Origin: a virus
Taxonomy: Duplodnaviria > Caudoviricetes
Strand: one strand, 5' to 3'
Length of the DNA: 63,169 nucleotides
Virus record (IMG/VR): IMGVR_UViG_3300043468_000449
Location: 1-63,169 of that record
This document shows positions 1 to 63,169 of this stretch, one piece after another. The first letter of the stretch is position 1, and every line of letters starts with the position of its first letter. The position numbers and the translations under genes were made by a program. The notes beneath the pieces were generated by a model. The model saw only the letters and a list, made by a program, of their open reading frames with translations, searched no databases and was not told where the DNA came from.

Positions 1-127
1 TGTCATTTTCAGCCTGCTTGATCCCAGTAGGCGTATAGTCATAAGTATACTGGTAGTCTGGCAATCGTACGCCTCTTTCTAATCGAGGTCCGATAGGTGC
101 GCCATTAAAGCAAATGGCAATGCGGAG
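1..127. repeat. Terminal direct repeat, copy 1 (likely assembly overlap of a circular contig)
   Basis: Bases 1-127 are identical to 63043-63169; 127 is a common assembler k-mer length. Confidence 0.95.
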
Positions 128-134
128 TGAGAGT

Positions 135-602
135 TCAGGCTTCAAGGGTCTTTTGGTTTGACTCTAGTTCGATGCGTTCTGTGGCGCGGGAAGGTAGCTG
201 GAAAGCGAGCGTGAGCGGTTGGCTAGTCTCTACCTCTATCTTGTCTCCGTACTTCTTTGGAGCCATTTTACTCGCGGCCCACTTTAGTGCATCAACACGA
301 AGTCTGCCGATTGCGGCGTCATGTGAAGAGTAAGACTCATCTACTATAAGTTCTGCGTAGTAATCGGCTTGCTCTGCTCTAGCTTTTGTGTATTGGTTAC
401 GAAAGTCTTCATTATCAGCATTCCATCTGTATATGGTAGTCCTTGATGGCAAGTGTGGGGATGAAGCAATGATGGTGCGAAGGGTTTCGCCATGAGCGAG
501 TCTGTTGCAGATTTCGTCGGCTAATTCTTGTGAGTAGCTGGAGGGTCTACCGAATGGTTTTTCTTCAGATTTTTGATCTGGATTTGTTGTTGCCTCGCTC
601 AT
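135..602 (-). CDS. terS: Terminase small subunit (Sf6/P22-like)
   Basis: GRPSSYSQELADEIC..LAHGETLR HTH, then TIYRW..DFRNQY..AR..QAD and RLRVDALKWAASKMAPKKYGDK, typical of this TerS family. Confidence 0.9.
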   Translation of the reverse strand: MSEATTNPDQKSEEKPFGRPSSYSQELADEICNRLAHGETLRTIIASSPHLPSRTTIYRWNADNEDFRNQYTKARAEQADYYAELIVDESYSSHDAAIGRLRVDALKWAASKMAPKKYGDKIEVETSQPLTLAFQLPSRATERIELESNQKTLEA

Positions 603-781
603 TTTGGCATGAGTTGTTTTGCGAGTTCGATCTTGAGGTCGAGTATTTGTTTTTTGATTTGATCGCGCTCTGTTGGTTCTGTGATTTTGTGTAGTGAATC
701 GCGAAGGAAATCGATTTTGTTTTGTAGCGATTCTAGGACTAAATTTTTTTCTGAAATATTTTGCGAATATGCTTGACTCAT
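599..781 (-). CDS. Small coiled-coil hypothetical protein
   Basis: 60-aa ORF whose stop overlaps the terS start (ATGA). Confidence 0.55.
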   Translation of the reverse strand: MSQAYSQNISEKNLVLESLQNKIDFLRDSLHKITEPTERDQIKKQILDLKIELAKQLMPK

Positions 782-802
782 AAATTAGGTGGTGTGTATA
801 AT
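773..802 (+). promoter_or_regulatory. Candidate sigma70-like promoter, antisense to the replication operon
   Basis: TTGACT (773-778), 18-bp spacer, TG-n-TATAAT (TATAAT at 797-802), with an AT-rich tract upstream. Confidence 0.45.
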
Positions 803-814
803 TAGCTCACTTCG

Positions 815-846
815 TTCGCAGGGCTAGTGTTTATGGGGTTGTGCGG
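815..846 (-). repeat. 32-bp dispersed motif, copy C (inverted)
   Basis: Reverse complement CCGCACAACCCCATAAACACTAGCCCTGCGAA matches 11885-11916 at 23/32, including an identical 13-bp core. Confidence 0.6.
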
Positions 847-1232
847 GTGGGTGGTGTGAGTGGTTGGTAGGTGATTTGGATGATGGTTTTCTCGTCCTTT
901 TTGTGTTTGCACTTTTGTTGTGAATAGTGGGCGATGATGGAAGCTGGGTCATCGTCAGGGATGATACCAAGGTATCGTAGTTGGTCGGTGAGAGGTTTTG
1001 TTCCGCCCACGAAGTTATCAAAGTCTTGGAGTTTGGTGGCAACTCTTTCAATGCGGAGAGCAACGCGGTTTTTGCGTTTTGTTTGTGCTTGTGGAGGTTT
1101 GACCAATGGGATGATAGGATTGTGTTGAGGGATGGGGTTAGATAGCCGTGGAGATGGAGGGTTAGGGTAGTAGGCTCCGTCTGGGTGGAGATGGTATCCG
1201 AGTTTGATGAGTTGATCATGTGTCCAATTCAT
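831..1232 (-). CDS. RusA-like Holliday junction resolvase
   Basis: DFDNFVGGTKPLTDQLRYLGIIPDDD resembles the RusA D-x-D-N..K...D.L..G...DD motif; lies downstream of replication genes. Confidence 0.7.
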   Translation of the reverse strand: MNWTHDQLIKLGYHLHPDGAYYPNPPSPRLSNPIPQHNPIIPLVKPPQAQTKRKNRVALRIERVATKLQDFDNFVGGTKPLTDQLRYLGIIPDDDPASIIAHYSQQKCKHKKDEKTIIQITYQPLTPPTRTTP

Positions 1233-1324
1233 GTTGGAGGGTGTGATCCGCTTTTATGCGGTTACGGATCGGGCGTTAATGATGACCAGCAATAGCAGAG
1301 ATGCCGCCGCAATACCCAAGGTTG

Positions 1325-1915
1325 TTAGAACGGGATTTCGTCGCCTTCCTCGTCGTGCGTCTTTAGTTGAGGCGTTGGTCTATTTGTAGTTTTGGAAGCT
1401 ACTGCGGTCTTTGTAGGAGTGGCAACAGGCTTTCCTGCGGAGCGTCGAGGAGCGGCTGATAGCAATTCTTTTGCGATCTCTGCTGATTTTGCTTTAGCTT
1501 CTGCCTTTTCAGCTTCGATCTCTTCTGGTGATTTGCCACCATTGGAACGATCCATATTAGGATTGTTAAGCCACTTTACTTTCGGGCGTGTCTTGCCATC
1601 ATATTCTTCAAGCTCGACTACAACTTCTGCTTGTTGTCCTGCCCAGTTGATGTTGTCCCAATCCCAGTTGATACCAAAGCAATTCTCCAAGGTTTCGACT
1701 GTGCGTTGCGTTTTTGTTTTCCCGTCTCGTCCTACATCTTCTCCGAGGTATCCATACCAATCGATGGTTTTGTTTTTTTGATCTCCTTCGGTGCTGATTG
1801 TTACTGACAGGCGAACATATCGTGATCCTCTTTTATTTTCTCCCAACCATCCATAGATAGGTTCTGATACGACACCGAGGTATGTTCCATCTTGGTCGAT
1901 TTGATATTTAGACAT
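1325..1915 (-). CDS. Single-stranded DNA-binding protein
   Basis: Beta-rich N-terminal half, low-complexity linker and acidic C-terminal tip DEEGDEIPF. Confidence 0.7.
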   Translation of the reverse strand: MSKYQIDQDGTYLGVVSEPIYGWLGENKRGSRYVRLSVTISTEGDQKNKTIDWYGYLGEDVGRDGKTKTQRTVETLENCFGINWDWDNINWAGQQAEVVVELEEYDGKTRPKVKWLNNPNMDRSNGGKSPEEIEAEKAEAKAKSAEIAKELLSAAPRRSAGKPVATPTKTAVASKTTNRPTPQLKTHDEEGDEIPF

Positions 1916-1917
1916 AA

Positions 1918-2169
1918 TTAAGCGATAGATTCTGGTTGGATTGCAGGTTCAGGTGCTGTTTGAACTTCTGGTTCGTCAGCATGGGTTGGATACCTGCTTG
2001 CTTCGATCTCGGCCTTGATTGCCTCGATGCGAGAGCCAATGGTGTTTGCCCAGTTAACTGCGAGTTCATGCGGTAGCATGACTTCGATGGAATGCCCTGT
2101 GGGTTTGGTGTGCTTCTTCTTGGTGACCGCGCTGATCACCAACTTTGTTGGTTTACTGTGTTTACTCAT
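1918..2169 (-). CDS. Hypothetical protein
   Basis: 83-aa ORF tightly packed in the operon. Confidence 0.6.
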   Translation of the reverse strand: MSKHSKPTKLVISAVTKKKHTKPTGHSIEVMLPHELAVNWANTIGSRIEAIKAEIEASRYPTHADEPEVQTAPEPAIQPESIA

Positions 2170-2180
2170 AATCTATTTAT

Positions 2181-2549
2181 TTATAATTCTCGTAATACGC
2201 AAAAGGCAAGACATCTTTCATGTGCCGATGCGAATACCATTGATATAGGATTGAAAGGAATCCCGTCAACTAATTCTTCACCGAATATTATTTTAGATAA
2301 AAGAGCAGTATACAAATGCTCCTCGTTTTCGCGGAAGTCATCGTAAAAGTCTTGACATAGGTTGAGGTCAGTCATGTAGCTGGGAACCTCGGTAAATACT
2401 AGGTCTGCGCGTGTCCAGACATTTTTTTTGTATTCAAATTTCCATCCCAATTCTGCGGCAATTTCACCATTAACAAGGTGAATGAATGCATCGTGAACTT
2501 CAGTTGTTGCACCATCATTTGGTGCAGAATCCCATATTGATTTATTCAT
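2181..2549 (-). CDS. Hypothetical protein (AT-rich gene)
   Basis: 122-aa ORF with an ATGA overlap with the upstream gene. Confidence 0.65.
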   Translation of the reverse strand: MNKSIWDSAPNDGATTEVHDAFIHLVNGEIAAELGWKFEYKKNVWTRADLVFTEVPSYMTDLNLCQDFYDDFRENEEHLYTALLSKIIFGEELVDGIPFNPISMVFASAHERCLAFCVLREL

Positions 2550-3271
2550 ATTTTTATTATAGTTGAGAAGTCTTTAATTCGGCGAAGAATTGGTTGGCGG
2601 CGATCCTCGGAGAGCATTGCTCCAAGCTGAATGCTAGTTGCGTTTGTGGTGATTATCGTGGGTTTCAGATTGGTTGTGCGATGCTCAAGGACATCGTAAA
2701 GTTCAGTCTCACCACGCTCGGTCATCTTTTGCTTTCCAAGGTCGTCTAGGAGCAAGATCGATGTGCGGCGGCATCGTTCCATTGCTTCGATTGCAAAGCC
2801 CTTTTCTTCGGCATTTGAGTGCCATTGATCGGCGGCAAATTTTGCGAACTGGGTCGAAGTCAATCCATAGATTGATCTGCCTTCGTGCGCCATTCGTTTG
2901 AGGATGTGCCAACCTGCACGGGTCTTGCCAGTCCCCGGCTTGCCTTCCATGAAGACTCCAGTCGGGCCGAATTGCCAATTTGTGGCAATTGCGTTTAAAT
3001 CCCCGTGGATGCGTTTTAAATCACTTTCCCTATACAAGGGTGGGCAGATAGCATCAAAAGCGTTTTTAGCCCTGTCCTCGCGCAATTGCTGGGCTTTCCT
3101 GTCCTGCTCTTCCGTTAACTTTTGCTCGCAGTCATTGCATAGCACTTTGAAGTCGAGTGATCGACCGAATAGTGCAATGATCGGAACTTCAAGCACTTCA
3201 AAGCAGTTCTCGCCAGCGCATGGTCGGAGTTCAGTATTCATAGTTTTACCAAGTAAAGTCATAGTCTTCAT
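2546..3271 (-). CDS. DnaC/IstB-like helicase-loader ATPase (start possibly 3241)
   Basis: Walker A GKPGTGKT, Walker B LLLDDLG, TIITTN motif and N-terminal Cys pairs; directly downstream of the initiator. Confidence 0.85.
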   Translation of the reverse strand: MKTMTLLGKTMNTELRPCAGENCFEVLEVPIIALFGRSLDFKVLCNDCEQKLTEEQDRKAQQLREDRAKNAFDAICPPLYRESDLKRIHGDLNAIATNWQFGPTGVFMEGKPGTGKTRAGWHILKRMAHEGRSIYGLTSTQFAKFAADQWHSNAEEKGFAIEAMERCRRTSILLLDDLGKQKMTERGETELYDVLEHRTTNLKPTIITTNATSIQLGAMLSEDRRQPILRRIKDFSTIIKI

Positions 3272-4022
3272 TGCGTAACGCAGGTTTTTGTGGTTCTGGA
3301 GCTAGTTCTGTCTGGCATCGATTGAGCCAACCAATGATGAATTTGCGAGTCTTGCGCCTGCCGGGGTGGAGTGCAAGCCATGCGTCCATCTTTCGCAGTT
3401 CCTCGTCAACATCGATGGTTGGGTAATGCCGTTTGATGTCGGCAATCCATGCCTCATCCACGGGTTTTGTTTCACGCTTTGGCTTATCCGATGGCAATGC
3501 CATGGCATCTTCGCCTTCCGCCCCTTCCGCCTTGGAAGGGGTAACAATAGCGTCAGCTATTGTGTTAACGAAGTTTGAAGTATGAAGAGCATCCGTTTGG
3601 CATATGCCAACTGGTATGCCAATTTGATGCGATGGCATATCCGATGGCATATGCGATGGGATATCCCGTGGGATATCCGATGGCATAAAAGTATTCGCTT
3701 TCTGCTGTTTTTGCCATCTTTTCTCTGCATTAGCTTTTTGAGCATTTTTATACTCAATTTGCTTAATTCTTACATCTTCTAATCTGGCATTGCGAAGTTT
3801 ACCATCTTGGCATATGCCAAACTTATGCCGAATAGATGCCACGGCATTCCCATCGCATCCAGCCAATCGTTGCAATTGTGCTTCATCGTCAGGTAAACCA
3901 TCATGTGTCCAACTATAGCAAAGCAGGCGAATATATGCGCCAGTCTCCTCGGCAGACATCATTGCTGTGCCAACAAGGAAATCTTGTGCGTAGAATTGAA
4001 ATGCGGGTGATTTAGATTTCAT
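3246..4022 (-). CDS. Replication initiator, DUF1376/YdaU family
   Basis: N-terminal PAFQFYAQDFL..T..MSAEETGAYIRLLCYSW...LPDD; internal tandem repeats; adjacent to a DnaC-like gene. Confidence 0.85.
   Translation of the reverse strand: MKSKSPAFQFYAQDFLVGTAMMSAEETGAYIRLLCYSWTHDGLPDDEAQLQRLAGCDGNAVASIRHKFGICQDGKLRNARLEDVRIKQIEYKNAQKANAEKRWQKQQKANTFMPSDIPRDIPSHMPSDMPSHQIGIPVGICQTDALHTSNFVNTIADAIVTPSKAEGAEGEDAMALPSDKPKRETKPVDEAWIADIKRHYPTIDVDEELRKMDAWLALHPGRRKTRKFIIGWLNRCQTELAPEPQKPALRNEDYDFTW
3627..3686. repeat. Five tandem 12-bp quasi-palindromic iterons (candidate replication origin)
   Basis: ATGCGATGGCAT/ATCCGATGGCAT/ATGCGATGGGAT/ATCCCGTGGGAT/ATCCGATGGCAT inside the initiator gene, followed by an AT-rich stretch. 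Confidence 0.75.
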
Positions 4023-4365
4023 TTATTAATTCTGTTAGTTTAAAAGCTGGATGACCTAATTTCCTGATTGCCCTGCATTCAAGTTGCCTGACTCTTTCTC
4101 TACCACTTCCAATTTGTTTTGCGATACATGAAAGTGTTTCAGGGTTGTTTCCAAAAAGACCGAATCTTTTGGTTATTACAAACTGCTCTTTATCTGTTAA
4201 TTTAATAATGCAATTAGATAAAACATTTATTAATGACCCGGTATTTGCATACTCATCAGGAGGAATAACCGATTCATCTTTTATTTCTAATATTCTGTTT
4301 ATGTCAAGATCAAATTCCTCGCAACATAAATTGGTATTTATAATTTTATTAATCATTTCACTCAT
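4012..4365 (-). CDS. Sigma70 region-4-like HTH protein
   Basis: LTDKEQFVITKRFGL...ETLSCIAKQIGSGRERVRQLECRAIRKL matches sigma region 4.2. Confidence 0.8.
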   Translation of the reverse strand: MSEMINKIINTNLCCEEFDLDINRILEIKDESVIPPDEYANTGSLINVLSNCIIKLTDKEQFVITKRFGLFGNNPETLSCIAKQIGSGRERVRQLECRAIRKLGHPAFKLTELINEI

Positions 4366-4690
4366 CTGCTATGCTTTTTTTAGTTTGAAAAATACCTTTC
4401 AGGTCTGGTTCTTGGCTCATAATCAAACGAGCGTAGCAAGCCCGAAAATCATTGGACAACTTATAATCGTCCTCTGATTCAGTAGTCATGTAATAGTTCC
4501 AACGAAGCACCTCATACAGCATTCCGATGCCGATCTTGCTGTCACCTCGGCGTTGCCGAAACTGGCGAGCGAGGTTGACTAGAGCATCGTAGACATGGCG
4601 ATTAGCGGCATGAAATCTTTTGAATCGTTCAGGAATGCTATCACCTTTTATTTCAATTATAGGCTCGAAATTAAGATTTAATTGGCTCAT
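4358..4690 (-). CDS. Hypothetical phage protein
   Basis: 110-aa ORF overlapping both neighbours. Confidence 0.65.
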   Translation of the reverse strand: MSQLNLNFEPIIEIKGDSIPERFKRFHAANRHVYDALVNLARQFRQRRGDSKIGIGMLYEVLRWNYYMTTESEDDYKLSNDFRACYARLIMSQEPDLKGIFQTKKSIADE

Positions 4691-4886
4691 ATTTATTTAA
4701 TTTATTAGCTAGAATTTTTACTAAAGATTCAAGTGCTTCTTCGCGATTCCAACTTAATCCGCTAGGTATTACTTCATGCCACTTGCTTCCGATCTTAACT
4801 TCGTAGTCCCAACGCTCGCAGTCATCTTGATGCGCTGGCAGACAACGAAGTTCAAATCCCATAAATTCATTATATTTCTCGCTCAT
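4671..4886 (-). CDS. Hypothetical protein
   Basis: 71-aa ORF with an ATGA overlap with the upstream gene. Confidence 0.6.
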   Translation of the reverse strand: MSEKYNEFMGFELRCLPAHQDDCERWDYEVKIGSKWHEVIPSGLSWNREEALESLVKILANKLNKYEPIKS

Positions 4887-5875
4887 TTCTTTGCCTCAAT
4901 CATTTTAGTCGTTTCTTTTTTACGGACTGAATCCTCGGCAGACGGGAAGTAATCGCGAGCGTTTGCCCACTTGCGGAAGTCTTCCGCTCCGATGTTTCCG
5001 TAGAGTTCTGCCAGTTCTTTAAAAGTCGCGCCTGTAGCCTGTGCCGCTTCTGCTACAACTTCAGGCGTGTATTCCTCTGCGCCTTTGACTTTGGAGAGCC
5101 TCCAACCGGGAACTTCTTCTCCTCGCTCCAGCTTGGCTTTAGCTTCATCTTTCGCCCAGTCCCAGAGTTCCTTCTTGAAAATGTTGCAAGCCTTCAAAAA
5201 CTTGCCCAGCTTTTCTGGTTCCGCGAGTTGTGTTTTCAAGGTATCAATTGATACCTCATTATTAACAACACGAAGCGTCTGCTCGGTAGGCTTGACAACC
5301 TGTGGGCAGGTATTTTTCTTGGCGCACCAATTACAATACGAATTACTTACAGGCTTTTTATCTGGATCGTTATATGCCTTGATGATCGATTCGACCAACT
5401 CTGTAGCCGAATCCATCGTGAACTTGTGTTCTACAACTCGATTTTGGTCAACGAATAACAGGTAGCAAGTCCACTCTGGCTCAAAGAACCTAGTCATGTT
5501 GCCAAGAGCATATGCACTCATTTGAGCCTCGTAATCATAGACCTGACCTGACTTTACATCGAACGAGACGCGAATCTTCTGGGCGCGGATATCTTCAGTT
5601 CCCACATGATCCATGCCGGGGGTCTTCACCCAGAGTTCGGATTCGCGGGTTTCAAGTTCAGTTCCTTCAGGAACCAAACTCTTGACCATCTCGACGCCTC
5701 GCTTTGCCGCCTCTTGATCGTCGGCGGATAGTTCTGCCATGCAGTCCTCGCCTTGAAGGGTTCTGCGGACAACAGAGTCGATCTTCGTCCCCCTGCTTGC
5801 CGCTGGGGATGTACCCCCAGCGGATTCAAAGCATGGGCATTTTTGCAACTTCGGTAGTGCTGAATGCCGAATCAT
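4883..5875 (-). CDS. PD-(D/E)XK (Cas4-like/DUF2800-like) exonuclease
   Basis: N-terminal CP..RGT, GTED...FDVKSG, QMSAYALG and C-terminal CNWC....CP; next to an annealing protein. Confidence 0.8.
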   Translation of the reverse strand: MIRHSALPKLQKCPCFESAGGTSPAASRGTKIDSVVRRTLQGEDCMAELSADDQEAAKRGVEMVKSLVPEGTELETRESELWVKTPGMDHVGTEDIRAQKIRVSFDVKSGQVYDYEAQMSAYALGNMTRFFEPEWTCYLLFVDQNRVVEHKFTMDSATELVESIIKAYNDPDKKPVSNSYCNWCAKKNTCPQVVKPTEQTLRVVNNEVSIDTLKTQLAEPEKLGKFLKACNIFKKELWDWAKDEAKAKLERGEEVPGWRLSKVKGAEEYTPEVVAEAAQATGATFKELAELYGNIGAEDFRKWANARDYFPSAEDSVRKKETTKMIEAKK

Positions 5876-5876
5876 A

Positions 5877-6677
5877 TTACTCCTTTGTAGCGGTTGCGGC
5901 GTTTACGAATCCCTCTGGATTCGCGATGATGCGTTGGCGATAGGTAGCGTCTGGAAGGTCGCGCCATGTCTGCCCCGGCTCGATCTGTCCCTTGGTTGCG
6001 AGGAACGCATTAACGGCAACTTCATTCGCGCCTAATGATGCCTCAAGAGGTGCTGTCCAGCTTGCGTCCTGCACAGGTTCTGGAGTTGTCTCTACAACTT
6101 CCGCCTCGATTACGGGAGCAACCTCCTTGGCTTTCTTCGCTTTCGGCTTATCCTCGATGACAGGTGTAGCGGATACTGCAACAGGTGCGTTAACGGCTGG
6201 AGCAGACACGAAATCCTGAACCTCCTCTGGAGTGTAGAATCCTTGTAAAACAGCAGGATACACCCCGCGAACGGCATCGCTGACCACTCTGGCGCGAAGC
6301 ATCTGTCGGGGGTATTTTTTCCAGTTATCTTTTCCTCCGAGTCCTGCGGCTTTAGCCCTGTCCATATCCCACTCGACATAGAGTGATCCACCAGCAGGGT
6401 GACTGAATGTGCCAGACACTTTCGTGTCTCTGTAGTCCTTCCACTCGACCTTGCCTCCTGCACTCTGGAATCGAGCTAGGATTGCGTCAGCTTTGAGTGC
6501 TGGTCTGCCTTGGATTATGTGATACTCGGCGGCAACTGTGCCGGGATGCCTGCCCTCGGCTTGCGCGACAAGCATGAGTGCTACTGCTTCCTCCTGACGC
6601 TTCAGGCCGAAAAGACCAGATTTAACAATGTGCGAAGCCATTGCTTCCAGTTCGGTGATGGGTACTAGTTGTGACAT
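5877..6677 (-). CDS. RecT-like single-strand annealing protein
   Basis: HIIQGRPALKA..ILA, W..DRAKAAGL.GKDNWKKYPRQMLRAR and G.YTPEE motifs. Confidence 0.8.
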   Translation of the reverse strand: MSQLVPITELEAMASHIVKSGLFGLKRQEEAVALMLVAQAEGRHPGTVAAEYHIIQGRPALKADAILARFQSAGGKVEWKDYRDTKVSGTFSHPAGGSLYVEWDMDRAKAAGLGGKDNWKKYPRQMLRARVVSDAVRGVYPAVLQGFYTPEEVQDFVSAPAVNAPVAVSATPVIEDKPKAKKAKEVAPVIEAEVVETTPEPVQDASWTAPLEASLGANEVAVNAFLATKGQIEPGQTWRDLPDATYRQRIIANPEGFVNAATATKE

Positions 6678-6689
6678 ATATTTATTTTA

Positions 6690-7016
6690 TTAGTTGAGGT
6701 TTTGAAGTGCTTGGTTGTAGGCCCGTGCCTCAAGCAATTCGTTTTCGTGTTTGAGCCGCTCGATCTCGGCGGTGATTTGTTCTGCGTTGTTTGTTGGTAT
6801 AACCTCCGAGTCTGGCAGTATGCCTGCGTAGTCTGGAGTGTTATTGGTTGGTTGTGGTTGCGGTTGTGCTTCTACCTCTGGTTGGAGGTAGAAATCTTTT
6901 AGGTGAGGAGTGATTCCCTTCGGGTATCGGAGGGTGCGTGTTTCTGTGTATGTCTCTTTCGAGACGCTTGAGCAGGCGCAAAGCGCAAGCGTTATGGTTG
7001 CTGTCAGCAGTTTCAT
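6690..7016 (-). CDS. Predicted lipoprotein (start reassigned to 7016)
   Basis: MKLLTATITLALCAC-SS signal peptide with a lipobox-like Cys. Confidence 0.65.
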   Translation of the reverse strand: MKLLTATITLALCACSSVSKETYTETRTLRYPKGITPHLKDFYLQPEVEAQPQPQPTNNTPDYAGILPDSEVIPTNNAEQITAEIERLKHENELLEARAYNQALQNLN

Positions 7017-7150
7017 TTTTTTTGTTTTTTTGGTTTTGGTGGGTAAACAGACGATTTGAATTTGGGTGGTTGATCGTTTGTGCAACGAGCGATGATGCGA
7101 ATGTATGCTTCGGGAGGAAGGCAAGTTGGTTCGGTTTTTTCTGTAGCCAT
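7013..7150 (-). CDS. Small basic hypothetical protein
   Basis: MATEKTEPTC...PPKPKKQKK fills the gap between neighbours and has an ATGA overlap. Confidence 0.5.
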   Translation of the reverse strand: MATEKTEPTCLPPEAYIRIIARCTNDQPPKFKSSVYPPKPKKQKK

Positions 7151-7151
7151 G

Positions 7152-7307
7152 TCAGTCCTCCTCCTCAAATTCGCGCCAACGGATTTCCCGTTCTTTGCGC
7201 TTCTTCTTGTATTGTTCCCACTCGTCGAGGATCGACAACTGTCCCTGCCTGTAGGCAACGAAGATGCCGATAATTCCGACGATTGCTGTAAGTGCGATCT
7301 CGTTCAT
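7152..7307 (-). CDS. Small single-pass membrane protein
   Basis: MNEIALTAIVGIIGIFVAY hydrophobic N-terminus followed by a charged tail. Confidence 0.55.
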   Translation of the reverse strand: MNEIALTAIVGIIGIFVAYRQGQLSILDEWEQYKKKRKEREIRWREFEEED

Positions 7308-7417
7308 TTTTTGTTTATGGTTAAAAGCAAAGTTAAGAGAGCGAGTCCCGCGATTGGCGCGAGTGCTACAAACGCATCCCAGCAATGCTGGAGAACTACT
7401 ATTGTTGGTATTTCCAT
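7304..7417 (-). CDS. Small hydrophobic protein
   Basis: MEIPTIVVLQHCWDAFVALAPIAGLALLTLLLTINKK; ATGA overlap with the next gene. Confidence 0.5.
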   Translation of the reverse strand: MEIPTIVVLQHCWDAFVALAPIAGLALLTLLLTINKK

Positions 7418-7418
7418 A

Positions 7419-8171
7419 TTAAGCCTCGCAGAAGACCAGATCACAAAGACGAGAATATTCCGATTTAAATGCTTTGCTGTTTGCGCGGCCTTTCTCTTTT
7501 GCGACGATCTCCACAAAGATTGAAAGACCTCGTTCTCTGACTTCTTGACCAGCAAGAATAGAGTTAGCAATGCTCGCCGCAAATCCACCGAAAGGGTAAT
7601 CCGCATATGAACGCAAGCGATCCAAACCAAAAATGTCAATTAGGCGGGACTTTTTGACTTCGCGTTCTTGCTCTTCCTCGGCAATGATCGGAGCGAGAAG
7701 TTGCTTGGCAATCGCCGCACAATGTTTCCCGTCACCAGAGTCCCAGCCTGCCACAAATTTGACATAACCGGGATCAGTATTGATCAGGTTGCGGAGGTCT
7801 TCCCCAGCGTGTTTTCCGAATGGCAGGATATTCCAATCGGTGGTGCGAATGCGTTCCGCTTCGCGATCCCGCTCGGCTTGCAAGTCTGCCGCCTTGCGGC
7901 GTTGGATTTCATCCAAATCCCAATCGATTCCGAGGCGGCGACGAAGAGGTTCTACACCATGCTCGTCAAGCCATGCGGTAGCAGAGACGAGTGCCTGATC
8001 TTTATCGGTGGATAGGTTCTTGATGAAGTGGTCACGCTCGACCAAAGTTGCTTCGACAGCACCAGTCGATTCGTAACCTTCAGACCGCACATAGACGATC
8101 TCATCGAACCTGTGTTTGAGGGTATAAAACCCGTTAAGGTCACCCGTGGAAATGTAGTAGTAGTTTTTCAT
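7419..8171 (-). CDS. Early protein with a DUF3820-like (PFGKH..G) motif
   Basis: ILPFGKHAGEDLRNLINTDPGYVKFV motif; has its own promoter. Confidence 0.7.
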   Translation of the reverse strand: MKNYYYISTGDLNGFYTLKHRFDEIVYVRSEGYESTGAVEATLVERDHFIKNLSTDKDQALVSATAWLDEHGVEPLRRRLGIDWDLDEIQRRKAADLQAERDREAERIRTTDWNILPFGKHAGEDLRNLINTDPGYVKFVAGWDSGDGKHCAAIAKQLLAPIIAEEEQEREVKKSRLIDIFGLDRLRSYADYPFGGFAASIANSILAGQEVRERGLSIFVEIVAKEKGRANSKAFKSEYSRLCDLVFCEA

Positions 8172-8180
8172 TAGGAGTCA

Positions 8181-8209
8181 AAATTAACCCAACCGCTTTG
8201 GGTGGTCAA
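8181..8209 (-). promoter_or_regulatory. Early promoter with a perfect 17-bp operator ACCCAA-N5-TTGGGT
   Basis: Minus strand reads TTGACC-ACCCAAAGCGGTTGGGT-TAATTT, with an A-tract upstream and the ATG 9 nt downstream of -10. Confidence 0.65.
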
Positions 8210-8218
8210 TATTTTTTT

Positions 8219-8467
8219 TTATAGCCATTCATTTTTTAACAGACCCTGCGCCAATGCCCATCTGGTCAGGTCTGCCGTGTTACGGAATAAAAATTTCTTG
8301 TGCAGATTGTCGCGATGTTTTTCGACTGTCTTGATGCTGATTCCGAGCAAGTCTGCGGTCTGTTGATTTGTGAATCCAGACGCTAGATGCGTTGCCACTT
8401 CACGCTCGCGTTTTGTTGCTGGACGGGTTCCGCGAACCTCGAAAAGTTTTTGCAAGATATTTTTCAT
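8219..8467 (-). CDS. LuxR/GerE-type HTH transcriptional regulator
   Basis: TKREREVATHLASGFTNQQTADLLGISIKTVEKHRDNLHKK. Confidence 0.9.
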   Translation of the reverse strand: MKNILQKLFEVRGTRPATKREREVATHLASGFTNQQTADLLGISIKTVEKHRDNLHKKFLFRNTADLTRWALAQGLLKNEWL

Positions 8468-8483
8468 TTTATAAATTTGGTTT

Positions 8484-8508
8484 GGGGCGAGGGATTGAAC
8501 CTCGCCCC
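8484..8508 (-). terminator. GC-rich hairpin after DUF932 (terminator or processing signal)
   Basis: GGGGCGAGG-TTCAATC-CCTCGCCCC 9-bp stem; no U-tract on the minus strand. Confidence 0.4.
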
Positions 8509-8516
8509 TGTTGTGA

Positions 8517-9302
8517 TCAGTTGAGGAGATACTGCTCGGTGAGGTTCCACAATTGTTTGTTAACCTTCAGGTCTGCGGCTGGAGCAGTCAGTTTGCGGAT
8601 GCCAGAACCGGAGCGTCCTTTAGTCAGGTTCTCCTGAACACGATTGAATGTTTGCCAGAGGTTCGTGCCGCCGTCTGCGTAGCGACGAGCGCGATTCAAG
8701 TAGAACAGGCGAGTGTCCCATTCCCGGCGATCTGCGAAGTCAGCATCGACCTCTGGTTGATCGTATCGGAGCGACAATGCATCGACCAAATACTGTTTTT
8801 GCGCGGCAGGCGTGAGTTCCTTCTGCTTGAAGAGGCTCACACGCTCGACCAGTTGAGGAACATTAGAACGAAGGTCATTCGCCGCCGCAATAAAGTCACC
8901 CACCGAGGTATTGCGATGATATACTTTCAGAGTCTGGAAAATGTCACCCGTGACCAATCCGTTTAGGCAGGCAAACACTCGCAGACCGAGCGAGAGTTGC
9001 GCCGAGGAGGTTCCATCATGCGAGTTGATCAAAACGAATTCTGGAGCAACTTCGCCGCCGAGATTGGTCAGGTCGGTGTGCTGGAATTTGATGATGTGCT
9101 TCTGGAATCCCTTGTTCTCATCCTTGCGGACTTTGCCATACTGGATTTGACGAGGAGTGTAGCCAGACTCTCCGAGAGCATTGACGATCTCTTGAGTGCT
9201 GATGAATCCGTAGCGGGTGCTACGGGTTGGCGCGGCATGGACTGCCGTGATGGGGTTCGTGTTGACGAGTTCAGTTTCGAGTGTTGGGACGATGATATTC
9301 AT
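8517..9302 (-). CDS. DUF932 family protein (start reassigned to 9302)
   Basis: RSTRYGFISTQEIV..L...G, KH, LINSHDGTSS..L..G..VFACLNGLV and LWQTFNRVQENL motifs. Confidence 0.85.
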   Translation of the reverse strand: MNIIVPTLETELVNTNPITAVHAAPTRSTRYGFISTQEIVNALGESGYTPRQIQYGKVRKDENKGFQKHIIKFQHTDLTNLGGEVAPEFVLINSHDGTSSAQLSLGLRVFACLNGLVTGDIFQTLKVYHRNTSVGDFIAAANDLRSNVPQLVERVSLFKQKELTPAAQKQYLVDALSLRYDQPEVDADFADRREWDTRLFYLNRARRYADGGTNLWQTFNRVQENLTKGRSGSGIRKLTAPAADLKVNKQLWNLTEQYLLN

Positions 9303-9358
9303 TGTATTGGTTTTTCTGTTGGTGGTTGTGTTCTGGGAGGAACAGAGATCAAGGAGGG

Positions 9359-9517
9359 TTAGTTTCCGTTGCGAAGCGGGATGATTTTGCGAAGTGCTTT
9401 TAAATATTCTTCCTCTGGTTGAGACTGGTTCCTCGCATCCCTTAATAAGTTGATGACTGTGCGAATTACTCTGCGTCCTTGAATAATGTCCGATTTGGTG
9501 GTGGTGGTTGTTTTCAC
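9359..9517 (-). CDS. Small early hypothetical protein (GTG start)
   Basis: 52-aa ORF with the same A-rich leader as the DUF932 gene. Confidence 0.55.
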   Translation of the reverse strand: MKTTTTTKSDIIQGRRVIRTVINLLRDARNQSQPEEEYLKALRKIIPLRNGN

Positions 9518-9580
9518 TATATTGGTTTTTCTGTTGGTTTTTGTTTTTGGTTCGTCGGCGGGTTGCCTTCGATGGAGATG

Positions 9581-9608
9581 ACAATATCGAACCTGCTTGG
9601 GTTTGCAA
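9581..9608 (-). promoter_or_regulatory. Early promoter with an operator copy
   Basis: TTGCAA-ACCCAAGCAGGTTCGA-TATTGT with an AT-rich UP-like tract. Confidence 0.6.
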
Positions 9609-9657
9609 TAATTATTTTTAAAGATATTTTTGTCATACTTCAAAAATCTATTGACAC

Positions 9658-9689
9658 CCGCAGATGCCGATAGAATCAGGCTTCGCAGG
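9658..9689 (+). repeat. 32-bp dispersed motif, copy A
   Basis: CCGCAGATGCCGATAGAATCAGGCTTCGCAGG; 23/32 identical to 11885-11916 without gaps. Confidence 0.55.
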
Positions 9690-9840
9690 CTACCGCAGTC
9701 TTGCGAGGTCTTCCGCCTTTGAGTCCATTGATTGCCGCCGCTAATCTTTTTTTGTCAGTCGATGCGCTACCTCCACGCTTTCCGATCTCACTCAAGAAGC
9801 GTCGAACAGAGGATGGCAGAGTGTCGTTTTTACTTTTCAT
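9676..9840 (-). CDS. Small basic DNA-binding protein (KGG / AT-hook-like)
   Basis: FLSEIGKRGGSASTDKK..AA..NGLKGGRPRK. Confidence 0.7.
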   Translation of the reverse strand: MKSKNDTLPSSVRRFLSEIGKRGGSASTDKKRLAAAINGLKGGRPRKTAVACEA

Positions 9841-9973
9841 TTTGCTTTGATTTTTTGTGTGCCGTCCAGTCGATGGCGTCGAAGTTTTCCTGATACTTTT
9901 TGGACTGCGTGTCGGTTCTTGGTTTGTCACCCTTGCCGTTGCGAGTCCATTCGGAATCCTTAACTTTGTTCAT
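9830..9973 (-). CDS. Small hypothetical protein (GKGDKPR motif)
   Basis: MNKVKDSEWTRNGKGDKPR....YQENFDAIDW; overlaps both neighbours. Confidence 0.55.
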   Translation of the reverse strand: MNKVKDSEWTRNGKGDKPRTDTQSKKYQENFDAIDWTAHKKSKQNEK

Positions 9974-10208
9974 CGCTTTTTGCATCGCCAGATTTTGCGA
10001 GATCACGAATGTGAAGTTGCTCCAGCAATGCCGAGGCAACCATCAGGCGGAAGCTGAAAAGTTTCGAGTTGTGCATCAAATCGTGAAACACATCGTCCTT
10101 GGTGATCTTGTCGAAATCGATCTTGGCAAGCACCGCATCGATGCTGTTGGCAATCTCTTCTTCCGGGGTTCCCGGCGTTTCGTTGTCAATGTTATTTTCT
10201 TTATTCAT
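9960..10208 (-). CDS. Hypothetical protein
   Basis: 82-aa ORF with an ATGA overlap. Confidence 0.6.
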   Translation of the reverse strand: MNKENNIDNETPGTPEEEIANSIDAVLAKIDFDKITKDDVFHDLMHNSKLFSFRLMVASALLEQLHIRDLAKSGDAKSDEQS

Positions 10209-10429
10209 ATATTTTCGTTTTGTCGTTTCTCCAGCATCGCATCTGCATCCCTGAAGGACAGGTCAGCAACTAAACGCGAATCGGCTTGGGAAAATTTATC
10301 ACTCGCTCGATACCCCTGCAAGGCAGAACCTGCGAACCAGTCGCGCATAGACATACCCGAATTGCTTTTGATCAGAGGATTCGTTCCTCCAGTAAAAGGA
10401 AAAGCAGGGTGGTTGACAGGTCGCGCCAT
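10205..10429 (-). CDS. Conserved small phage protein (PAFP..GMS.RDWFA..ADAML family)
   Basis: HPAFP...GMSMRDWFAGSALQG...ADAML motif. Confidence 0.75.
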   Translation of the reverse strand: MARPVNHPAFPFTGGTNPLIKSNSGMSMRDWFAGSALQGYRASDKFSQADSRLVADLSFRDADAMLEKRQNENI

Positions 10430-10435
10430 CGCGCA

Positions 10436-10463
10436 AAAATGCCGTATGGCGCAACCTTGTCAA
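10436..10463 (-). promoter_or_regulatory. Candidate promoter for a leaderless transcript
   Basis: TTGACA, 16-bp spacer, CATTTT; ATG 6 nt downstream. Confidence 0.4.
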
Positions 10464-10464
10464 A

Positions 10465-11058
10465 TCAGAGAGGCTTTAAATCGACCTCGGTGACTATCGG
10501 TGATTTCGAGTAAGAATCGACCTCTATAGGCTTGCCTGCGAGAATCCACTTCTCGTACGCGTCGAGCGAATAGTCGCTCAATTCCTTCGCCAAAAGGCGA
10601 GATGCCTCTTCTTTGTCGTTAGGCGCGACAACTGATACTGTCCAGCCTCCTGTAGCATTAATCGCCCCCCAGCGGACATGGTCAACTGGAGCGACATCGT
10701 CTATTCCGACAACTTCAGATACTCGACCATCGTATATTCCCCGTTTGATTTTTTTAGCCTCCAAGGCGGCAATTACCTCTTCAGGACTGCCGGGTCCATT
10801 AGACTTACCACAGATCGATTTCAGGAAGGATGATGCCCTCTTGATAGCGGACAGGGATTTTGATTCGATGTTGATGTTGTTGCCATACCATTCGCCTGAT
10901 CCCTTGTGGGACTGCCATTGAAGGCTGAATTCGGTATTACTGCGTCCGAATTGATCGTGACGCCAATACGATTCGATAAGCTCAATGTGGATGTGTGCGT
11001 ATTCGCCGCGATTTTCGCGGGAGAGTCTGTAGTAGGTTTTGGATGTTTTATTTTTCAT
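10465..11058 (-). CDS. Early hypothetical protein
   Basis: 197-aa ORF preceded by a repeated leader. Confidence 0.7.
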   Translation of the reverse strand: MKNKTSKTYYRLSRENRGEYAHIHIELIESYWRHDQFGRSNTEFSLQWQSHKGSGEWYGNNINIESKSLSAIKRASSFLKSICGKSNGPGSPEEVIAALEAKKIKRGIYDGRVSEVVGIDDVAPVDHVRWGAINATGGWTVSVVAPNDKEEASRLLAKELSDYSLDAYEKWILAGKPIEVDSYSKSPIVTEVDLKPL

Positions 11059-11083
11059 GGTATTTATTTATTGATGGTTGAGG

Positions 11084-11254
11084 TTAGTTACAGCACCCAC
11101 AGCAAGGAGCGTCCTCGCAACGGGAGAATTGTTTCTTGTAGTTTTCGACATCTTGCTCGGTCAGGGTTTTCACCCATGCCGCAAAGCGGATTCTGTCTTG
11201 GTTAGCGTTCACCCACTCGGTGAACAGTTCGTTGATGGTATCTTGGTTGTTCAT
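11084..11254 (-). CDS. Small Cys-rich protein ending RCEDAPCCGCCN (not in the ORF track)
   Basis: Translated by hand, 56 aa: MNNQDTINELF...FSRCEDAPCCGCCN. Confidence 0.7.
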   Translation of the reverse strand: MNNQDTINELFTEWVNANQDRIRFAAWVKTLTEQDVENYKKQFSRCEDAPCCGCCN

Positions 11255-11286
11255 GGATTTATTTATGGTTGAGGTTGCGTCTGGGG

Positions 11287-11550
11287 TTACTTCTCCTGCG
11301 ATTGCAAAGAGAGAAGATGTTGGAGCAGGTATTCCTCGATTTGTGCGAGTGCCTGTCGTTGTTCGTTGCGGTGATCTCGCGCATTTGTGAAGGCATCTGC
11401 ATCCTGCACATAATAGTCGCGAGCATTAAACTCGATCTTTCCAATTGCCTCCTGCGCGGCTCGGACAGCATCGTAAGCCGCCTCGTAGCCTGCCCACAGG
11501 TCTTTGGCAGAGGTTCCGTTCAGGTGGACTGTTGGTGCGGTGATGGTCAT
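11287..11550 (-). CDS. Early hypothetical protein
   Basis: 87-aa ORF with PTVHLNGTS..L and FNARDYY segments. Confidence 0.7.
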   Translation of the reverse strand: MTITAPTVHLNGTSAKDLWAGYEAAYDAVRAAQEAIGKIEFNARDYYVQDADAFTNARDHRNEQRQALAQIEEYLLQHLLSLQSQEK

Positions 11551-11551
11551 A

Positions 11552-11776
11552 TTAAAAGGTAAAAGCTAAAGTTTGTTCTTGGCGGCGAAGAATTGCTCCT
11601 TCGATTTTGCTGTTGGTTTTTGTCGCATTATCGGCGGCAGTTGTATCAATTGATTTTGGTTCGATGACTGGTGCGATAGCTATCCAATCAATGATGTTGG
11701 CTAGGCGTAAAGCCTCTGGCGTGTTGTTGCTTTCGAGTGCTACCAAGAAAGCGGAGTGAAGTTCTGTGTTGCTCAT
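11552..11776 (-). CDS. First early gene, hypothetical (start reassigned to 11776)
   Basis: MSNTELHSAF...; the ATG lies 10 nt downstream of the promoter -10 box. Confidence 0.6.
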   Translation of the reverse strand: MSNTELHSAFLVALESNNTPEALRLANIIDWIAIAPVIEPKSIDTTAADNATKTNSKIEGAILRRQEQTLAFTF

Positions 11777-11786
11777 AACGCCAATC

Positions 11787-11814
11787 ACAATACCAAACCT
11801 GCTTGGGTTATCAA
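11787..11814 (-). promoter_or_regulatory. Early promoter with an operator copy
   Basis: TTGATA-ACCCAAGCAGGTTTGG-TATTGT, with extended -10 TG and an AT-rich upstream tract. Confidence 0.65.
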
Positions 11815-11884
11815 GAAATATTTTTATCCGTTGTGTCATAGTAAAAACATTTTTGCTTGACGCTTGACAGAAAACCCAATCAGT

Positions 11885-11916
11885 CCGCAGACCCGCATAA
11901 ACACTAGCTTCGCAGG
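11885..11916 (+). repeat. 32-bp dispersed motif, copy B
   Basis: CCGCAGACCCGCATAAACACTAGCTTCGCAGG. Confidence 0.6.
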
Positions 11917-11918
11917 GG

Positions 11919-11989
11919 TTGCAGGAGAGGGAATCGAACCCTCAACTGTAGGTTATGGGCCTACCGAGATACCTTTTCTCTATCCTGCG
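11919..11989 (-). tRNA. tRNA-Met(CAT), initiator-like
   Basis: Full cloverleaf: acceptor CGCAGGA/TCCTGCA with C1-A72 mismatch, D stem GAGA/TCTC, anticodon arm GTAGG-CCCATAA-CCTAC, T arm GAGGG-TTCGATT-CCCTC; no encoded CCA. Confidence 0.9.
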
Positions 11990-11991
11990 AT

Positions 11992-12150
11992 TTAATTTTT
12001 CTTACGAGTCGCCGCCGCTTTTTTCGCCTTTGCCTTGCGTTGCACAGAGTAGGCAATTGCGGCGGCTTGCGCTGGCTTTTTACCTGCACGAATTTCAGTC
12101 GCAATGTTTCGGTCAAAACAATTTTGCGAAGCGCACTTTCGGAGAGGCAT
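11992..12150 (-). CDS. Small basic phage protein (MPL.K..S...NI..E...GK...QA.AIAYS family; not in the ORF track)
   Basis: Translated by hand, 52 aa: [39 protein letters not shown]... Confidence 0.7.
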
Positions 12151-12154
12151 AGTT

Positions 12155-15100
12155 TTACTCTATCGGAGATTTCATTCCTGTCAAAGGCGCGGCTGAACCA
12201 ACTGCCGGGGGTTTTAAATCAGATAATAGTTTTTCCGCTTTCGCTAAAGCCACCGCAAGTTTTTGTTTGGTTTTTTCATTCGTAGGATCGACCTCTGATA
12301 ATTCTCGTTTTGTTTTATCGACCTTCAATTCTGCTTTTTCAATTTTCTCCGCTTCTTTCTTGGCATCTTCTTTTTCTTTTTTTCGAGCGGCAACAAGTTG
12401 AGCATACTCTTCTGGAGTTTTTGGTTTTTGAACACCTGTCAAGCCCACCTCTGTGTCATAAGGAAGCAACCTGATTAATTCTTTTTTCTTTGTGCCGTCA
12501 TCTTGATCGATTGTGCGTTCTAACTGGAAAAGCGTTCCGTAATCCAACATCTCTTCGACATTCTCTGCGGCATCTGCGTAGTCAGCAGGTTCAGCACCCG
12601 AAACCTGCGCTCCGTACAATCCAAACAACTCTTTTTCATTGTACCAGAGTGCCGCTTGCATATCGGCAATAGTGATGTCAATTCCTTTTCTGCGGAGTTT
12701 TTTTTGCGCCAGTTCCATTGTCGATTGTTGGAAGTCACGCTCAAGATCGGTGCGAGGCGCGGCAACAGGATCGGCTCGATTTTCTACCCAGTTTTTTGCC
12801 GCCCTACGCAAATCGCTTTTTTGCTTGTATTGTCCGCTACGGAATCGTTTTTCCAATGTAGTAGCCAAATCCAGCATTGCTTGAGGATCATTGAATAGTT
12901 CTTGAATTTCTTCATTGGTTTTTCCAGTCAATTCTGCCTCATCGTAATACTCTACATATTCATAAACCTTTTTTCCGTCTTTCTCTTTTACCTTTTTTAG
13001 TAATGGCTCAAACTTTTCTCCTGCGGCTTTTGCGACATCACTTCGATACTGTTCAATTAGTGCTTTTTGAAAAGCGACATATTGATTTGCCTCTTTAAGT
13101 GGGGCGTGTTGAAAAACATTCCCAAGGATACGATTCCAAGTGCGAGTGTACCACAAGTCAGCAGTCAGCGTAGAATAGTCGCCATGTAGGTTATTGATGA
13201 ACGATCCAATCTTCGGGCCAAACACGCTAAACCCTGTTACCATCTGCTCCGCTTGACCATCAACAGTCAAAGGCTCTCCTTTAAACCATAAATTTTTATT
13301 TTGTTTTAAATATGCATTCCATTCAGAAACTGACATTTTTTTCCTGAATAATTTGTCCAGTTTTTTAATGTCGTTATTCTGTAAAAGTTCATGCAATTTT
13401 AAGAAATTATTTTCAACAGCACGGGTTTCACCGCCGAATGTGCCATACAATTCGCCAACATCTTTTTTAACAAGTTCAGGAAGAGTTTTGCCACCTTCCA
13501 ACAAGAATTGTACCCTCGCCGCCATTTTCCCATTCTCGAAAACATTGTTTCCTTGAGAAGTAATTCCTAGCACCGCATCAAAAATAAACTCTTTATTGGC
13601 ATCATAGTTTTTTGATTTTCGGTCAAGGAACGGGAAGAATTTCGCGTACCTTTCCTTCATTAGTTTTAATGCGGTATCGTACCAACCAATGGCATTCGGT
13701 GCATTTGGGTCTTGCTTCGCTCGCTCAATGTGACCCAAAACCTCGTCTACAATTGTTTCAGAGATGATTTGTCCTGCCCGTGGACTGTAATCTCCCGGCT
13801 CGATAAACCCATCGTCAGCACTACGCTTTTGTAGTGCATACAACAAATCGTCAACTTTTGTTTTTAATTTGCCCTCTTTTGTATAAAAGGAATCTGGAAC
13901 AACGAACTTTTCTGTTCCTTCCAGAATAGGTGTAACTGACCTGCTTAACCCTGTTGCAGGGTACAACTGCTCTCGGATGTAATCTGCAACTTCCTGCCCT
14001 AATCCGTATCGTTCTGCGAATCTGTTCGGGTCGAAAGTGAACCCTTGTCCTGCGAGGACTTTTGCGTAGGGGACAAGAATTGTATCGATGCCCCTTCGGA
14101 GTAATATGGTGAGTCCTCCGGGAGCGGAGTCCCCCCCAACGCCTCGCACTCCTTCCTCCATTCCTCCCTGCTGATTTTGTATATCTGTTTCATTTGTTTG
14201 TTTTCCTGTTAACCAATCTGGAACCCTGACACTCCCATCTTCTGCTGTAAAGTCTGAAGTTGTGTCATAATAAAACGAATCGACAAGAGTATCGTGGAAA
14301 TTTTTAATATTCGCCGCTTTTTGAATTTCAATGAGTTTTTTCCCGAATTCTTTGATCCCATCAAAATTCGCGGCTTTGATGCCTTTGCCATCGACTGTCA
14401 ATGACAACCCATCGATGCCCACTTCTTCCGCTTTTACGAATGCATTTTTGATTTGCTCTTCGGTAAGTTTTTTGTCGTGGACAAGGTAAACAGCAGGCGC
14501 ACCATCGGTGAGTCCTATGCTGGGTTTCCATGCGATCCCGGCATCTTGAGTCATTAAAAATGACAACCATTTGGTCACAGTCTGCGCCTGATCCCAAGTC
14601 ATCCCCGGAGCATTAAACACGAAGCTAGGCTCAACCTCAAATTTCCATGTTCCCAGAATATTGTCGAAATTGATTCCCTGCAACCCAGCCGCATCAACTA
14701 TAAAATCCTTAAATTTTTTAGATTTAAAAATTGTGGTTAATGTCGATTGAAGATCAGGAACCAAAACTCTCCGATCCACCGGGAATTTGAATGGAGGAGG
14801 AGTCATGCCCAGCTTGGCATCATTAATTGCCTTAATAGAACGATCCACCTCGACCATGCGAATTGCATCCCGCAAAGTAAATTCTTTGTCAGGAAGTTCC
14901 TCAAAACCTTCCAAGAGTTTTTTATTCTGTTCGTATATTTCAACATCTCTTTCTTTGAAGGGTTGCTGTTTTGGATCGACATCTTGAATTGCCCACCATG
15001 CTTTGCCGATTGCGGTCAAGGCATCTTTCTTTGCATTTAAATTATCAAGATTTGGATTTAAATAAGACAACAATCTTTCTTTGCGTTGTTCCGCGCTTTC

Positions 15101-18100
15101 CAGCTTCGGCTGAAGTTCAGCTATAGAAGTAAAGTCAAATCCATATCTTCCCGGTTTGCCGCCAATCACAACAGAAAAATCCCCAGCATCTTTCTGCATG
15201 GTTCTTTCAACAGATTTTGGCAAAAATTGAATTGCAGGTGGCATGAATTGAGCAATCGGACCAACAGGCTTATCGTCCTTCTCAAGAATTTTGATTAACT
15301 TGTCATCGAAGACCACATAGTTGCTCGTTCCCTCTCCCGCGCCCCGGCTCAAAGCATCCCAATACCGAATGCCGGGAACCCCTTGCTCCAGCAGAAATTT
15401 AGATGCTTTCGGAGCATCTTCGGCGGGTCTTCCACCAAATGCATTTGTTATGTATACATAAGCCGATTTCCCTGTTATCGATAACGGGTCTGGCATTGGT
15501 TTTTGAAGTCTCTCCAACTCGCCGGGGCGGAATGGTCTTCCACCTAATCGTGTTCCTCTTTGGATAATTGCTTCTCTTGCTTTTTGAGTTTTGTCGAATT
15601 CACTTAAAATTGTAGGAAGAACAGCATCTTGGACTTTTTTGCTTTGTTCACTCAAGGGTTTATCCCAATCCAATAAATCACCTTCTTCAACATCAATATC
15701 AACCTTATACAGGCTACCAACTTGAATTTTGGAAGGGTCTTTTAAACCTTTAACTCCAGCATTGAACCACCAATTTAAAATTTCTTCAGCATAGGCATTG
15801 TCAGTAGCCGCATCTTTTTCATCTTCAAGCATTCTGATTGCACGATCAATAGTTTTACGATCAGGCATCCCTCCACTTTTTCTTGCTTTTAAAGCGTCTG
15901 TTAAAATTCCAAACAAATCAATAATTTGTTGATTTTGAATAACATCTTCACTTGGAGATTCGACTCCATCAATTCTTATGTTTTTTGCTAATTTAGTTTG
16001 GTAGCCTTCTGATACTTGCCTTAAACCTGCAAAATATAATCCCCATCCATAAGCCTGCGCTCCCTCGCCTTCTCCTATTTTTTCAATGCTAAATCTATCA
16101 AAATCGTAAGGAGAACCATGCCATGCAGGAAGATATTGTATTCCCGGTGGTGCAACAACTGCGTTGGAGAATTCTGTTCCACTTTGAATTCGCGAGTTAA
16201 GCGAATCACGATATTGTATTAAATCGTTTGACGCCGATTCAATCTCTTTGAATTGCGAATCAGCAGGCATTTCCTGCACGGGACGCACAGGAGGCTCAAT
16301 ATCGCGCAAAGGCGGAATCATATCGCTAATCCTGCGGTATTGCGTAGGCAGTTCGATGCCTTGCAAGCCTTCTGGTTCAGTAGTTGCGCCTTCAACTTCA
16401 GCAGGCATGAATTGCAACTGCCCTGCGCGAACTACATTCTCCATCTGCGGAGTGATGTTTACTCGCCAGATTGGGGTTGTGTCTCCCTTTCGAGCAAGTT
16501 CTTGAAGTAATTCAGCATCAGTAAAATCATCTATTTTTTTATCAGGTTTTGTAGTAGCAATTTCAGACTTCTCAACCTTGCCACCCATCTTGGATACATA
16601 TTTGCCAATCTCTTTTGGAAGGATCGTGTCGTAGAATCCTTTCATGCCTTCGCCTCCGACATCAAGATCAAGACCTTCAAATTCTGCGCTTGCTAATGAT
16701 GGTTGTGGTGAGGACTTAATTTTTTCAATTGATTGAGCAGAAAGTTCCTTACCAATAAATTCGCTTAATTTTGCTTCAGGAATTTTTTCTTCATTGATTC
16801 TTGATTGACCATCTTTGTATGCACTTAATGCATATGTGTTTTCTCCATCAAGAATTACAACAATAGAGTCAACTTGTTTGCTCAATTTATAGCGTTCAGC
16901 CTGCGTTTCTCCAGTAGTCCAGCCAATCCATTGCTTGCCAGATTCAACGGCATCACGCAATGCTCGTTTGAAGAGTTGTAATGACCAATCTTTGCGGAAT
17001 GGTGCGTCTGGGATTGAGCCGGGAACCTCCCCTGAATTTGCGCTTTTAATCGCTTCTTCTTTTGTTTTTGCCCCAAACCCTACTTGAGTTTTAGAGGCAT
17101 CAAAAACCATCCATTCAGTTCCCGTCTGGCGACCTCCACGATATTCGTATACAGGGACTTCTTCGACAGTCCAACCATCTGGGAGGACATCGCCTTGCCC
17201 TTGGTATCCCTTCTCCCTCCCCGCTTGATGCCGATCAGATTGCAACTCTTCGATAAACAATCCATCGTTGCCTTCAGCATCTGTGCGCTCGTTAAGACGC
17301 ATATGCGCTACATAGTTGGGGATGTCAGGGAAATGAGATGAAGTGTATGATTGATCATCTCGCGAAGCGGCATTGTTCTCGTCTATCCGAATGAATAGTT
17401 GGTCAAGTCTTGCTTGTTGCTCTGGGGTTCTATTATCCGTTTCAAATCTCAATTTTTGATACTCATCCAGTTCGGATTTGGTCAAAAATTTTGATTCTTC
17501 GACTCTTGGCATTGCCATCACAACTTCACGATAGTTTTCACCGCCGGGGAGTTGGTATTTGCCAAATTTAGGAGGTTTAGTTAATCCTTCGCCTTGCAAA
17601 TCTAATTTCTCTGCTCGCGTATTTAAGAATTCATTCTCTCTAAAATACTTTTCAGCAGTCTTTTTGTCGCCACGCCTTTGAGCCTGTTGAGCTAACCTCA
17701 TCACTCGTTCAGCCTCATCGTAAAGCGTATCAGTAGTGCTTTGATCTCTGATGTTCATCAAGCGAATCAACTCATCATACTTCTCTTCGCCAAATGATGG
17801 ATCATCAACGGGATGATCTTTTAGATTTTTATATTCTGCCTCAAGTTCAGCAAGACGATTTGCATCAAATGGTTCTTTGCCGCCAAGTGTTACCTCTTCA
17901 AATTTAACTTGTCCCTCGTCGCGCAGATAATTAAGCAATTCTTGCACGGGAACCTTGCCGTTATTTTCACTTGCAAGTCGGTCGATTGCGTCATTGACTC
18001 CAGACCACTTAACTTCTTCCGCTTTGACATTTTGCGGGTTGTTAATAACTGCCTTCAACTGCTCTGGCGTTGCCATTGCACCACGGAACTTGCTTTGAAT

Positions 18101-21100
18101 TTCCATCTGCAATTTGCTTTGGAATCCACGCTCGCCAGATGGTGCTTCGATTTCGGCAACTTCGGCTGGAAGGAAATTCTTCTTTGCTTTTTCGTAATCT
18201 ACAGGAAGTTTTGGAAGATCACTTGCATCGATTAGTTCTGCCATGTGATCGATTCGCATAGACATAATTGTTCTGTCCATGCTCTTGTTTTTCTCGTCGC
18301 CCTTTCGTTTAGGAATCTTTGTTCGATCAAGATTTAATGCTTCTGTTTCTTTAGTGAATAGATTTAGAAAGTCATTAAATATCGATTTCTTTTGTTCTGC
18401 TACAGCAACATTGTCACTTAACTGATTAGTTCCTTCAGGCTCACCTTTGTCATTATATCCACTACCTTGGATGCCTTTAGACCAATTATCTAAATACTTT
18501 GTAGAAAATTCACTCCAGAATGTTTCTTTGCTTCCGTTCCAAGGAGAAAGTCGATTCGGCATCCGATCTGACCAAGCATTCAACTTCGACATCATTCTGC
18601 CAACTGAAATCGTTGTAACTAGAAAATTGCCTGCTTCGGATAAATGCAATCCAATTGGAACGACATCGTAAATCTTTGGTGAGAATGCTCTGTAGTTACC
18701 TTTATCGTCCATTACTGCGGCATAATCGACAAAGAATCGCGATCCATCTTTTTTGACAATCGCATCGTTTAACTCCAGAAGATATTCTTTAATCTTTAGA
18801 GGCACAATCCCCTCTGGCAATGCTTGAATCGCTTTAATCTGAAGCGGAGTAAAAGTGCCTCGGTAAGTATCGGAACCTTCAGAGACTGCCTCAAATCGCC
18901 CCGGTGTGCCATAGTCGGGCGTGTCGATTGCCTGCTTGAATAGTGTCGCTCGATCTTTCGCGATCTTCTTTAGATCGGCAGGCTTGAGAAGTTTTGGAGT
19001 GATGCCGTCCGCCTCGGTAACAATCTTTTTCGAGATAGCCAGAGTTCCACCTTCGGGAACTTGCAATTGACGCAATTCAACGGGGATTTGCCCATAACCA
19101 TTCAGTCGTTCTTCGCCATCCTTGGTAATGCGCCAAGTGCCTTCAAAAACCGCAGGATCGGTCACATCGACTGGAGTGCCTACAGGATTGCCATCTGCGT
19201 CGAATACCTGCGCCTGAACCTTTGTTGCAAACAATCCAGAGTCCATGCCGTAGCGTTCTGCCGCGATCTTGCTTTTACGAATATCAGCTTTCGAGATAGT
19301 TGCCGTTTCTGGTTGATTTTCAATCGTTGCAAAGTCTCCATTTAAACTCTCCAGCAACCGCATTGCATTTCGAGCGGCACTTTGAACTTCTGGTGGCAGA
19401 TTGGCTTTCGATGCATAGCCGACAACATCTCCAGAAAATCCGAGTCCTAGCAACTTCGTCGTAGCTTTTTTGATCAGGTTGTTTTTAAGTTTTGCCCTTG
19501 CGACATCCAACAAGTGAATGCTTTTTGGATCGATATTTTTACCAAGATTCCGAGAAAGCGTGTTAGAGAACAAGTCTGCAAGAATTTCTTCTTGCATATA
19601 GTCTGCCACATTCTTTCTGCTCAAAGAATTTGTCCCGTAGTCCCAGAGTCCGCTATTTTTTGCAAAGACCTCGATCTGTTTTTTATTGTAATTCTTTAAG
19701 TATGTCTTCTCGTAAAGATCGATCAATTGATCTTCGTTGTAGAGTCCAGTTGTGACTTCTTTAACATTGCCTGCCGCATCTCGGATTTGATTGCTGAATA
19801 GTAATTTTCTTGCTTCAGAAACCGCATCTTGAATTTCTTTGATTCGCAGGATTGCGTGACCTGTTTCGTGATTCAAAGCGTCGATTGGAGTCTCTCCGTA
19901 AATATCAATTCGATTGCGAAGAGCATCCGAATTAATAACAATCGATGGTTGCGCCTGATTGAATACAACATTCTTGACGGCATCGCTAACTTCCATGCCG
20001 GGTCGAAATTCGTTTTGACCTGTTCCACTATAAAATCCCTGCTGTCCTGCAATTTCGTAAATCATCTCGTCAGGCACATCGCGCAATGCAGGATTCTGCC
20101 TGAAATGATTGAAGATTTGATCTGTGCTTAAAATGTGAATGCCAACATTGTTTTGACCCGCTTTAAGCGCACCATTCAGCAAAAGATTATTTCGACCAAG
20201 TGCTGTTAGAAACTGCCTTCCAAATTCGTTTCGAGTCTGAACATTTGCAGTCTTGAGTAACGACAAGGATTTCTTTTCTGCCTCTAGTCTTTTTTCAGCT
20301 TCTTCAATTTTTTTGTTGTCAGGTGACTCGTTTACCAGTTTCTGAACTTCAGCCTCGGTATCTGCTACTCTCTTTGCCTGCCTTCCGATGACCAAGTCCC
20401 AATCGGTCAATTTATCAATCTCACCTCGTGTTTCAGGCGTCGAATCGCGATATGCCTTCAAAGCGTCCATATTGGCTTGCTTTGCCCTCCGAATCTGGAT
20501 CACGGGGTCTTGGCCCACAAACTTGTGATAAGTCTGCTGGACTGCCCTTCCGCCTAAAGAATAAGCCAATCCTTGGCCTACCATAGCCTTTAATTCTTCT
20601 TCGTCGGCAGAATCAATGATTCCAACTGCCAAGCTAATTAAAGTTGGCTCAACTCCCATCCTTGCATATTCACCAATATTAGCAATCGTGTCATCGCCAA
20701 CAAAACGCAGAATGCGTTTAGTAGTATCGCTTACCCTTCCGATTCCTTCGTAATCAACAATGCCTTCATTTTTAACTCTAGATTTTGCTACTTCTAAAGC
20801 CTGCTTCGTTTCAACATATTCATCAGTTCCCTCTGAAAGTGTTTTTAATTTCTGCGTCAAAGTCTTTACTTCATCTTGCTGTTTAGCAATAGCCCCCAAA
20901 GTAGCAAGTGGGCCTACGCTTCCTCCAGCAGATATCCTTCGTGCCGCTTGAACTTCTTTGATAACTTTTGGGATGTCTGCGAGTGTTCGCCCTCCATACT
21001 TCAATCCATACCTAGTTGCCAGCGCACCTAACCCCATTGAAGTCAATGCATTTTCTGGACTCAATTCATATCCAAGTGCCGCGCCGCCAATTGCAGTAAG

Positions 21101-22741
21101 TCCAGTTCCGAGTTTTTGCAATCTCGGACTCCTTTCAATATAATCACCCGTTTTTTCAATTCCTTTTGATACTGCTCCTGCGCCTTGCTCAACCAATCCG
21201 GGTTTTTTCAATGCCTCAAGTCTCTTGAGTTGTTTTGCTTTTAATAGTTCTTGCGCTCGTTTTTCAATCGCATTGATTTGATCATCAGTATAACGCAGTT
21301 TTTGAAAGGTTTTTCGAGCAATAGGAGTCAATTGTCCTGCCGCACGAACAACATTCATTGCATAGCCAACTTGATCAAGTCCAAATGCTTCAGGTAAAGC
21401 TAAATCAGCAAATGCCGCCATTTCTGGATCGGTTTCTGGAATTGATTTTTTAACATCATCGACTACAGAAATAATTGAACTTTCAATGTCAGCTTCGCGT
21501 TTAGATGCCGCTTCCTCTGCACTCAAATCAGGATACATAATCATGTATTCCTTAACTGATGGATGTGTAAGACTAGAAAATGATTTTAATGTTGGAACAT
21601 AATAAGTATCAACAAAACGCTTCCATTCGTTTGGTTGTGCTTTTAACCATTTTGCTTGAGCGGTATCTACTTCGTTTCTTGCGCTCCATCGATTATAGGC
21701 ATCTTCTTTAGATAGAAATCCAAATTTTTCACTTACATTATCCCATGTTTGCATCCCTCCACTTCCAACCTTTTGTGCAGTCCATGTTATAGATGGAGGC
21801 AATGCCGCAATTGGAGCAGTCAAAGAATATGGAACTTGCTTTGCCTTGTATCTCTTTTCTTCAAATTCTTTGTCGATACTAGCACTCTGTTCTGGAGTTA
21901 GATATTCTTTGATTTTAGCAAGATACTTTGCGTCAGTATAAGCATCAGGATTTGGTTGCTCTCCACCTTTTACTGGAGTATTAGCAATCTGCCATGCTCG
22001 TTTACGCCAGCTCTCAACTTCTGCTTTTTTGTCTTCTGGTAATAACTTCTCTGCCGCTTTTGCTTCAGCGTAATCAGATGTCATCCCAACTAATGCTGGC
22101 GCACCTTGAACTACGGCTTTTCCCGCACCATATGCTCCTTGCTCTAAAGATTTAACTAATGTCTCAAATATATCTCCAGCATCTTCGGTAACATTGATAC
22201 CTAAATTAAACCATTCCTCTGCATTCGTTGGAACCTTTCCGTATGGAGATGATTCTCTTTTTTGTCTCTCAAATTCAAATATTTGACGATTTTGCTTTTC
22301 TGTAAAAGTTACATCAGGTCGTATTTTTTTAAATTCGTATAAATTTTCAGGATCAAGTGTCTCAATTAATTGCCTATCTTCTAGCGTAAATTGTTCATCA
22401 GGTTTTTCACCAATTACAGTAGATACAATGTTAATTGGTTTTGAGAAGTCGATCTCTGGCTCCTTTTCTGTAATAGGAGCAGGAGTAGGAGCAGGAGCAG
22501 GAGCAGGAGCAGGTGTAGGCGCAGAAATGGTAGCACCCTCTTCTTTTGGTTCTTCAACTGCCTGCGGAATTTCTTCCTTCGGCTTTTCTTCAGTAGGTTG
22601 TTGAGGAGATAAAACAGAATCAATTTCTGACATTAATGAGTCAGCATCGTCTTCTTTATCTTCCTTCGGTTGCGTTGATTCAGTTTGATCTCCAAGAACA
22701 TTATCAATGTCTTTGAGCAATTCATCAATTCCTTCAGCCAT
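12155..22741 (-). CDS. Giant ejection / large polyvalent protein (3528 aa) with HExxH peptidase-like, GNAT-like, ADP-ribosyltransferase-like and HhH-glycosylase-like segments
   Basis: Last large gene of the virion module; contains [56 protein letters not shown] and [22 protein letters not shown]. Confidence 0.8.
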
Positions 22742-24435
22742 TATTTTTTAAGTTTGATTTGAATTTCACGCAATTGTGCCTTTAAAGCCTCTTTATCGTT
22801 TCCTTCTGGAATTTGTTTAATTTGATTAACTAATTGTCTAGCTGAATTCACTAAATTTTCCGATTCAGGAACCTGTTCTGTAACTTTAAAATTTTCTATA
22901 TCGTATCCAGCTTTTTCTAAATTTCCTATTGTTATTTTTTTTCTGGTTTGCAAAGTATTTAACAAATCATCCATTAATATTTTAGCTACTTTTGGGTCTC
23001 TTTGAATGTTTGGAATTAATGCTTTATATCTACGAACATCATCATCCGTAAGAACTCCAACCTCACCAAATACACCTCTAGCCAACCCCGGAGTTAAACT
23101 ATCAACCAAATTATTAAGCCTTATTGCAAGACTATCATAGCCAACGCCACCAATCAATTGCCTTAATCTGCCAACCATAGGCCCACTTTTATTTCCAACT
23201 TCCGACAATACACCTTGAATATCTTTCAATGTCGCTTCAGCAGAATCAATATTATTGAACTTTTCTAAATGTGCTTGAAGAAGTTTATGTTTTTCTACTC
23301 CTTTCCCTTTTTCTTCAGCAAGTTCTTTAGCGGTTTTTCTTTTTGGAGGATTAACCCTGAATCCTCTTCGTCCTTTTTTAGTAATTACTTGAATTTCTGC
23401 CTCGTTATATTCAGGCCCAAAATGTTCGGCAAGTTGTTTTTGAGATTTCAAAGCGTTTTCATAATTCGCATAATCATTCACAAGATTGCTAATTTGAGTT
23501 TCAACAGGTTGTTGTGGAACTCGCTTTACTTGCTGTCTTTCTTTTTCTGGAAGTGGAACTTTAGTCAAAGCACCCATACCAAGTGGCATCTCGCCTGTTT
23601 CCGCATAAAACTTCTCGGCAATCGCAGAACGCTCTTGCGGAGTCATCAATGACATTGACCTTGTATTAATATCTACACTAGGTTGCGCCTGAACTAGTGC
23701 TTTGCCAGCAACAACATCTGTGGACATTGGCGCAATAATTGGCGCAAGACTTGTGCTTGTCAATTGATCATATTGTTTTTGCGGAGATGCTTCGGCAGTC
23801 AATTCAGAAAGTGGTTTACTCAATAAAGCCTGCACATCTTGTTCAGTTGGGCCAACTGAAGATAATGGGTTTAATACATCTTCAGTTTCTTCTGGCAATC
23901 CTAAATCCCATATTCCAGAAGGCAATTCTTCATCTGTAACATCATAGGCATCCATGTCAGATAAATTTTGTTCATCTGCAAATCCACCTTGATTGCCATC
24001 TTCATCTACAAATCCTTCTTCACCTTCTTCTTGAGCTTTCTTTTTTCTTTCTTCAATTTGAAGTTTAAGATTTTCTAGTTGAGCGTTTTTATACTCTTCT
24101 TTTTGCTTGTCTTCTTCAGCACCTTTAGAACCTCTTGCAATGGCAACAGCAAGTCGATTATCTCTATCAAGTTGTTCTTTTGTTTTTTGTGCTTTAGCTT
24201 TTCTATCATCAACAAATGCCGCAGTAATGCCTTTCAACGCATCACCAATGCCTTCTTTCAAACCACTCGCCCATGCATTGGAAACCAGTTCTGGTTGCTC
24301 GGATTTAACCTCTAAAAACTTTTGAGGCTGAAATTGCAAAGCGGTGTGAATCGCTTTAACTGGTCGCATTCCTTCTAATGGAGATGCAGAACGAATTGTA
24401 GCGAATTGCGGTGTGAAAGAGTATGATTCAGGCAT
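22741..24435 (-). CDS. Internal virion / ejection protein
   Basis: 564-aa helical protein upstream of the giant gene; C-terminal ARG.FGE.GVLTD.D..RY...P segment. Confidence 0.6.
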   Translation of the reverse strand: MPESYSFTPQFATIRSASPLEGMRPVKAIHTALQFQPQKFLEVKSEQPELVSNAWASGLKEGIGDALKGITAAFVDDRKAKAQKTKEQLDRDNRLAVAIARGSKGAEEDKQKEEYKNAQLENLKLQIEERKKKAQEEGEEGFVDEDGNQGGFADEQNLSDMDAYDVTDEELPSGIWDLGLPEETEDVLNPLSSVGPTEQDVQALLSKPLSELTAEASPQKQYDQLTSTSLAPIIAPMSTDVVAGKALVQAQPSVDINTRSMSLMTPQERSAIAEKFYAETGEMPLGMGALTKVPLPEKERQQVKRVPQQPVETQISNLVNDYANYENALKSQKQLAEHFGPEYNEAEIQVITKKGRRGFRVNPPKRKTAKELAEEKGKGVEKHKLLQAHLEKFNNIDSAEATLKDIQGVLSEVGNKSGPMVGRLRQLIGGVGYDSLAIRLNNLVDSLTPGLARGVFGEVGVLTDDDVRRYKALIPNIQRDPKVAKILMDDLLNTLQTRKKITIGNLEKAGYDIENFKVTEQVPESENLVNSARQLVNQIKQIPEGNDKEALKAQLREIQIKLKK

Positions 24436-24965
24436 TACATTCCTCCAAATTGAAGTCCTTGAGCGGACGGGAGTGAGAAGTTAGTGTTTTGTTGAGTTCC
24501 GCCAACGCCAGCATTGGATGCCAGAATAGGTGGAATCCCCATTTGCATAGAAGATGGCGCATTAGTCGAAGCAGGCCCAGCAACGCCGCCTGCCGCCGCA
24601 ATCTTTTGCTGTTGCGCGGAACCTACATTGTAGCCACTTCCGCCTGCGGTAGTGCTGGCGGCATTCTGCGCGGCTTGCTGGTCGAGTCGTTGCTGATTCT
24701 GCGCGGCACTAGTGAAATCTTTTTGAATCTGTGTTTCTGCCTGCCTGCGGAAGTCTGCGGCTTTTTGATTTTCAGCTTGGATGTTCTGTTCACGAATCCT
24801 TGCCGCTTCTTCGTCATCTCTTTTTTTCTTTGCGGCATCTGCGGCTTTTCTGGCATCATCCATTTGTTTCCGCATAGCCGCTTGCTGTGCGGCAATCTGC
24901 GATGAATAGTCAGGTTGACTGCTTCCGCCGCCACTTTTTTTGCCTCCACCTTTACTTCCGCCCAT
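24435..24965 (-). CDS. MGG...FGG-X family protein 3 (putative ejection protein)
   Basis: Starts MGGSKG, Ala/Gln-rich coiled coil, ends FSLPSAQGLQFGGM. Confidence 0.75.
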   Translation of the reverse strand: MGGSKGGGKKSGGGSSQPDYSSQIAAQQAAMRKQMDDARKAADAAKKKRDDEEAARIREQNIQAENQKAADFRRQAETQIQKDFTSAAQNQQRLDQQAAQNAASTTAGGSGYNVGSAQQQKIAAAGGVAGPASTNAPSSMQMGIPPILASNAGVGGTQQNTNFSLPSAQGLQFGGM

Positions 24966-24967
24966 AA

Positions 24968-25468
24968 TTAAGTTCCTCCGAATTGTAGCCCGGTAGTCTT
25001 GGGCATTGTGAATACATTAGTAGTTGTCGGCTGATTTGCTTCCGTAGTAGGAAGATTTGCAGTCCCTCCCATTCCAACCAAAGCGCGTTGACGAGCGGCA
25101 TTTAGATTGTATCCAGCACCAGTCGCCGCCGCTCCTGCGGACAATGCCGCTTGACGCTCTTGCTCCTGCTTTTGCTGATCCGCCATCGTTTGTGCGCTAG
25201 AGATTGCAGAAAGTTCTTGTTGCGCCTTCGACTCTTGTTGCCTACGAAGTTGTGCGGCGGCGGCATTCTGGCTTTCAATTGCCGCTTGCTTTTGTTGTTC
25301 TTCAAGTCGCCTGCGCTCTTCCTCATAGGCTTGCTGTTGCTGTTGATACATCTGCATCTGCTGTTGCATCTGCTGATTGAACATTGCCTGTTGCATCTGC
25401 ATTTCTTGCTGACGCAAGGCTTGCTCTGCTTTTATTTGACTTTTGCTGGGGCCGCCTCCTCCACCCAT
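24968..25468 (-). CDS. MGG...FGG-X family protein 2
   Basis: Starts MGGGGG, Gln-rich, ends FTMPKTTGLQFGGT. Confidence 0.75.
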   Translation of the reverse strand: MGGGGGPSKSQIKAEQALRQQEMQMQQAMFNQQMQQQMQMYQQQQQAYEEERRRLEEQQKQAAIESQNAAAAQLRRQQESKAQQELSAISSAQTMADQQKQEQERQAALSAGAAATGAGYNLNAARQRALVGMGGTANLPTTEANQPTTTNVFTMPKTTGLQFGGT

Positions 25469-25495
25469 AGTTTTATTTTCCTTTCAGTTTATTGT

Positions 25496-26077
25496 TTATG
25501 CCCCGCCGAATTTAATACTCGACATATCAGGCAATGAAAATGTATTGGCAGTTGCAACTTTTGGAGTTGTTGTTGTTGGTTTGTATGTGAAATCGATTGG
25601 CAAATCAGACGGCATAGTTGTATCACTAGTTTTAGTTTGTGCAAGTGTTGCAGTCGTAGGTGATGTTGCCGCAGTTGCAGTAGTTGTAGCAGGTGAAGTT
25701 GTTGCCGCAGTAGTCGTTGGATAGGTCGGAGATTGCGTTCTTAAATTAGCAAGTTTTTCGCGTTGCTGTGCTTGCATATTTTGCAAGACTTGTTGCTGTT
25801 GATGAAAGTATTCAGGATTGGATGACAATCCTTTTGTCATTGGAGCATATGAACTTTGCTTTGGACTAATCCAGTTCATTAATGGCGCACCATAGTTTTT
25901 ATCAACAGTTAACCACTTGCCTCCACTTGTTGGCAAAACATTAAGCGGATCCATTATATTCAGAGGATCAACAACTTTTCGCAATTTAGCCGAATACTTG
26001 CCTAGTCCTACTTGGTGTAGTGGATCAAGATTTTTTGTTACAAATGTGCCAACAGATTTAGTGAATGAACCACCCAT
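25496..26077 (-). CDS. MGG...FGG-X family protein 1
   Basis: Starts MGGSFT, Thr-rich linker, ends FSLPDMSSIKFGGA. Confidence 0.75.
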   Translation of the reverse strand: MGGSFTKSVGTFVTKNLDPLHQVGLGKYSAKLRKVVDPLNIMDPLNVLPTSGGKWLTVDKNYGAPLMNWISPKQSSYAPMTKGLSSNPEYFHQQQQVLQNMQAQQREKLANLRTQSPTYPTTTAATTSPATTTATAATSPTTATLAQTKTSDTTMPSDLPIDFTYKPTTTTPKVATANTFSLPDMSSIKFGGA

Positions 26078-26079
26078 AA

Positions 26080-26361
26080 TTATAATCCTATTTTTGACCT
26101 AGCTTCCAAGCAAAGTTTCGATCCGGGTTCAAATAATCTACACGCAGTAGGTCGGCAATTATAAACAGAACACTTAACTGCGGTTCCAACTTCACCTACT
26201 AAAGCTACGCACCTGTTATTTTCAGTCTTCATCAGAGGATAGTCAGTTCGTTGCATTTCTTGCGGGATGCCAGTTGCATCTGATCGATCTCGTTTGAAGA
26301 TCGGCCATGACCACTTAAAACTGCAACAAGCTCCGCATTTTTCACAATCATAGTTTGTCAC
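26080..26361 (-). CDS. YkgJ / CxxCxxCC family Cys-cluster (Fe-S or Zn) protein
   Basis: DCEKCGACC ... RCVAL.G.VG..V.CSVY..RP.ACR.F..G...CLEAR. Confidence 0.85.
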   Translation of the reverse strand: MTNYDCEKCGACCSFKWSWPIFKRDRSDATGIPQEMQRTDYPLMKTENNRCVALVGEVGTAVKCSVYNCRPTACRLFEPGSKLCLEARSKIGL

Positions 26362-26792
26362 ATTCCGTACATTTTTCCAACCCCAGAAAGCGCACTAGTT
26401 GCCAATGTTTTTCCTGCATTTGCCCATGCGTTACTGACTAATTCAGGGTTCGTGCTATGGATTTCAAATGGATTCATAACCATAAAATTTAAGGCATCTG
26501 GATTATTTTTTAGTTTTTCATTCATCTCTAGTTGTTTTTGCATTTCCAGATATTTCTTATACATTTCAGATTGATTTTGACTCGTCAAAGCGGCAGATGC
26601 TGGACTACTGAAATCAATATCGCTAATACCCTGTGCTAATGCGCCAAGACCTTGACCTATTCTTTTATTTTGCGCTTGCTGTGCATCAAATGCCGCTAGG
26701 TCTGCGGCGGTTGCTTGAGTTGCTTTAGGGACTGTGCCTGCCGCAAATTGCGCTTCGCCTATTTTATTTGTTCCTGTGTTTGCTCCACCCAT
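26358..26792 (-). CDS. MGG-start protein sharing a segment with the 564-aa ejection protein
   Basis: Starts MGGANT; contains PELVSNAWA. Confidence 0.7.
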   Translation of the reverse strand: MGGANTGTNKIGEAQFAAGTVPKATQATAADLAAFDAQQAQNKRIGQGLGALAQGISDIDFSSPASAALTSQNQSEMYKKYLEMQKQLEMNEKLKNNPDALNFMVMNPFEIHSTNPELVSNAWANAGKTLATSALSGVGKMYGM

Positions 26793-26793
26793 A

Positions 26794-27627
26794 TTATTTC
26801 TCCCAAGTTACTGGTTTGAATCCTAAATCTGGTATCACGATATCTTCGTATGGTGCAAGATGTGATATATTTGTCACAGTTGCTTTTAACTTTGGGCAAT
26901 ACACTTGATTGCCTTGATGTCGATCTACACAATTTAAGCAAGTCGGATAGAAGTCTGCGTTCAAAGATTTATCAGGATTGTTTGTCCACCCAGATTTTGT
27001 TTTAATATATCGGGTTGGATCGGCTTTTACTTTGTTATCTTCTAGATATTGATAAATGTCGCGATCAGTCCAATCGCGCATAAGGTAAAGCGAAACGGGA
27101 CTGCCATCAGCATGGCGAATATCCTGCGAAATAGGCACATGACCCTTGATCAAATCAGTATCGGAATTCTTTGTTCCAATCCAAACAGACTCCCACGGCC
27201 AATTAAAGGTTCCTGTGGGTCGTTTTAGGAAGTCATCCACACCGCACATGAATTTCTCGCCTTTCTTTGGACGCTCGGTTCCTAATGACAAAACAACTGC
27301 TTTGGTTCCCCATTGGAAGTAGTGCAGAAGATCAAAGCGCACCTCGCCAGTTTCTGTATCAGGACCATCTGCTAATGCAAATCGGCTTGCAGGGTAGTCA
27401 AAGACAGTCAAATCCCAGTCTCGGATCAATTGATCTGAATACGCATAACGCTCGCGAAATTTCGGTTGCCTAAATTGAATTACAGGGACATCGATTCCAG
27501 CTTGAAATTTGAGCAAATGAAGCATCGCAGTCGAGTCTTTGCCGCCTGACCACAGAACGACAGAATTGGGCCAATTTTTCGCCCATAACTTGGCTTTCTC
27601 GATTGTTTCGTTAATAAGTTGATCCAT
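26794..27627 (-). CDS. PAPS-reductase-family (PP-loop) protein
   Basis: VLWSGGKDSTAMLHL PP-loop, IGTKNSD, DWTDRDIYQYL and C-terminal CLNC...CP. Confidence 0.85.
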   Translation of the reverse strand: MDQLINETIEKAKLWAKNWPNSVVLWSGGKDSTAMLHLLKFQAGIDVPVIQFRQPKFRERYAYSDQLIRDWDLTVFDYPASRFALADGPDTETGEVRFDLLHYFQWGTKAVVLSLGTERPKKGEKFMCGVDDFLKRPTGTFNWPWESVWIGTKNSDTDLIKGHVPISQDIRHADGSPVSLYLMRDWTDRDIYQYLEDNKVKADPTRYIKTKSGWTNNPDKSLNADFYPTCLNCVDRHQGNQVYCPKLKATVTNISHLAPYEDIVIPDLGFKPVTWEK

Positions 27628-27644
27628 ATAGACAGATTTTTTGT

Positions 27645-28517
27645 TTATATGATAATCGCCGCCGCACCGATTGCCGCACCACCAAGTGCCGCACCACTTT
27701 CAATCATCTTCCCTTTTGCGGAATTTTGGCTAATTGCATTATTTACTGCCGCATTGTATAAAGATTGATCATAAGCCTGACGATTTTGTCTTTGAACATT
27801 AGATAGATTTAAAATCTCTCCCATATTTTTACTTAAATAGTCAAAAGTATTCTGTTGTGCTTCTCCAAGTCCAGTCCCTAATTGTTGCGCTCCTGCAAAA
27901 ATATTCTTCTGCCAATCCGCCATTGCGCCAAGGTTCTGCGCTTCTTGTCCCATCCTCGCGCCAATTAAAGTGCCGGGATCAAGTCCCCCAGTCGGGCGTT
28001 GCTGGCTAGAAACGAACCTATTTCGCAGTTCAATATCTTCCAGCATCCGCTTGCGTCCCTCTTCGGTGGACACATCTGCAAGCATGGATCGACCAAAAGA
28101 TGACGAAGGATCGACTCCAGTTCCGCTGACCGCAGAAATGCCTTTATTTTTCAACCAAGCATCCATGCGGTTTTTAAAAGACTCGTCAGAGGTCACCGCT
28201 TCGATTTGCTCTGGCAATTGATACCGCATACGAGCGGTGGCTGGAGAAAGCAACTCTTCGCCTTGCCTTGTTCTTGCCTCATTCGATAAACCAAATTGCG
28301 CGGCTTGCCGAGAAGTCTGCTCTGCATCGAAATCCTGCATCAATGGTTGCGTCTGCCGATACAGATCAAATAACTGACTTTTAGTTCCAATGTCAGCAAG
28401 TTGACCTTCTAATGCGCCTTGACCATATTGAAATTTTTGCGCTAGAATAGCATTATCTGTTTGATAATCAGGTCGGCTCATGTATTGACCCGGATTGACT
28501 GTTGCGGCTCCACCCAT
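27645..28517 (-). CDS. Putative ejection / pilot protein with a C-terminal hydrophobic Gly-Ala helix
   Basis: Starts MGGAAT; Gln/Ala-rich; ends GAALGGAAIGAAAIII. Confidence 0.65.
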   Translation of the reverse strand: MGGAATVNPGQYMSRPDYQTDNAILAQKFQYGQGALEGQLADIGTKSQLFDLYRQTQPLMQDFDAEQTSRQAAQFGLSNEARTRQGEELLSPATARMRYQLPEQIEAVTSDESFKNRMDAWLKNKGISAVSGTGVDPSSSFGRSMLADVSTEEGRKRMLEDIELRNRFVSSQQRPTGGLDPGTLIGARMGQEAQNLGAMADWQKNIFAGAQQLGTGLGEAQQNTFDYLSKNMGEILNLSNVQRQNRQAYDQSLYNAAVNNAISQNSAKGKMIESGAALGGAAIGAAAIII

Positions 28518-28519
28518 AA

Positions 28520-28909
28520 TTAATCCTTTCGTTTAATGTAAAATACTTCTCGATTTAATCGTTCCATTCCTAACTTATCCATGATTTCATTGGTGAATGT
28601 AAATCGCTCACTTTGCAATGGAACTCCAACATAGCCGGGACCACCTGTAAGTTGGTTGTAAACTCGCCAGTCATGCATAGTTTGTATCACATCCCGTGGC
28701 GTTGTAAAATCTGGATGGAAAGCAGGATAAATTGTTGGGATGAATACATGGTCACTATAGCCAACTAGCTTGTTATCTTTGTAATGACCATATACATTGA
28801 TTTGAGGATGATCTACAACCTTGTGATCAAATGTTTCCGCGAAATCAGCAAGTTCAAGAAACTCTGCTGAATCTTTAGGTATTAGCTTATATTCAATTGG
28901 TGATCTCAT
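28520..28909 (-). CDS. Possible GNAT-fold acyltransferase
   Basis: 129 aa with KDNKLVGY strand and IMDKLGMER tail; sits between nozzle and ejection genes as in T7/P22-like podoviruses. Confidence 0.4.
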   Translation of the reverse strand: MRSPIEYKLIPKDSAEFLELADFAETFDHKVVDHPQINVYGHYKDNKLVGYSDHVFIPTIYPAFHPDFTTPRDVIQTMHDWRVYNQLTGGPGYVGVPLQSERFTFTNEIMDKLGMERLNREVFYIKRKD

Positions 28910-28920
28910 GTATTTATTTA

Positions 28921-29172
28921 TTAGTTAAACCCAACAAAAATCTCATCTGGAACTGGGCCTTGTTTAAAACCTGTATACTGCGAAGCAACTTGATCCAAGA
29001 CATCTTGACGATCATTGTATGTGCCGCACAACGCACACGGCAAGCACTCATTTTGATTTTTTTCAAAAGGAATAGACGAGTAGACAGGAACCAGAAATTC
29101 ATCTGCAAAAGGCGAGATGAATTTATTCGGAAACTCTGTCAATCTTTCTTTTGATTTGGCAATACTTGGCAT
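28921..29172 (-). CDS. Hypothetical protein with a CxxCxxC motif
   Basis: 83-aa ORF containing CLPCALC. Confidence 0.6.
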   Translation of the reverse strand: MPSIAKSKERLTEFPNKFISPFADEFLVPVYSSIPFEKNQNECLPCALCGTYNDRQDVLDQVASQYTGFKQGPVPDEIFVGFN

Positions 29173-29174
29173 AA

Positions 29175-31304
29175 TTAGCAGGGATTTTTTGCCTTGAATT
29201 CTTGCGCGGCATTGGTTGCGGCTTGCTCTGCCAGCGTTTCAGCCTCTTCTCGCGCATGAGCATAGCTAACTGTGGAAATATACGAGGCAGATGCGGTAGC
29301 AGAAATCGTCTTGCTAGAACTTGTGCAATTTACAGTCACAGTCTTATAAACTTTGGCACTCCAGTTTTCTTGTGACAAGGATAAATTTTCATACGGACTT
29401 TCTTTCAAGTCGATAGTAAAATTGTCACCATTTTGACCTACAACGCACGATTTGGTTTCAATATATTGAGGAATTCCAGTAGCTTTTTCGCTCCAAGGAT
29501 CAAGAAAAATCCTAACGATTTCGACGCCCATTTGACCGCACCATTCAATTAATACAGAGAAAGCCTTGTCTACATCGTTAGTTAATGGGCTTTCGCAAGT
29601 CTCGTATGTAGCTAATCTATTTGCTGATTCTGTAATTAAACGACGATATTGCGTATTCAGAAATCCAGCTTTTTCTACTTGGCTTTCGTAATCTGTGCCT
29701 CTCCATTGGTAATCATTAGTAACTGCTAAAATCCTAGTATTTAGAATTGATAAATACCTTCCTTTTGATCCCTTATAGCTTACTTTTACATCTACAGTTC
29801 CGCCGATTTCAGTAGCTTCAATTTCGGAATAAATAAACTGCTTTAAATCCATTCCGTCTCCAAGCAATGGAGTTTCAAGCTGGCAATAAATTCGATTGTA
29901 TAAATCAGTTGTAGTTCCATCAGGATTTATCTGAAGATAACTGTCATACTTTTCTGGCATGAAAGCCTCCCACAAATGATTGTATGAACCATCTGCGGTT
30001 GGTGCATAATCGATAGAGAATTGAAAGCACCGATTCTGACTATCAATCTTTCCTGTTGTCCATTGAACAGGTCGAGTGCCTGTCCAAACTCCCGCCCATG
30101 CTGGTTGCCGTCCACTCCCCCACTCGGCGGCAGGAGCATAGTCCATAACCATTGTGTCTGTGTTTAACTTTGACAAGTATGGAACGGAATACATCAAGTA
30201 GTTTTCAAACGACACAGCACAAATATTCGATGGGTTTCCATCTAAAAATCGCTTTGTTCGCGCCATCTCGATATCTTTAAATAATACTTGAGAACTTAAA
30301 TACGATGCCGCCGCCACATCCGCCGCAACCAATCCGCCATCAGAATACCACCACATTTGTCCTGCTTGGAATGCAATTGACCGAGGCGCAACGCATCCAA
30401 CAGTTGGATAAAGCGTATTCTGAAAATTAGTAGTTGTAGTCCATTGCGTCCTATCCAGCACACCAGATGCTAGTGAGTAAGTAGCTCGATCTGTGAAAAC
30501 AATTAGCCGAGTAGATGTATCTTGACCAACATAAGAAACAAGACCAGTCACAGGTCGCACAAACGCGAAATCGCCCCTGCCTGTGCCTGTCGTGCGTTCC
30601 TTCCAGCTAGTTGGATCGCCAAGGTCACTAGCAAGAACGATATTTTTTTCAGCAATCCACATCCTGTTGCCGCTATAAGCCATGTGTGTGCCTGTAGGAA
30701 TGCCGTGATCTTGCGTTCCTTGTTTGTCGCTACCATCCCACCATGCTGGCGCAGAGATGCCATCCTGTATCATTACAATTGTGTGAGCAGGCGTTACTAA
30801 TTCGTTTTCTGATGTCGCAAGATTTGCTGTTTTTGTGGCAAGCGCAAAGAAAAGATTTTCAACATCAGGATCGAACTTAATGTTGTTCAGTTTGTAGTCA
30901 TTCCAGTTTTTAGGCTGAACTAGTGGGAAAGGTGCGTAGTAAACATTACCATCTACTGCAAAGACCATGTAGCTTAATTCTGTTGCAATGACTCCTTCGC
31001 CATTTACATCGAAAATCTTTGCAGGAACTACTCGATCAACTCCATTTTCCTCGCGGCTAAATGATGCGTATTTCTGTTTGTTTGCCTGAAATATAATGCC
31101 ACCTTGCAGGTTTCCGGGTGGCAGAGAAAGGCGCATTGCGTAGCCGGGTCGAGTCTGCGCGATTCCACCTCGAATAGAAAGGTTAGTTCCCCACTTAAAC
31201 TGGTTTTCAGGCAATGCCCAAGGATTGCGAACAGAATTGACTCCCTGCGTCCATCCTGTGGTGATCTTTTGAAGTCTACCTGATGTGATATTTTCACTTT
31301 TCAT
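29175..31304 (-). CDS. Tail nozzle / stabilization protein
   Basis: 709-aa beta-rich protein with N-terminal GVNS..P..LPENQ....N.....G....RPG; follows the adaptor gene. Confidence 0.65.
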   Translation of the reverse strand: MKSENITSGRLQKITTGWTQGVNSVRNPWALPENQFKWGTNLSIRGGIAQTRPGYAMRLSLPPGNLQGGIIFQANKQKYASFSREENGVDRVVPAKIFDVNGEGVIATELSYMVFAVDGNVYYAPFPLVQPKNWNDYKLNNIKFDPDVENLFFALATKTANLATSENELVTPAHTIVMIQDGISAPAWWDGSDKQGTQDHGIPTGTHMAYSGNRMWIAEKNIVLASDLGDPTSWKERTTGTGRGDFAFVRPVTGLVSYVGQDTSTRLIVFTDRATYSLASGVLDRTQWTTTTNFQNTLYPTVGCVAPRSIAFQAGQMWWYSDGGLVAADVAAASYLSSQVLFKDIEMARTKRFLDGNPSNICAVSFENYLMYSVPYLSKLNTDTMVMDYAPAAEWGSGRQPAWAGVWTGTRPVQWTTGKIDSQNRCFQFSIDYAPTADGSYNHLWEAFMPEKYDSYLQINPDGTTTDLYNRIYCQLETPLLGDGMDLKQFIYSEIEATEIGGTVDVKVSYKGSKGRYLSILNTRILAVTNDYQWRGTDYESQVEKAGFLNTQYRRLITESANRLATYETCESPLTNDVDKAFSVLIEWCGQMGVEIVRIFLDPWSEKATGIPQYIETKSCVVGQNGDNFTIDLKESPYENLSLSQENWSAKVYKTVTVNCTSSSKTISATASASYISTVSYAHAREEAETLAEQAATNAAQEFKAKNPC

Positions 31305-34300
31305 TAGAACATCACAGGTTCACTTCCATCAGCATAAACAAGGTTTGCAATCTGTGGAGGTTGGAATGCATGACCATCAAGATGCTCTTGCTGATTTTTA
31401 AGGTAATTGAACGCAACGCCCCAGTAACGAGTCGCCTGCTCTGCAAAGTCTTTATCTTCCAAATCGCAAGCGTGAACTGCGGTTATAATTGCTCGTTCAT
31501 GCTCCAGAGGAATGTAATCCTGCTTGGAAGTCACAGTTGGAGGCGAGACACGATAAATGATTCGCGCCCAAGCACATTTCTTGCCAATGCGAACTCGTCT
31601 GTAACTAGGGTTAATTTCGGTTGGATGATATTGACCAATCAGAGTCAAATCATTACTGCGCCCGTAATCCCATGCATAAAGACTTACATATCCATCTGTT
31701 ACTGGTTTTTCAATATGTGCGATACTCTTAACTAGAACTGGACCCTGAACATTATCTACAAAGAAAGTAGAGGTAGTTTTATTTCCAGTCGTTAAATATT
31801 CAACTCGACCAGTAGTCGAAGATAAGTTTCTAGCGTTATTTAAAGTGTCATAAAGCTCAAATTCATCGCTTTTAATCTTGCGAACATAGTATGTAGTTCC
31901 TGCAACAAGACCACTTGGTAATACATCGTTTTCAGTTGCGCGAACAGTTACGGAATCGCCAGTTTCATACAAGCAAGCAGGCGCATAAATGCTAGTCGAA
32001 GGCTGGACTGTCATTACCCTACGAATGTCTAGCGTCAATCGACCAGTCCCCGGCGTTGCAATCGGAACTAATACGCCACCAGAATAAACTTTAACACGAT
32101 TACCAAATAGCTTTACAGTATAATCCGTTCCAGCAACCAACGGAGATGGCAATGTTCCAGATGATGTAAAGCTAACTATCTCATCATCTGCAATGTATTG
32201 AATGTTATCTGGCTCAATTAAATCATCGTAAACACTAGGAGTGACAGTAAAACGAATTCCAAAATATGTTTGACCAGTTCCAAATGCCGTTGCAATAACC
32301 TTGCCTTTAGAAGCAAATATATTCCCTGTAGCAGGGACAAGATTTATAGAAACGCTATAACTAAATTGCGTTGGCGATATATATGTTATTGTTTTAATTC
32401 CATTATATTCATTTTGATCAGCACCGCTAATTAGAATTTGATTTCCATTTGAAAATCCATGTGCAGAGCTTGTTGTAACAGTAGCAATCAATGAAGATGT
32501 GGTGATGCTAAAAACACTTTTGTCTCCTATTAAAGCGTTTGCTTCAGAAGTATAAACCTTTCCAGACACATCACTATCTTTGCGTAACCAAAATTGCGTT
32601 ACTCCATTATCAATCGATGGAGTTGTAGTTGGAAGCAAGAAATCAGTTCCAAAGTAAAAGCCTTGAGTTTGTCCTAGAGAGGTATAGTCACCTCGCCAAT
32701 TTCCAGTAAATGCAACGCCAAATGCGCGAGAAAGAACTACATATAATGTTCCTGATCCAGAAGATTTGATATCTACATCTGAATAGTCAGTATTCTTAAT
32801 CGTAAAAGTATTGCCAGCAGTAGGATTTTCTGCACGATATACAGTTCCTGCCGCTAATGGAGATGGTAATGTTCCTGTGCTTTGGAATTCAACAAAAACT
32901 CCAGTAGACGGAGAAATCGTGACGCTGGGCGGCGATGTGTATCCAGTTCCTTGCGTAATAATGTCAATGGAAGTAACTTGCCCTCCAAATACATTTGCTT
33001 TTGCTGTTGCTCCAGTTCCTCCACCACCTTCAATTTTAACTTGTGGTGCTTCAGTATACCCAGAGCCACCAGAAACCTGTGTGAATTTCGAGATAAACGA
33101 TGTGGTAATGCTTGCAGTTGCAGTAGCTTGATTGCCTGATGCAACTTTAGCGGCAGTAATGTTTCCTGTAGCTGGGTCTAATGCAGATGTAACAATATAA
33201 GTAAATGTATTAGTAGCAACATCTGATATTGTTTTAGTTCCGTTATAGTCGTCTGGAAAAGCACCGCTAATTAAAATTTGATTTCCATTTGCAAACCCAT
33301 GAGCAACAGCAGTTGTTACTGTTGCTATTAAAGTAGCAGGATCGGTCGCAATACTTGTAACAGTAAAATTTGTAGTTGTAGGTGGCGCAATTGTTACTGT
33401 AGGAGCAGATGTATATCCTAATCCAGAATCTGTAATAATCACTTCAGAGATAGTATTACTTACTGTATTGCGAATTGCATAACCAGTTGCAGTCCTAAAT
33501 TGCTGACCAGCAGGAGGAGTTGGAGGATCGCTAAATGTCACAGCAGGTTCAGTTGTATATCCTGAACCTCCAGCAGAAACACGAACAGATGTTACAGAAC
33601 CTACAGGAACTGCCGCAAATTGCGCTCCTGTTCCAGATGGTGCAGGAATTGTAAGCCCCGCCGCAGAAATCTGATTAGTTTTTCCAACGCTTGCCGTAGC
33701 AGAGATTAATTTTACCAACGAAAACACACCGCTACCGGGTGTAAGAAGAACGATAGGATCGACAAAGAATGTTCCAGTTGAAGCAACTGCGTCTGCTTGA
33801 TTTTCGTGAAGCGTTACCGATGTCGAATCAATTACATTTACAAAGTAATTTTTATTACTAATTAATGGACGGGGTAATACGCCACCAGATGTAAATGCTT
33901 CGACCTGATCTCCATCAACAAATAAGTGAGGAATTGTAAAAGTTAACTTTGTTTCAGGAAAAATTTCTTTACGAATATCAACATTGATAGGAGATGTCGA
34001 TCCAGTTGTGTAAACCTCATTGTAATTATTTTCAGCGTTTTCCTCTGTTTCAAAAACTTGAAGATTCGTGGAGTCTAAAAGATTGCCAAAGTAAGTTGTT
34101 TCTGACTTCAATGGAGCAGGCAATGTCTGTCCCGCAGGAAATACAATAGGGTTTGCAGGACTAATGCCAATCGTTGGAGCGGTTGCAAAGCGTAATGCTG
34201 TTACAACACGGCTTGCTCTTTGATCAAGAAACTCTAGCGGACTAGAACCAACGATTGATTGTAATAAAATTGGATAATCTCCTGCTTGAGCATTAAGTGA

Positions 34301-35026
34301 ATCATTGTAAATCTTAATCGTGAGCGCATCGACAACGCCGATGTAATATGTTTTGCCACTAGACAAAGGAATTGGCATAGTCCCAGAAATCGGAATTGGA
34401 GTAATAGTCATTCCCTGCCCAGAATCTAACTGGTGAGCAGTAGCAGATTTGAAAGTCTGAATAGGCGAAATTGACACTTCGCGAGTATTAACTTTTGATC
34501 CAGATGGAGCGATAGTTCCGTAAGGAAAGTCAGAAATGCTATTGATAGGAACAAGCAACCCATCCACACCAGTCCCATCAGGCAATTGACTCCGAATATC
34601 TCGGTTTAAATTATCTGTGCCAATAATACGAAGAACTTTGCCGACATCATTGCTTGATTCAGCAATAGCAACCAACTCGGAAGGCTGGATGACTTCCATG
34701 AGGGTAGCAACATATCCTCTATCGTCCCATGCCCACTCGACAGGGTTATACTTTCCGCCTTTATTTACATGGTATTGAAAGAGACGATTGCGGAAGTATG
34801 TTGGACTGCCGTCTACATTAACCGCTAACGGCACAGAAACGCCGCGAGGCAACGCAATAGAGCATCCATCCCACCCCGTGCAGACATCTACCTCTGCGGT
34901 AGAATGCATCCAATGCCCACTCTCCATGAGAGTCTGGACTGCCTGACTGATCTTGCGAAAAATTTTAGTCTGATCTGTCGTTCCTAAAATTTCCGCGCAT
35001 TCCTCGAAAATTTGCGATACGAACAT
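31304..35026 (-). CDS. Head-tail adaptor / tail tubular protein with inserted beta-domain repeats
   Basis: Helical N- and C-termini flanking repeated LP.PL..G.TYY and GSGYT..P.VTI units; position upstream of the nozzle gene. Confidence 0.55.
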   Translation of the reverse strand: MFVSQIFEECAEILGTTDQTKIFRKISQAVQTLMESGHWMHSTAEVDVCTGWDGCSIALPRGVSVPLAVNVDGSPTYFRNRLFQYHVNKGGKYNPVEWAWDDRGYVATLMEVIQPSELVAIAESSNDVGKVLRIIGTDNLNRDIRSQLPDGTGVDGLLVPINSISDFPYGTIAPSGSKVNTREVSISPIQTFKSATAHQLDSGQGMTITPIPISGTMPIPLSSGKTYYIGVVDALTIKIYNDSLNAQAGDYPILLQSIVGSSPLEFLDQRASRVVTALRFATAPTIGISPANPIVFPAGQTLPAPLKSETTYFGNLLDSTNLQVFETEENAENNYNEVYTTGSTSPINVDIRKEIFPETKLTFTIPHLFVDGDQVEAFTSGGVLPRPLISNKNYFVNVIDSTSVTLHENQADAVASTGTFFVDPIVLLTPGSGVFSLVKLISATASVGKTNQISAAGLTIPAPSGTGAQFAAVPVGSVTSVRVSAGGSGYTTEPAVTFSDPPTPPAGQQFRTATGYAIRNTVSNTISEVIITDSGLGYTSAPTVTIAPPTTTNFTVTSIATDPATLIATVTTAVAHGFANGNQILISGAFPDDYNGTKTISDVATNTFTYIVTSALDPATGNITAAKVASGNQATATASITTSFISKFTQVSGGSGYTEAPQVKIEGGGGTGATAKANVFGGQVTSIDIITQGTGYTSPPSVTISPSTGVFVEFQSTGTLPSPLAAGTVYRAENPTAGNTFTIKNTDYSDVDIKSSGSGTLYVVLSRAFGVAFTGNWRGDYTSLGQTQGFYFGTDFLLPTTTPSIDNGVTQFWLRKDSDVSGKVYTSEANALIGDKSVFSITTSSLIATVTTSSAHGFSNGNQILISGADQNEYNGIKTITYISPTQFSYSVSINLVPATGNIFASKGKVIATAFGTGQTYFGIRFTVTPSVYDDLIEPDNIQYIADDEIVSFTSSGTLPSPLVAGTDYTVKLFGNRVKVYSGGVLVPIATPGTGRLTLDIRRVMTVQPSTSIYAPACLYETGDSVTVRATENDVLPSGLVAGTTYYVRKIKSDEFELYDTLNNARNLSSTTGRVEYLTTGNKTTSTFFVDNVQGPVLVKSIAHIEKPVTDGYVSLYAWDYGRSNDLTLIGQYHPTEINPSYRRVRIGKKCAWARIIYRVSPPTVTSKQDYIPLEHERAIITAVHACDLEDKDFAEQATRYWGVAFNYLKNQQEHLDGHAFQPPQIANLVYADGSEPVMF

Positions 35027-35029
35027 ATT

Positions 35030-35329
35030 TTAAGCATTCCCGCGAGATAATTCCTCGGCAAATGCGGCAAGATCGGCATCTTCCATCGCGCCTTCTGGCG
35101 TTGCAGGAGCGGTAGCAGACATTTCGCCACCACCCGTTGCCTGTTGTTCGACTTGAACAGCAAGTGCGTCGATAGCCTCTGCCAATTGCACCACGATGCC
35201 GTGTAATTGGTCAAAAGTAGATTTAGGGATGCTCATCATTACCTCGCCGCCACCAGAAGGGGCAGGAGGCATTGCGGACATTTCGTCGGTCATAGCCTCT
35301 TCAGGCATTGGTGCATTTGTTTTTTTCAT
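35030..35329 (-). CDS. Acidic hypothetical protein
   Basis: 99-aa ORF in the operon. Confidence 0.65.
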   Translation of the reverse strand: MKKTNAPMPEEAMTDEMSAMPPAPSGGGEVMMSIPKSTFDQLHGIVVQLAEAIDALAVQVEQQATGGGEMSATAPATPEGAMEDADLAAFAEELSRGNA

Positions 35330-35331
35330 AA

Positions 35332-35709
35332 TTAATCTTCTTCTTCAGCTTCATTTAAGCCGTTCTCAATTTCATCCTCGTCATCGTATTCTTCGGATTC
35401 CATTTCGGATTCAGTTACTGAACTTGGTTTAATACCGCAAATTTGAAGTTCTACGCAATGCCGTTTTTTCTCCTCACCATCACGCATCGTAACTTCTTTT
35501 TTCTCCATTACCTTTTTAAAATGAATAACAGCAGTTCCTTCTTTCGGAAGTTTACTTAACTCTTCTGCATTGTCGAAATAAAGAGAAGGATAGTGATATT
35601 CGTTTTTAGGAGTTTCGATTTCGATTTCAGTCATTCCCATTGAAGGAACTTCTTCGCCTAAATCAATGAATCCTTCTGGCAATTCGGCTTTTTCTTTAGT
35701 ATATGGCAT
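35332..35709 (-). CDS. Acidic hypothetical protein (start reassigned to 35709)
   Basis: MPYTKEK...; a TAAT-ATG junction with the upstream gene. Confidence 0.65.
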   Translation of the reverse strand: MPYTKEKAELPEGFIDLGEEVPSMGMTEIEIETPKNEYHYPSLYFDNAEELSKLPKEGTAVIHFKKVMEKKEVTMRDGEEKKRHCVELQICGIKPSSVTESEMESEEYDDEDEIENGLNEAEEED

Positions 35710-35710
35710 A

Positions 35711-36571
35711 TTAACGAATCCTTCTTGCTTCAATTGTTCCGTAGGCACTTAAAGTTGGTGTACTTCCTCCAAATGTTGCACTACAAACTAAATAAATAGG
35801 CGTAGGTGTACTAGATGTCAAAACAATTCTTTGTCCACGAATTGGAATCCCAATATCACTAGCCGCAGTTGGAACAACTGCCGCCATTACAAGACGAGTA
35901 AATGTATCTTGACCTCCAAGTTGCACAGTAGTTTGACTAATTCCTTGAGTAAGATTTGTAATACTAGCAGTAGAATTTGCTTTATAATTAACTTGTCCAT
36001 TAATATACCATTCTCCTGCTGGCAATGAAATGCTTGTAACATTTGCAATTACTCCAGAAGTTAATGTAACAGCATTTCCAACAGGAATTGTAGATAATAT
36101 GACTTGACCAACAAATCCAGATGCTCCGCTTGATCCATCTGTTACACCATAAATTAATGTGCTTGGTATTTGCGCTCCAGTAGCCCCAATAACAGTTCCA
36201 GAAATAATTGGAGATGTAATTGTTGCTCCAGATGAAATCGTGACTGGAATTGAAATATTAGAAGAACCATCAAAAGATGTTGCCGTTCCAGTTATTGCTC
36301 CAGAAATAGCAATTGTTCTTGGTGTAGATAAAGTTGATGCTGACCCTCCAGCATTGCCAGTAACATTGCCAGTAACATCACCAGTAACATTGCCAGTAAC
36401 ATTGCCAGTAACATCACCAGTAACATCACCAGTAACATTGCCGCTTAAATTTCCAGTAACATTACCAATAATTGAATTAGTAAATGTTTTATTACCAGTA
36501 ATTGTCTGCGTTGTATCTGTCGTGCAGATATTTGGGCTAATTACTGCTTGAGTTGCTTTTCGTAGTGGCAT
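35711..36571 (-). CDS. Short tail fibre / spike protein
   Basis: GNVT/GDVT repeats (about 36357-36467); C-terminal TSISLPAGEW...G.IEARRIR; N-terminus shared with the neighbouring fibre gene. Confidence 0.7.
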   Translation of the reverse strand: MPLRKATQAVISPNICTTDTTQTITGNKTFTNSIIGNVTGNLSGNVTGDVTGDVTGNVTGNVTGDVTGNVTGNAGGSASTLSTPRTIAISGAITGTATSFDGSSNISIPVTISSGATITSPIISGTVIGATGAQIPSTLIYGVTDGSSGASGFVGQVILSTIPVGNAVTLTSGVIANVTSISLPAGEWYINGQVNYKANSTASITNLTQGISQTTVQLGGQDTFTRLVMAAVVPTAASDIGIPIRGQRIVLTSSTPTPIYLVCSATFGGSTPTLSAYGTIEARRIR

Positions 36572-36583
36572 ATTATTTATTTT

Positions 36584-37768
36584 TTACAATACACTCATTA
36601 AAATATGAACACTGGTTGTGCTATAATATTCTATTGTTGCTGTATTTGCTGTAGTGTGTGGTCTTATTTGCAATGTTAAACTTCCGTTATTAGATGTTGT
36701 TTCTCTAACAGCAATAATTGATGCAAATCCTGTTGCTGGCGCACCACCAAGTGTTGGTGCAATTCCTGCGGCAGTTGTGAAATTTACTTGTGTTGATGTG
36801 CCTGTTCCGGGTTGAGTCGTTGATAGTGAGTTTGCTGTATATCCAATAAAATCTGGAGTTACGCCATCGAACCCACTACTCCCATATACACCAATAACTA
36901 CACTCCCAGAATATGCACCTCTTTGAAATATTCTTTTTCCAGTAGTTAGATTCGATTGAATTGTTTTTACAAGCACTTTTACTTCTAACAACACAGAATT
37001 ATCTGGATTGCTAATAATTTTATTAACTGATGGATATGGTTGATCCAATATAGCTAATAGATCAGTATCTAAAGGCGCATCTCCGCTTGACATAAATGTA
37101 TATGGAGAATTTCTCCATTCAAACTGCGATCCCGTCATTTGGCTTCCTCCAAAAAGTGAACCCAATCTAGGATTTAATGATCCATTTCCAAAAATCATTC
37201 CCGTAGTTGCTGGCGCAAACGGTTGAAATCTTTGGCAAAATAGTCCATTTACATATATATCGTTATCTGCTTGGTAATTACCGATAGTTGGCATACTTGT
37301 TGCGCCAACTAATATTTTACCTTGATTTGTAACTATAGTTTCTATGCTATTTGTATTTGTTGTATTTCCAATTTTAACAGTAGGAGCATTCCCATTTTGT
37401 GTAAGAGTCAATGCTGGAGTTGTGCTATTGTTATTTATTTCCCACGATGTCCATGATCCAGACGAGTTTTCAAATGTAATATTAGCAGTCAACTGACCAG
37501 TTGAAGAATTATAGCTTGTGACTGTTCCAGTCATAAAAGCATAATTAAATGGATATGTCCTAGAAATTTTTATGCCATCACCAGAAATAAAAGCTAGACC
37601 TGTATTTGTAGTTAATGTTTTACTTCCTGTTGTAAATGATAAAGATGTAGTTGACGAGCCGACATAATTAGATGTTTGAAATGTTTTTTCTTTACTAATT
37701 GTTTGATTAGTGTCAGTCGTAACAATGTTTGGCGTAATGACATTTTGAGTTGCTTTTGTGATAGGCAT
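36584..37768 (-). CDS. Tail fibre / receptor-binding protein
   Basis: Thr/Ser/Asn-rich; N-terminal MPITKATQNVITPNIVTTDTNQTI. Confidence 0.7.
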   Translation of the reverse strand: MPITKATQNVITPNIVTTDTNQTISKEKTFQTSNYVGSSTTSLSFTTGSKTLTTNTGLAFISGDGIKISRTYPFNYAFMTGTVTSYNSSTGQLTANITFENSSGSWTSWEINNNSTTPALTLTQNGNAPTVKIGNTTNTNSIETIVTNQGKILVGATSMPTIGNYQADNDIYVNGLFCQRFQPFAPATTGMIFGNGSLNPRLGSLFGGSQMTGSQFEWRNSPYTFMSSGDAPLDTDLLAILDQPYPSVNKIISNPDNSVLLEVKVLVKTIQSNLTTGKRIFQRGAYSGSVVIGVYGSSGFDGVTPDFIGYTANSLSTTQPGTGTSTQVNFTTAAGIAPTLGGAPATGFASIIAVRETTSNNGSLTLQIRPHTTANTATIEYYSTTSVHILMSVL

Positions 37769-37786
37769 ATTTTTGTTTTTTCTAAT

Positions 37787-40702
37787 TTAGGCTATTGAAA
37801 GTGATATGATGTTAATTTCTGATCCACTTGGAACTGGTTGACTGAATGTTAATGTTCTTGGTGTAACATTATCAATTGTATAGTTTGTTGTTTTTTGTAC
37901 GATACCATCAATAGTTACAAGGTAAGCTGGAGAAAGTATAGACAATCCTCCAGTAATTGCAAATATAGTTTGAGTTCCATTTCCAATGTAAGACCATGCA
38001 TTGCCAAAATTGGATGGAGGCAGTTCTGCACTTCCAGTAGCTCCTTGAAATCCAGTAGCTCCTTGAAAACCAGTTGATCCAACTCCTGTTGCACCAACTA
38101 ATCCAGTTGCGCCAACCAAACCAGTTGCGCCAACTAAACCTGTAGCTCCAGTAGCTCCTGCTCCTGTCGCTCCAATTAATCCCGTAGCTCCAATTAATCC
38201 CGTAGCTCCAATAAAACCTGTGGCTCCAACAAATCCAGTAGCTCCAATAAAACCTGTCGCTCCAACAAATCCAGTAGCTCCTATCGGGCCTACAATTGGT
38301 CCTACATTAACCCATGTTCCAGAACTTTTTACCCACAAATTACCAGTATCTAAAGCAATTACCCCATTTCCATTAATAGCAGATGGAAATGCAGTATTAA
38401 GCGTAGCTTGCGGGTCTGCACCTACAGTTGGAACATTTCCAATAATTGAAACAGAAGTGCCATCATTTCCTTTTTCTCCAGTAGCTCCGACAAATCCAGT
38501 TGCCCCGACAAATCCAGTTGCCCCGATAAATCCAGTAGCTCCAATTTCTCCAGTAGCTCCAATGAAACCAGTCGATCCAACTAATCCCGTGGCTCCAATT
38601 TCTCCAGTAGCTCCGACAAGTCCTGTAGCTCCAAATTCTCCAGTAGCTCCGACAAATCCAGTTGCACCTTGAAATCCTGTCGCTCCGACTAATCCTGTGG
38701 CTCCAACCGATCCAGTTGCGCCAACTGCTCCAGTTGCGCCAATCAAACCTGTAGCTCCGACCGATCCAGTTGTGCCAACTGCTCCAGTTGCGCCAATCAA
38801 ACCTGTAGCTCCGACTGATCCAGTTGAACCAACTGCTCCAGTCGATCCAATTAATCCAGTAGCTCCTTGAGTTCCTATGCCTGTTGCTCCTTGCGAACCA
38901 TTTAAACTAACAATAACAATTTGCGATCCATCAGGGATGGCAGTTGACATTGTTAGCGTAGTTCCGCTAATTGTATAATTATTTGGGTCTTGAACAATTC
39001 CATCTATAGCAATTAAATAGGCAGTAGATAAATTAGTTATCGCTCCAATTATAGTATAATTAGTTTGTAGCCCATCTCCAATAAATGACCATCTAATTCC
39101 TCCTGCTGGAGCGGCACTTCCAGTTGCGCCAACTAAACCTGTAGCTCCAATTGATCCACTAGCTCCTGTCGCTCCCGTCAATCCTGATCCAGTAGCTCCT
39201 GTAGCACCTTGCGATCCTATCCCTGTAGCTCCTGTTGCTCCGTTACCTGTAGCTCCAGTCAATCCAATTCCCGTTGCACCAGTTGATCCAATTGATCCTA
39301 CTCCCGTTGCACCAGTTGCGCCAATTCCAGTTGATCCAGTTGCTCCTTGCGTTCCAATTCCTGTTGCACCAGTTGCGCCAATTCCAGTTGATCCTCGCAA
39401 TCCTGTTGCTCCTTGCAACCCAATTGCGCCTGTCGCGCCTGTGGCTCCAATCGGTCCTCCACTTGGCCCAGTCGATCCTTGAAAACCAGTTGCTCCTTGT
39501 AGACCTATTCCAGTTGCACCAGTTGAACCAATTAATCCTACTCCAGTTGCACCAGTTGCTCCAATTGATCCTACTCCAGTTGCACCAGTTGCTCCACTAC
39601 CTGTTGATCCTTTTTGTCCTGTAGCTCCAATAAAACCACTTGCTCCAGTTGCTCCGATTGGCCCAATACCTCCATCACCAGTAATCCCAATCATCCAGTC
39701 AGCAAAATTCCCTGCTCCTTGAATAGTATCAACCCATAAACGAACCCATGAATTATTTACTTCCATTACATTTCCCTCGACCCAGTCATAAGGGTATGCA
39801 GAATTAGCTACTGCGCGAAGTCGAGTTCCGTATGTCCATCCAATGTCGGCTGAAGGAACATAATCAAATTGTTTTAATCCTGTTGTAATGTCGTGAGCAG
39901 TAAAACTTTGACGAGTAATGACTGGAGAAATTCCGCTTGCTCCCGCGCTTCCCCTGAAACCCGTGCTACCAGTCGCGCCAACAGGTCCAATAAGACCTTG
40001 CAAACCAGTAGCACCAGTCGATCCGATTCCCGTTGCGCCAACTGGACCTATATTTCCCGTGGCTCCAGTTGCGCCAGTTACACCTAAACCTGTCGCTCCA
40101 ATCGGCCCTGTGCTTCCTGTGGCTCCAATTGGGCCTGTGGAACCAGTTGATCCAACGCCAGTTGCGCCTGTTGATCCAGTTGCTCCGAAACCAGTTGCGC
40201 CAGTATCTCCCTTTAATTGCAATTGAACAACAGTTAAGTAACTTCCAATTGGAACAATAGCATCAGTAAATGTTAATACAGGAGGCAATGTTGAGCTAAT
40301 TGTATAAGTAATTGGGTCTTGAACAACTCCATCCACATATACTAAATATGCGCTACTATATGTATTTGTTGCTCCAGTAAGCGTGAACGATGACCCATTA
40401 TTTCCATCAAATCCGATTCTATAAAATGGACTTAAATTACTAATTTGATTATTAAAGACGCGAATTAAATAACACAACAATCCTTCACCTTCTTCGCGAG
40501 GGATATCGTCAACTTCTGCTGTATTATTAGGATCACATGGAATATCCCAAACCACCCTTCCATTAACTACACTTTTTGTAATATCCCCATAAAGAGCATA
40601 AACAAGATTAGAGATTAAAGAAGGAACGCTTTCAGGAGAAACTTGTGGATATGGAATATCCTGACGGCAGATGTTGTTGTAGTTATCGTTGTTGCAACTC
40701 AT
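37787..40702 (-). CDS. Collagen-like (Gly-Ala-Thr) tail fibre with three repeated globular domains
   Basis: Long G-A-T/G-x-x triplet tracts and three copies of GNG...F.I.G...AYLV..DG.VQ....YTI. Confidence 0.85.
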
Positions 40703-40704
40703 AA

Positions 40705-41238
40705 TTAAGCCTCAATTAGTAGATACGGAATTGTTTTTTGTGAAAATCGATCCATCTGATCGTATACTAAAGAAATAAACGAGTCGTATTGCGATGAAGG
40801 AATCGTCTGACAACCGAGCGACGAGGTAGATTTACCTCCGCGATGGATGTTTATATTATAACCAATCGAAATGCCTTCGCCATCGCGATAAACAGGCAAC
40901 GCTTCGTCTTTTGTCGCAGGACGCAAAGCTGGATACCCCGGCCCTTTTGAAATGCCATGTTTGCCTTTTTTGTAAATGTGGACTCCCGGCACTAACGATG
41001 CGATTCCTTTGCGATAGATTGTCGGATCGGTATTCGCATTGTACGAAACATACGCTTCAGGCGAAACTAGGAAAATCGCATCATCGTAAATTCCTCTTTG
41101 ATTGCCTGCTGGTGGAAATGTTTCAGAATAATATCCTCTAATTCCAAGCAAAACAACACTAGCTGTGATTCCAGCTTTTTTAATCATGCTCAATGATTTT
41201 TCTTTTGATTGTTTTGGAGTTGACTTTGGAATCATCAT
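40705..41238 (-). CDS. Putative endolysin, L,D-transpeptidase-like
   Basis: [14 protein letters not shown] matches the His...SxGC catalytic motif; lies next to holin-like genes. Confidence 0.65.
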
Positions 41239-41255
41239 ATATTACTCTTCACTTT

Positions 41256-41786
41256 ATGAAGACTTGTTGCCGATGCGAAATTAATAAAGAGTTGAATGAA
41301 TTTGTCAAATCTAAAAGAATGAAAGATGGTTTTAGTAATAGGTGCAAATCTTGCCATAGAATTGCAAGTATTGAGTCGTGCAGGAATAATCCACATGGAA
41401 GAAAAAAAGCACACCAAAAATATTACCAAACACACAAACAAGAACACATTCAAAAATGTATTGAATGGGCTAAAAGAAATCCTCAAAAAGTTAAAGAAAT
41501 CAGGTTGAGATGTCGTCGTAATTTGACAGAGGATCAAATTAAAAAACTCAATGAGTGTAGAAAAAAATCCACAAAACAACAAAGACAAAAGTTCCCTGAT
41601 AAATACAAAGCAAGAAATAAAGTTAACAATGCTGTTGCTAAAAAGAAAATCCCAAAAGTTACAACATTGCAATGCATAGATTGCGGAAGTCCAGCAAAAC
41701 AATATCACCATCATAAAGGATACGATGTTGAACATTGGCTTGATGTTGTTCCAATGTGTATTTCTTGTCATTCTTTAGCTAAATAA
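41256..41786 (+). CDS. HNH-like / zinc-finger endonuclease, inserted in the opposite orientation
   Basis: MKTCCRCEINKELNEF...CKSC and C-terminal CIDCG...HHHKGY....VVPMCISCH; only convincing plus-strand gene. Confidence 0.75.
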   Translation: MKTCCRCEINKELNEFVKSKRMKDGFSNRCKSCHRIASIESCRNNPHGRKKAHQKYYQTHKQEHIQKCIEWAKRNPQKVKEIRLRCRRNLTEDQIKKLNECRKKSTKQQRQKFPDKYKARNKVNNAVAKKKIPKVTTLQCIDCGSPAKQYHHHKGYDVEHWLDVVPMCISCHSLAK

Positions 41787-41960
41787 TCATTTTCCTTTAC
41801 GAACTACATTAATTAAGCCGATTGCGCCTAAACCTGCCGCTAAAATAGCGTTCTGCAATTCAGGCTCAAGTTTTACTCCAAGTGCCGTAGCGATAAGGAG
41901 TAAACCACGCCATGTGCTATTCTCCGAGAGTCGTTCTAATACGATATTTACGATTTTCAT
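41787..41960 (-). CDS. Holin-like small membrane protein (not in the ORF track)
   Basis: Translated by hand, 57 aa: MKIVNIVLERLSENSTWRGLLLIATALGVKLEPELQNAILAAGLGAIGLINVVRKGK. Confidence 0.7.
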   Translation of the reverse strand: MKIVNIVLERLSENSTWRGLLLIATALGVKLEPELQNAILAAGLGAIGLINVVRKGK

Positions 41961-42115
41961 TTCTTTGTTCCTGTTGGTTCTGGAAGTTCATATGTGAATC
42001 TTCCGTATTGTGTCTCTAACGAAATACCTAAAGTAGTGCAAGATGTCAAGAGTGCCATTCCTAAAAATACAAACGAGATCAGAATTAAAAACAAAGCAAT
42101 TTTTTTAGGATTCAT
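41957..42115 (-). CDS. Small lipoprotein, spanin candidate (not in the ORF track)
   Basis: MNPKKIALFLILISFVFLGMALLTSC-TTLG with lipobox LTSC; ATGA overlaps on both sides. Confidence 0.65.
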   Translation of the reverse strand: MNPKKIALFLILISFVFLGMALLTSCTTLGISLETQYGRFTYELPEPTGTKK

Positions 42116-42402
42116 AGCGATTCAATCTTTCTTTCAATTCGATCCAAGATCAACATATTTCTTCCGATTGCTTGATTGCTAACACTCAAGACTTCCATCA
42201 TCTCTTTATTCACATTGCGAAGATGGTCGTTAAATTCGTGCTGAACCTGATCCATCTTTTTTTCTACTTTGTCAAGGCGAGATGTCAAATATTTGAAAAC
42301 AACGGATACCGCAATAATTCCTAAAGCCAAAAGCGCAACAAACATGAATCTGTCTCCTTTCGTTGATGCCAAATCTATTGTTTTTAATATGCTTTCTTCC
42401 AT
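42112..42402 (-). CDS. Membrane-anchored coiled-coil protein (holin or i-spanin-like)
   Basis: One hydrophobic segment FMFVALLALGIIAVSVVF followed by a coiled coil. Confidence 0.6.
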   Translation of the reverse strand: MEESILKTIDLASTKGDRFMFVALLALGIIAVSVVFKYLTSRLDKVEKKMDQVQHEFNDHLRNVNKEMMEVLSVSNQAIGRNMLILDRIERKIESL

Positions 42403-42405
42403 ATT

Positions 42406-43878
42406 TTATAAATTGTTTGGTATGAATGCCGCTTGTTTCGAGCAAACGATAATTGTTGAAGAATATGTTATTTGGGCATAAGCGAAAACATAACGAGTCC
42501 CATCAGAATATGGAAATTGCGCGCTCCATGTTCCGTTTCCATTGTTTGTAGTCGTTGCGGAAACCCAAGTCCTGCTCATTGGATCAGCAGTTACAAGCGC
42601 ATAGTAAAATTGAACTGCTGTTACATCTTCTGGTTGAGATGGCGAAACTGTTGCCTTCGCAGTTCCAATCGAAACAATACTTGGAATTGTGTTTGGATTA
42701 GAAGGCCAAGTGATTGCAGAACCTTTTAGATACTTGTCAAACCACAGGCGAACATCCTGCTCAAATCCAGTAATGTCATGCGATGCATTAGCCTTAAAAG
42801 CATAGCTTCCTTGGACTGGAGTTATTTCAAAGTTGCGGAATCCTCGATCAAATTGACCATGAAAGTCATTCGTTGACATCATCCACAACATTGGGTTCCT
42901 AGCGTATTTTGCGTAGGCTTGGCATTCCAGAGTTGAGATATAAAGATTATTTCCGTCTGAAAACGGAGGCTCCGAATATGGAATGTTATACAACCAAACG
43001 GAGTTTGTTTTCCAATAATGAATCCATCCATTCCCATATTGAGCCACACAACATTTAATATCTGGGTCGATATTCATGTTGTAAGCAATCTGACCACCCC
43101 AGCTATTCCCGTAGAAGCCGATCTTGGTAATGTCAATGTCGGCGGTTAGAGTTTTGGTATACGCAAGAACCCTGCGAGGCATGGCGAACCAATAATACAT
43201 ATCTTGGTTGCGGACATCCTCAATAGTCGCAACAGATGCTTGGTTGGTATAGTTCGCGTTGGGATTCGTTACTTGGTTCAGCCGATTCAAAGCCGCTGGA
43301 TAAAGCGTCATCAAGGTGGTTGGATAACTATAAGTCCCATTGAAAGTTCCGCGCCAATCGTATTGTATTACTGCATAACCTAGATTTGCGTAAGTTGTAA
43401 AATCATCTACGGATGCGCCCCAGCCATTTGAGAAAATAAAACAAGGAAGGTTTCCCGATCCGCGAAGCGATGCCTTGACTTGGTATTTAACATACACACG
43501 AATCAGATAGCCGTTGATCGGCATATCAATGAAAGAATTTTGCGTGAATACTCCGTTTAATGTTGATGCGCCAATAATCGTTTCATTGAACGCTCCAGTA
43601 TTGGGATTGTAGTTGTTGTAAAGAGAACCAACATCCCAGACGCTCAAAGGGTTCGGAGTTACTGGCGTATTAGTGTCAGTCCTAACCCAGCTTCCGTTTG
43701 AGGCATAGGCAATCGCTTGATTGTTTACACCTTGCTTGCCGAAACCTATTCCATCCGTGCAATAGACTTGCGTTCCATTTGAAGAAGAAACAGAAAGTTC
43801 ATTAACTGGCAGTTGGACTAGACCTCCCGTTGTGGCATAGTCTAATTTGCGTGTAAATGGATTGAACTTAAACCCCAT
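42406..43878 (-). CDS. Virion-associated alpha/beta-hydrolase (esterase-like); start reassigned to 43878
   Basis: Nucleophile elbow GFYGNSWGG, NGWG oxyanion-like segment, TNDFHG and ASHD; N-terminal FNPFT.KLD shared with the fibre gene. Confidence 0.75.
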   Translation of the reverse strand: MGFKFNPFTRKLDYATTGGLVQLPVNELSVSSSNGTQVYCTDGIGFGKQGVNNQAIAYASNGSWVRTDTNTPVTPNPLSVWDVGSLYNNYNPNTGAFNETIIGASTLNGVFTQNSFIDMPINGYLIRVYVKYQVKASLRGSGNLPCFIFSNGWGASVDDFTTYANLGYAVIQYDWRGTFNGTYSYPTTLMTLYPAALNRLNQVTNPNANYTNQASVATIEDVRNQDMYYWFAMPRRVLAYTKTLTADIDITKIGFYGNSWGGQIAYNMNIDPDIKCCVAQYGNGWIHYWKTNSVWLYNIPYSEPPFSDGNNLYISTLECQAYAKYARNPMLWMMSTNDFHGQFDRGFRNFEITPVQGSYAFKANASHDITGFEQDVRLWFDKYLKGSAITWPSNPNTIPSIVSIGTAKATVSPSQPEDVTAVQFYYALVTADPMSRTWVSATTTNNGNGTWSAQFPYSDGTRYVFAYAQITYSSTIIVCSKQAAFIPNNL

Positions 43879-44032
43879 CGCTCGGTCTTTCTGGCAGAGA
43901 ATGTAAATCAATCTCGCTGGCTAATTTCGCTTGAGTCCCAGCGGGAGGTTGCCAATCTTCAAGATTGCCATTCCAGACCACAAGGTTAACCAACCATCCG
44001 CCTTCTTTATCAATTATTGCGTAAGTGTCCAT
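43868..44032 (-). CDS. Small tail-fibre assembly-like protein
   Basis: MDTYAIID..G..VN.VVW.G...WQPP follows the Gly-rich fibre gene. Confidence 0.55.
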   Translation of the reverse strand: MDTYAIIDKEGGWLVNLVVWNGNLEDWQPPAGTQAKLASEIDLHSLPERPSDGV

Positions 44033-44033
44033 A

Positions 44034-45881
44034 TTAGAAATATGTAGTAACAATGACGATTCCTTGCGCTCCGTTTCCGCCAGCACCAGAAGTTAAAACG
44101 CTTCCTTGGGTTCCTTGGCATCCACCACCACCACCACCACCTCCATAAAGCCCCCCATTTCCACCCCTGCCAGCATTAACAGTTACACCACCAGCACCAC
44201 CACCAGCACCCCCGCCAGCGTGAATAAATGATCCCATAGAAGTTCCATTTGCCCCAGCCGCTCCCTCGGTTTGTCCTCCTAATGCTTGGCCTCCAGATGT
44301 AGAAGGATTGTTTCCGAGAACCCATTGACCATTCCCTCCGATAAACCATGACCCAGAAAGATTGCATCCACCACCCGATCCGCCACCAGCGGCAGAAATT
44401 AAAGTAGTCCCACCAGCACCTCCAGCACTTGCTATTGAACCAGTTCCGCCAGCACCTCCGGGGTTTACATTTCGTCCATTTGATCCACCTCCACCTCCAG
44501 AAGATCCAGAGCCAGTTCCTCCTCCACCTCCTCCAGCATAAACCCAAGGAGAAAACGCACTTCCTCCAATTGCTCCAAAACTTGAATCTCCACCAGCGGT
44601 TCCAGCAAGTCCTTGTGCGTTAGGGCCAGTAACAGCATTTCCTCCAGTCCCGCCAGCACCAACTGTTACAGCTTCGGTGGCAAGCAGAGAAGAAGCGGGG
44701 ATTTGTGTTCTAAAAGTTAAGCCACCACCAGCACCTCCACCTCCACCGATTTGACCAGCGTTGACTCGTCCAGATGCACCTCCACCACCACCTGCGATGA
44801 CAAGAACATCTACCGATCTTGCTCCCGCTGGCTTCGTCCAAGTGCCTGACGAGGTAAAGATTTGAACATCCGTAGGTGTTGATGTTCCAGCAGGGCCAGT
44901 TGCACCTGTAGCCCCAACGCCAGTTGCGCCTGTCGCGCCATTATTGCCAGCAACGCCAGTTGCGCCTTGAGGCCCAAGCTGGTTATACATCACTTGCATT
45001 ACTGTGATGATTACTGATGGTATCGCAGGAGCGGGTGAGACTGCTGTATTATGGTCGATGCCGATGTTTGTATTGTCAGTTGACCACATCAACTGGAAAT
45101 TATCTCCAGAAACAAAGTTGTCCATGAAGTCCCATGCCGCTACTACATAAGGATTATTCGTGGGAACAGATATACGGGTAGCGGAATCTGGAAGATCGGT
45201 TCCATTTTTACGGAACCAGATTTGAACAGTATTACCAGAACCTCCACCACCATTGTTATGAAATTGTGCAGAGAACTGAATGTCGTATGTTCCCGGCGAA
45301 GTAAAAGTAATTTGTGATCCACTAACTACCGAAATGCCATTTTGTCCAATGACATTATTTACTGTCATGGCATATGCGGTATTGGCCGCAACAGCAGTTT
45401 GATCTACATTGCTGAAATACGATCCATAAAAACCAGATGCACCACCAGCACCAGCAGGGCCAGTTGAACCAGTTGCTCCTTGAATACCTATTCCAGTTGA
45501 GCCAGTTGCGCCAATTTCCCCAGCAACGCCTGTGCTTCCTGTGGCTCCGATTGGCCCTGTGCTTCCCGTGGCTCCGTTTAATCCAGAAATACCCGTGGCT
45601 CCAGTACTTCCAACTCCCGTGGCCCCGACTGGGCCTGTGCTACCCGTGGCCCCGATGCTTCCAACTCCCGTGGCCCCGACTGGCCCGGTACTTCCCGTGG
45701 CTCCGACTGGCCCGTCCACGCCCGTGCTTCCTGTCGCTCCCTGTACACCTATTCCTGTGCTACCCGTGGCTCCAACTGGCCCTCCACTTGGCCCAGTTGC
45801 GCCAGTCGCTCCAATTGCGGCAGTCGATTGGCTACTAGTAAAATCAAGTTTACCAGTAAATGGATTAAATGTAAGTGCCAT
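44034..45881 (-). CDS. Collagen-like plus glycine-rich tail fibre
   Basis: GAT triplets, a central beta domain, and a C-terminal [20 protein letters not shown]...[12 protein letters not shown] Gly-rich domain. Confidence 0.85.
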
Positions 45882-45882
45882 A

Positions 45883-46134
45883 TTAAGATATTGCTACATT
45901 AACAAGGTTTGCATCATTAGAAACTGGAGGCTGAACAGAGTAAGTAAGCGTAAGCGTTGCTACAGGAGAAGAATCTTTTTTATAAATAACAGTAGCAATG
46001 TTATTAGTTGATCCATAATATGTCAACGCTAGTTCATCATATTCTGGAATTTGAAAGCCTTTTAAGCTATTAAGGTTTTCAAGAACTAAATGCCTGAAAT
46101 CGGCAGTATCAAGGATAGGAGGTAAGTTTGCCAT
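45883..46134 (-). CDS. Small structural protein
   Basis: 83 aa with [11 protein letters not shown]...TVIYK....VATLTLTY; lies between capsid and fibre genes. Confidence 0.6.
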
Positions 46135-46158
46135 AGGATTAATAAGTTAAACTGATTA

Positions 46159-46188
46159 GAGGGAGCCAGAACTTAATCTGACTCCCTC
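46159..46188 (-). terminator. Hairpin terminator after the major capsid gene
   Basis: GAGGGAGTCAGA-TTAAGT-TCTGGCTCCCTC 12-bp stem, followed by TAATCAGTTT. Confidence 0.6.
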
Positions 46189-46201
46189 GTTATCAATCTA
46201 C

Positions 46202-47410
46202 TTACAGACCACCAACCGAGGTCGAGCAGGGAAGTGGCAGACCATCATAAGGACAACGCTTATAGAGGATAGCGCACACATTCTGCGGACGAATCGGCTG
46301 AATAGCACGGGAGATTTGGTAGATGTGCTGACCAAAATCACCATACAAGTTGCAGTCGTTATCGCGGAAATAAGTCCATTCCAGTTCACCCATAGCAAGT
46401 TGCGGAGCGAAACGGAAGGTTCCTTCACCAGTATAGGTTTCAGGAACGAGACGCTTGAAAGCCTCGCCAGCGATAACAAACATGACTTCGTATTGGGCGG
46501 CAACCCACGCAGGATTGCGGCGTTGAGCGAAGCCATTGGTAACGGCAGTCGAGGTGATTGGGTTGATAAGAACCAAATCGCCAGAACCATTGTAGCCAGA
46601 GGCGCGAAGAGGTTGCTGATCGATGCCGAAAGCAAATCCACGATAACCAAAGAACTGATAGCCTTTGATCGAATCTTCACCGAGTTTGAACGAACCAGTC
46701 GTAAGAGCAACGAGGTCTTCTTTGACATCAGCATCGTTGCGGAAAGCCTCGATCTGATCGGCGGATGCCATGACTTGGAAGAATTCGCCATCCTTGGAAC
46801 CAAAAGGCTCGGCAAGCATCTCTTCGCGAAGGAAAGTGCCAATGCGGTAAAGAGTCTTGAAGTTCATTGGGCTATCAGGAAGAATGCCAGTAGCAAACTT
46901 CGTGTTGATTGCCTGCATATCGCCAGTAAGATTCTGGGTGAAAGTGCGGGTCGAATTCGACACATACTTAATGCCAGATTGAATTAAATACTGATAACGA
47001 ATATCGGCATTGATCAACTGGAGAATGGTCTTCTCAAGCGAAATCTGCGCCTGAAGGTAAGAACCTTTGAAAGCGGTACGCGAGGTCTTCACGCAAACGC
47101 GAGGGCCAGCACCACGCAAGGTCTGTAGCTGGAACTGATATTCAGTCGAGCCAACTTGATCGGGAGTAGCACCAACGCCACAGAGGGTGGTGTCGTTAGC
47201 GAACGATGGGGCGGCAAGTGACGCGGCAGGAACTGCCATCTCTTGCACTACCGAGCGAACAACATCCGAAACATTCGGAAGAGTGCCACCATCGATAGAG
47301 TTAATGTATGGGGATTTACGAGCAAGAACTCGTCCAATTTGACCGATGATTCGGTTGACATCTTTAGCCGCGAAGTTTTGAACTGCGGCGAGTGAAATAC
47401 AATCTGACAT
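46202..47410 (-). CDS. Major capsid protein
   Basis: 402 aa; follows portal and scaffold; has a long upstream leader and a downstream hairpin. Confidence 0.7.
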   Translation of the reverse strand: MSDCISLAAVQNFAAKDVNRIIGQIGRVLARKSPYINSIDGGTLPNVSDVVRSVVQEMAVPAASLAAPSFANDTTLCGVGATPDQVGSTEYQFQLQTLRGAGPRVCVKTSRTAFKGSYLQAQISLEKTILQLINADIRYQYLIQSGIKYVSNSTRTFTQNLTGDMQAINTKFATGILPDSPMNFKTLYRIGTFLREEMLAEPFGSKDGEFFQVMASADQIEAFRNDADVKEDLVALTTGSFKLGEDSIKGYQFFGYRGFAFGIDQQPLRASGYNGSGDLVLINPITSTAVTNGFAQRRNPAWVAAQYEVMFVIAGEAFKRLVPETYTGEGTFRFAPQLAMGELEWTYFRDNDCNLYGDFGQHIYQISRAIQPIRPQNVCAILYKRCPYDGLPLPCSTSVGGL

Positions 47411-47622
47411 ATGTTTAGTTTTCTAATTTTGAGGTTTTGGTTTCTTGGTTTCCCCTCAAGTTTAAAAAACCATTGGGGCAACAAATATTTTATAGCGTTT
47501 TACTGCTAATTTTTAATTCGTTTGCCCCGGCTACGCTGGGCGTTTTTCGGCCTGATTTACAATTTTTATGGTCTTTGTATTGACCGCAGAATAACGCTTC
47601 TACACTTCGCAGTATGCTTCGT

Positions 47623-47650
47623 CTAATACACTATTTTTTTTTAGTGTCAA
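47623..47650 (-). promoter_or_regulatory. Candidate promoter upstream of the capsid leader
   Basis: TTGACA, 16-bp spacer, TATTAG; overlaps the inverted repeat ACACTA...TAGTGT. Confidence 0.35.
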
Positions 47651-48225
47651 ATAGAACTAGTAAATTTTTTTGAAAATTTTTCTTTCATCAAATTAAAATC
47701 TTTTGTGTGTTCCAAAGCATCTATGTCTAGGTTCAAAAATGGATTGAAGAAATCTGCCTCGTAGCGCATCAATCCATCGTCTGTAATTAATTCCTCGTTC
47801 CAGATTTTTGTCATTGCGGCATTACAAATTTCTTTTGAAATAAACATCACGCAAGCTGGGTTTCCAGCAATGACAAATGAATTTCCTTCGTGTGCAGTAG
47901 CGAGCGTTGGAGTGAATCCATAATTCAAAACATCGTAGTCGCTAATCCATCCTCCACCTGCGGCATGGAGCGCACAAATTCGATTGAATCTAGCCTGAAT
48001 TAATTCTTGTGACTCGTTCTTTTCTTTGTTCAACAAAGGATAGGTCTGAAGCAGTTTTTTAGTAATTTTAATTCGTTGCGGAGAGATTTGTGAATGACTG
48101 GAATTTAGCATCACGGGATTCCATCCTGCGCGAGTCCAACTGTCCTTCCAAAGATTAGCTTTTGAGAATTCTAAAGCCTGATCTTTTGCCTGAATTGCCT
48201 CGTAGTAAGCGTAAATAGTTTTCAT
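47647..48225 (-). CDS. DxD-motif glycosyltransferase-like protein
   Basis: WKDSW...GW.PV.L and R..AL...GGGWISDYDV. Confidence 0.65.
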   Translation of the reverse strand: MKTIYAYYEAIQAKDQALEFSKANLWKDSWTRAGWNPVMLNSSHSQISPQRIKITKKLLQTYPLLNKEKNESQELIQARFNRICALHAAGGGWISDYDVLNYGFTPTLATAHEGNSFVIAGNPACVMFISKEICNAAMTKIWNEELITDDGLMRYEADFFNPFLNLDIDALEHTKDFNLMKEKFSKKFTSSI

Positions 48226-49205
48226 CAGTAGCAACGATATCCGACATGAAATGTTGGAACGGAAAGGTCAATAAAAGTAGAGTGACCCGCTTTTTTAGCG
48301 CGAATGCAGAACGAGATGTCCTCACCAGTTTTGCCGTCAATCGGATGGAAGAAGTTCCCATCAATATCTGGGTAGTTTTTAGCAATATCTTCAAAAACCC
48401 GACGATGAACTAACATTGCGCCTGTGCCTAACCAATCGACTTCTACAACGGCATCTTCGTAGTTCCTTGCGCGAGGAACTAAAGACTGATCAGAGCAGAC
48501 TAATCCAGCACCTTCCCTGCGCTCAAAATATGCCGCACCAACGACGCTTTTATTGTCTCCAACCAACTTGTGAATGATATGCCTCTGGAGCGGCAAATCT
48601 AGCACATTGCGAGCGGAAGGAACCCAATGTCGCATCCATGCTGGTCGCCCAATGCACGGAATCATATCATCGTCTAGCATGAGCATCCACCTAGCGTCAG
48701 TTTCGAGAAATTTTGCGGCGAGACGATTTCGCGCCTGATAAATCATGGAATTGCCTAACTCAAGATCAAAGCGTATTTTGTCGCGCCCAAAATCAAGAGC
48801 AAGTGCCGTCAATACCATCGCAGTCACGGGATTAGTAGTCTTGTATGAAAGCAAGCCAACAAAGATGTCCCTGCCTGCGAATTCACACCGATAGCTAGGC
48901 ATTCCATCTGAATTGCGCGATTCGATGATCGGATTATCTTGCGATTCGACTTTGATATTCTCTGGTTCTGGAGGAAGAACAGATTCCAACTTTGCTTTGC
49001 GAGCAGGTTTTTTCTCTTTCTGTGATTTTTTCACAACTGGTTCTTCTTTTTTGGGTGGTTCAGCTTGTTTTTTTGCTTCAGCTTCTTTGGCTTTATCTCG
49101 CTCATACTTTTTCAACGAAAAGCCGGGGATTGGAAGGTTAGCAAATGGGTCAAATGACTCCAATTGTTTCGCCGCATTTTGTTCAAGTGGTGATAGTTTT
49201 TCCAT
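48225..49205 (-). CDS. GT2-like (GT-A) glycosyltransferase with a charged N-terminal extension
   Basis: ARNRLAAKFL...WMLMLDDDM, EVDWLGTGAMLVHRRVFE and GEDISFCIRA...H.G. Confidence 0.8.
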   Translation of the reverse strand: MEKLSPLEQNAAKQLESFDPFANLPIPGFSLKKYERDKAKEAEAKKQAEPPKKEEPVVKKSQKEKKPARKAKLESVLPPEPENIKVESQDNPIIESRNSDGMPSYRCEFAGRDIFVGLLSYKTTNPVTAMVLTALALDFGRDKIRFDLELGNSMIYQARNRLAAKFLETDARWMLMLDDDMIPCIGRPAWMRHWVPSARNVLDLPLQRHIIHKLVGDNKSVVGAAYFERREGAGLVCSDQSLVPRARNYEDAVVEVDWLGTGAMLVHRRVFEDIAKNYPDIDGNFFHPIDGKTGEDISFCIRAKKAGHSTFIDLSVPTFHVGYRCY

Positions 49206-49237
49206 ATTTATTTATTAAGTAAAAGTTTTTATGTTAA

Positions 49238-49322
49238 TTGCGTAGGTGGGACTTGAACCCACACTCCGTTTTCACGAAATCGGATTTTAAGTCCGATGCG
49301 TCTGCCATTTCGCCACTACGCA
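49238..49322 (-). tRNA. tRNA-Leu(TAA)
   Basis: Acceptor TGCGTAG/CTACGCA, anticodon arm TCGGA-CTTAAAA-TCCGA, long variable arm, T arm GTGGG-TTCAAGT-CCCAC; no encoded CCA. Confidence 0.92.
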
Positions 49323-49328
49323 TCAAAA

Positions 49329-50606
49329 TTAGCCTCCGAGTGCCTCGTCCAACCCGGCGTCGATTGCGTCAGCAGATGACATTTTCAAGCGATCTCCGAG
49401 GCTATTAGACACTCGATTTGGTGCGTTTACATTCTGCCGTGGCAGTTTGCCTGCCGATTTTAAACGATTGTTTTCTTCGGTCAGTTTTTTGAGTTGTTCA
49501 CTCATCTTAACTTTTGCGGATTGCTCAACTCGCAGTTGCTCGGTCAGCACATGGCTAAATACTGCCGCCGCCGCCACATTAGCGCGATCTTGTGCAGAAG
49601 TAGGCCAAAGTGCCGCATTGAACTTTTCTGCGAGGCTACCAACCGCCGCATTGTGCTGTTCGACTTCGCGAATCTGATCAGGAGTAGCATTGCTCGGTGC
49701 TTCTTTGAATCGCGCCCAAGGCAAGTCTTTGGTGACTTGATCCATGTAGTTATCAATTTCGTTCGTCGTATTGTGATACCACTCCTCGTTCTGTTGTGCT
49801 TTCTGCTGATAATACTGGTCAGCATTTTTAGTCGCATTCTCGATCTCAAATTGTTGCTTTTCTTTTAGCTCAACAACATCAACCAAGTTGCGTTTCAAAC
49901 GCTCCGCTTCAGTCAGAGGCAAACGATCAATTGCATTTGCCTTCCACCACTTGGAATCGATCTTGTCAGGCCCACCTGCTTCCTCGATTGATTTAATGAC
50001 CTCTTCCGAGGCTCCATTGGCTTTTAAAATGCGGTAGATGTTTTCCTTGGCATCAGAGATAGGCTTTTCAAATTTCGAGCGAAATTCTGGATCATTCTGG
50101 ATGTCGAAAATTGCCCGAAATCGACGCAACTCTTCGTAATCGTCAGGAGTCTTTACCTGTTGTTGCGCCTCCTCTAGCTTCTGGCGCAATTGCGCCGCTT
50201 CGTCGGCTTGCTTTTTGTAGTTGCTTGCAGTCTCCTGCAACTTGCGCCAGTTGCTTTGATTCTTCTCTGATAGATTGCGTGGACGCTCGATTGCCGCAAT
50301 TTCAGGATCAAGTTCTGGTTCAGGTTCTGGCGTGGATACTTCAGTAGTTTCAGACGATTCAGTAGACTCTTCTACTGGTTCATTAACCACTTCAGGAACC
50401 TCTTCAGTAGTCTCTTCGACAACTTCTGTAGACTCTGGTTCAGTTGGCTCATCTGTCTGTTCTGGGATGATTCCTTCAGCCTCGTCTAAAAGACGATCCA
50501 AGGACTCATCAACATCAGGATCAATTGGATCAGCATCAAGTGATGGTTCTCCAAATCCTGCGGCTACATTCGGTTCGATTACTTCGTTTTCTGTTTCGTT
50601 TTCCAT
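49329..50606 (-). CDS. Capsid scaffolding protein
   Basis: Very acidic N-terminus and coiled coil; lies between portal and capsid. Confidence 0.6.
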   Translation of the reverse strand: MENETENEVIEPNVAAGFGEPSLDADPIDPDVDESLDRLLDEAEGIIPEQTDEPTEPESTEVVEETTEEVPEVVNEPVEESTESSETTEVSTPEPEPELDPEIAAIERPRNLSEKNQSNWRKLQETASNYKKQADEAAQLRQKLEEAQQQVKTPDDYEELRRFRAIFDIQNDPEFRSKFEKPISDAKENIYRILKANGASEEVIKSIEEAGGPDKIDSKWWKANAIDRLPLTEAERLKRNLVDVVELKEKQQFEIENATKNADQYYQQKAQQNEEWYHNTTNEIDNYMDQVTKDLPWARFKEAPSNATPDQIREVEQHNAAVGSLAEKFNAALWPTSAQDRANVAAAAVFSHVLTEQLRVEQSAKVKMSEQLKKLTEENNRLKSAGKLPRQNVNAPNRVSNSLGDRLKMSSADAIDAGLDEALGG

Positions 50607-50635
50607 ATATTTATTTATTACTATTTTCTACTAAT

Positions 50636-50923
50636 TTAGTAGTTGATTTTACCTTCTGCGTTTACTTTGCCATGATATCGTTTTGCCCACTCATCTGCTT
50701 GCGATACTGTTTTGAATGATGGGTATTTATCAATCCCATATTGTTTTGCAGTATTAAATGCATCTCTGTCTGATAATTGTTTTCCTTCTACCATTGTTGG
50801 GATGACATACTGCCTGTCATCAATTCCGAATGTTCCCAACTTCACATTGCTTTCGCTCCCATCTGGATTTTTTACAGATGGATGTTTTGTAGGAAAACCT
50901 TTATAAGTTGCACTACCGCCCAT
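50636..50923 (-). CDS. Hypothetical protein starting MGG
   Basis: 95-aa ORF with N.DGS.S...IPTM..GK.L...YP.F.T...AD. Confidence 0.65.
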   Translation of the reverse strand: MGGSATYKGFPTKHPSVKNPDGSESNVKLGTFGIDDRQYVIPTMVEGKQLSDRDAFNTAKQYGIDKYPSFKTVSQADEWAKRYHGKVNAEGKINY

Positions 50924-50924
50924 A

Positions 50925-51179
50925 TTATTTCATTGATTTACTGCCTTTGCACTTCCATTTTTTCCGAGAAAGGCGGTTTGGACTATTCGGATCGTTCTTC
51001 CAATCACCTTTGATTTTTGCAGAACGAGCGCAATATGCGTCCGCTTTTTTTGTGCTGGGACGAATGCGATCTTTGCCATCTGCCGCCTTTCCTGCTTGTC
51101 CAAACTTAACTGTCCGCTTGCGCCCAGTTTTTGGATTAACAACGATTTTTGTGAAGCGATGTTTAATTTCAGCACTCAT
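50925..51179 (-). CDS. Small basic phage protein
   Basis: VKFGQAG...AYCARS..IKG...DPNSP...SRKKWKC. Confidence 0.7.
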   Translation of the reverse strand: MSAEIKHRFTKIVVNPKTGRKRTVKFGQAGKAADGKDRIRPSTKKADAYCARSAKIKGDWKNDPNSPNRLSRKKWKCKGSKSMK

Positions 51180-51181
51180 AA

Positions 51182-51421
51182 TTACATATCTGTAAATTTT
51201 CCACTCGACGGGTCTTCTTCTTTATCATCGAAGTTCAATAGGAAATCAATTTGCGCCAATGCATATTCGTATCCTTCTTTGTATTTTGCCTGCAATGCAA
51301 CCTGCTCAATTGTTTTTCCATCGCACTTTGGAACAAGTGCAGAAAGAAACTTTTTTACTTTGTCACCAGCAGACTTGTTGTATTCGCGAAATTTTACTGC
51401 GTCAGAGTTAGTCCAGTCCAT
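51182..51421 (-). CDS. Hypothetical protein
   Basis: 79-aa ORF in the operon. Confidence 0.65.
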   Translation of the reverse strand: MDWTNSDAVKFREYNKSAGDKVKKFLSALVPKCDGKTIEQVALQAKYKEGYEYALAQIDFLLNFDDKEEDPSSGKFTDM

Positions 51422-51422
51422 G

Positions 51423-51800
51423 TTAGTCCATATACTCTTTCACTTTTTTTACGCCTGCTTTCGCGGCCTCAACAGCACCTTTAGCAACTTTTTTCACGCC
51501 AGCTTTCGCGCCTTTGTAAACATCTTTGCCGAATTCTTTAAGTTCTTTAGGACTAACAATGCCTTGGTCACTCATGCCTTGCTTTTCAATGCGCTCGTAA
51601 TTCTTTGCAAGTGCCTCTTCTTCGGAAAGCAAGTCTTCGATCTCCTGTTCTTTCTCGGATGTGGAACCTAATCCAGTTTTCTTTTTTAGCATTTCCTTTT
51701 CTTTAAGGTTAGGCTTTTCCATTTTTTTAATTTTACTCAAAGCATATTCTTTCTCTGTAGTAGCTTTGCTCATTGGTTTTAGTGTTTTTAATTCTGGCAT
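51423..51800 (-). CDS. Lys/Glu-rich hypothetical protein
   Basis: 125-aa ORF with an AKAGVKKV repeat. Confidence 0.6.
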   Translation of the reverse strand: MPELKTLKPMSKATTEKEYALSKIKKMEKPNLKEKEMLKKKTGLGSTSEKEQEIEDLLSEEEALAKNYERIEKQGMSDQGIVSPKELKEFGKDVYKGAKAGVKKVAKGAVEAAKAGVKKVKEYMD

Positions 51801-51806
51801 ATAATT

Positions 51807-54224
51807 TTATCCTGCTGTTGGTGGTTTGCCGGGAGCGGCAATTGAATTAACTCCCGAAAATTGATCTGGCGAAATAGCTTCAGTCGCCTGCTGTGCTTGT
51901 GCGGCACTAACTCGCCCACCGCCCCCGCCGCCTCCTGAAGGCATTCCTGCGCCTGCGGCAGGCATCATTTGATCCATGGGTGGTGCTTGCATACCTGCGG
52001 TTAGATGCTTGTAAGCCTCTTGCACCATCTGCTTGTATTCGGCGATCTTATTTCGATCTGCGCCCTTCATCTCCGCTTGATTGAGATGGGTGATGAAATG
52101 TTCAAGTGCCTTGGCAAACGGACCAACCATTTCAGGTGGTAATCCGCCTTGTGGCGCATTAGCGATTACAGGCATCAGTTTGGCAACTAGAGTCTCCAAA
52201 TGCACCATATCGTTGTCGCGAGGAGAAACTGGCACTTCTTGACCAGCAATAATGCTCTGCAATTCGATAATTTGGGCGCGAGTTGCCTCGATTGCAACTG
52301 CTTCAACCTGATCTTTCGGCAAAATTACTTGATTTGCTAGTTCTTGACCCATTTTTTTGCTCCAATCGAGCTTAATTAACTCATCTTGGTTGATAGCAGG
52401 ATTTCCGCTATACCTTTGGATCAAAAGATCAAGGATTGCGCCCTCTTGAGCGGCATTATCAGGAATTAGTTCTTGTGCAGGAGCGAATGCCATCATAAGG
52501 ATGTCACTAGGAGGCAAATTGCGCTCCAGCATTGCCAAACAACACGAAACTGCGTCCTCATCTAGGTGTGAAGGAAGGTCAAACGGCACTAAAAACGGAG
52601 GCATATCGAATTCGGACTGCTGGAAAGCCTCTACAACCTCTTTTCTAGCCCAAATTGCGTCCTGATTCGTCATTCTTGCCACATCCAACAGCATTTTGAG
52701 TTCAGATGCCGCCTTAATGTGTTCAGGATGGCAGATTCCTCTCTGCATTCGCGCAACTGCCTCGGAATATTGCTTGCTCCAACGCATCAAAATGCCTTCG
52801 CGAATCTGATTTTCAATTGCCGCCACCCGATTAATCTCGGATGCGGTCTTGTCACCAGTCTGGATGCCTAAAGCAGACGATGGAAGGAAGGTTCCAAGCT
52901 GGATTTCTGCTAGTCCACTAATAAATTGGTCGAGTTTTAGGAAATCATCCACATCTGCGGGAGCAGATTGCGGAACCACCTCGTATCCCTCGGCAACATA
53001 CGCCACAGGATGCATGACAGTCAGCGGTGCAATGCCGGGTTTTGCCGTTGCGGTTTTCTTTAGCAACAACATTCCCTTGAGATACACATTGTCCTGCACA
53101 AGATTTCGCGCCTTATCGATTGCGATATGCGAATTGTACAAGTCGCGCCCTGCACCACGGCTGGACATCAACGATCCAGACCCGATTTCAACGCTAAATA
53201 ACGCCAAGCAATCCGACATTCGCGAATAGCGATCAAGTTGAGTGCAGATTTCGTTGCCGCTCTTATCATCGAAGAGAAATCGACTGATCTTGCCATGTGG
53301 TTCCTTAACCAAAAGTTCGCCTAGCTCGACATATTTAGCGTCATTCTCGTAGCTTGCTCCGTAGCTTCCCTCGCGAATCCAATCCTCGATTCGGCGAGCA
53401 TCATCATCAGAATCTAATGTGCGTCCTGCGGGAGTGGCATTGTTAATTGCTTTAATCAAGTTTTTGATATTCCAACCAGCAAGACTAGAGGTCTGCGGGT
53501 CTTCAAGAATCGGAAGAAGTTCACTAATTTGGTATCGGCGTTTCCTCGCCCAGATCGGCGTTGCCTCGACTTCTTGCGGAGTCTCAATGGAAAAGAAAGT
53601 ATAATCTTGACGCAGGAATTCAGGTTTCCAATCGCGAGGATCGTCCCAGCAGAGTGCCGCAAATCCAAAGGTTGTGTTTTCGTGGACTACTTGAGAAATA
53701 ATATCATCGTTACCAGACCACCCGCGAACACAATTGGTAATCTCTTCTCGGAAAATATTAGTTTTGTGTTCCGCATCTACACCTTTACCGGGATATTTTG
53801 TAAATGTAACATATGTGCTAGACTCAACAACCTGTTTAAATGGAGGCTGAATGCGGCTAACCATTGTTGAGAGAAATCCTGTAGGTCGATTTGACCTCCA
53901 ATTCTGCCCCATCGATTCTAGTTTCTTCGGAGCATACGGAGGCTCATTATTTAGCTTTTTCTGGATCAAAGCATTTTTACGATTCCGCTCAACATTCTGT
54001 TGTTTCAGTCTGCGATACGAACTATAAGCCTGCTCGGTATTTCGGAATGTGCGCTTAACTTCTAGCGTCTCGTCATTAACAACCTCGTCGGTCTGATTGA
54101 CCCCCGGCATGATAACCTTGAGTTGCGAACGATTGTTTTTATCCCCTGCTTCCAAAGTACGAGGTGCTTTGGTAGCGAATACATTAATTACATTGCCGTC
54201 GAGCGGTTCAAGAAAGTTTGCCAT
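51807..54224 (-). CDS. Portal protein
   Basis: 805 aa downstream of the large terminase; KTASEI motif and a Pro/Ala/Gln-rich C-terminus, as in P22-like portals. Confidence 0.7.
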   Translation of the reverse strand: MANFLEPLDGNVINVFATKAPRTLEAGDKNNRSQLKVIMPGVNQTDEVVNDETLEVKRTFRNTEQAYSSYRRLKQQNVERNRKNALIQKKLNNEPPYAPKKLESMGQNWRSNRPTGFLSTMVSRIQPPFKQVVESSTYVTFTKYPGKGVDAEHKTNIFREEITNCVRGWSGNDDIISQVVHENTTFGFAALCWDDPRDWKPEFLRQDYTFFSIETPQEVEATPIWARKRRYQISELLPILEDPQTSSLAGWNIKNLIKAINNATPAGRTLDSDDDARRIEDWIREGSYGASYENDAKYVELGELLVKEPHGKISRFLFDDKSGNEICTQLDRYSRMSDCLALFSVEIGSGSLMSSRGAGRDLYNSHIAIDKARNLVQDNVYLKGMLLLKKTATAKPGIAPLTVMHPVAYVAEGYEVVPQSAPADVDDFLKLDQFISGLAEIQLGTFLPSSALGIQTGDKTASEINRVAAIENQIREGILMRWSKQYSEAVARMQRGICHPEHIKAASELKMLLDVARMTNQDAIWARKEVVEAFQQSEFDMPPFLVPFDLPSHLDEDAVSCCLAMLERNLPPSDILMMAFAPAQELIPDNAAQEGAILDLLIQRYSGNPAINQDELIKLDWSKKMGQELANQVILPKDQVEAVAIEATRAQIIELQSIIAGQEVPVSPRDNDMVHLETLVAKLMPVIANAPQGGLPPEMVGPFAKALEHFITHLNQAEMKGADRNKIAEYKQMVQEAYKHLTAGMQAPPMDQMMPAAGAGMPSGGGGGGGRVSAAQAQQATEAISPDQFSGVNSIAAPGKPPTAG

Positions 54225-54225
54225 A

Positions 54226-54804
54226 TTAAATTTTTAGCCAGCAATTTTGCGGAACTGAATCTGTTACATCAAAATGATCTTTGTCAAAGAAAACTGCGGC
54301 TCGATTGTCATGCCGCATAACGCTACACCCATGAATTTTTTTAGTAGAATAGGTATCCCTGCCTTGCCGAATGGATGCCGTTAAACGATCCGTTGCGGCA
54401 ATGCAACTATAACAACCTGTGCGATATTTAATGTTTTTCGGACATTGAGCGCAAGTTAATGCCCTAGCTTCTGCCAATTCATCAGAAACCAATCGAATTT
54501 GCTTCTGGCTCAAAAGTATATTCTTGGCCCATACAGTAATGTCGTTAAGTAATTCACTCTGTCGATTAGGAGCATCCACAGAAGTAACAACAACCGAATC
54601 AACCCCGTGACAATTGTTAGGAAAGTTACCGCAGATATAAGAATCGACATCACCATGAACATCGCCAATAGGTAAATGGTTTTCTGCGCGATAATGCTGT
54701 ACAAGTTCATATAGGTTGCTTAACGAATAAGCATCTAACTTTACATCACTTTCAAAGTAATGCCATCCTCCGGGCGGAATTAATCCATCAATAGGTTTTG
54801 CCAT
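54226..54804 (-). CDS. Cys-rich hypothetical protein
   Basis: PPGGW, CAQCPKN, CYSC and a terminal CW. Confidence 0.7.
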   Translation of the reverse strand: MAKPIDGLIPPGGWHYFESDVKLDAYSLSNLYELVQHYRAENHLPIGDVHGDVDSYICGNFPNNCHGVDSVVVTSVDAPNRQSELLNDITVWAKNILLSQKQIRLVSDELAEARALTCAQCPKNIKYRTGCYSCIAATDRLTASIRQGRDTYSTKKIHGCSVMRHDNRAAVFFDKDHFDVTDSVPQNCWLKI

Positions 54805-54822
54805 TGCTTATTTCATATAAAT

Positions 54823-56694
54823 TTATTCGGAAAAGTCAACATATTCCATTGACTCTAGTATGGGAAGTTTTTTTTCAAAATGTTCTTGTTTTTTTTGCTC
54901 TGTCATCGTCGCAATCGACCCACCTCGTTGACGCATCAAGTAAACTAACAAGGATAACGAATCGAGTTGGTCTGGGCTATTCTGCCGAGTGCGCTTTGTA
55001 TAATCACCTTTACTCTCAACTCTTACTAGTCCCTGCCCAACCTGCTTGTATCTGCGGGAGGTTGCCTGACGAACCAACTCCTCTGTTCGGAACGAAGGCG
55101 AGATTTTTAGAAACTCAAACTCTAAATATTTTGCTAATCCAAAAATTAATTCTGTGACAACACCAGAATAAAGTTCGTTTGCTCTTTGCGAATCGTCGCC
55201 TAGCACATGAGTTTCGCTTGCCGCCCAGCTATAATTCACACCCATCGCTTCATTACCGAATAGACTGCACAACGCATCGTGGATTCCTGATCCGTTTCCA
55301 GTTCGATCCACGCATAGCCAGTTCGGCCCGATCCTCATCTGCTTGCAAAAATTTATAATAGCATTCGCCTGATCTAGCGTTGTCTTTTTAGGAAAGTTAA
55401 TTAGCGAATCCAACTGCAAGACTGTCTTTGGCGATTTAAATTCTCGAAACTTGCCGTCGAGCGGTGTAAATCCGTCAGAAAGCCCGAATCTGCCGTAGCT
55501 ACACACAACTTGATCCTTGCCTTCCAACGCCAGATCGAACGCACACAGAGGCACTACAGGGCCAATAAACCGCACAACGCCCATTGCGTTGTCCATCATT
55601 GCAGGCGTTATTATCGCCATCGCAATACCCTCTTGCGGGAAAAACCCCCTCGCCATCGTATAATATTCGGCAGTTTTTCCTCGCGCCTCGTATGCCATGT
55701 AGCCTTCGTAAGACTGAAAGCCGGGAAAAATTATTTTTTTCTGAATGACATTCTCGCACCTCGCGGCGTCGAGTCGCAGGATGTGCCAGTCTTCTCTGCT
55801 TTCCCACTCGAAATCCTCTTCGCAGTCCACCTTCAACCATCCACCAGCAGGCTCGCATCGTTTTCCAAATTCACTATTGCGATCCTTCGGGTTTGATGCG
55901 CCGAAAATCTTGATGCGTCCCTTGCTCGATTTTGTATCGGCGGCAGACAAGATGTTTTGCAGACCTTCCCAGACCCCCGGTGGAATTTCTTCCGCCTCAT
56001 CCAGCACAACATGAGTTCTCGACATCGATCCCCATTTGGGGTGCGGCTTGACCCGTGGACTAGGGTGAAACCCGCGAAGCGTTCCAGTTCCAGCATCACC
56101 TTTCGGAATAGCAACTAGGTGAATGCCGTTTTTGTCATCGTCGTTTACCTGAATCGATTTAACTAGATCAGATTCGCCTTTGTACTCTGGCTTAACCAAT
56201 GCCGTACGATAAAATGTTTTAATTGCCGCAAACACATTTCGTTGAGCGTGTGCCTCGGTAAGAGAAACTACTTTAATACAAGTGTATTCTGGGTCGCGCA
56301 TCCAGTCGAGAAGAAACCATGCGGCGGCATTGAAAGTTTTCCCCATTGCTCCCGCGCCCTGCACAAGTAGTTTATCGTAATCGAACAAGCATCTCCAAGT
56401 ATCCTGTGCTGATTGAGGTCGCCAGTCGTAGACCCCCGGTCCCCATAGCACAGTCGCCGCCGCTTCAAAATGATCTTCCTCCAACAAGCTCTGCACAAAC
56501 TGCATCACAATGCTATTCGCCACTTTCTCATCAATTACCAAATTAGATGACACTCCACCAGTCGCGACATTTGCAAGGATATACTTCGCCGCATACAGAA
56601 TCCCCATGCGGTCATCTCGATCCGCTTCTGCCCTGACTGCCTCGGCAATCGCCAATACTTGTCTTACTGAATCTACCATTTTCCCTCTGGGCAT
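54823..56694 (-). CDS. terL: Terminase large subunit
   Basis: Walker A GAGAMGKT, Walker B VVLDEAEE, ASNP coupling motif, and RNase H-like FDLALEGKD and SPDQLDS. Confidence 0.9.
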   Translation of the reverse strand: MPRGKMVDSVRQVLAIAEAVRAEADRDDRMGILYAAKYILANVATGGVSSNLVIDEKVANSIVMQFVQSLLEEDHFEAAATVLWGPGVYDWRPQSAQDTWRCLFDYDKLLVQGAGAMGKTFNAAAWFLLDWMRDPEYTCIKVVSLTEAHAQRNVFAAIKTFYRTALVKPEYKGESDLVKSIQVNDDDKNGIHLVAIPKGDAGTGTLRGFHPSPRVKPHPKWGSMSRTHVVLDEAEEIPPGVWEGLQNILSAADTKSSKGRIKIFGASNPKDRNSEFGKRCEPAGGWLKVDCEEDFEWESREDWHILRLDAARCENVIQKKIIFPGFQSYEGYMAYEARGKTAEYYTMARGFFPQEGIAMAIITPAMMDNAMGVVRFIGPVVPLCAFDLALEGKDQVVCSYGRFGLSDGFTPLDGKFREFKSPKTVLQLDSLINFPKKTTLDQANAIINFCKQMRIGPNWLCVDRTGNGSGIHDALCSLFGNEAMGVNYSWAASETHVLGDDSQRANELYSGVVTELIFGLAKYLEFEFLKISPSFRTEELVRQATSRRYKQVGQGLVRVESKGDYTKRTRQNSPDQLDSLSLLVYLMRQRGGSIATMTEQKKQEHFEKKLPILESMEYVDFSE

Positions 56695-56906
56695 TCCTCT
56701 GTTTCCATCACAGTCTTAATTTCCATGTTGCAACCGCAGACCTTGCACTCGCCAGCACCACTATATGCCATCAAGTCGAAGTTAGGACAATCCGCGCAAA
56801 TGCGTAGCCTCCTAGCTATTTCTTTCTCATCACAGCATGGCATTCCTGCCAGCACAAATGCTGTTGCTGACTTTGCGAAATTAGATGCTTTTTGCAGGAT
56901 GTTCAT
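56673..56906 (-). CDS. Small Cys-rich protein
   Basis: RLRICADCP...CKVCGC...K.....CPEGKW. Confidence 0.7.
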   Translation of the reverse strand: MNILQKASNFAKSATAFVLAGMPCCDEKEIARRLRICADCPNFDLMAYSGAGECKVCGCNMEIKTVMETEECPEGKW

Positions 56907-57057
56907 TTAGAAATTTAACTGACTTCTTTGCGTCTTCTGAACATACATCTTTTGCCATTAATGCATTGTCGCTAACAATTCCGCGATCTTGTAAATCGTT
57001 CATCGTCTTAACTTCGTCACTCCAGCTTTCTTCAATGTACTTTTGCAGGTCGTTCAT
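56881..57057 (-). CDS. Small hypothetical protein (not in the ORF track)
   Basis: Translated by hand, 58 aa: MNDLQKYIEESW... Confidence 0.5.
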   Translation of the reverse strand: MNDLQKYIEESWSDEVKTMNDLQDRGIVSDNALMAKDVCSEDAKKSVKFLNEHPAKSI

Positions 57058-57197
57058 TAATTAATTTCCCTTCTTTTACTTCAGATTTCAGCTTCTTTGC
57101 AACTAGTTTTACCACATCGTAAATTGATACATTAGGATTCGTTGCTTTCAATTCGTACTCGTAATTGCAAAATCCATCGCTAATGCGAATCGTCCAT

Positions 57198-57692
57198 TTA
57201 CCATTCATCTTCTTTATTGTTAATAGAATTCAAAATGTTTTTTAGTTCCTGAATTGGACGCAATTTATCTTCAGTAACAAAGTGCGCCGATTGATATCCC
57301 AAACCTTTATTGCTTAATGGAACTATTTTTTTAGCATCCTTCGCATAAATCCATCCAACTATTCTGAATTTAGGCATATTCCCAAAAACCAATGCTACAA
57401 TTCTATCGTCAGGAATATGTTCGTAAACTGGCAACTCAACACTCGATCTTGCTGTCTTAACCTCAACAATTCCTACATCTGGGACAGAAAATGTTTTATT
57501 TCCTCCAGACCAATACAAATTCATTCCTTTAGCAAACGCCATCTCTCCTGCCGCACCATCAATATCAGCAGAAAAGTCCATCTTCCTTCCTGCTCTGTCT
57601 TTCATTCCGTCAGCAATCGAAGTGTATCTGCGAAGCACTCCAACTTGCGAAGCAAGAAAAATTTCATGCGGTTCTAGCGTAACCCAATTCAT
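57198..57692 (-). CDS. PD-(D/E)XK-like hypothetical protein
   Basis: GAAGEMAFA...PDVG.VEVKT. Confidence 0.55.
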   Translation of the reverse strand: MNWVTLEPHEIFLASQVGVLRRYTSIADGMKDRAGRKMDFSADIDGAAGEMAFAKGMNLYWSGGNKTFSVPDVGIVEVKTARSSVELPVYEHIPDDRIVALVFGNMPKFRIVGWIYAKDAKKIVPLSNKGLGYQSAHFVTEDKLRPIQELKNILNSINNKEDEW

Positions 57693-57704
57693 CGATATGC
57701 CATA

Positions 57705-57875
57705 TTATTTATACCATTTTTTGAAGTGACCGAAATCCTTTGGTTCGGTCACATTCTTGTTCTTCTCACAAACATCGCACTTCCCATAGTGCCATGTCGA
57801 AACACTTTTCCTTCCCCTGCCGTGCTTCTTGCCGCACTCCTCACACGCCCAGTTTGGATACTCTTTGGTTTTCAT
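57705..57875 (-). CDS. Small zinc-finger protein (not in the ORF track)
   Basis: Translated by hand, 56 aa: MKTKEYPNWACEECG...TWHYGKCDVC...VTEPKDFGH. Confidence 0.6.
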   Translation of the reverse strand: MKTKEYPNWACEECGKKHGRGRKSVSTWHYGKCDVCEKNKNVTEPKDFGHFKKWYK

Positions 57876-58084
57876 TTTTGTTTAGTGAATGGAAAGGCAT
57901 TGATTAAATCCATCTCAACTTCGCGAATCGCAAAATTGATTTTCCATAGGTGATTCCAGACCTCTTTGGTTTTTACCCAGTCGAATGCTTTTGACATCGC
58001 ATCTTTATGGTCTTTTGCGAAAATGCAGAGTTCACCCTTAAAAATGTTAACAGGAGATTCGTAGTTGACGATATATGATTTCAT
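57872..58084 (-). CDS. Hypothetical protein
   Basis: 70-aa ORF with an ATGA overlap. Confidence 0.6.
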   Translation of the reverse strand: MKSYIVNYESPVNIFKGELCIFAKDHKDAMSKAFDWVKTKEVWNHLWKINFAIREVEMDLINAFPFTKQK

Positions 58085-58181
58085 TTTCCTCCGCTCAATA
58101 TAGAAAACATTTCAGATGCTATATTCCCATCTGATCCTTCTTCGCAAAATTTAGCGATTGCGATGTTGATTTGTTCGGTTG

Positions 58182-58451
58182 TCATTTTGCGCCCTCCTTG
58201 AGTTGGTCGAGTTCGGCGCGGAGTCTTAATCCTTCTTCTTTAATTGTTTGGATTGCACTTACATCGGGCAAGCAAACTCCATTCACCGATCTCCAAATCG
58301 CCCTCTCCGCGATGTCTCGCAGTTTGGCATTCTGCTCCCGCGCCTCGTCGCGCTCGCGTTCCAGTCGTCGAGCAAAATCTGAATCAACTAATTCCAGTTG
58401 CTCGCAAGGCCAAAATTTTCCTGCCTTATTTGTCTCTGGTGTGTCACTCAT
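58182..58451 (-). CDS. MSDTPET...FARRLERERDEAR-type coiled-coil phage protein
   Basis: Motif visible from the internal Met at 58451. Confidence 0.65.
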   Translation of the reverse strand: MSDTPETNKAGKFWPCEQLELVDSDFARRLERERDEAREQNAKLRDIAERAIWRSVNGVCLPDVSAIQTIKEEGLRLRAELDQLKEGAK

Positions 58452-58686
58452 AGTTTCTGCACTCATTAAACATTTTATCAATCGCCGCCTTTAGTGTCGC
58501 CCATTCCTCTTTTTCAATTTGGATCGATCCTTCGCTATGCTCGCTACATTGCGATATCTTCAGGAACTCGCCTGCCGCTTCATCGATGATCTCGATCTCT
58601 GTCATGGAATCGTCAAATATTTGATAACCTTTACGGCACACTCCAATCTTTAGCGTTCGGATTTCGTGACTCATTTCGTGACTCAT
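58444..58686 (-). CDS. Hypothetical protein
   Basis: MSHEMSHEIRT...IEIIDEAAGEFL; carries a 12-bp duplication at the start. Confidence 0.6.
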   Translation of the reverse strand: MSHEMSHEIRTLKIGVCRKGYQIFDDSMTEIEIIDEAAGEFLKISQCSEHSEGSIQIEKEEWATLKAAIDKMFNECRNYE

Positions 58687-58841
58687 TCCTCTCCTCCTTT
58701 GTATTGATGCACATTGTAGCCATACGGAAGATTTGGATTCCGCTTCTCCCATCGCTCCAGACGCTCTTTGCCGTCTGCTTCTTCCCGTTCTTTCTTCTCT
58801 TGCCAGTAACCTTCAGGGTCGTCGTGAAAATCAGATTTCAT
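58683..58841 (-). CDS. Small hypothetical protein (not in the ORF track)
   Basis: Translated by hand, 52 aa: MKSDFHDDPEGYWQEKK... Confidence 0.5.
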   Translation of the reverse strand: MKSDFHDDPEGYWQEKKEREEADGKERLERWEKRNPNLPYGYNVHQYKGGEE

Positions 58842-58859
58842 AAGGCTTAATTTAAATTC

Positions 58860-59132
58860 CTAGTCTGCTTGGTTTGTCAATGAGATTTTATGTTTCAAAT
58901 GTTCTCGATATAATTCGACATCCTGCCCCAACGCTTCGCCCCATCTCTCAAACTCTTCCCCTGCGAACCACTCCCTTGCCTGCTCTCTGTTCTTTTGAGT
59001 CTCTTCGTTAACATAGTCGCTCTTATACTTCTTAATATTCAAAGCGTCTTCCCACGCCTGCTCGATAACTCGGCACATGACGCATCTCGTAAAATAAAGT
59101 TCATTCAATTCTTGTTGCGTCATACAATTCAA
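58860..59132 (-). CDS. Hypothetical protein
   Basis: VIEQAWEDA...AREWF pattern. Confidence 0.6.
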   Translation of the reverse strand: MNCMTQQELNELYFTRCVMCRVIEQAWEDALNIKKYKSDYVNEETQKNREQAREWFAGEEFERWGEALGQDVELYREHLKHKISLTNQAD

Positions 59133-59502
59133 TCCCCATCAAGCCTGCTACATCCAATGAACTCTCATCGCTCGGATATGTTTCACCATACACTATCTTT
59201 TTGATGCCGTATGACACAATCGTCTTCAGACAATTATTGCATGGCAATGTCGTACTCGCGATCAACCATCCCTCATCAGGCTTGACATACCTCAATGCAT
59301 TTGCCTCTGCGTGGACAACGAACAATCGCCGCCTCTCCCTGCACTCCCAGTCCTCATCAACGCCTGATGGAAAGCCGTTGAATCCCACTCCAGCAACAGT
59401 CTTGTCATGCCGCAACACAACCGCTCCTACCTGTCTCCACGGGTCTTTGCTTTTCATCGCCGCCACCCTCGCCAACTCCAATGCGTAGCGTTCCCAATTC
59501 AT
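59101..59502 (-). CDS. dCMP deaminase family protein
   Basis: SKDP..QVGA, GFNG.P.G, VHAEANA and PCNNC zinc motifs. Confidence 0.92.
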   Translation of the reverse strand: MNWERYALELARVAAMKSKDPWRQVGAVVLRHDKTVAGVGFNGFPSGVDEDWECRERRRLFVVHAEANALRYVKPDEGWLIASTTLPCNNCLKTIVSYGIKKIVYGETYPSDESSLDVAGLMGIELYDATRIE

Positions 59503-60401
59503 ATCGTGAATAAGTCAATCCAATTTTTAATCTTGACACTCCAGTCGTAATTCTTCCGCGCATACTCTCGCACCATTTCGCACTTTAACCGATATGCCCT
59601 CGAATCGTTTTTGAAATCTTTTAAAATCATCGATGTGACATTAACAAATTCATTGTCATCCATTGGTACAAGCACACCTCCACCTTTAATTGCATTCTCC
59701 TCAAAGTATCCCACAGGAGTTCCAATCGGCAACCTGCCTGCCGCCGCACATTCCATCATTGGCAGTCCTCCTGCTTCCTCGATACTGCCCATCACAACTG
59801 CACCTACCTGCTTGTAATAAGCTGGCATCGCAAGGTGGTTGTAAAACTGGTGCTTCTTTAGCTCCAGTCCGCTTTTCTCAATAGCCAACTCAACCAACTT
59901 GGGTCGCTTTATTTCAACCCCAAACCAGTTCTTCGTCTCGCCTGATCCACCATATCCCACAACCTCTAGCTTCTCCGCTATCGGCCCATCGTACACATCA
60001 ACATGGATTCCCAATTCAGCAATTTTTGGAATACGCGAAATACCCCATTCACAACACTTGCTTTTCAGTACCTCGCTAATCACTCCAAACCCTCCCAACT
60101 TCGGGTAGAAGTCCTGATCCGCTTGCTGTTTTGCCAACAAGATATCCCATTGCCCGTGAGCCACAGCAACGATCCTCTCCAACTCGACCCCGTACCTGTA
60201 GTGCAATGCCAACACCGCATCAGGCATCGTTACGAAAACATCGTACGAATCCCTCAACAACTTGAACTCTTCAGCAGTATAGCCCTGCGTCCAGTCCAAA
60301 AGGTTCGCATAGATGCCGTGCTTCCATAGTTCCTTTGCCAGTCCATGATGGATCGATCCAAACGCCCATCGATTTTGCGTGAAAAACAATACCCTCTTCA
60401 C
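59499..60401 (-). CDS. GT-B glycosyltransferase (GTG start at 60401)
   Basis: S.EEAGGLPMMECAAAG.LPIGT.VG and a terminal YDW. Confidence 0.8.
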   Translation of the reverse strand: MKRVLFFTQNRWAFGSIHHGLAKELWKHGIYANLLDWTQGYTAEEFKLLRDSYDVFVTMPDAVLALHYRYGVELERIVAVAHGQWDILLAKQQADQDFYPKLGGFGVISEVLKSKCCEWGISRIPKIAELGIHVDVYDGPIAEKLEVVGYGGSGETKNWFGVEIKRPKLVELAIEKSGLELKKHQFYNHLAMPAYYKQVGAVVMGSIEEAGGLPMMECAAAGRLPIGTPVGYFEENAIKGGGVLVPMDDNEFVNVTSMILKDFKNDSRAYRLKCEMVREYARKNYDWSVKIKNWIDLFTI

Positions 60402-60973
60402 AATGATACATTCCTTTTCACCACATAGCCTCGCATCACAGCATAGTTGTACCAGCAATGCGTCATCTCCGAATCGTTCCAATGGAACCATCCAAAGACC
60501 TTCTTGTAATACTGGACATCGAACCTCGACGCCAAATCTAGTAGGCTAAAATTGTTCTTGTGTATCTCGTATCCGTTCCCTTCCCAAGCATCCTGCGGCA
60601 TCTGGCTGGGCCAAATCGCAATCACCCATTGCGCTCGGTATAAGAAGTAATCCAGATAGTCGATTGCTTGCGATCTGAAGAAGTGTTCCAGCACATCACC
60701 AAAGATCACCACATCGTGCCTTTCGCTCGCCTGCTTATCGCAGTACGACATCAAATCCATCTCGTACAACTCGTCGTACACCTCTTTCAATTTATACTCG
60801 TCAATATAAACCTTCGTCGGCTCGACCCCGCCAATCCTAGCTTGAGGACATAACTCGCGAACCATCTTGCCGTGCTTGCCTGCTCCAGCACCGACATCAA
60901 GAACACTATTCGGATTTATCTTGACCAGATGCTCTGTCAGCACCTCGTCAAATGTAGATGATGAAAATGGCAT
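60398..60973 (-). CDS. Class I SAM-dependent methyltransferase
   Basis: VLDVGAGAGKHG and DVVIFGDVLEH. Confidence 0.9.
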   Translation of the reverse strand: MPFSSSTFDEVLTEHLVKINPNSVLDVGAGAGKHGKMVRELCPQARIGGVEPTKVYIDEYKLKEVYDELYEMDLMSYCDKQASERHDVVIFGDVLEHFFRSQAIDYLDYFLYRAQWVIAIWPSQMPQDAWEGNGYEIHKNNFSLLDLASRFDVQYYKKVFGWFHWNDSEMTHCWYNYAVMRGYVVKRNVSL

Positions 60974-61230
60974 CAGATTAAATTAGGCAGTTTGCGTTCT
61001 TCCTTCTGTTCGATGATCCAGTTCCAAACCCTACGCAAAGTCTCTGGACATCCTTCGCAGATTTCTCCTTCTTCATTTGTCCATTCGGTAAAGTATCCGC
61101 AATCGTGCTTGAGAAATTCCCTTATTGTTTCTTCAAGGTCGTTAAGCAATAGAAGCGCATCGACTCCAGCTAATGCGTAGCGATGCTCCTGCTCCTCCTC
61201 TGGCAAGTCGAATTCAAGTGTCGCCTTCAT
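60973..61230 (-). CDS. Hypothetical phage protein (MKA.LEF.LPEE family)
   Basis: 85-aa ORF coupled to its neighbours. Confidence 0.7.
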   Translation of the reverse strand: MKATLEFDLPEEEQEHRYALAGVDALLLLNDLEETIREFLKHDCGYFTEWTNEEGEICEGCPETLRRVWNWIIEQKEERKLPNLI

Positions 61231-61577
61231 TGTTTGTCCTTCCGTTCAATTGCCGCTTCGTTGCTGTACCGCTCCCCGTATCGTTTCTCCAGCTTTAGAC
61301 GATTGATCTCGACAACCTCATCCAGTCTGACTCCGCGATGGTTCAGCACTCCTTGGATGTAGAACAGCAGATCACCGCATTCCTCGATGACATTCTCCCA
61401 ATCCAGAGGCTTGCCGTAGATTGCTGACTTCTTGATTGCATCTAGCAATTCTCCTGCCTCGCCAGACACTCCCATAGCCATGTGGACTAGGTGAGCCTGC
61501 TCTGGCGTTAGTTCTGCTGTGATTTGCTCGCCTGATTTGCACAGGCGAGAAACGAATTCGTGATATGGATAGTTCAT
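61227..61577 (-). CDS. MazG-like nucleotide pyrophosphohydrolase
   Basis: GVSGEAGELLDAIKK...EECGDLLFY...N..KL.KRY. Confidence 0.9.
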   Translation of the reverse strand: MNYPYHEFVSRLCKSGEQITAELTPEQAHLVHMAMGVSGEAGELLDAIKKSAIYGKPLDWENVIEECGDLLFYIQGVLNHRGVRLDEVVEINRLKLEKRYGERYSNEAAIERKDKQ

Positions 61578-62695
61578 AGTGGATATTTCTTGGTTAGCGC
61601 ATAGATGCCGTTGCCCTCGGCGTACCACCCCTTGCCTTCGTAAACATCAAGGATGTCCTGAAAGTACTTTTCATACATTGGCATCACAGAGTCGATGCTG
61701 AAGTTGTTCGCGAATAGCCTGCAATCCTCTGACTTGATCTTGCCTTGCTGGATAGCCTTCACCGCATCTACGAAGTCTCCCATCGTCCTGCATCGATAGC
61801 CTGTGATGCCATGCAGGTTATTCTCTGCGAAACTGCCCCAGTCGGTGGTAATCGTCGGTGTGCCAGAGAACAGGTTCTCGACCTGAACCCCGCCGAATGG
61901 CTCGACATACTGCGATGGTACGAATGATGCCATAGCTTTCGACATGAGTTGCTTCCGTCTCTCTACATCAGCATAGCCGACATACTCGACATGGCTAGGC
62001 AACTGATAGCCCTCTTCCTTCTGACCTGCCACTACTAGCCGCACTCCTGCTCGTTCTGCCGCTTGAAAGGCTATATCGCATCCCTTGCCACCATAGACCC
62101 TGCCAAGGTACAAGAAATAATCCTCCTTCTCGTCATTGCCTCGGTAAACGAAATCTTCAGGATCGAAGTAATTCGGAATGACAACCTCGTACCAGTCCTG
62201 CCGACAGGTTCCTACATTGCCCAGACCGCAGTACGCATGGTAGATTGCGTAGCTCTCAAAGACCTTCCATCGCGCCCAATGCCCGCCAGCATAGCCGATA
62301 CCCGGCTCAACACAGATTAAGTCAGGACGGGCGTCACAGACAGGACGCACTCCGCTACCCCAGAACGGCAGGATAAAGTCATGCTTCTGCTTCCGCTTGC
62401 CTACCTCGCGAATAGCGTTGCGATAGAAGGTCTGGTACGCATGGTCATTGACATCAAACTTGAAGAAGGTCTTGCGCCAATCGTGCGATCCGTACGCTTG
62501 CTTCAAGTCATCGTTCCCAACCACAGAGATGTGTTCAGCACACTCTAGCTGGCTATCTTCATGCCCATAGTGCAAGACCTCATGTCCTCGCCGGGTCATG
62601 CCTTGCGCGAATTTAAGTACCTTCTGCGTGTAGGCACACGCTACATACTCTTTACTGGTTACTGTGTGCGGCAAGCCGAGGATGTGAAATCTCAT
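61574..62695 (-). CDS. GT4 family glycosyltransferase
   Basis: YLGRV..GKG, EPFGGVQVE..FSGTP.ITTDWG and HGITG. Confidence 0.9.
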   Translation of the reverse strand: MRFHILGLPHTVTSKEYVACAYTQKVLKFAQGMTRRGHEVLHYGHEDSQLECAEHISVVGNDDLKQAYGSHDWRKTFFKFDVNDHAYQTFYRNAIREVGKRKQKHDFILPFWGSGVRPVCDARPDLICVEPGIGYAGGHWARWKVFESYAIYHAYCGLGNVGTCRQDWYEVVIPNYFDPEDFVYRGNDEKEDYFLYLGRVYGGKGCDIAFQAAERAGVRLVVAGQKEEGYQLPSHVEYVGYADVERRKQLMSKAMASFVPSQYVEPFGGVQVENLFSGTPTITTDWGSFAENNLHGITGYRCRTMGDFVDAVKAIQQGKIKSEDCRLFANNFSIDSVMPMYEKYFQDILDVYEGKGWYAEGNGIYALTKKYPL

Positions 62696-62940
62696 GGCTT
62701 GATCCATTGTACTGGTGACTTGGGCGATATTGCGATGCCTTCCATACGGAATACCGCGAACGGAGTGTCAGGGAACTGCTTTGCAAGCCGCTCGCACTCG
62801 ATTGACGCATCCATGTGACTTGGGTGCATTGTGGTTGGAGGGTAGCTGGAATGTATCTGATAATTCTCGTTGTGATTAAGCCAGAGACGCACGATCAAGT
62901 ACCTCTCTTTTGTTTTGCGTTGGTTTTCTGTATTTTGCAT
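62692..62940 (-). CDS. Hypothetical protein
   Basis: 82-aa ORF with PT..H......E.ERLA...P...F.V. Confidence 0.6.
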   Translation of the reverse strand: MQNTENQRKTKERYLIVRLWLNHNENYQIHSSYPPTTMHPSHMDASIECERLAKQFPDTPFAVFRMEGIAISPKSPVQWIKP

Positions 62941-62986
62941 AAATGCTGTTCAAGTATCAACTACTGCCGTTATTGGAAGTTATAGC

Positions 62987-63169
62987 CTATTTCCGCTTGA
63001 TAACTCCATGGTATTTATCGATATACGCCTGAATCTTGATCATGTCATTTTCAGCCTGCTTGATCCCAGTAGGCGTATAGTCATAAGTATACTGGTAGTC
63101 TGGCAATCGTACGCCTCTTTCTAATCGAGGTCCGATAGGTGCGCCATTAAAGCAAATGGCAATGCGGAG
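62987..63169 (-). CDS. 3' part of a 66-aa ORF spanning the circular junction (TTG start at 145)
   Basis: MKPELSLRIAICFNGAPIGPRLERG...HGVIKRK reads continuously from 145 across the repeat to the stop at 62987. Confidence 0.6.
   Translation of the reverse strand, partial: LRIAICFNGAPIGPRLERGVRLPDYQYTYDYTPTGIKQAENDMIKIQAYIDKYHGVIKRK
63043..63169. repeat. Terminal direct repeat, copy 2
   Basis: Identical to 1-127. Confidence 0.95.

Follow-up and report, generated by a model that had tools for sequence, protein, structure and literature searches.

Three consecutive genes in a 63,169-nt stretch of viral DNA (the window, meaning the whole stretch analysed) encode proteins of 193, 166 and 176 amino acids (AV193, T166 and M176; Table 1) that end in the same short peptide, and the question raised by this locus is what such a shared terminal sequence does. 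The three tails conform to the pattern F-x-[LM]-P-x3-[GS]-[LI]-[QK]-F-G-G-x-stop. Scanning the window with a back-translated form of this motif, F-x-[NTN codon]-P-x4-[NTN codon]-[Q/K/E]-F-G-G-x-stop, gave three matches, against a mean of 0.00 in 100 dinucleotide-preserving shuffles. The gapless C-terminal signal reported for these tandem proteins in the first-pass annotation is thus real and lies far beyond chance.

Table 1 Positions of the genes and sequence features considered (window coordinates unless residues are given)
Feature	Position	Strand	Remarks
290-aa protein	27645-28517	minus	upstream; starts MGG; hydrophobic Gly/Ala-rich C-terminus; further member of the internal-protein block
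PP-loop ATP pyrophosphatase, PAPS-reductase / CysD-like	26794-27627	minus	Pfam PF01507, 25.7 bits
144-aa protein	26358-26792	minus	starts MGG
CxxCxxCC metal-binding protein	26080-26361	minus	PF03692, 39.2 bits
AV193 (193 aa)	25496-26077	minus	starts MGG; Thr/Pro-rich low-complexity middle; C-terminus ...FSLPDMSSIKFGGA / ...NTFSLPDMSSIKFGGA
AV193 tail codons and stop	25496-25540	minus	GG codons GGC GGG, no Shine-Dalgarno
T166 (166 aa)	24968-25468	minus	starts MGG; Gln/Met-rich helix; C-terminus ...FTMPKTTGLQFGGT / ...NVFTMPKTTGLQFGGT
T166 tail codons and stop	24968-25012	minus	GG codons GGA GGA at 24974-24979
M176 (176 aa)	24435-24965	minus	starts MGGSKGGGKK; C-terminus ...FSLPSAQGLQFGGM / ...TNFSLPSAQGLQFGGM
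M176 regions	residues 20-106; 107-160		predicted long helix; mostly disordered, with short helix 115-125
M176 tail codons and stop	24435-24479	minus	GG codons GGA GGA at 24441-24446
564-aa protein	22741-24435	minus	directly 3' of M176, translationally coupled; mostly helical
3528-aa giant protein	12155-22741	minus	cassette end; largest gene

In BLASTP comparisons T166 and M176 align as full-length paralogues (E 2.4e-9, 32% identity), and between AV193 and these two proteins the tail alone is aligned (E 2e-4, 0.004). In pairwise terms the 193-aa protein is indeed otherwise unlike the other two, as had been noted at first, but this holds no further, and its N-terminal DPxNIMDP module is joined to the main family through bridging sequences. 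On sequence grounds AV193 is a mosaic family member, and all three are diverged paralogues within a single mosaic family. AV193 is not an unrelated protein with an acquired portable tag. The M-G-G start common to all three had escaped the first-pass annotation. GRAVY values of -0.83, -0.99 and -0.44 were obtained for the three proteins. In the two that were checked for hydrophobic runs, these reach at most 9 and 7 residues, and membrane helices were predicted in none of the three.

A profile search at E <= 1e-3 retrieved 190 clusters, all of 58-296 aa and none of them a long or fused form. Among the best 150 of these, a strict tail was present in 104 and a loose tail, defined as [F/Y/L]-G-G plus 0-3 residues to the C-terminus, in 25, with 21 having no tail. 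Some of these 21 clusters represent cut gene calls. The strict or loose motif thus lies within 0-3 residues of the end in 129 of the best 150 clusters. Orthologues in 16 related IMG/VR loci likewise keep the tail C-terminally. Across 95 unique family proteins the last 16 residues read N-x-F-x-[LM]-P-x3-[G/D/N]-[L/I]-x-F-G-G-x, where F, P and F-G-G are invariant because they served as the selection pattern. The Asn lies outside that pattern and occupies position -16 in 86/95 proteins (-15 in M176), in agreement with the nearby Asn remarked on earlier, while Gly is found at positions 2 and 3 in 88/95. Residues 1-3 and the tail have a mean column information of 3.68 and 2.99 bits, respectively, against 1.76-2.08 bits elsewhere. 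No model in Pfam, PHROG or NCBIfam covers the tailed proteins, none of the 95 has a Pfam match at E <= 1, and no GenBank phage record was matched when four window proteins of this uncultured lineage were compared by tblastn. As judged from these alignments and searches, this is a family without a name, the constancy of which is confined to both ends of the protein. Each conserved position of the tail is encoded by several synonymous codons; for example, F is encoded by TTC in 44 and TTT in 51 of the 95 proteins, P by four codons, and Gly -3 by GGA (56), GGC (19), GGT (19) and GGG (1). Selection thus acts on the protein level.

The scan pattern occurs 95 times in 73 loci of the viral_contigs set. 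Real ORFs with the extended motif are closed by 87/95 of these matches, and 65/73 loci carry a real tail, with the other eight matches resembling chance, as their frames are short or interrupted or have TGG where the stop should be. None of 25 pattern matches in the cellular genome_contigs, scanned with a TAA stop only, falls in a family-like ORF. In the 65 scan loci with real tails plus the window, the tailed genes stand in tandem, with two in 37/66 loci, three in 12/66 and one in 17/66; the count of single genes is soft, as the 2-kb flank may have truncated some of these 17 loci. Paralogues hold distinct tail variants, for example ...GLTFGGA beside ...SSDLKFGGV.

The tailed genes are followed in order by the 564-aa and 3528-aa genes, and on their other side lie tail-type genes coding for a 1240-aa protein and for a 709-aa protein matching phrog_511 ('internal virion protein'). 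The same order from tailed to 564-aa to 3528-aa gene is found in two near-complete genomes (G001, 98% complete; G002, 94%), with homologues of 3425-3700 aa in the position of the giant protein. The latter has a weak ART-PolyVal match (E 6e-4, below the cut-off) and a phrog_873 match, while comparison with the N4 vRNAP gave no PDB sequence match. A homologue of the 564-aa protein is present in 50/73 scanned loci; its conservation in the alignment is limited to the N-terminal ~75 residues, and its AlphaFold2 (AF2) model has a mean pLDDT of 57.6. The nearest Atlas clusters, those of PF16928 Inj_translocase (P22 gp20-type; 0.92, 151-158 shared features), provide a lead towards a candidate gp15 / gp20 / gp51-like 'tunnel' ejection protein. 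A stretch of 39 residues (...PELVSNAWA...) in the C-terminal part of the 144-aa protein recurs at the N-terminus of the 564-aa protein (E 2e-7). MGG starts occur in 6/70 ORFs of at least 80 aa in the window, and five of these six lie in this block.

The AF2 model of M176 consists of a coil (residues 1-19), an 87-residue helix, a disordered region and the tail. Means of pLDDT over 10-residue blocks are 72-98 for the helix and 55-58 for the tail. At 0.15 nm per residue the helix would be ~13 nm long, and it is hydrophilic, with 32% charged residues and no hydrophobic run of more than nine residues.

That the tail is a capsid-targeting or ejection-order tag, as first suggested, is possible as a general class. 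Within this class we tentatively prefer the reading that the tailed proteins are small, belong to the internal or ejection proteins and are anchored through a docking peptide at their end, which comes close to an even call. AV193, T166 and M176 would be paralogues that count among the small 'core' or 'ejection' proteins inside the virion of a short-tailed-type phage, a placement suggested by gene order, which alone is no proof of location. Removal of the start Met would be expected to leave a free Gly-Gly N-terminus, followed by a Gly/Lys/Ser-rich tip. In two of the three proteins a long, hydrophilic, single alpha-helix would serve as rod or spacer, with a disordered linker of ~50 residues predicted between it and the conserved 16-residue tail. 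The tail would act as a docking peptide that holds the proteins in the particle until their ejection into the host. It may fold into a small hairpin whose two strands carry F/L and L/F, respectively, although this is a conjecture, since the tail is coil by DSSP and only moderately confident in the monomer model. The Gly-Gly-x-COOH end is envisaged as inserting into a pocket of a conserved, symmetric part of the virion, with the portal, the adaptor, the lumen of the tail channel or a core of the 564-aa and 3528-aa proteins as candidate partners. Such a pocket would read the free carboxylate rather than the last side chain, and for this reason the last residue could vary at a fixed distance from F-G-G. 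Protein-level conservation, the terminal motif and the disordered linker fit the earlier view of a recognition signal set at constant spacing from the free C-terminus. The paralogues may fill equivalent positions in a single ring and exit through the phage's tail at infection.

No sequence or profile link was found between the tailed family and any known ejection protein. An excerpt of the N4 study has transcription run from gp52 (150 aa) through gp51 (644 aa) to gp50 (~3500 aa), places the first ~16 residues of gp52, in twelve copies, in the lumen of the adaptor, and has gp52 predicted as elongated and helical (PMC13434306). The small-medium-giant order of N4 (Schitoviridae) is matched in the window by proteins of 166-193, 564 and 3528 aa, and the predicted M176 model is likewise an elongated, helical protomer. 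However, the anchor of gp52 is N-terminal, while that proposed for the tailed family is C-terminal; gp52 is a single copy as opposed to one to three paralogues; and gp52 forms membrane channels, whereas the tailed proteins are strongly hydrophilic. The hhalign probability for the tailed family against gp52 is 0.14%, and BLASTP gave no match. By eye, TNF, PSAQ and FG are common to the N-terminus of gp52 and the tail of M176, which is not significant.

In the excerpted T7 structure, the C-terminal loop of each gp7.3 (residues 84-98) is gripped by a pair of neighbouring nozzle subunits, and the basic N-terminus of gp7.3 touches the DNA; loop II of gp6.7 starts with F34-G35-G36 and binds gp15 (PMC11784390). 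Like the proteins proposed here, gp6.7 (DUF5476) and gp7.3 are small, largely unstructured, ejected and held by short loops, and gp7.3 starts with MGKK, comparable to the MGG start of the tailed proteins. Five sequences related to gp6.7 contain V-x-[F/W/Y/I]-G-[G/A] internally; three of them end in A-[F/L]-G-(G), followed by KK in T7, and two end differently. These T7 proteins differ in being shorter (88-99 aa versus 166-193 aa), in being encoded before the portal gene and outside the gp14-16 block, and in lacking the N-x-F-x-L-P half of the motif. Alignment of the tailed family with gp6.7 reached an hhalign probability of 0.6% over four columns, without a Pfam DUF5476 match.

As regards the gp14-like and P22 gp7-like outer-membrane ejection proteins, excerpts of PMC8954989 describe a gp14-like gene (181-240 aa) adjoining a gp15-like gene, with a larger gp16-like gene behind it, and two to five predicted membrane helices in the gp14-like proteins. 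The order small, 564 aa, 3528 aa matches this podophage ejection cassette (gp14-15-16 in T7), and the tailed proteins agree with gp14-like and P22 gp7-like proteins in gene order and approximate size, the gp15-like nature of the 564-aa protein being a lead only. No membrane helices of the gp14 kind are predicted in the tailed proteins. P22 gp7 loses 20 N-terminal residues according to its database record, and past these its sequence continues as KGGKGG and then becomes Ala/Gln-rich, comparable to MGGSKGGG... in the tailed proteins. The nearest named Atlas cluster of M176 is P22_gp7 (0.76), a weak language-model lead, while there was no PF25688 match and the hhalign probability was 0.09%. The 290-aa MGG protein may be the better gp7/gp14 counterpart by eye, the BLASTP comparison not being significant.

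Alternatively, the tail may bind the scaffold or the inside of the capsid shell and so pack many copies into the head, as opposed to fixing a few at the portal, tail or core. Encapsulin cargo-loading peptides are short, conserved C-terminal peptides on a flexible linker that bind the inside of an HK97-fold shell, and the HbYX tails of proteasome activators dock C-terminally and are read through the free carboxylate. The tailed proteins have the encapsulin-type layout, and share with both systems the flexible linker and a variable last side chain at a fixed end distance; they differ in having no sequence relation, another motif and a putative shell or ring partner. Conservation within the lineage is highest for the 402-aa candidate capsid protein, as would be expected of the partner of such a peptide, with a mean column identity of 84% in 18 sequences picked from 80 kept loci and the two near-complete genomes (175 stretches matched overall). 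Strong ribosome-binding sites and TAA stops are also compatible with high expression. However, the tailed genes lie in an ejection-type cassette far from the head genes, and the scaffold-like 425-aa protein lacks the tail, its C-terminus differing among the window, G001 and G002. Packing into the head is thus considered unlikely.

It is rather unlikely, too, that the tail acts after ejection, by recognising, possibly together with the Gly-Gly N-terminus, a component of the host envelope, with the helix as a rod spanning the periplasm. The length and hydrophilicity of the 87-residue helix suit this role, as does a weak match to TolA, which is compositional, confined to its helical part and below threshold (E 0.009), and in the excerpted accounts ejection proteins refold and act in the envelope (PMC8954989, PMC13434306). 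A host-directed peptide would, however, be expected to vary with the host, while no other part of the protein is as constant as the tail among divergent phages.

The tails could also bind one another, the hairpins of one to three paralogues forming a small beta structure that closes a homo- or hetero-oligomeric bundle of the long helices. The frequency of two or three tailed genes per locus and the distinct tail variants kept by paralogues are consistent with such an arrangement, but a disordered linker of 50 residues between helix and tail would be odd for a bundle cap, and the gene counts are soft; this reading is improbable.

Very improbable is a processing or ligation signal, in which G-G-x would be trimmed or activated and then linked to an amine, for instance that of the free Gly-Gly N-termini in this block, by a ubiquitin/Pup-like system or by the PP-loop enzyme encoded nearby together with the CxxCxxCC protein. 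The C-terminus does consist of G-G plus one residue (95/95 family proteins by selection, 129 of the best 150 clusters independently), the five MGG-starting ORFs of this block would offer acceptors, and the PP-loop gene, whose product matches the NCBIfam CysD N-terminus (E 3e-9), and the CxxCxxCC gene lie beside the tailed genes in 50/73 and 49/73 loci, respectively. These two genes form an optional insert, though, and G001 and G002 have tailed proteins with neither of them; the tail is therefore independent of the neighbouring enzymes. An enzyme-substrate link with the PP-loop enzyme is unsupported. Nor is the ubiquitin-like pro-tail of the first-pass annotation supported: the AF2 model is one long helix plus disorder with no beta-grasp fold, and no E1-like, JAMM, Pup-ligase, sortase or protease (head protease included) Pfam match was found in the 78 ORFs of the window, as distinct from the host. 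Ubiquitin-type pro-tails are variable in length, unlike the extension in the tailed family, which is almost always exactly one residue. Sortase signals comprise an LPXTG-type pentapeptide, a hydrophobic stretch and a basic end, and are misfitted by the tail, in which [L/M]-P-x3-[G/D/N] is followed by the end four to five residues later and by no hydrophobic segment.

The Gly-Gly codons have a function of their own at the nucleotide level. In T166 they form GGAGGA, 9 nt 5' of the M176 start codon (24963-24965), and in M176 they lie 5 nt 5' of the start of the 564-aa gene, the ATG of which overlaps the M176 stop (TAATG); the next gene start after AV193 is 27 nt downstream. Of 79 tailed genes with a successor start within 6 nt of the stop, 53 spell GGAGG, as compared to 0/12 with a successor 21-73 nt away, and the stop is TAA in 94/95. 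The free last residue at fixed spacing of the first reading is partly a nucleotide-level matter, as the GG codons often form the ribosome-binding site of the next gene. That GGAGG-NNN-TAA, spacing this site to the next start, is the sole cause of G-G-x-stop is barely tenable and largely refuted as a full explanation, since G-G-x-stop is kept without GGAGG in 26 genes with a close successor and, with non-Shine-Dalgarno codons (GGC GGG, GGT GGA), in the 12 with a distant one, while the other 11 conserved positions are left unexplained and codon choice varies throughout. The nucleotide account covers the preference for certain codons and further constrains the spacing, but leaves the motif itself unexplained. 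The GG codons thus serve twice, as part of the protein tail and as the GGAGG ribosome-binding site of a closely following gene.

The three tandem minus-strand genes coding for the 193-, 166- and 176-aa proteins share a C-terminal tail (N-x-F-x-[LM]-P-x3-[G/D/N]-[L/I]-x-F-G-G-x-stop, the last sixteen residues). This tail is the conserved working end of a rapidly evolving and unnamed protein family, whose small members are encoded where an ejection-type cassette begins, in a phage lineage without cultured representatives. Translation of the ORFs gave ends exactly as the first-pass annotation had described them, and the back-translated tail pattern occurs three times in the window, against 0.00 expected (100 shuffles). 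The 166- and 176-aa proteins are full-length paralogues (E 2.4e-9, 32 % identity over residues 3-149), while alignment of the 193-aa protein with these two is limited to the tail (E 2e-4 and 0.004). All three also begin with M-G-G, a start found in just six of the seventy minus-strand ORFs of at least 80 aa. Five of these six lie within 24.4-28.5 kb; the remaining one, an ORF of 95 aa, belongs to the head block, where it separates the portal candidate from a scaffold-like gene. As synonymous codons vary (GGA/GGT/GGC), the Gly-Gly start is selected at the protein level.

Positions in the window of the tailed genes, their neighbours and other features discussed
Feature	Position	Strand	Remarks
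3528-aa ORF	12155-22741		Sub-threshold matches only: ART-PolyVal (E 6e-4), endolysin-type PHROG
564-aa protein	22741-24435		
176-aa protein	24435-24965	minus	ORF with C-terminal tail
166-aa protein	24968-25468	minus	ORF with C-terminal tail
193-aa protein	25496-26077	minus	ORF with C-terminal tail
CxxCxxCC protein	26080-26361	minus	PF03692
144-aa protein	26358-26792		M-G-G start
PP-loop ATP pyrophosphatase	26794-27627	minus	PAPS-reductase/CysD-like N-terminus, CxxC...C end
M-G-G start codons	24957-24965, 25460-25468, 26069-26077, 26784-26792, 28509-28517, 50915-50923		
501-aa protein	42406-43911		Tail-fibre region
425-aa protein	49329-50606		Very acidic, helical; between portal and capsid candidates; resembles a scaffolding protein

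Both the M-G-G start and the tail are retained in all three gene families at sixteen related IMG/VR loci, which were found via the neighbouring PAPS-reductase-like gene (81-97 % identity). A DNA scan of all viral contigs with a degenerate pattern (F-x-[NTN]-P-x4-[NTN]-[Q/K/E]-F-G-G-x-stop) gave 95 matches in 73 loci, with 87 of the matches ending ORFs with the extended motif (one clipped by a contig end) and the other eight being chance-like. A looser regular expression applied to the same loci recovered extra tandem copies in which T, A, V or S replaces Q/K, after which there were ninety-five unique tailed proteins. Real tails are present at 66 loci (the window and 65 scanned ones), and two tailed genes occur in thirty-seven of them, three in twelve and one in seventeen, some of the last possibly having been clipped by the 2-kb flank. 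The same kind of scan across bacterial and archaeal genomes (596 billion bases), restricted to the TAA stop, returned twenty-five matches, none of which (0/25) lies in a family-like ORF. When the profile of the ninety-five proteins was searched against 1.84 billion representatives, 190 clusters were retrieved at E ≤ 0.001 (111 at ≤ 1e-10), all of 58-296 aa and with no long or fused forms among them. Among the best 150 of these 190 clusters, the tail is strict in 104, loose ([F/Y/L]-G-G followed by 0-3 residues) in 25 and missing from 21, some of which are visibly cut or divergent; the motif is terminal in 129/150. When the 166-aa protein's final 47 residues were used as query, a word-indexed protein search yielded just three close relatives. 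No credible Pfam or PHROG match was obtained for any of the ninety-five proteins, NCBIfam gave only a sub-threshold, TolA-like compositional match to the 176-aa protein among the three in the window, and literature searches returned one unrelated paper and otherwise known work on model phages, with no description of the tailed family. A short, sharply defined terminal motif marks an entire unnamed family of 190 clusters, on viral contigs as against 0/25 of the cellular-genome matches, and survives gene duplication while the remainder of the protein drifts.

Conservation of the tail is mainly that of a protein signal, with a DNA signal superimposed. In the alignment of the ninety-five proteins, mean column information reaches 3.68 bits over residues 1-3 and 2.99 bits over the final sixteen, against 1.76-2.08 bits elsewhere. 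The F, P and F-G-G residues are invariant in this alignment because they formed the selection criterion, and the independent profile search shows slight variation at these positions (Y or L for F). The Asn at position -16, noted near the tail in the first-pass annotation, is present in 86/95 proteins though it falls outside the selection pattern, and Gly occupies positions 2 and 3 in 88/95. Several synonymous codons are used at each conserved tail position, and TAA is the stop codon in 94 of the 95 genes. In 53 of the 79 genes where the next start lies no more than 6 nt from the stop (three of these 79 calls are doubtful, as they rest on a GTG within the tail), the Gly-Gly codons spell GGAGG, so that in coupled genes the tail is also the ribosome-binding site of the following gene. 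Where the successor lies 21-73 nt away, GGAGG is found in 0/12 genes; GGC GGG or GGT GGA is used instead, and G-G-x-stop is still kept. Ribosome-binding use further constrains the spacing from G-G to the stop, yet cannot explain the motif. The tail is a clean case of one DNA stretch selected for two roles at once, ending a protein and binding the ribosome for the gene that follows.

The AlphaFold2 model of the 176-aa protein, built with the same alignment (mean pLDDT 67.5), predicts coil for residues 1-19, a single helix from 20 to 106 (10-residue block means 72-98), a short helix at 115-125 and, for most of 107-160, disorder (block means 38-49); block means in the tail are 55-58. Charged residues make up 32 % of the long helix, Ala 24 % and Gln 18 %; it is hydrophilic, and its hydrophobic runs reach at most nine residues. 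The 193-aa protein had been described as otherwise unlike the other two, which holds for the pairwise alignments but not once bridging sequences are considered. Its core (the protein without the first three and last twenty residues) is matched by those of three longer tailed proteins from other phages (BlastP E 4e-9 to 7e-7) across an N-terminal DPxNIMDP module (approximately residues 10-75), and an HMM built from the other cores of the family hits these three at 1e-37 to 1e-49. At E ≤ 10 this HMM hits none of the ten further 193-aa-type cores and none of the shuffled controls (0/130). By these bridging matches, the 193-aa protein belongs to the same family as a diverged mosaic, with Thr/Pro-rich low-complexity sequence in place of the helical middle.

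In the 73 loci, the tailed genes are frequently neighboured (BlastP E ≤ 1e-4) by those coding for the 564-aa protein (50/73), a PAPS-reductase-like PP-loop enzyme (50/73) and the CxxCxxCC protein (49/73), typically in the order 290-aa (MGG), PP-loop enzyme, 144-aa (MGG), CxxCxxCC, tailed genes and 564-aa. The nesting of this enzyme pair among structural genes is odd, and its adjacency raised the idea that the tailed proteins are its substrates. Action of the two proteins on the G-G-x end was set aside, as both genes are missing from two near-complete relatives (98 % and 94 % complete), where the tailed genes are present; the pair is thus an optional insert, unnecessary for the tail. The remaining order is retained in these relatives, with proteins of 1240, 709, 83, 129, 290-type, tailed genes, a 623-647-aa protein and a giant protein of 3425-3700 aa, the latter being the homologue of the 3528-aa ORF. 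Although alike in size and position, this ORF and the N4 virion RNA polymerase gave no match in sequence. In the 564-aa protein, conservation among thirty homologues is confined to the first ~75 residues (Y5, P9, ...PELV..., G69, I70), which are modelled as disordered and resemble a binding peptide, with the remainder barely alignable. The model is helical and poor (pLDDT 57.6), and a Foldseek search with it found no match in the PDB at E ≤ 0.001. When the 564-aa protein was folded together with the 30 C-terminal residues of the 176-aa one, each from its family alignment and without controls, the complex scored 0.00 against a mark of 0.32, which counts neither for nor against binding. A 39-residue stretch (...PELVSNAWA...) in the C-terminal part of the 144-aa protein recurs at residues 32-70 of the 564-aa one (BlastP E 2e-7), and forms a second short module shared within the block.

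The cassette recalls several known ejection systems. According to a review (PMC8954989), a gp14-like gene (181-240 aa) adjoins a gp15-like gene (431-982 aa), after which comes a larger gene of the gp16 type. N4 is described in PMC13434306 as having the order gp52 (150 aa), gp51 (644 aa) and gp50 (~3500 aa); its adaptor lumen contains the first ~16 residues of gp52 in twelve copies, and gp51 is wrapped around the portal. For T7, PMC11784390 places the last fifteen residues of gp7.3 in the grip of adjacent nozzle subunits, and has loop II of gp6.7, from F34-G35-G36, binding gp15. An internal V-x-[F/W/Y/I]-G-[G/A] occurs in 5/5 gp6.7 relatives, and 3/5 end in A-[F/L]-G-(G). P22 gp7 (locus L215, gene 7, 1370-2059) loses twenty N-terminal residues to a host protease according to its record, and the cut protein starts with KGGKGG followed by an Ala/Gln-rich stretch, a by-eye likeness, without statistical support, to the MGGSKGGG... 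start of the 176-aa protein. The nearest language-model clusters of the 564-aa protein are of the P22 gp20 type (0.92, 151-158 shared features), and the 176-aa protein has a P22 gp7 cluster as its nearest, though weak, neighbour (0.76). Homology to T7 gp6.7, N4 gp52 or P22 gp7 was not supported by hhalign or BlastP, and these likenesses, lacking sequence or profile statistics, may hint at a mode of working rather than at family membership.

Our tentative preference, at a little under an even chance, is that the tail is a tethered docking peptide, held on its linker, with the G-G-x carboxylate end being recognised by a conserved virion component. The alternative that survives best is a peptide for loading into the capsid shell, followed by a host-directed function and then by assembly of tail to tail; a processing signal is ranked last of the four. 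A bolder reading, which we consider rather unlikely, is that the two constant ends form a self-sufficient address label: the free Gly-Gly N-terminus and, chiefly, the 16-residue G-G-x tail would suffice for any polypeptide to be loaded into the core or exit channel of phages of this lineage, from which it would be expelled into the host before the DNA. Duplication of a labelled gene, with drift or replacement of the middle, would then give rise to new injected proteins, of which the 193-aa protein, with its Thr/Pro-rich middle, may be one. If true, the tag would lend itself naturally to loading phage particles with foreign cargo. The recruitment and exit order of small internal proteins in short-tailed phages is known for few model phages only, where it was read off cryo-EM density rather than from a recognisable sequence signal. 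The motif offers a concrete handle on incorporation and ejection in a large uncultured lineage.

The window, 63,169 bp long, is a complete virus record; it has direct terminal repeats and carries all long ORFs on the minus strand. It encodes an Sf6-type small terminase, a large terminase, collagen-like and other tail-fibre proteins, recombination and replication genes and two tRNAs. The portal candidate is a protein of 805 aa, and the candidate adaptors measure 192, 195, 177 and 178 aa. No matches were found among 50,697 GenBank phage records, either by tblastn with the 176-aa, PAPS-like, 564-aa and large-terminase proteins or by blastn with positions 22741-29000, and the lineage is treated as uncultured on this basis. 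Relatives of the 402-aa capsid candidate are encoded on 175 IMG/VR contig stretches (72-99 % identity among the eighty kept); the lineage is a large one, and metagenomes are the sole source of its sequences. The 564-, 709-, 805-, 402- and 3528-aa proteins were searched against PDB sequences, with nothing useful returned. The 425-aa scaffold-like protein ends in ...ALGG in the window, but a C-terminus of the tail type was rejected for it, as the end differs in both near-complete relatives. The 501-aa protein carries a sub-threshold match to the Peptidase_S9 domain (prolyl-oligopeptidase alpha/beta-hydrolase; E 2.5e-4, 21.0 bits, where the cut-off is 22.6).

Follow-up and report, generated by a model that had tools for sequence, protein, structure and literature searches.

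What does a PP-loop gene of the PAPS-reductase type do among the virion genes of a phage? The question is raised by a stretch of 63,169 nt (hereafter, the window), a complete 63-kb phage genome in which such a gene and the gene of a YkgJ-type Cys-cluster protein lie inside the internal-core/ejection gene block. An earlier interpretation, drawn from the sequence alone, held that the PP-loop gene is unlikely to function in sulfur assimilation and that the pair has been repurposed for protein or DNA modification. Our results partly support this interpretation. Family relationships, gene order and the N-termini of neighboring gene products suggest that the PP-loop gene probably serves to attach a chemical group to virion core proteins, rather than to feed host sulfur metabolism.

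The gene (26794..27627, minus strand) encodes a 277-aa PP-loop ATP-pyrophosphatase-type enzyme with a W-SGGKDS motif at residues 26–32, a GTKxSDxD motif, and DWT..DI..Y in the DWTDRDIYQY region (RDWTDRDIYQYL, residues 184–195). Three cysteines, C230, C233 and C244, fall in the segment TCLNCVDRHQGNQVYCPK (CLNC...CP), the central region contains a single cysteine, C128, and the C-terminus reads ...GFKPVTWEK. All the motifs listed in the sequence-only reading are thus present, and both the CC pair and the ECGLH that it reported missing are indeed absent. Its emphasis on a lost central CC pair needs adjustment, however. There is no CC dipeptide, yet one central cysteine remains, the invariant C128, which belongs, with C230-x2-C233 and C244, to a site of four near-invariant cysteines. 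SGGKDS and these cysteines are conserved in 98–100% of 119 family members, and because those members are just 22–45% identical to the window's protein, such conservation is not attributable to chance.

CysH carries its catalytic cysteine in a C-terminal ECGLH, and Fe-S APS reductases have CC...CxxC cluster ligands together with an ECGLH tail. No conserved column of the ECGLH type is seen in alignments of 18 or 119 relatives, and the Fe-S ligand set is replaced by C128, C230xxC233 and C244. The window's protein does exceed the gathering score of Pfam PAPS_reduct (PF01507), at 25.7 versus 22.5 bits and over residues 22–74 only. However, it scores 15.1 bits against the NCBIfam CysH equivalog NF002537, for which the cut-off is 154, and hhalign with E. 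coli CysH gives a probability of 16% over merely 62 columns. Fe-S APS reductases resemble it in fold (VIA Z scores of 12.3–14.1, e.g. 2goy, 7lhr, 4bwv), in the CxxC that follows the DW helix and in having a central cysteine, but the window's enzyme has one C128 rather than CC, a fourth cysteine (C244), no ECGLH and a retained ATP-type SGGKDS. These data support the earlier view of the gene: it is not a sulfur-assimilation cysH.

The best relatives by sequence and fold are CysD and the PAPS-reductase-like domain of FAD synthase (FMN adenylyltransferase), which have a true PP-loop in common with the window's enzyme. Alignment with E. coli CysD by hhalign (probability 95.4, E 1.8e-8, 175 columns) indicates a homologous core; the CysD chain 1zun_A is also a PDB sequence match (E 9.2e-9), and the VIA structure matches include the FAD synthase PAPS domain (8rom_A, Z 15.2) and CysD (1zun_A, Z 15.1). 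Relative to CysD, the window's enzyme has GTKxSDxD in place of an Arg/Glu-rich motif, as aligned by hhalign, and adds C128 and a C-terminal extension of ∼75 residues bearing CxxC...C; the AF2 model is weak precisely at the Cys segments. The CysD cut-offs are all missed (36.5 versus 195 for NF003587, 35.2 versus 396.6 for TIGR02039, 30.4 versus 413 for NF009214). Similarity to QueC is lower: Pfam gives no match to PF06508, no more than 16 columns align with E. coli QueC by hhalign, and the VIA scores for QueC-type 3bl5 (Z 7.9) and a Cap9 chain (9nto_B, Z 9.2) compare with ∼15 for CysD and FAD synthase. By sequence, then, the protein is not CysH, CysD, DndC or QueC, as every curated cut-off for these was missed, and sequence and modeled structure place its core closest to CysD and FAD synthase, both adenylyltransferases, with four near-invariant cysteines added.

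A phylogeny had been proposed earlier as a check on membership in CysH. In a quick, weak tree, the window's protein falls inside a viral clade with 99% support and does not join CysH; as the branches of the E. coli references (CysD, CysH and QueC) are very long, this tree, built without DndC, IbrA or FAD synthase sequences, is informative just for membership in the viral clade. Because the canonical SGGKDS is retained on a CysD/FAD-synthase-like core, we favor an adenylating role. Tentatively, the 277-aa protein may be a PP-loop enzyme that uses ATP to adenylate and has a four-Cys metal site, either Zn or Fe-S; as part of the virion core/ejection operon, it would act on the proteins encoded there.

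Its family identity and conserved residues are established here. Almost purely viral, the family comprises 562 representative clusters and occurs in 401 viral contigs; no member was found among the 50,697 GenBank phages searched. Mis-annotation, which the sequence-only reading had predicted, does occur: the label 'PAPS reductase/FAD synthetase' is carried by 4 of 120 listed relatives and by the BFVD match A0A6J7XPH8. In the main texts searched, no paper mentions a PAPS reductase together with an internal virion protein or with an N-terminal glycine. The family is kept in hundreds of uncultivated phages, beside virion core proteins that begin Met-Gly-Gly.

The window illustrates this setting. 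A 709-aa protein of the block matches the phrog_511 internal virion protein (7.3e-7), tail-fibre families lie further upstream, and a giant protein of 3528 aa is encoded downstream, in keeping with the earlier placement of the gene among virion genes, one gene away from ykgJ. Directly ahead of the PP-loop gene is a gene for a core/ejection-type protein of 290 aa (27645..28517, minus strand), which begins MGGA, has a Gly/Ala/Ile-rich hydrophobic C-terminal tail and is a candidate substrate or partner. For this protein the ESM Atlas offers leads only (T7_gp14, 0.89; P22_gp7, 0.88), and tblastn of two members of its family against GenBank phages found nothing. Four more proteins of the block have similar N-termini: a 144-aa protein encoded between the PP-loop and YkgJ genes (26358..26792, minus strand; MGGA); a low-complexity protein of 193 aa (25496..26077, minus strand; MGGS), which has a sub-threshold Pfam match to Inj_translocase (E 0.013) and ends ...IKFGGA; a Gln-rich protein of 166 aa (24968..25468, minus strand; MGGG), ending ...LQFGGT; and a 176-aa protein (24435..24965, minus strand; MGGS), ending ...LQFGGM. 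A sixth MGG-start protein, of 95 aa (50636..50923, minus strand), is encoded among head-region genes, away from the cluster, and its membership of the system is uncertain. Six MGG starts are seen in the window, compared to 0.67 expected (Poisson, 7e-5).

The same arrangement recurs well beyond the window. The PP-loop gene always comes directly after that of a core protein whose C-terminal tail is hydrophobic and rich in Gly/Ala, and this linkage holds across lineages down to ∼22–35% identity. Among 124 distinct upstream proteins, 94 have a stop codon that overlaps the PP-loop start, 96 begin MGG and 102 begin MG; the 22 without MG include ∼9 spurious, truncated or split ORFs, and the rest begin MA, MS, MP or ME. 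More generally, 236 of 1294 distinct neighborhood ORFs begin MGG, while the runner-up pair at positions 2–3 is found in 54. Position 4 of the MGG ORFs is most often S (88), G (61) or A (28), together 177 of 236, and positions 8–12 are Pro-rich. The codon for the first Gly varies (GGT, GGA or GGC), but the second is GGA in 193 of 236, compared to 43% GGA usage in the window, and in light of this bias, a constraint at the nucleotide level may contribute to the motif. A myristoylation motif of the NMT type was considered and finds no support, as position 6 shows no preference for S or T. Both the gene linkage and the N-terminal motif are established by these counts.

The YkgJ-type protein (26080..26361, minus strand; 93 aa) has a GTG start that overlaps the stop of the preceding gene, 26358..26792, which separates it from the PP-loop gene. 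It begins ...DCEKCGACC and passes Pfam CxxCxxCC (PF03692) at 39.2 bits (cut-off, 23; 1.2e-9). Eight cysteines (C6, C9, C12, C13, C51, C64, C74 and C84) are conserved in 98–100% of 77 sequences. All 60 close loci have a ykgJ gene after the PP-loop gene, as do 29 of 55 more distant ones and 85 of the 86 loci with a PP-loop protein of 50% identity or more; the two form a recurrent pair. Two relatives described in the literature are N-methylases that depend on an Fe-S or Cys cluster: FliB, a flagellin lysine N-methylase with a [4Fe-4S] cluster and a CX2CX2CC-type N-terminal Cys motif, and DpdM, a YkgJ homologue in phages that acts as a preQ1 N-methyltransferase in phage DNA. The window's YkgJ has a CX2CX2CC-type N-terminal motif and the eight conserved cysteines in common with these, but it is just 93 aa long and matches PF03692 rather than the FliB or DUF3109 models; a methylase role would be by analogy.

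Next to the 290-aa MGG protein, on its upstream side, is a 129-aa protein (28520..28909, minus strand) with a predicted GNAT fold (AF2 pLDDT 79.1). Top PDB matches listed by Foldseek are GNAT acetyltransferases, with E values from 2.8e-4, and nearly all of the best 50 VIA matches are acetyltransferases or other members of the GNAT superfamily (Z 8.3–10.2, with 98–125 of 129 residues aligned). The protein has no Pfam match, to GNAT or otherwise. The CoA pyrophosphate loop of GNAT enzymes reads Q/R-x-x-G-x-G/A; by eye, HPDFTTPRD stands after strand 4, where this motif would be. The GNAT-fold protein is restricted to the window's clade, and a ∼115-aa protein in the same position elsewhere shows no similarity to its family (hhalign probability 0.15). 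At one locus, L138, a SET domain occupies the GNAT position (1.1e-13), and in 2 of 12 long family representatives a SET domain is fused to the PP-loop domain itself. Together, the MGG partners, the GNAT-fold neighbor and the SET fusions and neighbor make protein modification the best-supported reading. Of the two forms of repurposing suggested earlier, it is this one that gains support; DndC-like DNA modification is not supported, as DndC models do not match the window's protein and no Dnd partner genes are seen among the 61 Pfam-scanned proteins.

A possible precedent comes from bacterial defense systems, the only setting in which N-terminal Gly conjugation by PP-loop enzymes has been described, in reports of 2025–2026. 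According to these, Cap9, a QueC-like PP-loop enzyme, adenylates a carboxylate and joins it to Gly2 of CdnD, a protein that begins MGGS; QatB begins MGTS, a G2D substitution abolishes QatC-QatB defense, and Gly modification is proposed there as well. As in Cap9-CdnD (type IV CBASS) and QatC-QatB (QatABCD), where the PP-loop gene adjoins that of a partner with M-G-G-S or M-G-T-S and an unstructured tail, the window's PP-loop gene has an adjacent partner with an M-G-(G/T)-S-like N-terminus and a flexible tail, a working feature and not a sign of family membership. There are clear differences. The window's enzyme is PAPS-reductase/CysD-like, not QueC; the partners are viral virion core proteins rather than products of a bacterial defense operon, with several candidate substrates per genome; and the TGT-like Cap10 partner is absent from the window's system.

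With regard to substrate, chemistry and accessory-protein roles, we infer a pathway by analogy. Methionine aminopeptidase would remove Met1, exposing Gly2 of core proteins that start MGG(S/G/A). The PP-loop enzyme would activate a carboxylate as an acyl-adenylate, on which attack by the Gly2 alpha-amine would yield an N-terminal amide adduct. Enzyme types that modify amines lie in the module: a GNAT fold, SET domains in relatives, and YkgJ, with FliB and DpdM as its N-methylating relatives. The YkgJ and, in this clade, GNAT-fold proteins could have an accessory part, tailoring amines either of these core proteins or of the adduct. Our confidence in the proposal, a carboxylate adenylated by the PP-loop enzyme and then joined to Gly2 of core proteins in the manner of Cap9-CdnD and QatC-QatB, falls somewhat below even. 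The tag could be an acyl group, a nucleobase-like group or the C-terminus of another protein. No 7-deazaguanine genes are found among the 61 Pfam-scanned window proteins. We know of no PAPS-reductase-type enzyme that ligates anything to a protein N-terminus, which counts against modification at Gly2. More doubtful is the general form of the model, in which a large group of uncultivated aquatic phages would use a PP-loop ligase to tag the N-terminal Gly of several core or ejection proteins, and Fe-S (YkgJ/FliB-like), GNAT or SET enzymes to tailor the tag.

PP-loop enzymes adenylate carboxylates, and the one in question might be the alpha-carboxylate of the upstream protein's tail, which would then be amidated, thiocarboxylated, or ligated to an N-terminal Gly, head-to-tail or between proteins. 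No feature of the upstream protein is more universal than this tail, not even MGG: across the 124 proteins, 97% of the last 16 residues are small or hydrophobic. In addition, 75 of the 236 MGG ORFs end in FGG-x. However, the hydrophobic small-residue tail is missing from the other MGG proteins of the window's module, the GG codons of FGG-x lie at the expected ribosome-binding site of the next gene in two of three window genes, and no PAPS-reductase-type enzyme is known to us to act at the C-terminus of a protein. We consider such C-terminal maturation unlikely. The related idea of a ubiquitin- or Pup-like C-terminal GG/GGQ on the ∼115-aa upstream proteins was rejected, as the ending is variable (KKVRL or KATRRK in some) and the GG codons again fall at the next gene's likely ribosome-binding site.

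Similarly improbable is that the enzyme is packaged, ejected or simply made late and, leaving virion proteins unmodified, adenylylates some small molecule or nucleotide inside the host, much as CysD and FMN adenylyltransferase do. The closest relatives in sequence and fold are small-molecule adenylyltransferases, and the gene lies among those of ejected proteins, beside that of the 3528-aa giant, which has a sub-threshold ART-PolyVal match; gene order by itself would fit a packaged enzyme, too. But this explanation does not account for the MGG enrichment, the stop/start coupling or the associations with SET, GNAT and YkgJ proteins. Moreover, no CysN-like GTPase, nor any GTPase/EF-Tu family match, is seen among the 61 Pfam-scanned proteins, a set that does not take in small and plus-strand ORFs.

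Slightly less probable still is modification of nucleic acid, through DndC/SspD-like phosphorothioation or TtuA/NcsA-like Fe-S thiolation of tRNA or DNA, with YkgJ acting on a modified base as DpdM does when it methylates preQ1 in phage DNA. A PP-loop together with a Cys cluster is the TtuA/NcsA pattern, and these enzymes are recovered both by VIA (Z 9.4–11.0) and by Foldseek. One family representative, P0217, has a DNA methylase fused to its C-terminal 83 residues, and the window phage has two tRNA genes. DndC and BrxP likewise have an SGGKDS-type PP-loop and cysteines, but the window's protein is much shorter, and the model scores are only 11–17 bits over ∼30–50 residues (11–18 bits over short stretches when QueC is included). 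The window's protein has no NCBIfam DndC match at E ≤ 0.1; PADLOC DndC matches neither it nor one of three relatives (L119), the other two scoring 11.3–17.1 bits over ∼30 residues. No Dnd (DndA/D/E) or BREX partners, TGT/DpdA or QueD/E are found among the 61 Pfam-scanned proteins, and in every lineage seen the gene is in the core-protein operon rather than in the replication module. The remaining alternative, an auxiliary metabolic cysH/APS-reductase gene that raises host sulfate assimilation, has in its favor a Pfam score barely over the cut-off, the labels given by source databases, and a CxxC position and central cysteine reminiscent of Fe-S APS reductases, but is highly improbable in view of the absent ECGLH and CC pair, the equivalog and hhalign results, the ATP-type SGGKDS and the placement apart from CysH in the (weak) tree.

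If conjugation to Gly2 does occur, it would be the first dedicated pathway for N-terminal conjugation of virion proteins, the viral equivalent of what Cap9 and QatC do in bacterial defense, carried out by a PP-loop ligase family never before linked to protein modification. Such an analogue, from a different PP-loop family and directed at core proteins, would extend Gly-conjugation chemistry to virus assembly or entry. With the tag, ejected proteins might pass into membranes more readily or be better able to interfere with defenses of the Cap9/QatC type. Such a pathway would also provide a function for a family, more than 500 representative clusters in size, that at present goes by the name of PAPS reductase and is treated as a sulfur auxiliary metabolic gene. 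One representative of the family, P0203, carries an intein at the PP-loop.

The 277-aa PP-loop protein (26794-27627, minus strand) barely passes the Pfam PAPS_reduct model (25.7 versus 22.5 bits, residues 22–74 only), and the motifs listed as present or absent in the sequence-only reading all match its sequence. CysD proper was rejected as an identity, with 36.5 bits against a cut-off of 195 bits for the NCBIfam CysD model. PADLOC models of DndC, BrxP and QueC gave 11–18 bits over short stretches in the window protein or in two of three relatives scanned, the third (L119) giving none. An 18-sequence profile aligned with E. coli CysD over 175 columns (probability 95.4%, E = 1.8e-8), and with E. 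coli QueC over 16 columns, which are the PP-loop only. We compared the AF2 model (pLDDT 69.6, moderate, poorest around the cysteines) with 48,161 PDB representatives. The best matches tie: the PAPS-like domain of FAD synthase (Z 15.2, 151 residues, 2.8 Å) and CysD (Z 15.1, 154 residues, 2.5 Å). APS/PAPS reductases rank below these (Z 12.3–14.1), followed by TilS, GMP synthetase, LarE and NcsA; Z was 9.2 for Cap9 and 7.9 for QueC, and Foldseek was concordant with this ranking. Based on the model scores, profile comparison and structure matches, we assign the protein a predicted adenylyl-transferring PP-loop core and a family-specific C-terminal part.

This is an essentially viral family. At E ≤ 0.001, 225 proteins match the PP-loop protein, the best 120 being 58–97% identical; in IMG/VR, a relative is encoded in 401 of 422 candidate stretches. 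Among representatives of clusters built at 50% identity, 562 reach E ≤ 0.001 and 121 reach E ≤ 1e-30. Among 119 full-length members 22–45% identical to the query, the PP-loop residues S27 (98%), G29 (100%), K30 (98%), D31 (99%) and S32 (100%) are kept, as are four cysteines (C128, 100%; C230, C233 and C244, 99%) and D156 (98%), R206 (94%), Y207 (98%) and D225 (93%). Neighbours in the ESM Atlas are 80–100% viral; the one full-length member in BFVD (TM 0.81/0.84) comes from an uncultured phage and carries the name 'PAPS reductase', and just one of 27 genome-contig matches, on a MAG contig, is full-length. No family members were found in 50,697 GenBank phage records, where the window protein and a second relative gave no match as queries and a first relative recovered only generic Bacillus-phage PAPS reductases (23–25% identity over 68–76% of the query). 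Twelve representatives are unusually long. Two of them carry an N-terminal SET domain, two have TPR repeats and a GT9-like part, and one each has an intein at the PP-loop (P0203, with a LAGLIDADG domain), a tail-fibre chaperone domain, or a DNA methylase attached to the final 83 residues. Some of these fusions may be gene-call artefacts.

The 63,169-base record is a complete virus with direct terminal repeats, and its minus strand carries almost all genes, including every feature located next. In the direction of transcription, the block begins with a 1240-aa tail-type protein and a 709-aa protein matching phrog_511 'internal virion protein' (7.3e-7). There follow an 83-aa protein (28921-29172), a 129-aa GNAT-like protein (28520-28909), a 290-aa protein starting MGGA (27645-28517), the PP-loop gene, a 144-aa protein also starting MGGA (26358-26792), the 93-aa YkgJ-type protein (26080-26361), three low-complexity proteins that start MGG and end FGG-x (24435-26077), a 564-aa protein and, last, a 3528-aa protein (12155-22741). 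Packing is tight: coordinates and sequence give the PP-loop gene a 17-nt spacer before it and 1 nt after, while the YkgJ-type gene begins at a GTG that overlaps the stop of its predecessor, and leaves a 2-nt gap after its end. The 3528-aa protein looks like a giant polyvalent ejected protein; its ART-PolyVal match is sub-threshold (E = 6.2e-4, 21 bits versus 31.2). The 83-aa protein, which has a CxxCxxC motif and is conserved at 83–84 aa in relatives, gave no family match. The 144-aa protein, near its C-terminus (26441), and the 564-aa protein, near its N-terminus (24288), share the nine-residue stretch PELVSNAWA; a loose pattern for this motif was found in only 4 of 169 related loci.

Six window proteins start Met-Gly-Gly (MGG), compared to 0.67 expected from glycine usage (Poisson, 7e-5); five of them lie around the PP-loop gene and the sixth is at 50636-50923. 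Of 1294 distinct ORFs in the neighbourhoods of related loci, 236 share this start; the runner-up pair at positions 2–3 is seen in 54. At position 4, the MGG ORFs mostly have S (88), G (61) or A (28), and proline dominates positions 8–12. The first Gly is encoded variously by GGT, GGA or GGC. For the second, GGA is used in 193 of the 236, above the 43% GGA usage in the window, and hence there may be some nucleotide-level constraint on the MGG start. FGG-x ends 75 of the 236. The three window paralogues with this ending share a C-terminal F-[ST]-[LM]-P ... [LI]-[QK]-F-G-G-x, whose GG codons coincide in two of the three genes with the next gene's expected ribosome-binding site.

We located the PP-loop gene in 167 related loci; an ORF ends at its start in 156, yielding 124 distinct upstream proteins. 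Of these, 96 start MGG, and the stop overlaps the PP-loop start in 94. Across the 124, small or hydrophobic residues make up 97% of the final 16 positions, a Gly/Ala/Ile tail. The MG start is lacking in 22, of which about nine are spurious, truncated or split ORFs; the others start MA, MS, MP or ME. The nearest named ESM Atlas clusters, T7 gp14 (0.89) and P22 gp7 (0.88), are leads only. In a recurrent order, a tail-fibre-type protein and a small protein precede the tail-anchored MGG protein and the PP-loop protein, after which come one to four small proteins, a 300–650-aa protein and a giant protein; this order holds in lineages whose PP-loop proteins are only ∼30–40% identical to that of the window.

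The 129-aa protein has no Pfam match. Its model (pLDDT 79.1) matches almost only GNAT-superfamily acyltransferases, including the N-terminal acetyltransferases RimI, Naa50 and NatD. The matches listed by Foldseek are GNAT (E from 2.8e-4), and in an independent search nearly all of the best 50 of 48,161 chains are GNAT (Z 8.3–10.2 over 98–125 of 129 residues); by eye, the canonical CoA loop was not seen. Locus L138 has a SET-domain protein (1.1e-13) at this place, the sole such match in a scan of 105 neighbouring proteins. In other lineages (L098-L167), the place two genes upstream of the PP-loop gene is taken by a ∼115-aa family that starts M-T-P-W-Q, for which profile comparison gave no similarity to the GNAT-like family.

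A YkgJ-type gene lies downstream of the PP-loop gene in all 60 close loci and in 29 of 55 more distant ones, adjacent or overlapping in 26 of the 29. By PP-loop identity, it is found in 85 of 86 loci at ≥50% and 4 of 29 below 50%, some of these four probably being chance Cys-rich frames. The protein is 58–95% identical to that of the window in all but one of the other 76 sequences, with eight conserved cysteines; the exception, from L114 (30%), is probably a chance Cys-rich frame. In high-GC relatives (L132:6384-7070, L134:6483-7070, L124:4649-5098, L152:6252-7073), the YkgJ start codon falls within the P-T-W codons, the last that are conserved in the PP-loop gene, and the frame of the PP-loop gene stays open for ∼85 codons more, spanning the whole YkgJ gene. 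The two genes may overlap out of frame over a long stretch, or the PP-loop protein may have an unstructured extension or be fused to YkgJ by a frameshift.

Dph6, another PP-loop enzyme, amidates a carboxylate on a protein. Cap9, the QueC-like PP-loop enzyme of type IV CBASS, is described as activating the carboxylate of 7-carboxy-7-deazaguanine with ATP and joining it to Gly2 of CdnD, a partner that starts MGGS and loses its Met (bioRxiv 10.1101/2025.04.06.647259). QatC binds QatB, in which the conserved N-terminal MGTS and a flexible tail are reported to be essential and G2D abolishes defence (PMC13279940). FliB, which carries out SAM-dependent methylation of flagellin lysines, holds a [4Fe-4S] cluster through a CX4CX3CC motif that its authors compare with CX2CX2CC of PF03692 (PMC8598068), and DpdM, a YkgJ homologue by description, is the preQ1 N-methyltransferase of some phages (PMC10516641). 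The window system resembles the Cap9-CdnD and QatC-QatB pairs in three features: a PP-loop strictly of the ATP type, a core closest to that of adenylyltransferases, and tight coupling to proteins whose exposed N-terminus would read Gly-Gly-(Ser/Gly/Ala), with a Pro-rich, probably flexible stretch after it. Given these features, we tentatively propose that the enzyme would form an acyl-adenylate from some carboxylate and pass the acyl group to Gly2 of core/ejection proteins, with YkgJ, GNAT and (in other lineages) SET proteins as putative accessory amine-tailoring enzymes; we rate this at somewhat below an even chance. No paper joining a PAPS reductase with internal virion proteins or with an N-terminal glycine was found in the library searched. 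If the proposal holds, a known kind of modification, in which a PP-loop enzyme acts on the N-terminal glycine of its partner, would extend to a new enzyme family and to virions.

The Gly2 reading is conditional throughout because, unlike Cap9 and QatC, the window enzyme comes from another PP-loop family, the MGG start is not universal, and the C-terminal tail of the upstream protein is conserved even better. This last point keeps alive a rival, unlikely in our judgement, in which the tail carboxylate of the upstream protein is activated and possibly joined to an N-terminal glycine. That the protein is a packaged small-molecule adenylyltransferase likewise seems improbable. A nucleic-acid thiolation or modification enzyme is a slightly poorer prospect: the DndC-like option raised from sequence found no backing, as NCBIfam DndC models gave no match at E ≤ 0.1, and neither Dnd proteins nor genes for 7-deazaguanine synthesis or insertion were found among 61 Pfam-scanned window proteins, a set that lies apart from small and plus-strand ORFs and from four large tail proteins compared with PHROGs only. 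The same 61 proteins contained no CysN-like GTPase. A sulfur-assimilation CysH is very unlikely, as the sequence-only reading held: the NCBIfam CysH model gave 15.1 versus 154 bits, an hhalign-type profile match to E. coli CysH covered 62 columns at 16% probability, and a quick tree placed the protein in a 99%-supported viral clade apart from E. coli CysH, CysD and QueC, three sequences on very long branches.

Elsewhere on the minus strand are two tRNA genes, Met (CAT, 11916-11990) and Leu (TAA, 49238-49322). An Sf6-type small terminase gene (135-602, 6.6e-35) and the large terminase gene (54823-56694), both also on that strand, lie toward opposite ends of the linear record; the latter had no tblastn match in GenBank phages. 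A group 1 glycosyltransferase (61574-62707, minus strand) has ∼70% protein identity to those of Synechococcus myophages S-CAM7 and ACG-2014f (51 records), a hint of either a picocyanobacterial host or exchange of genes between cyanophages. Nearby are a second glycosyltransferase (59499-60491), a methyltransferase, a dCMP deaminase and MazG.
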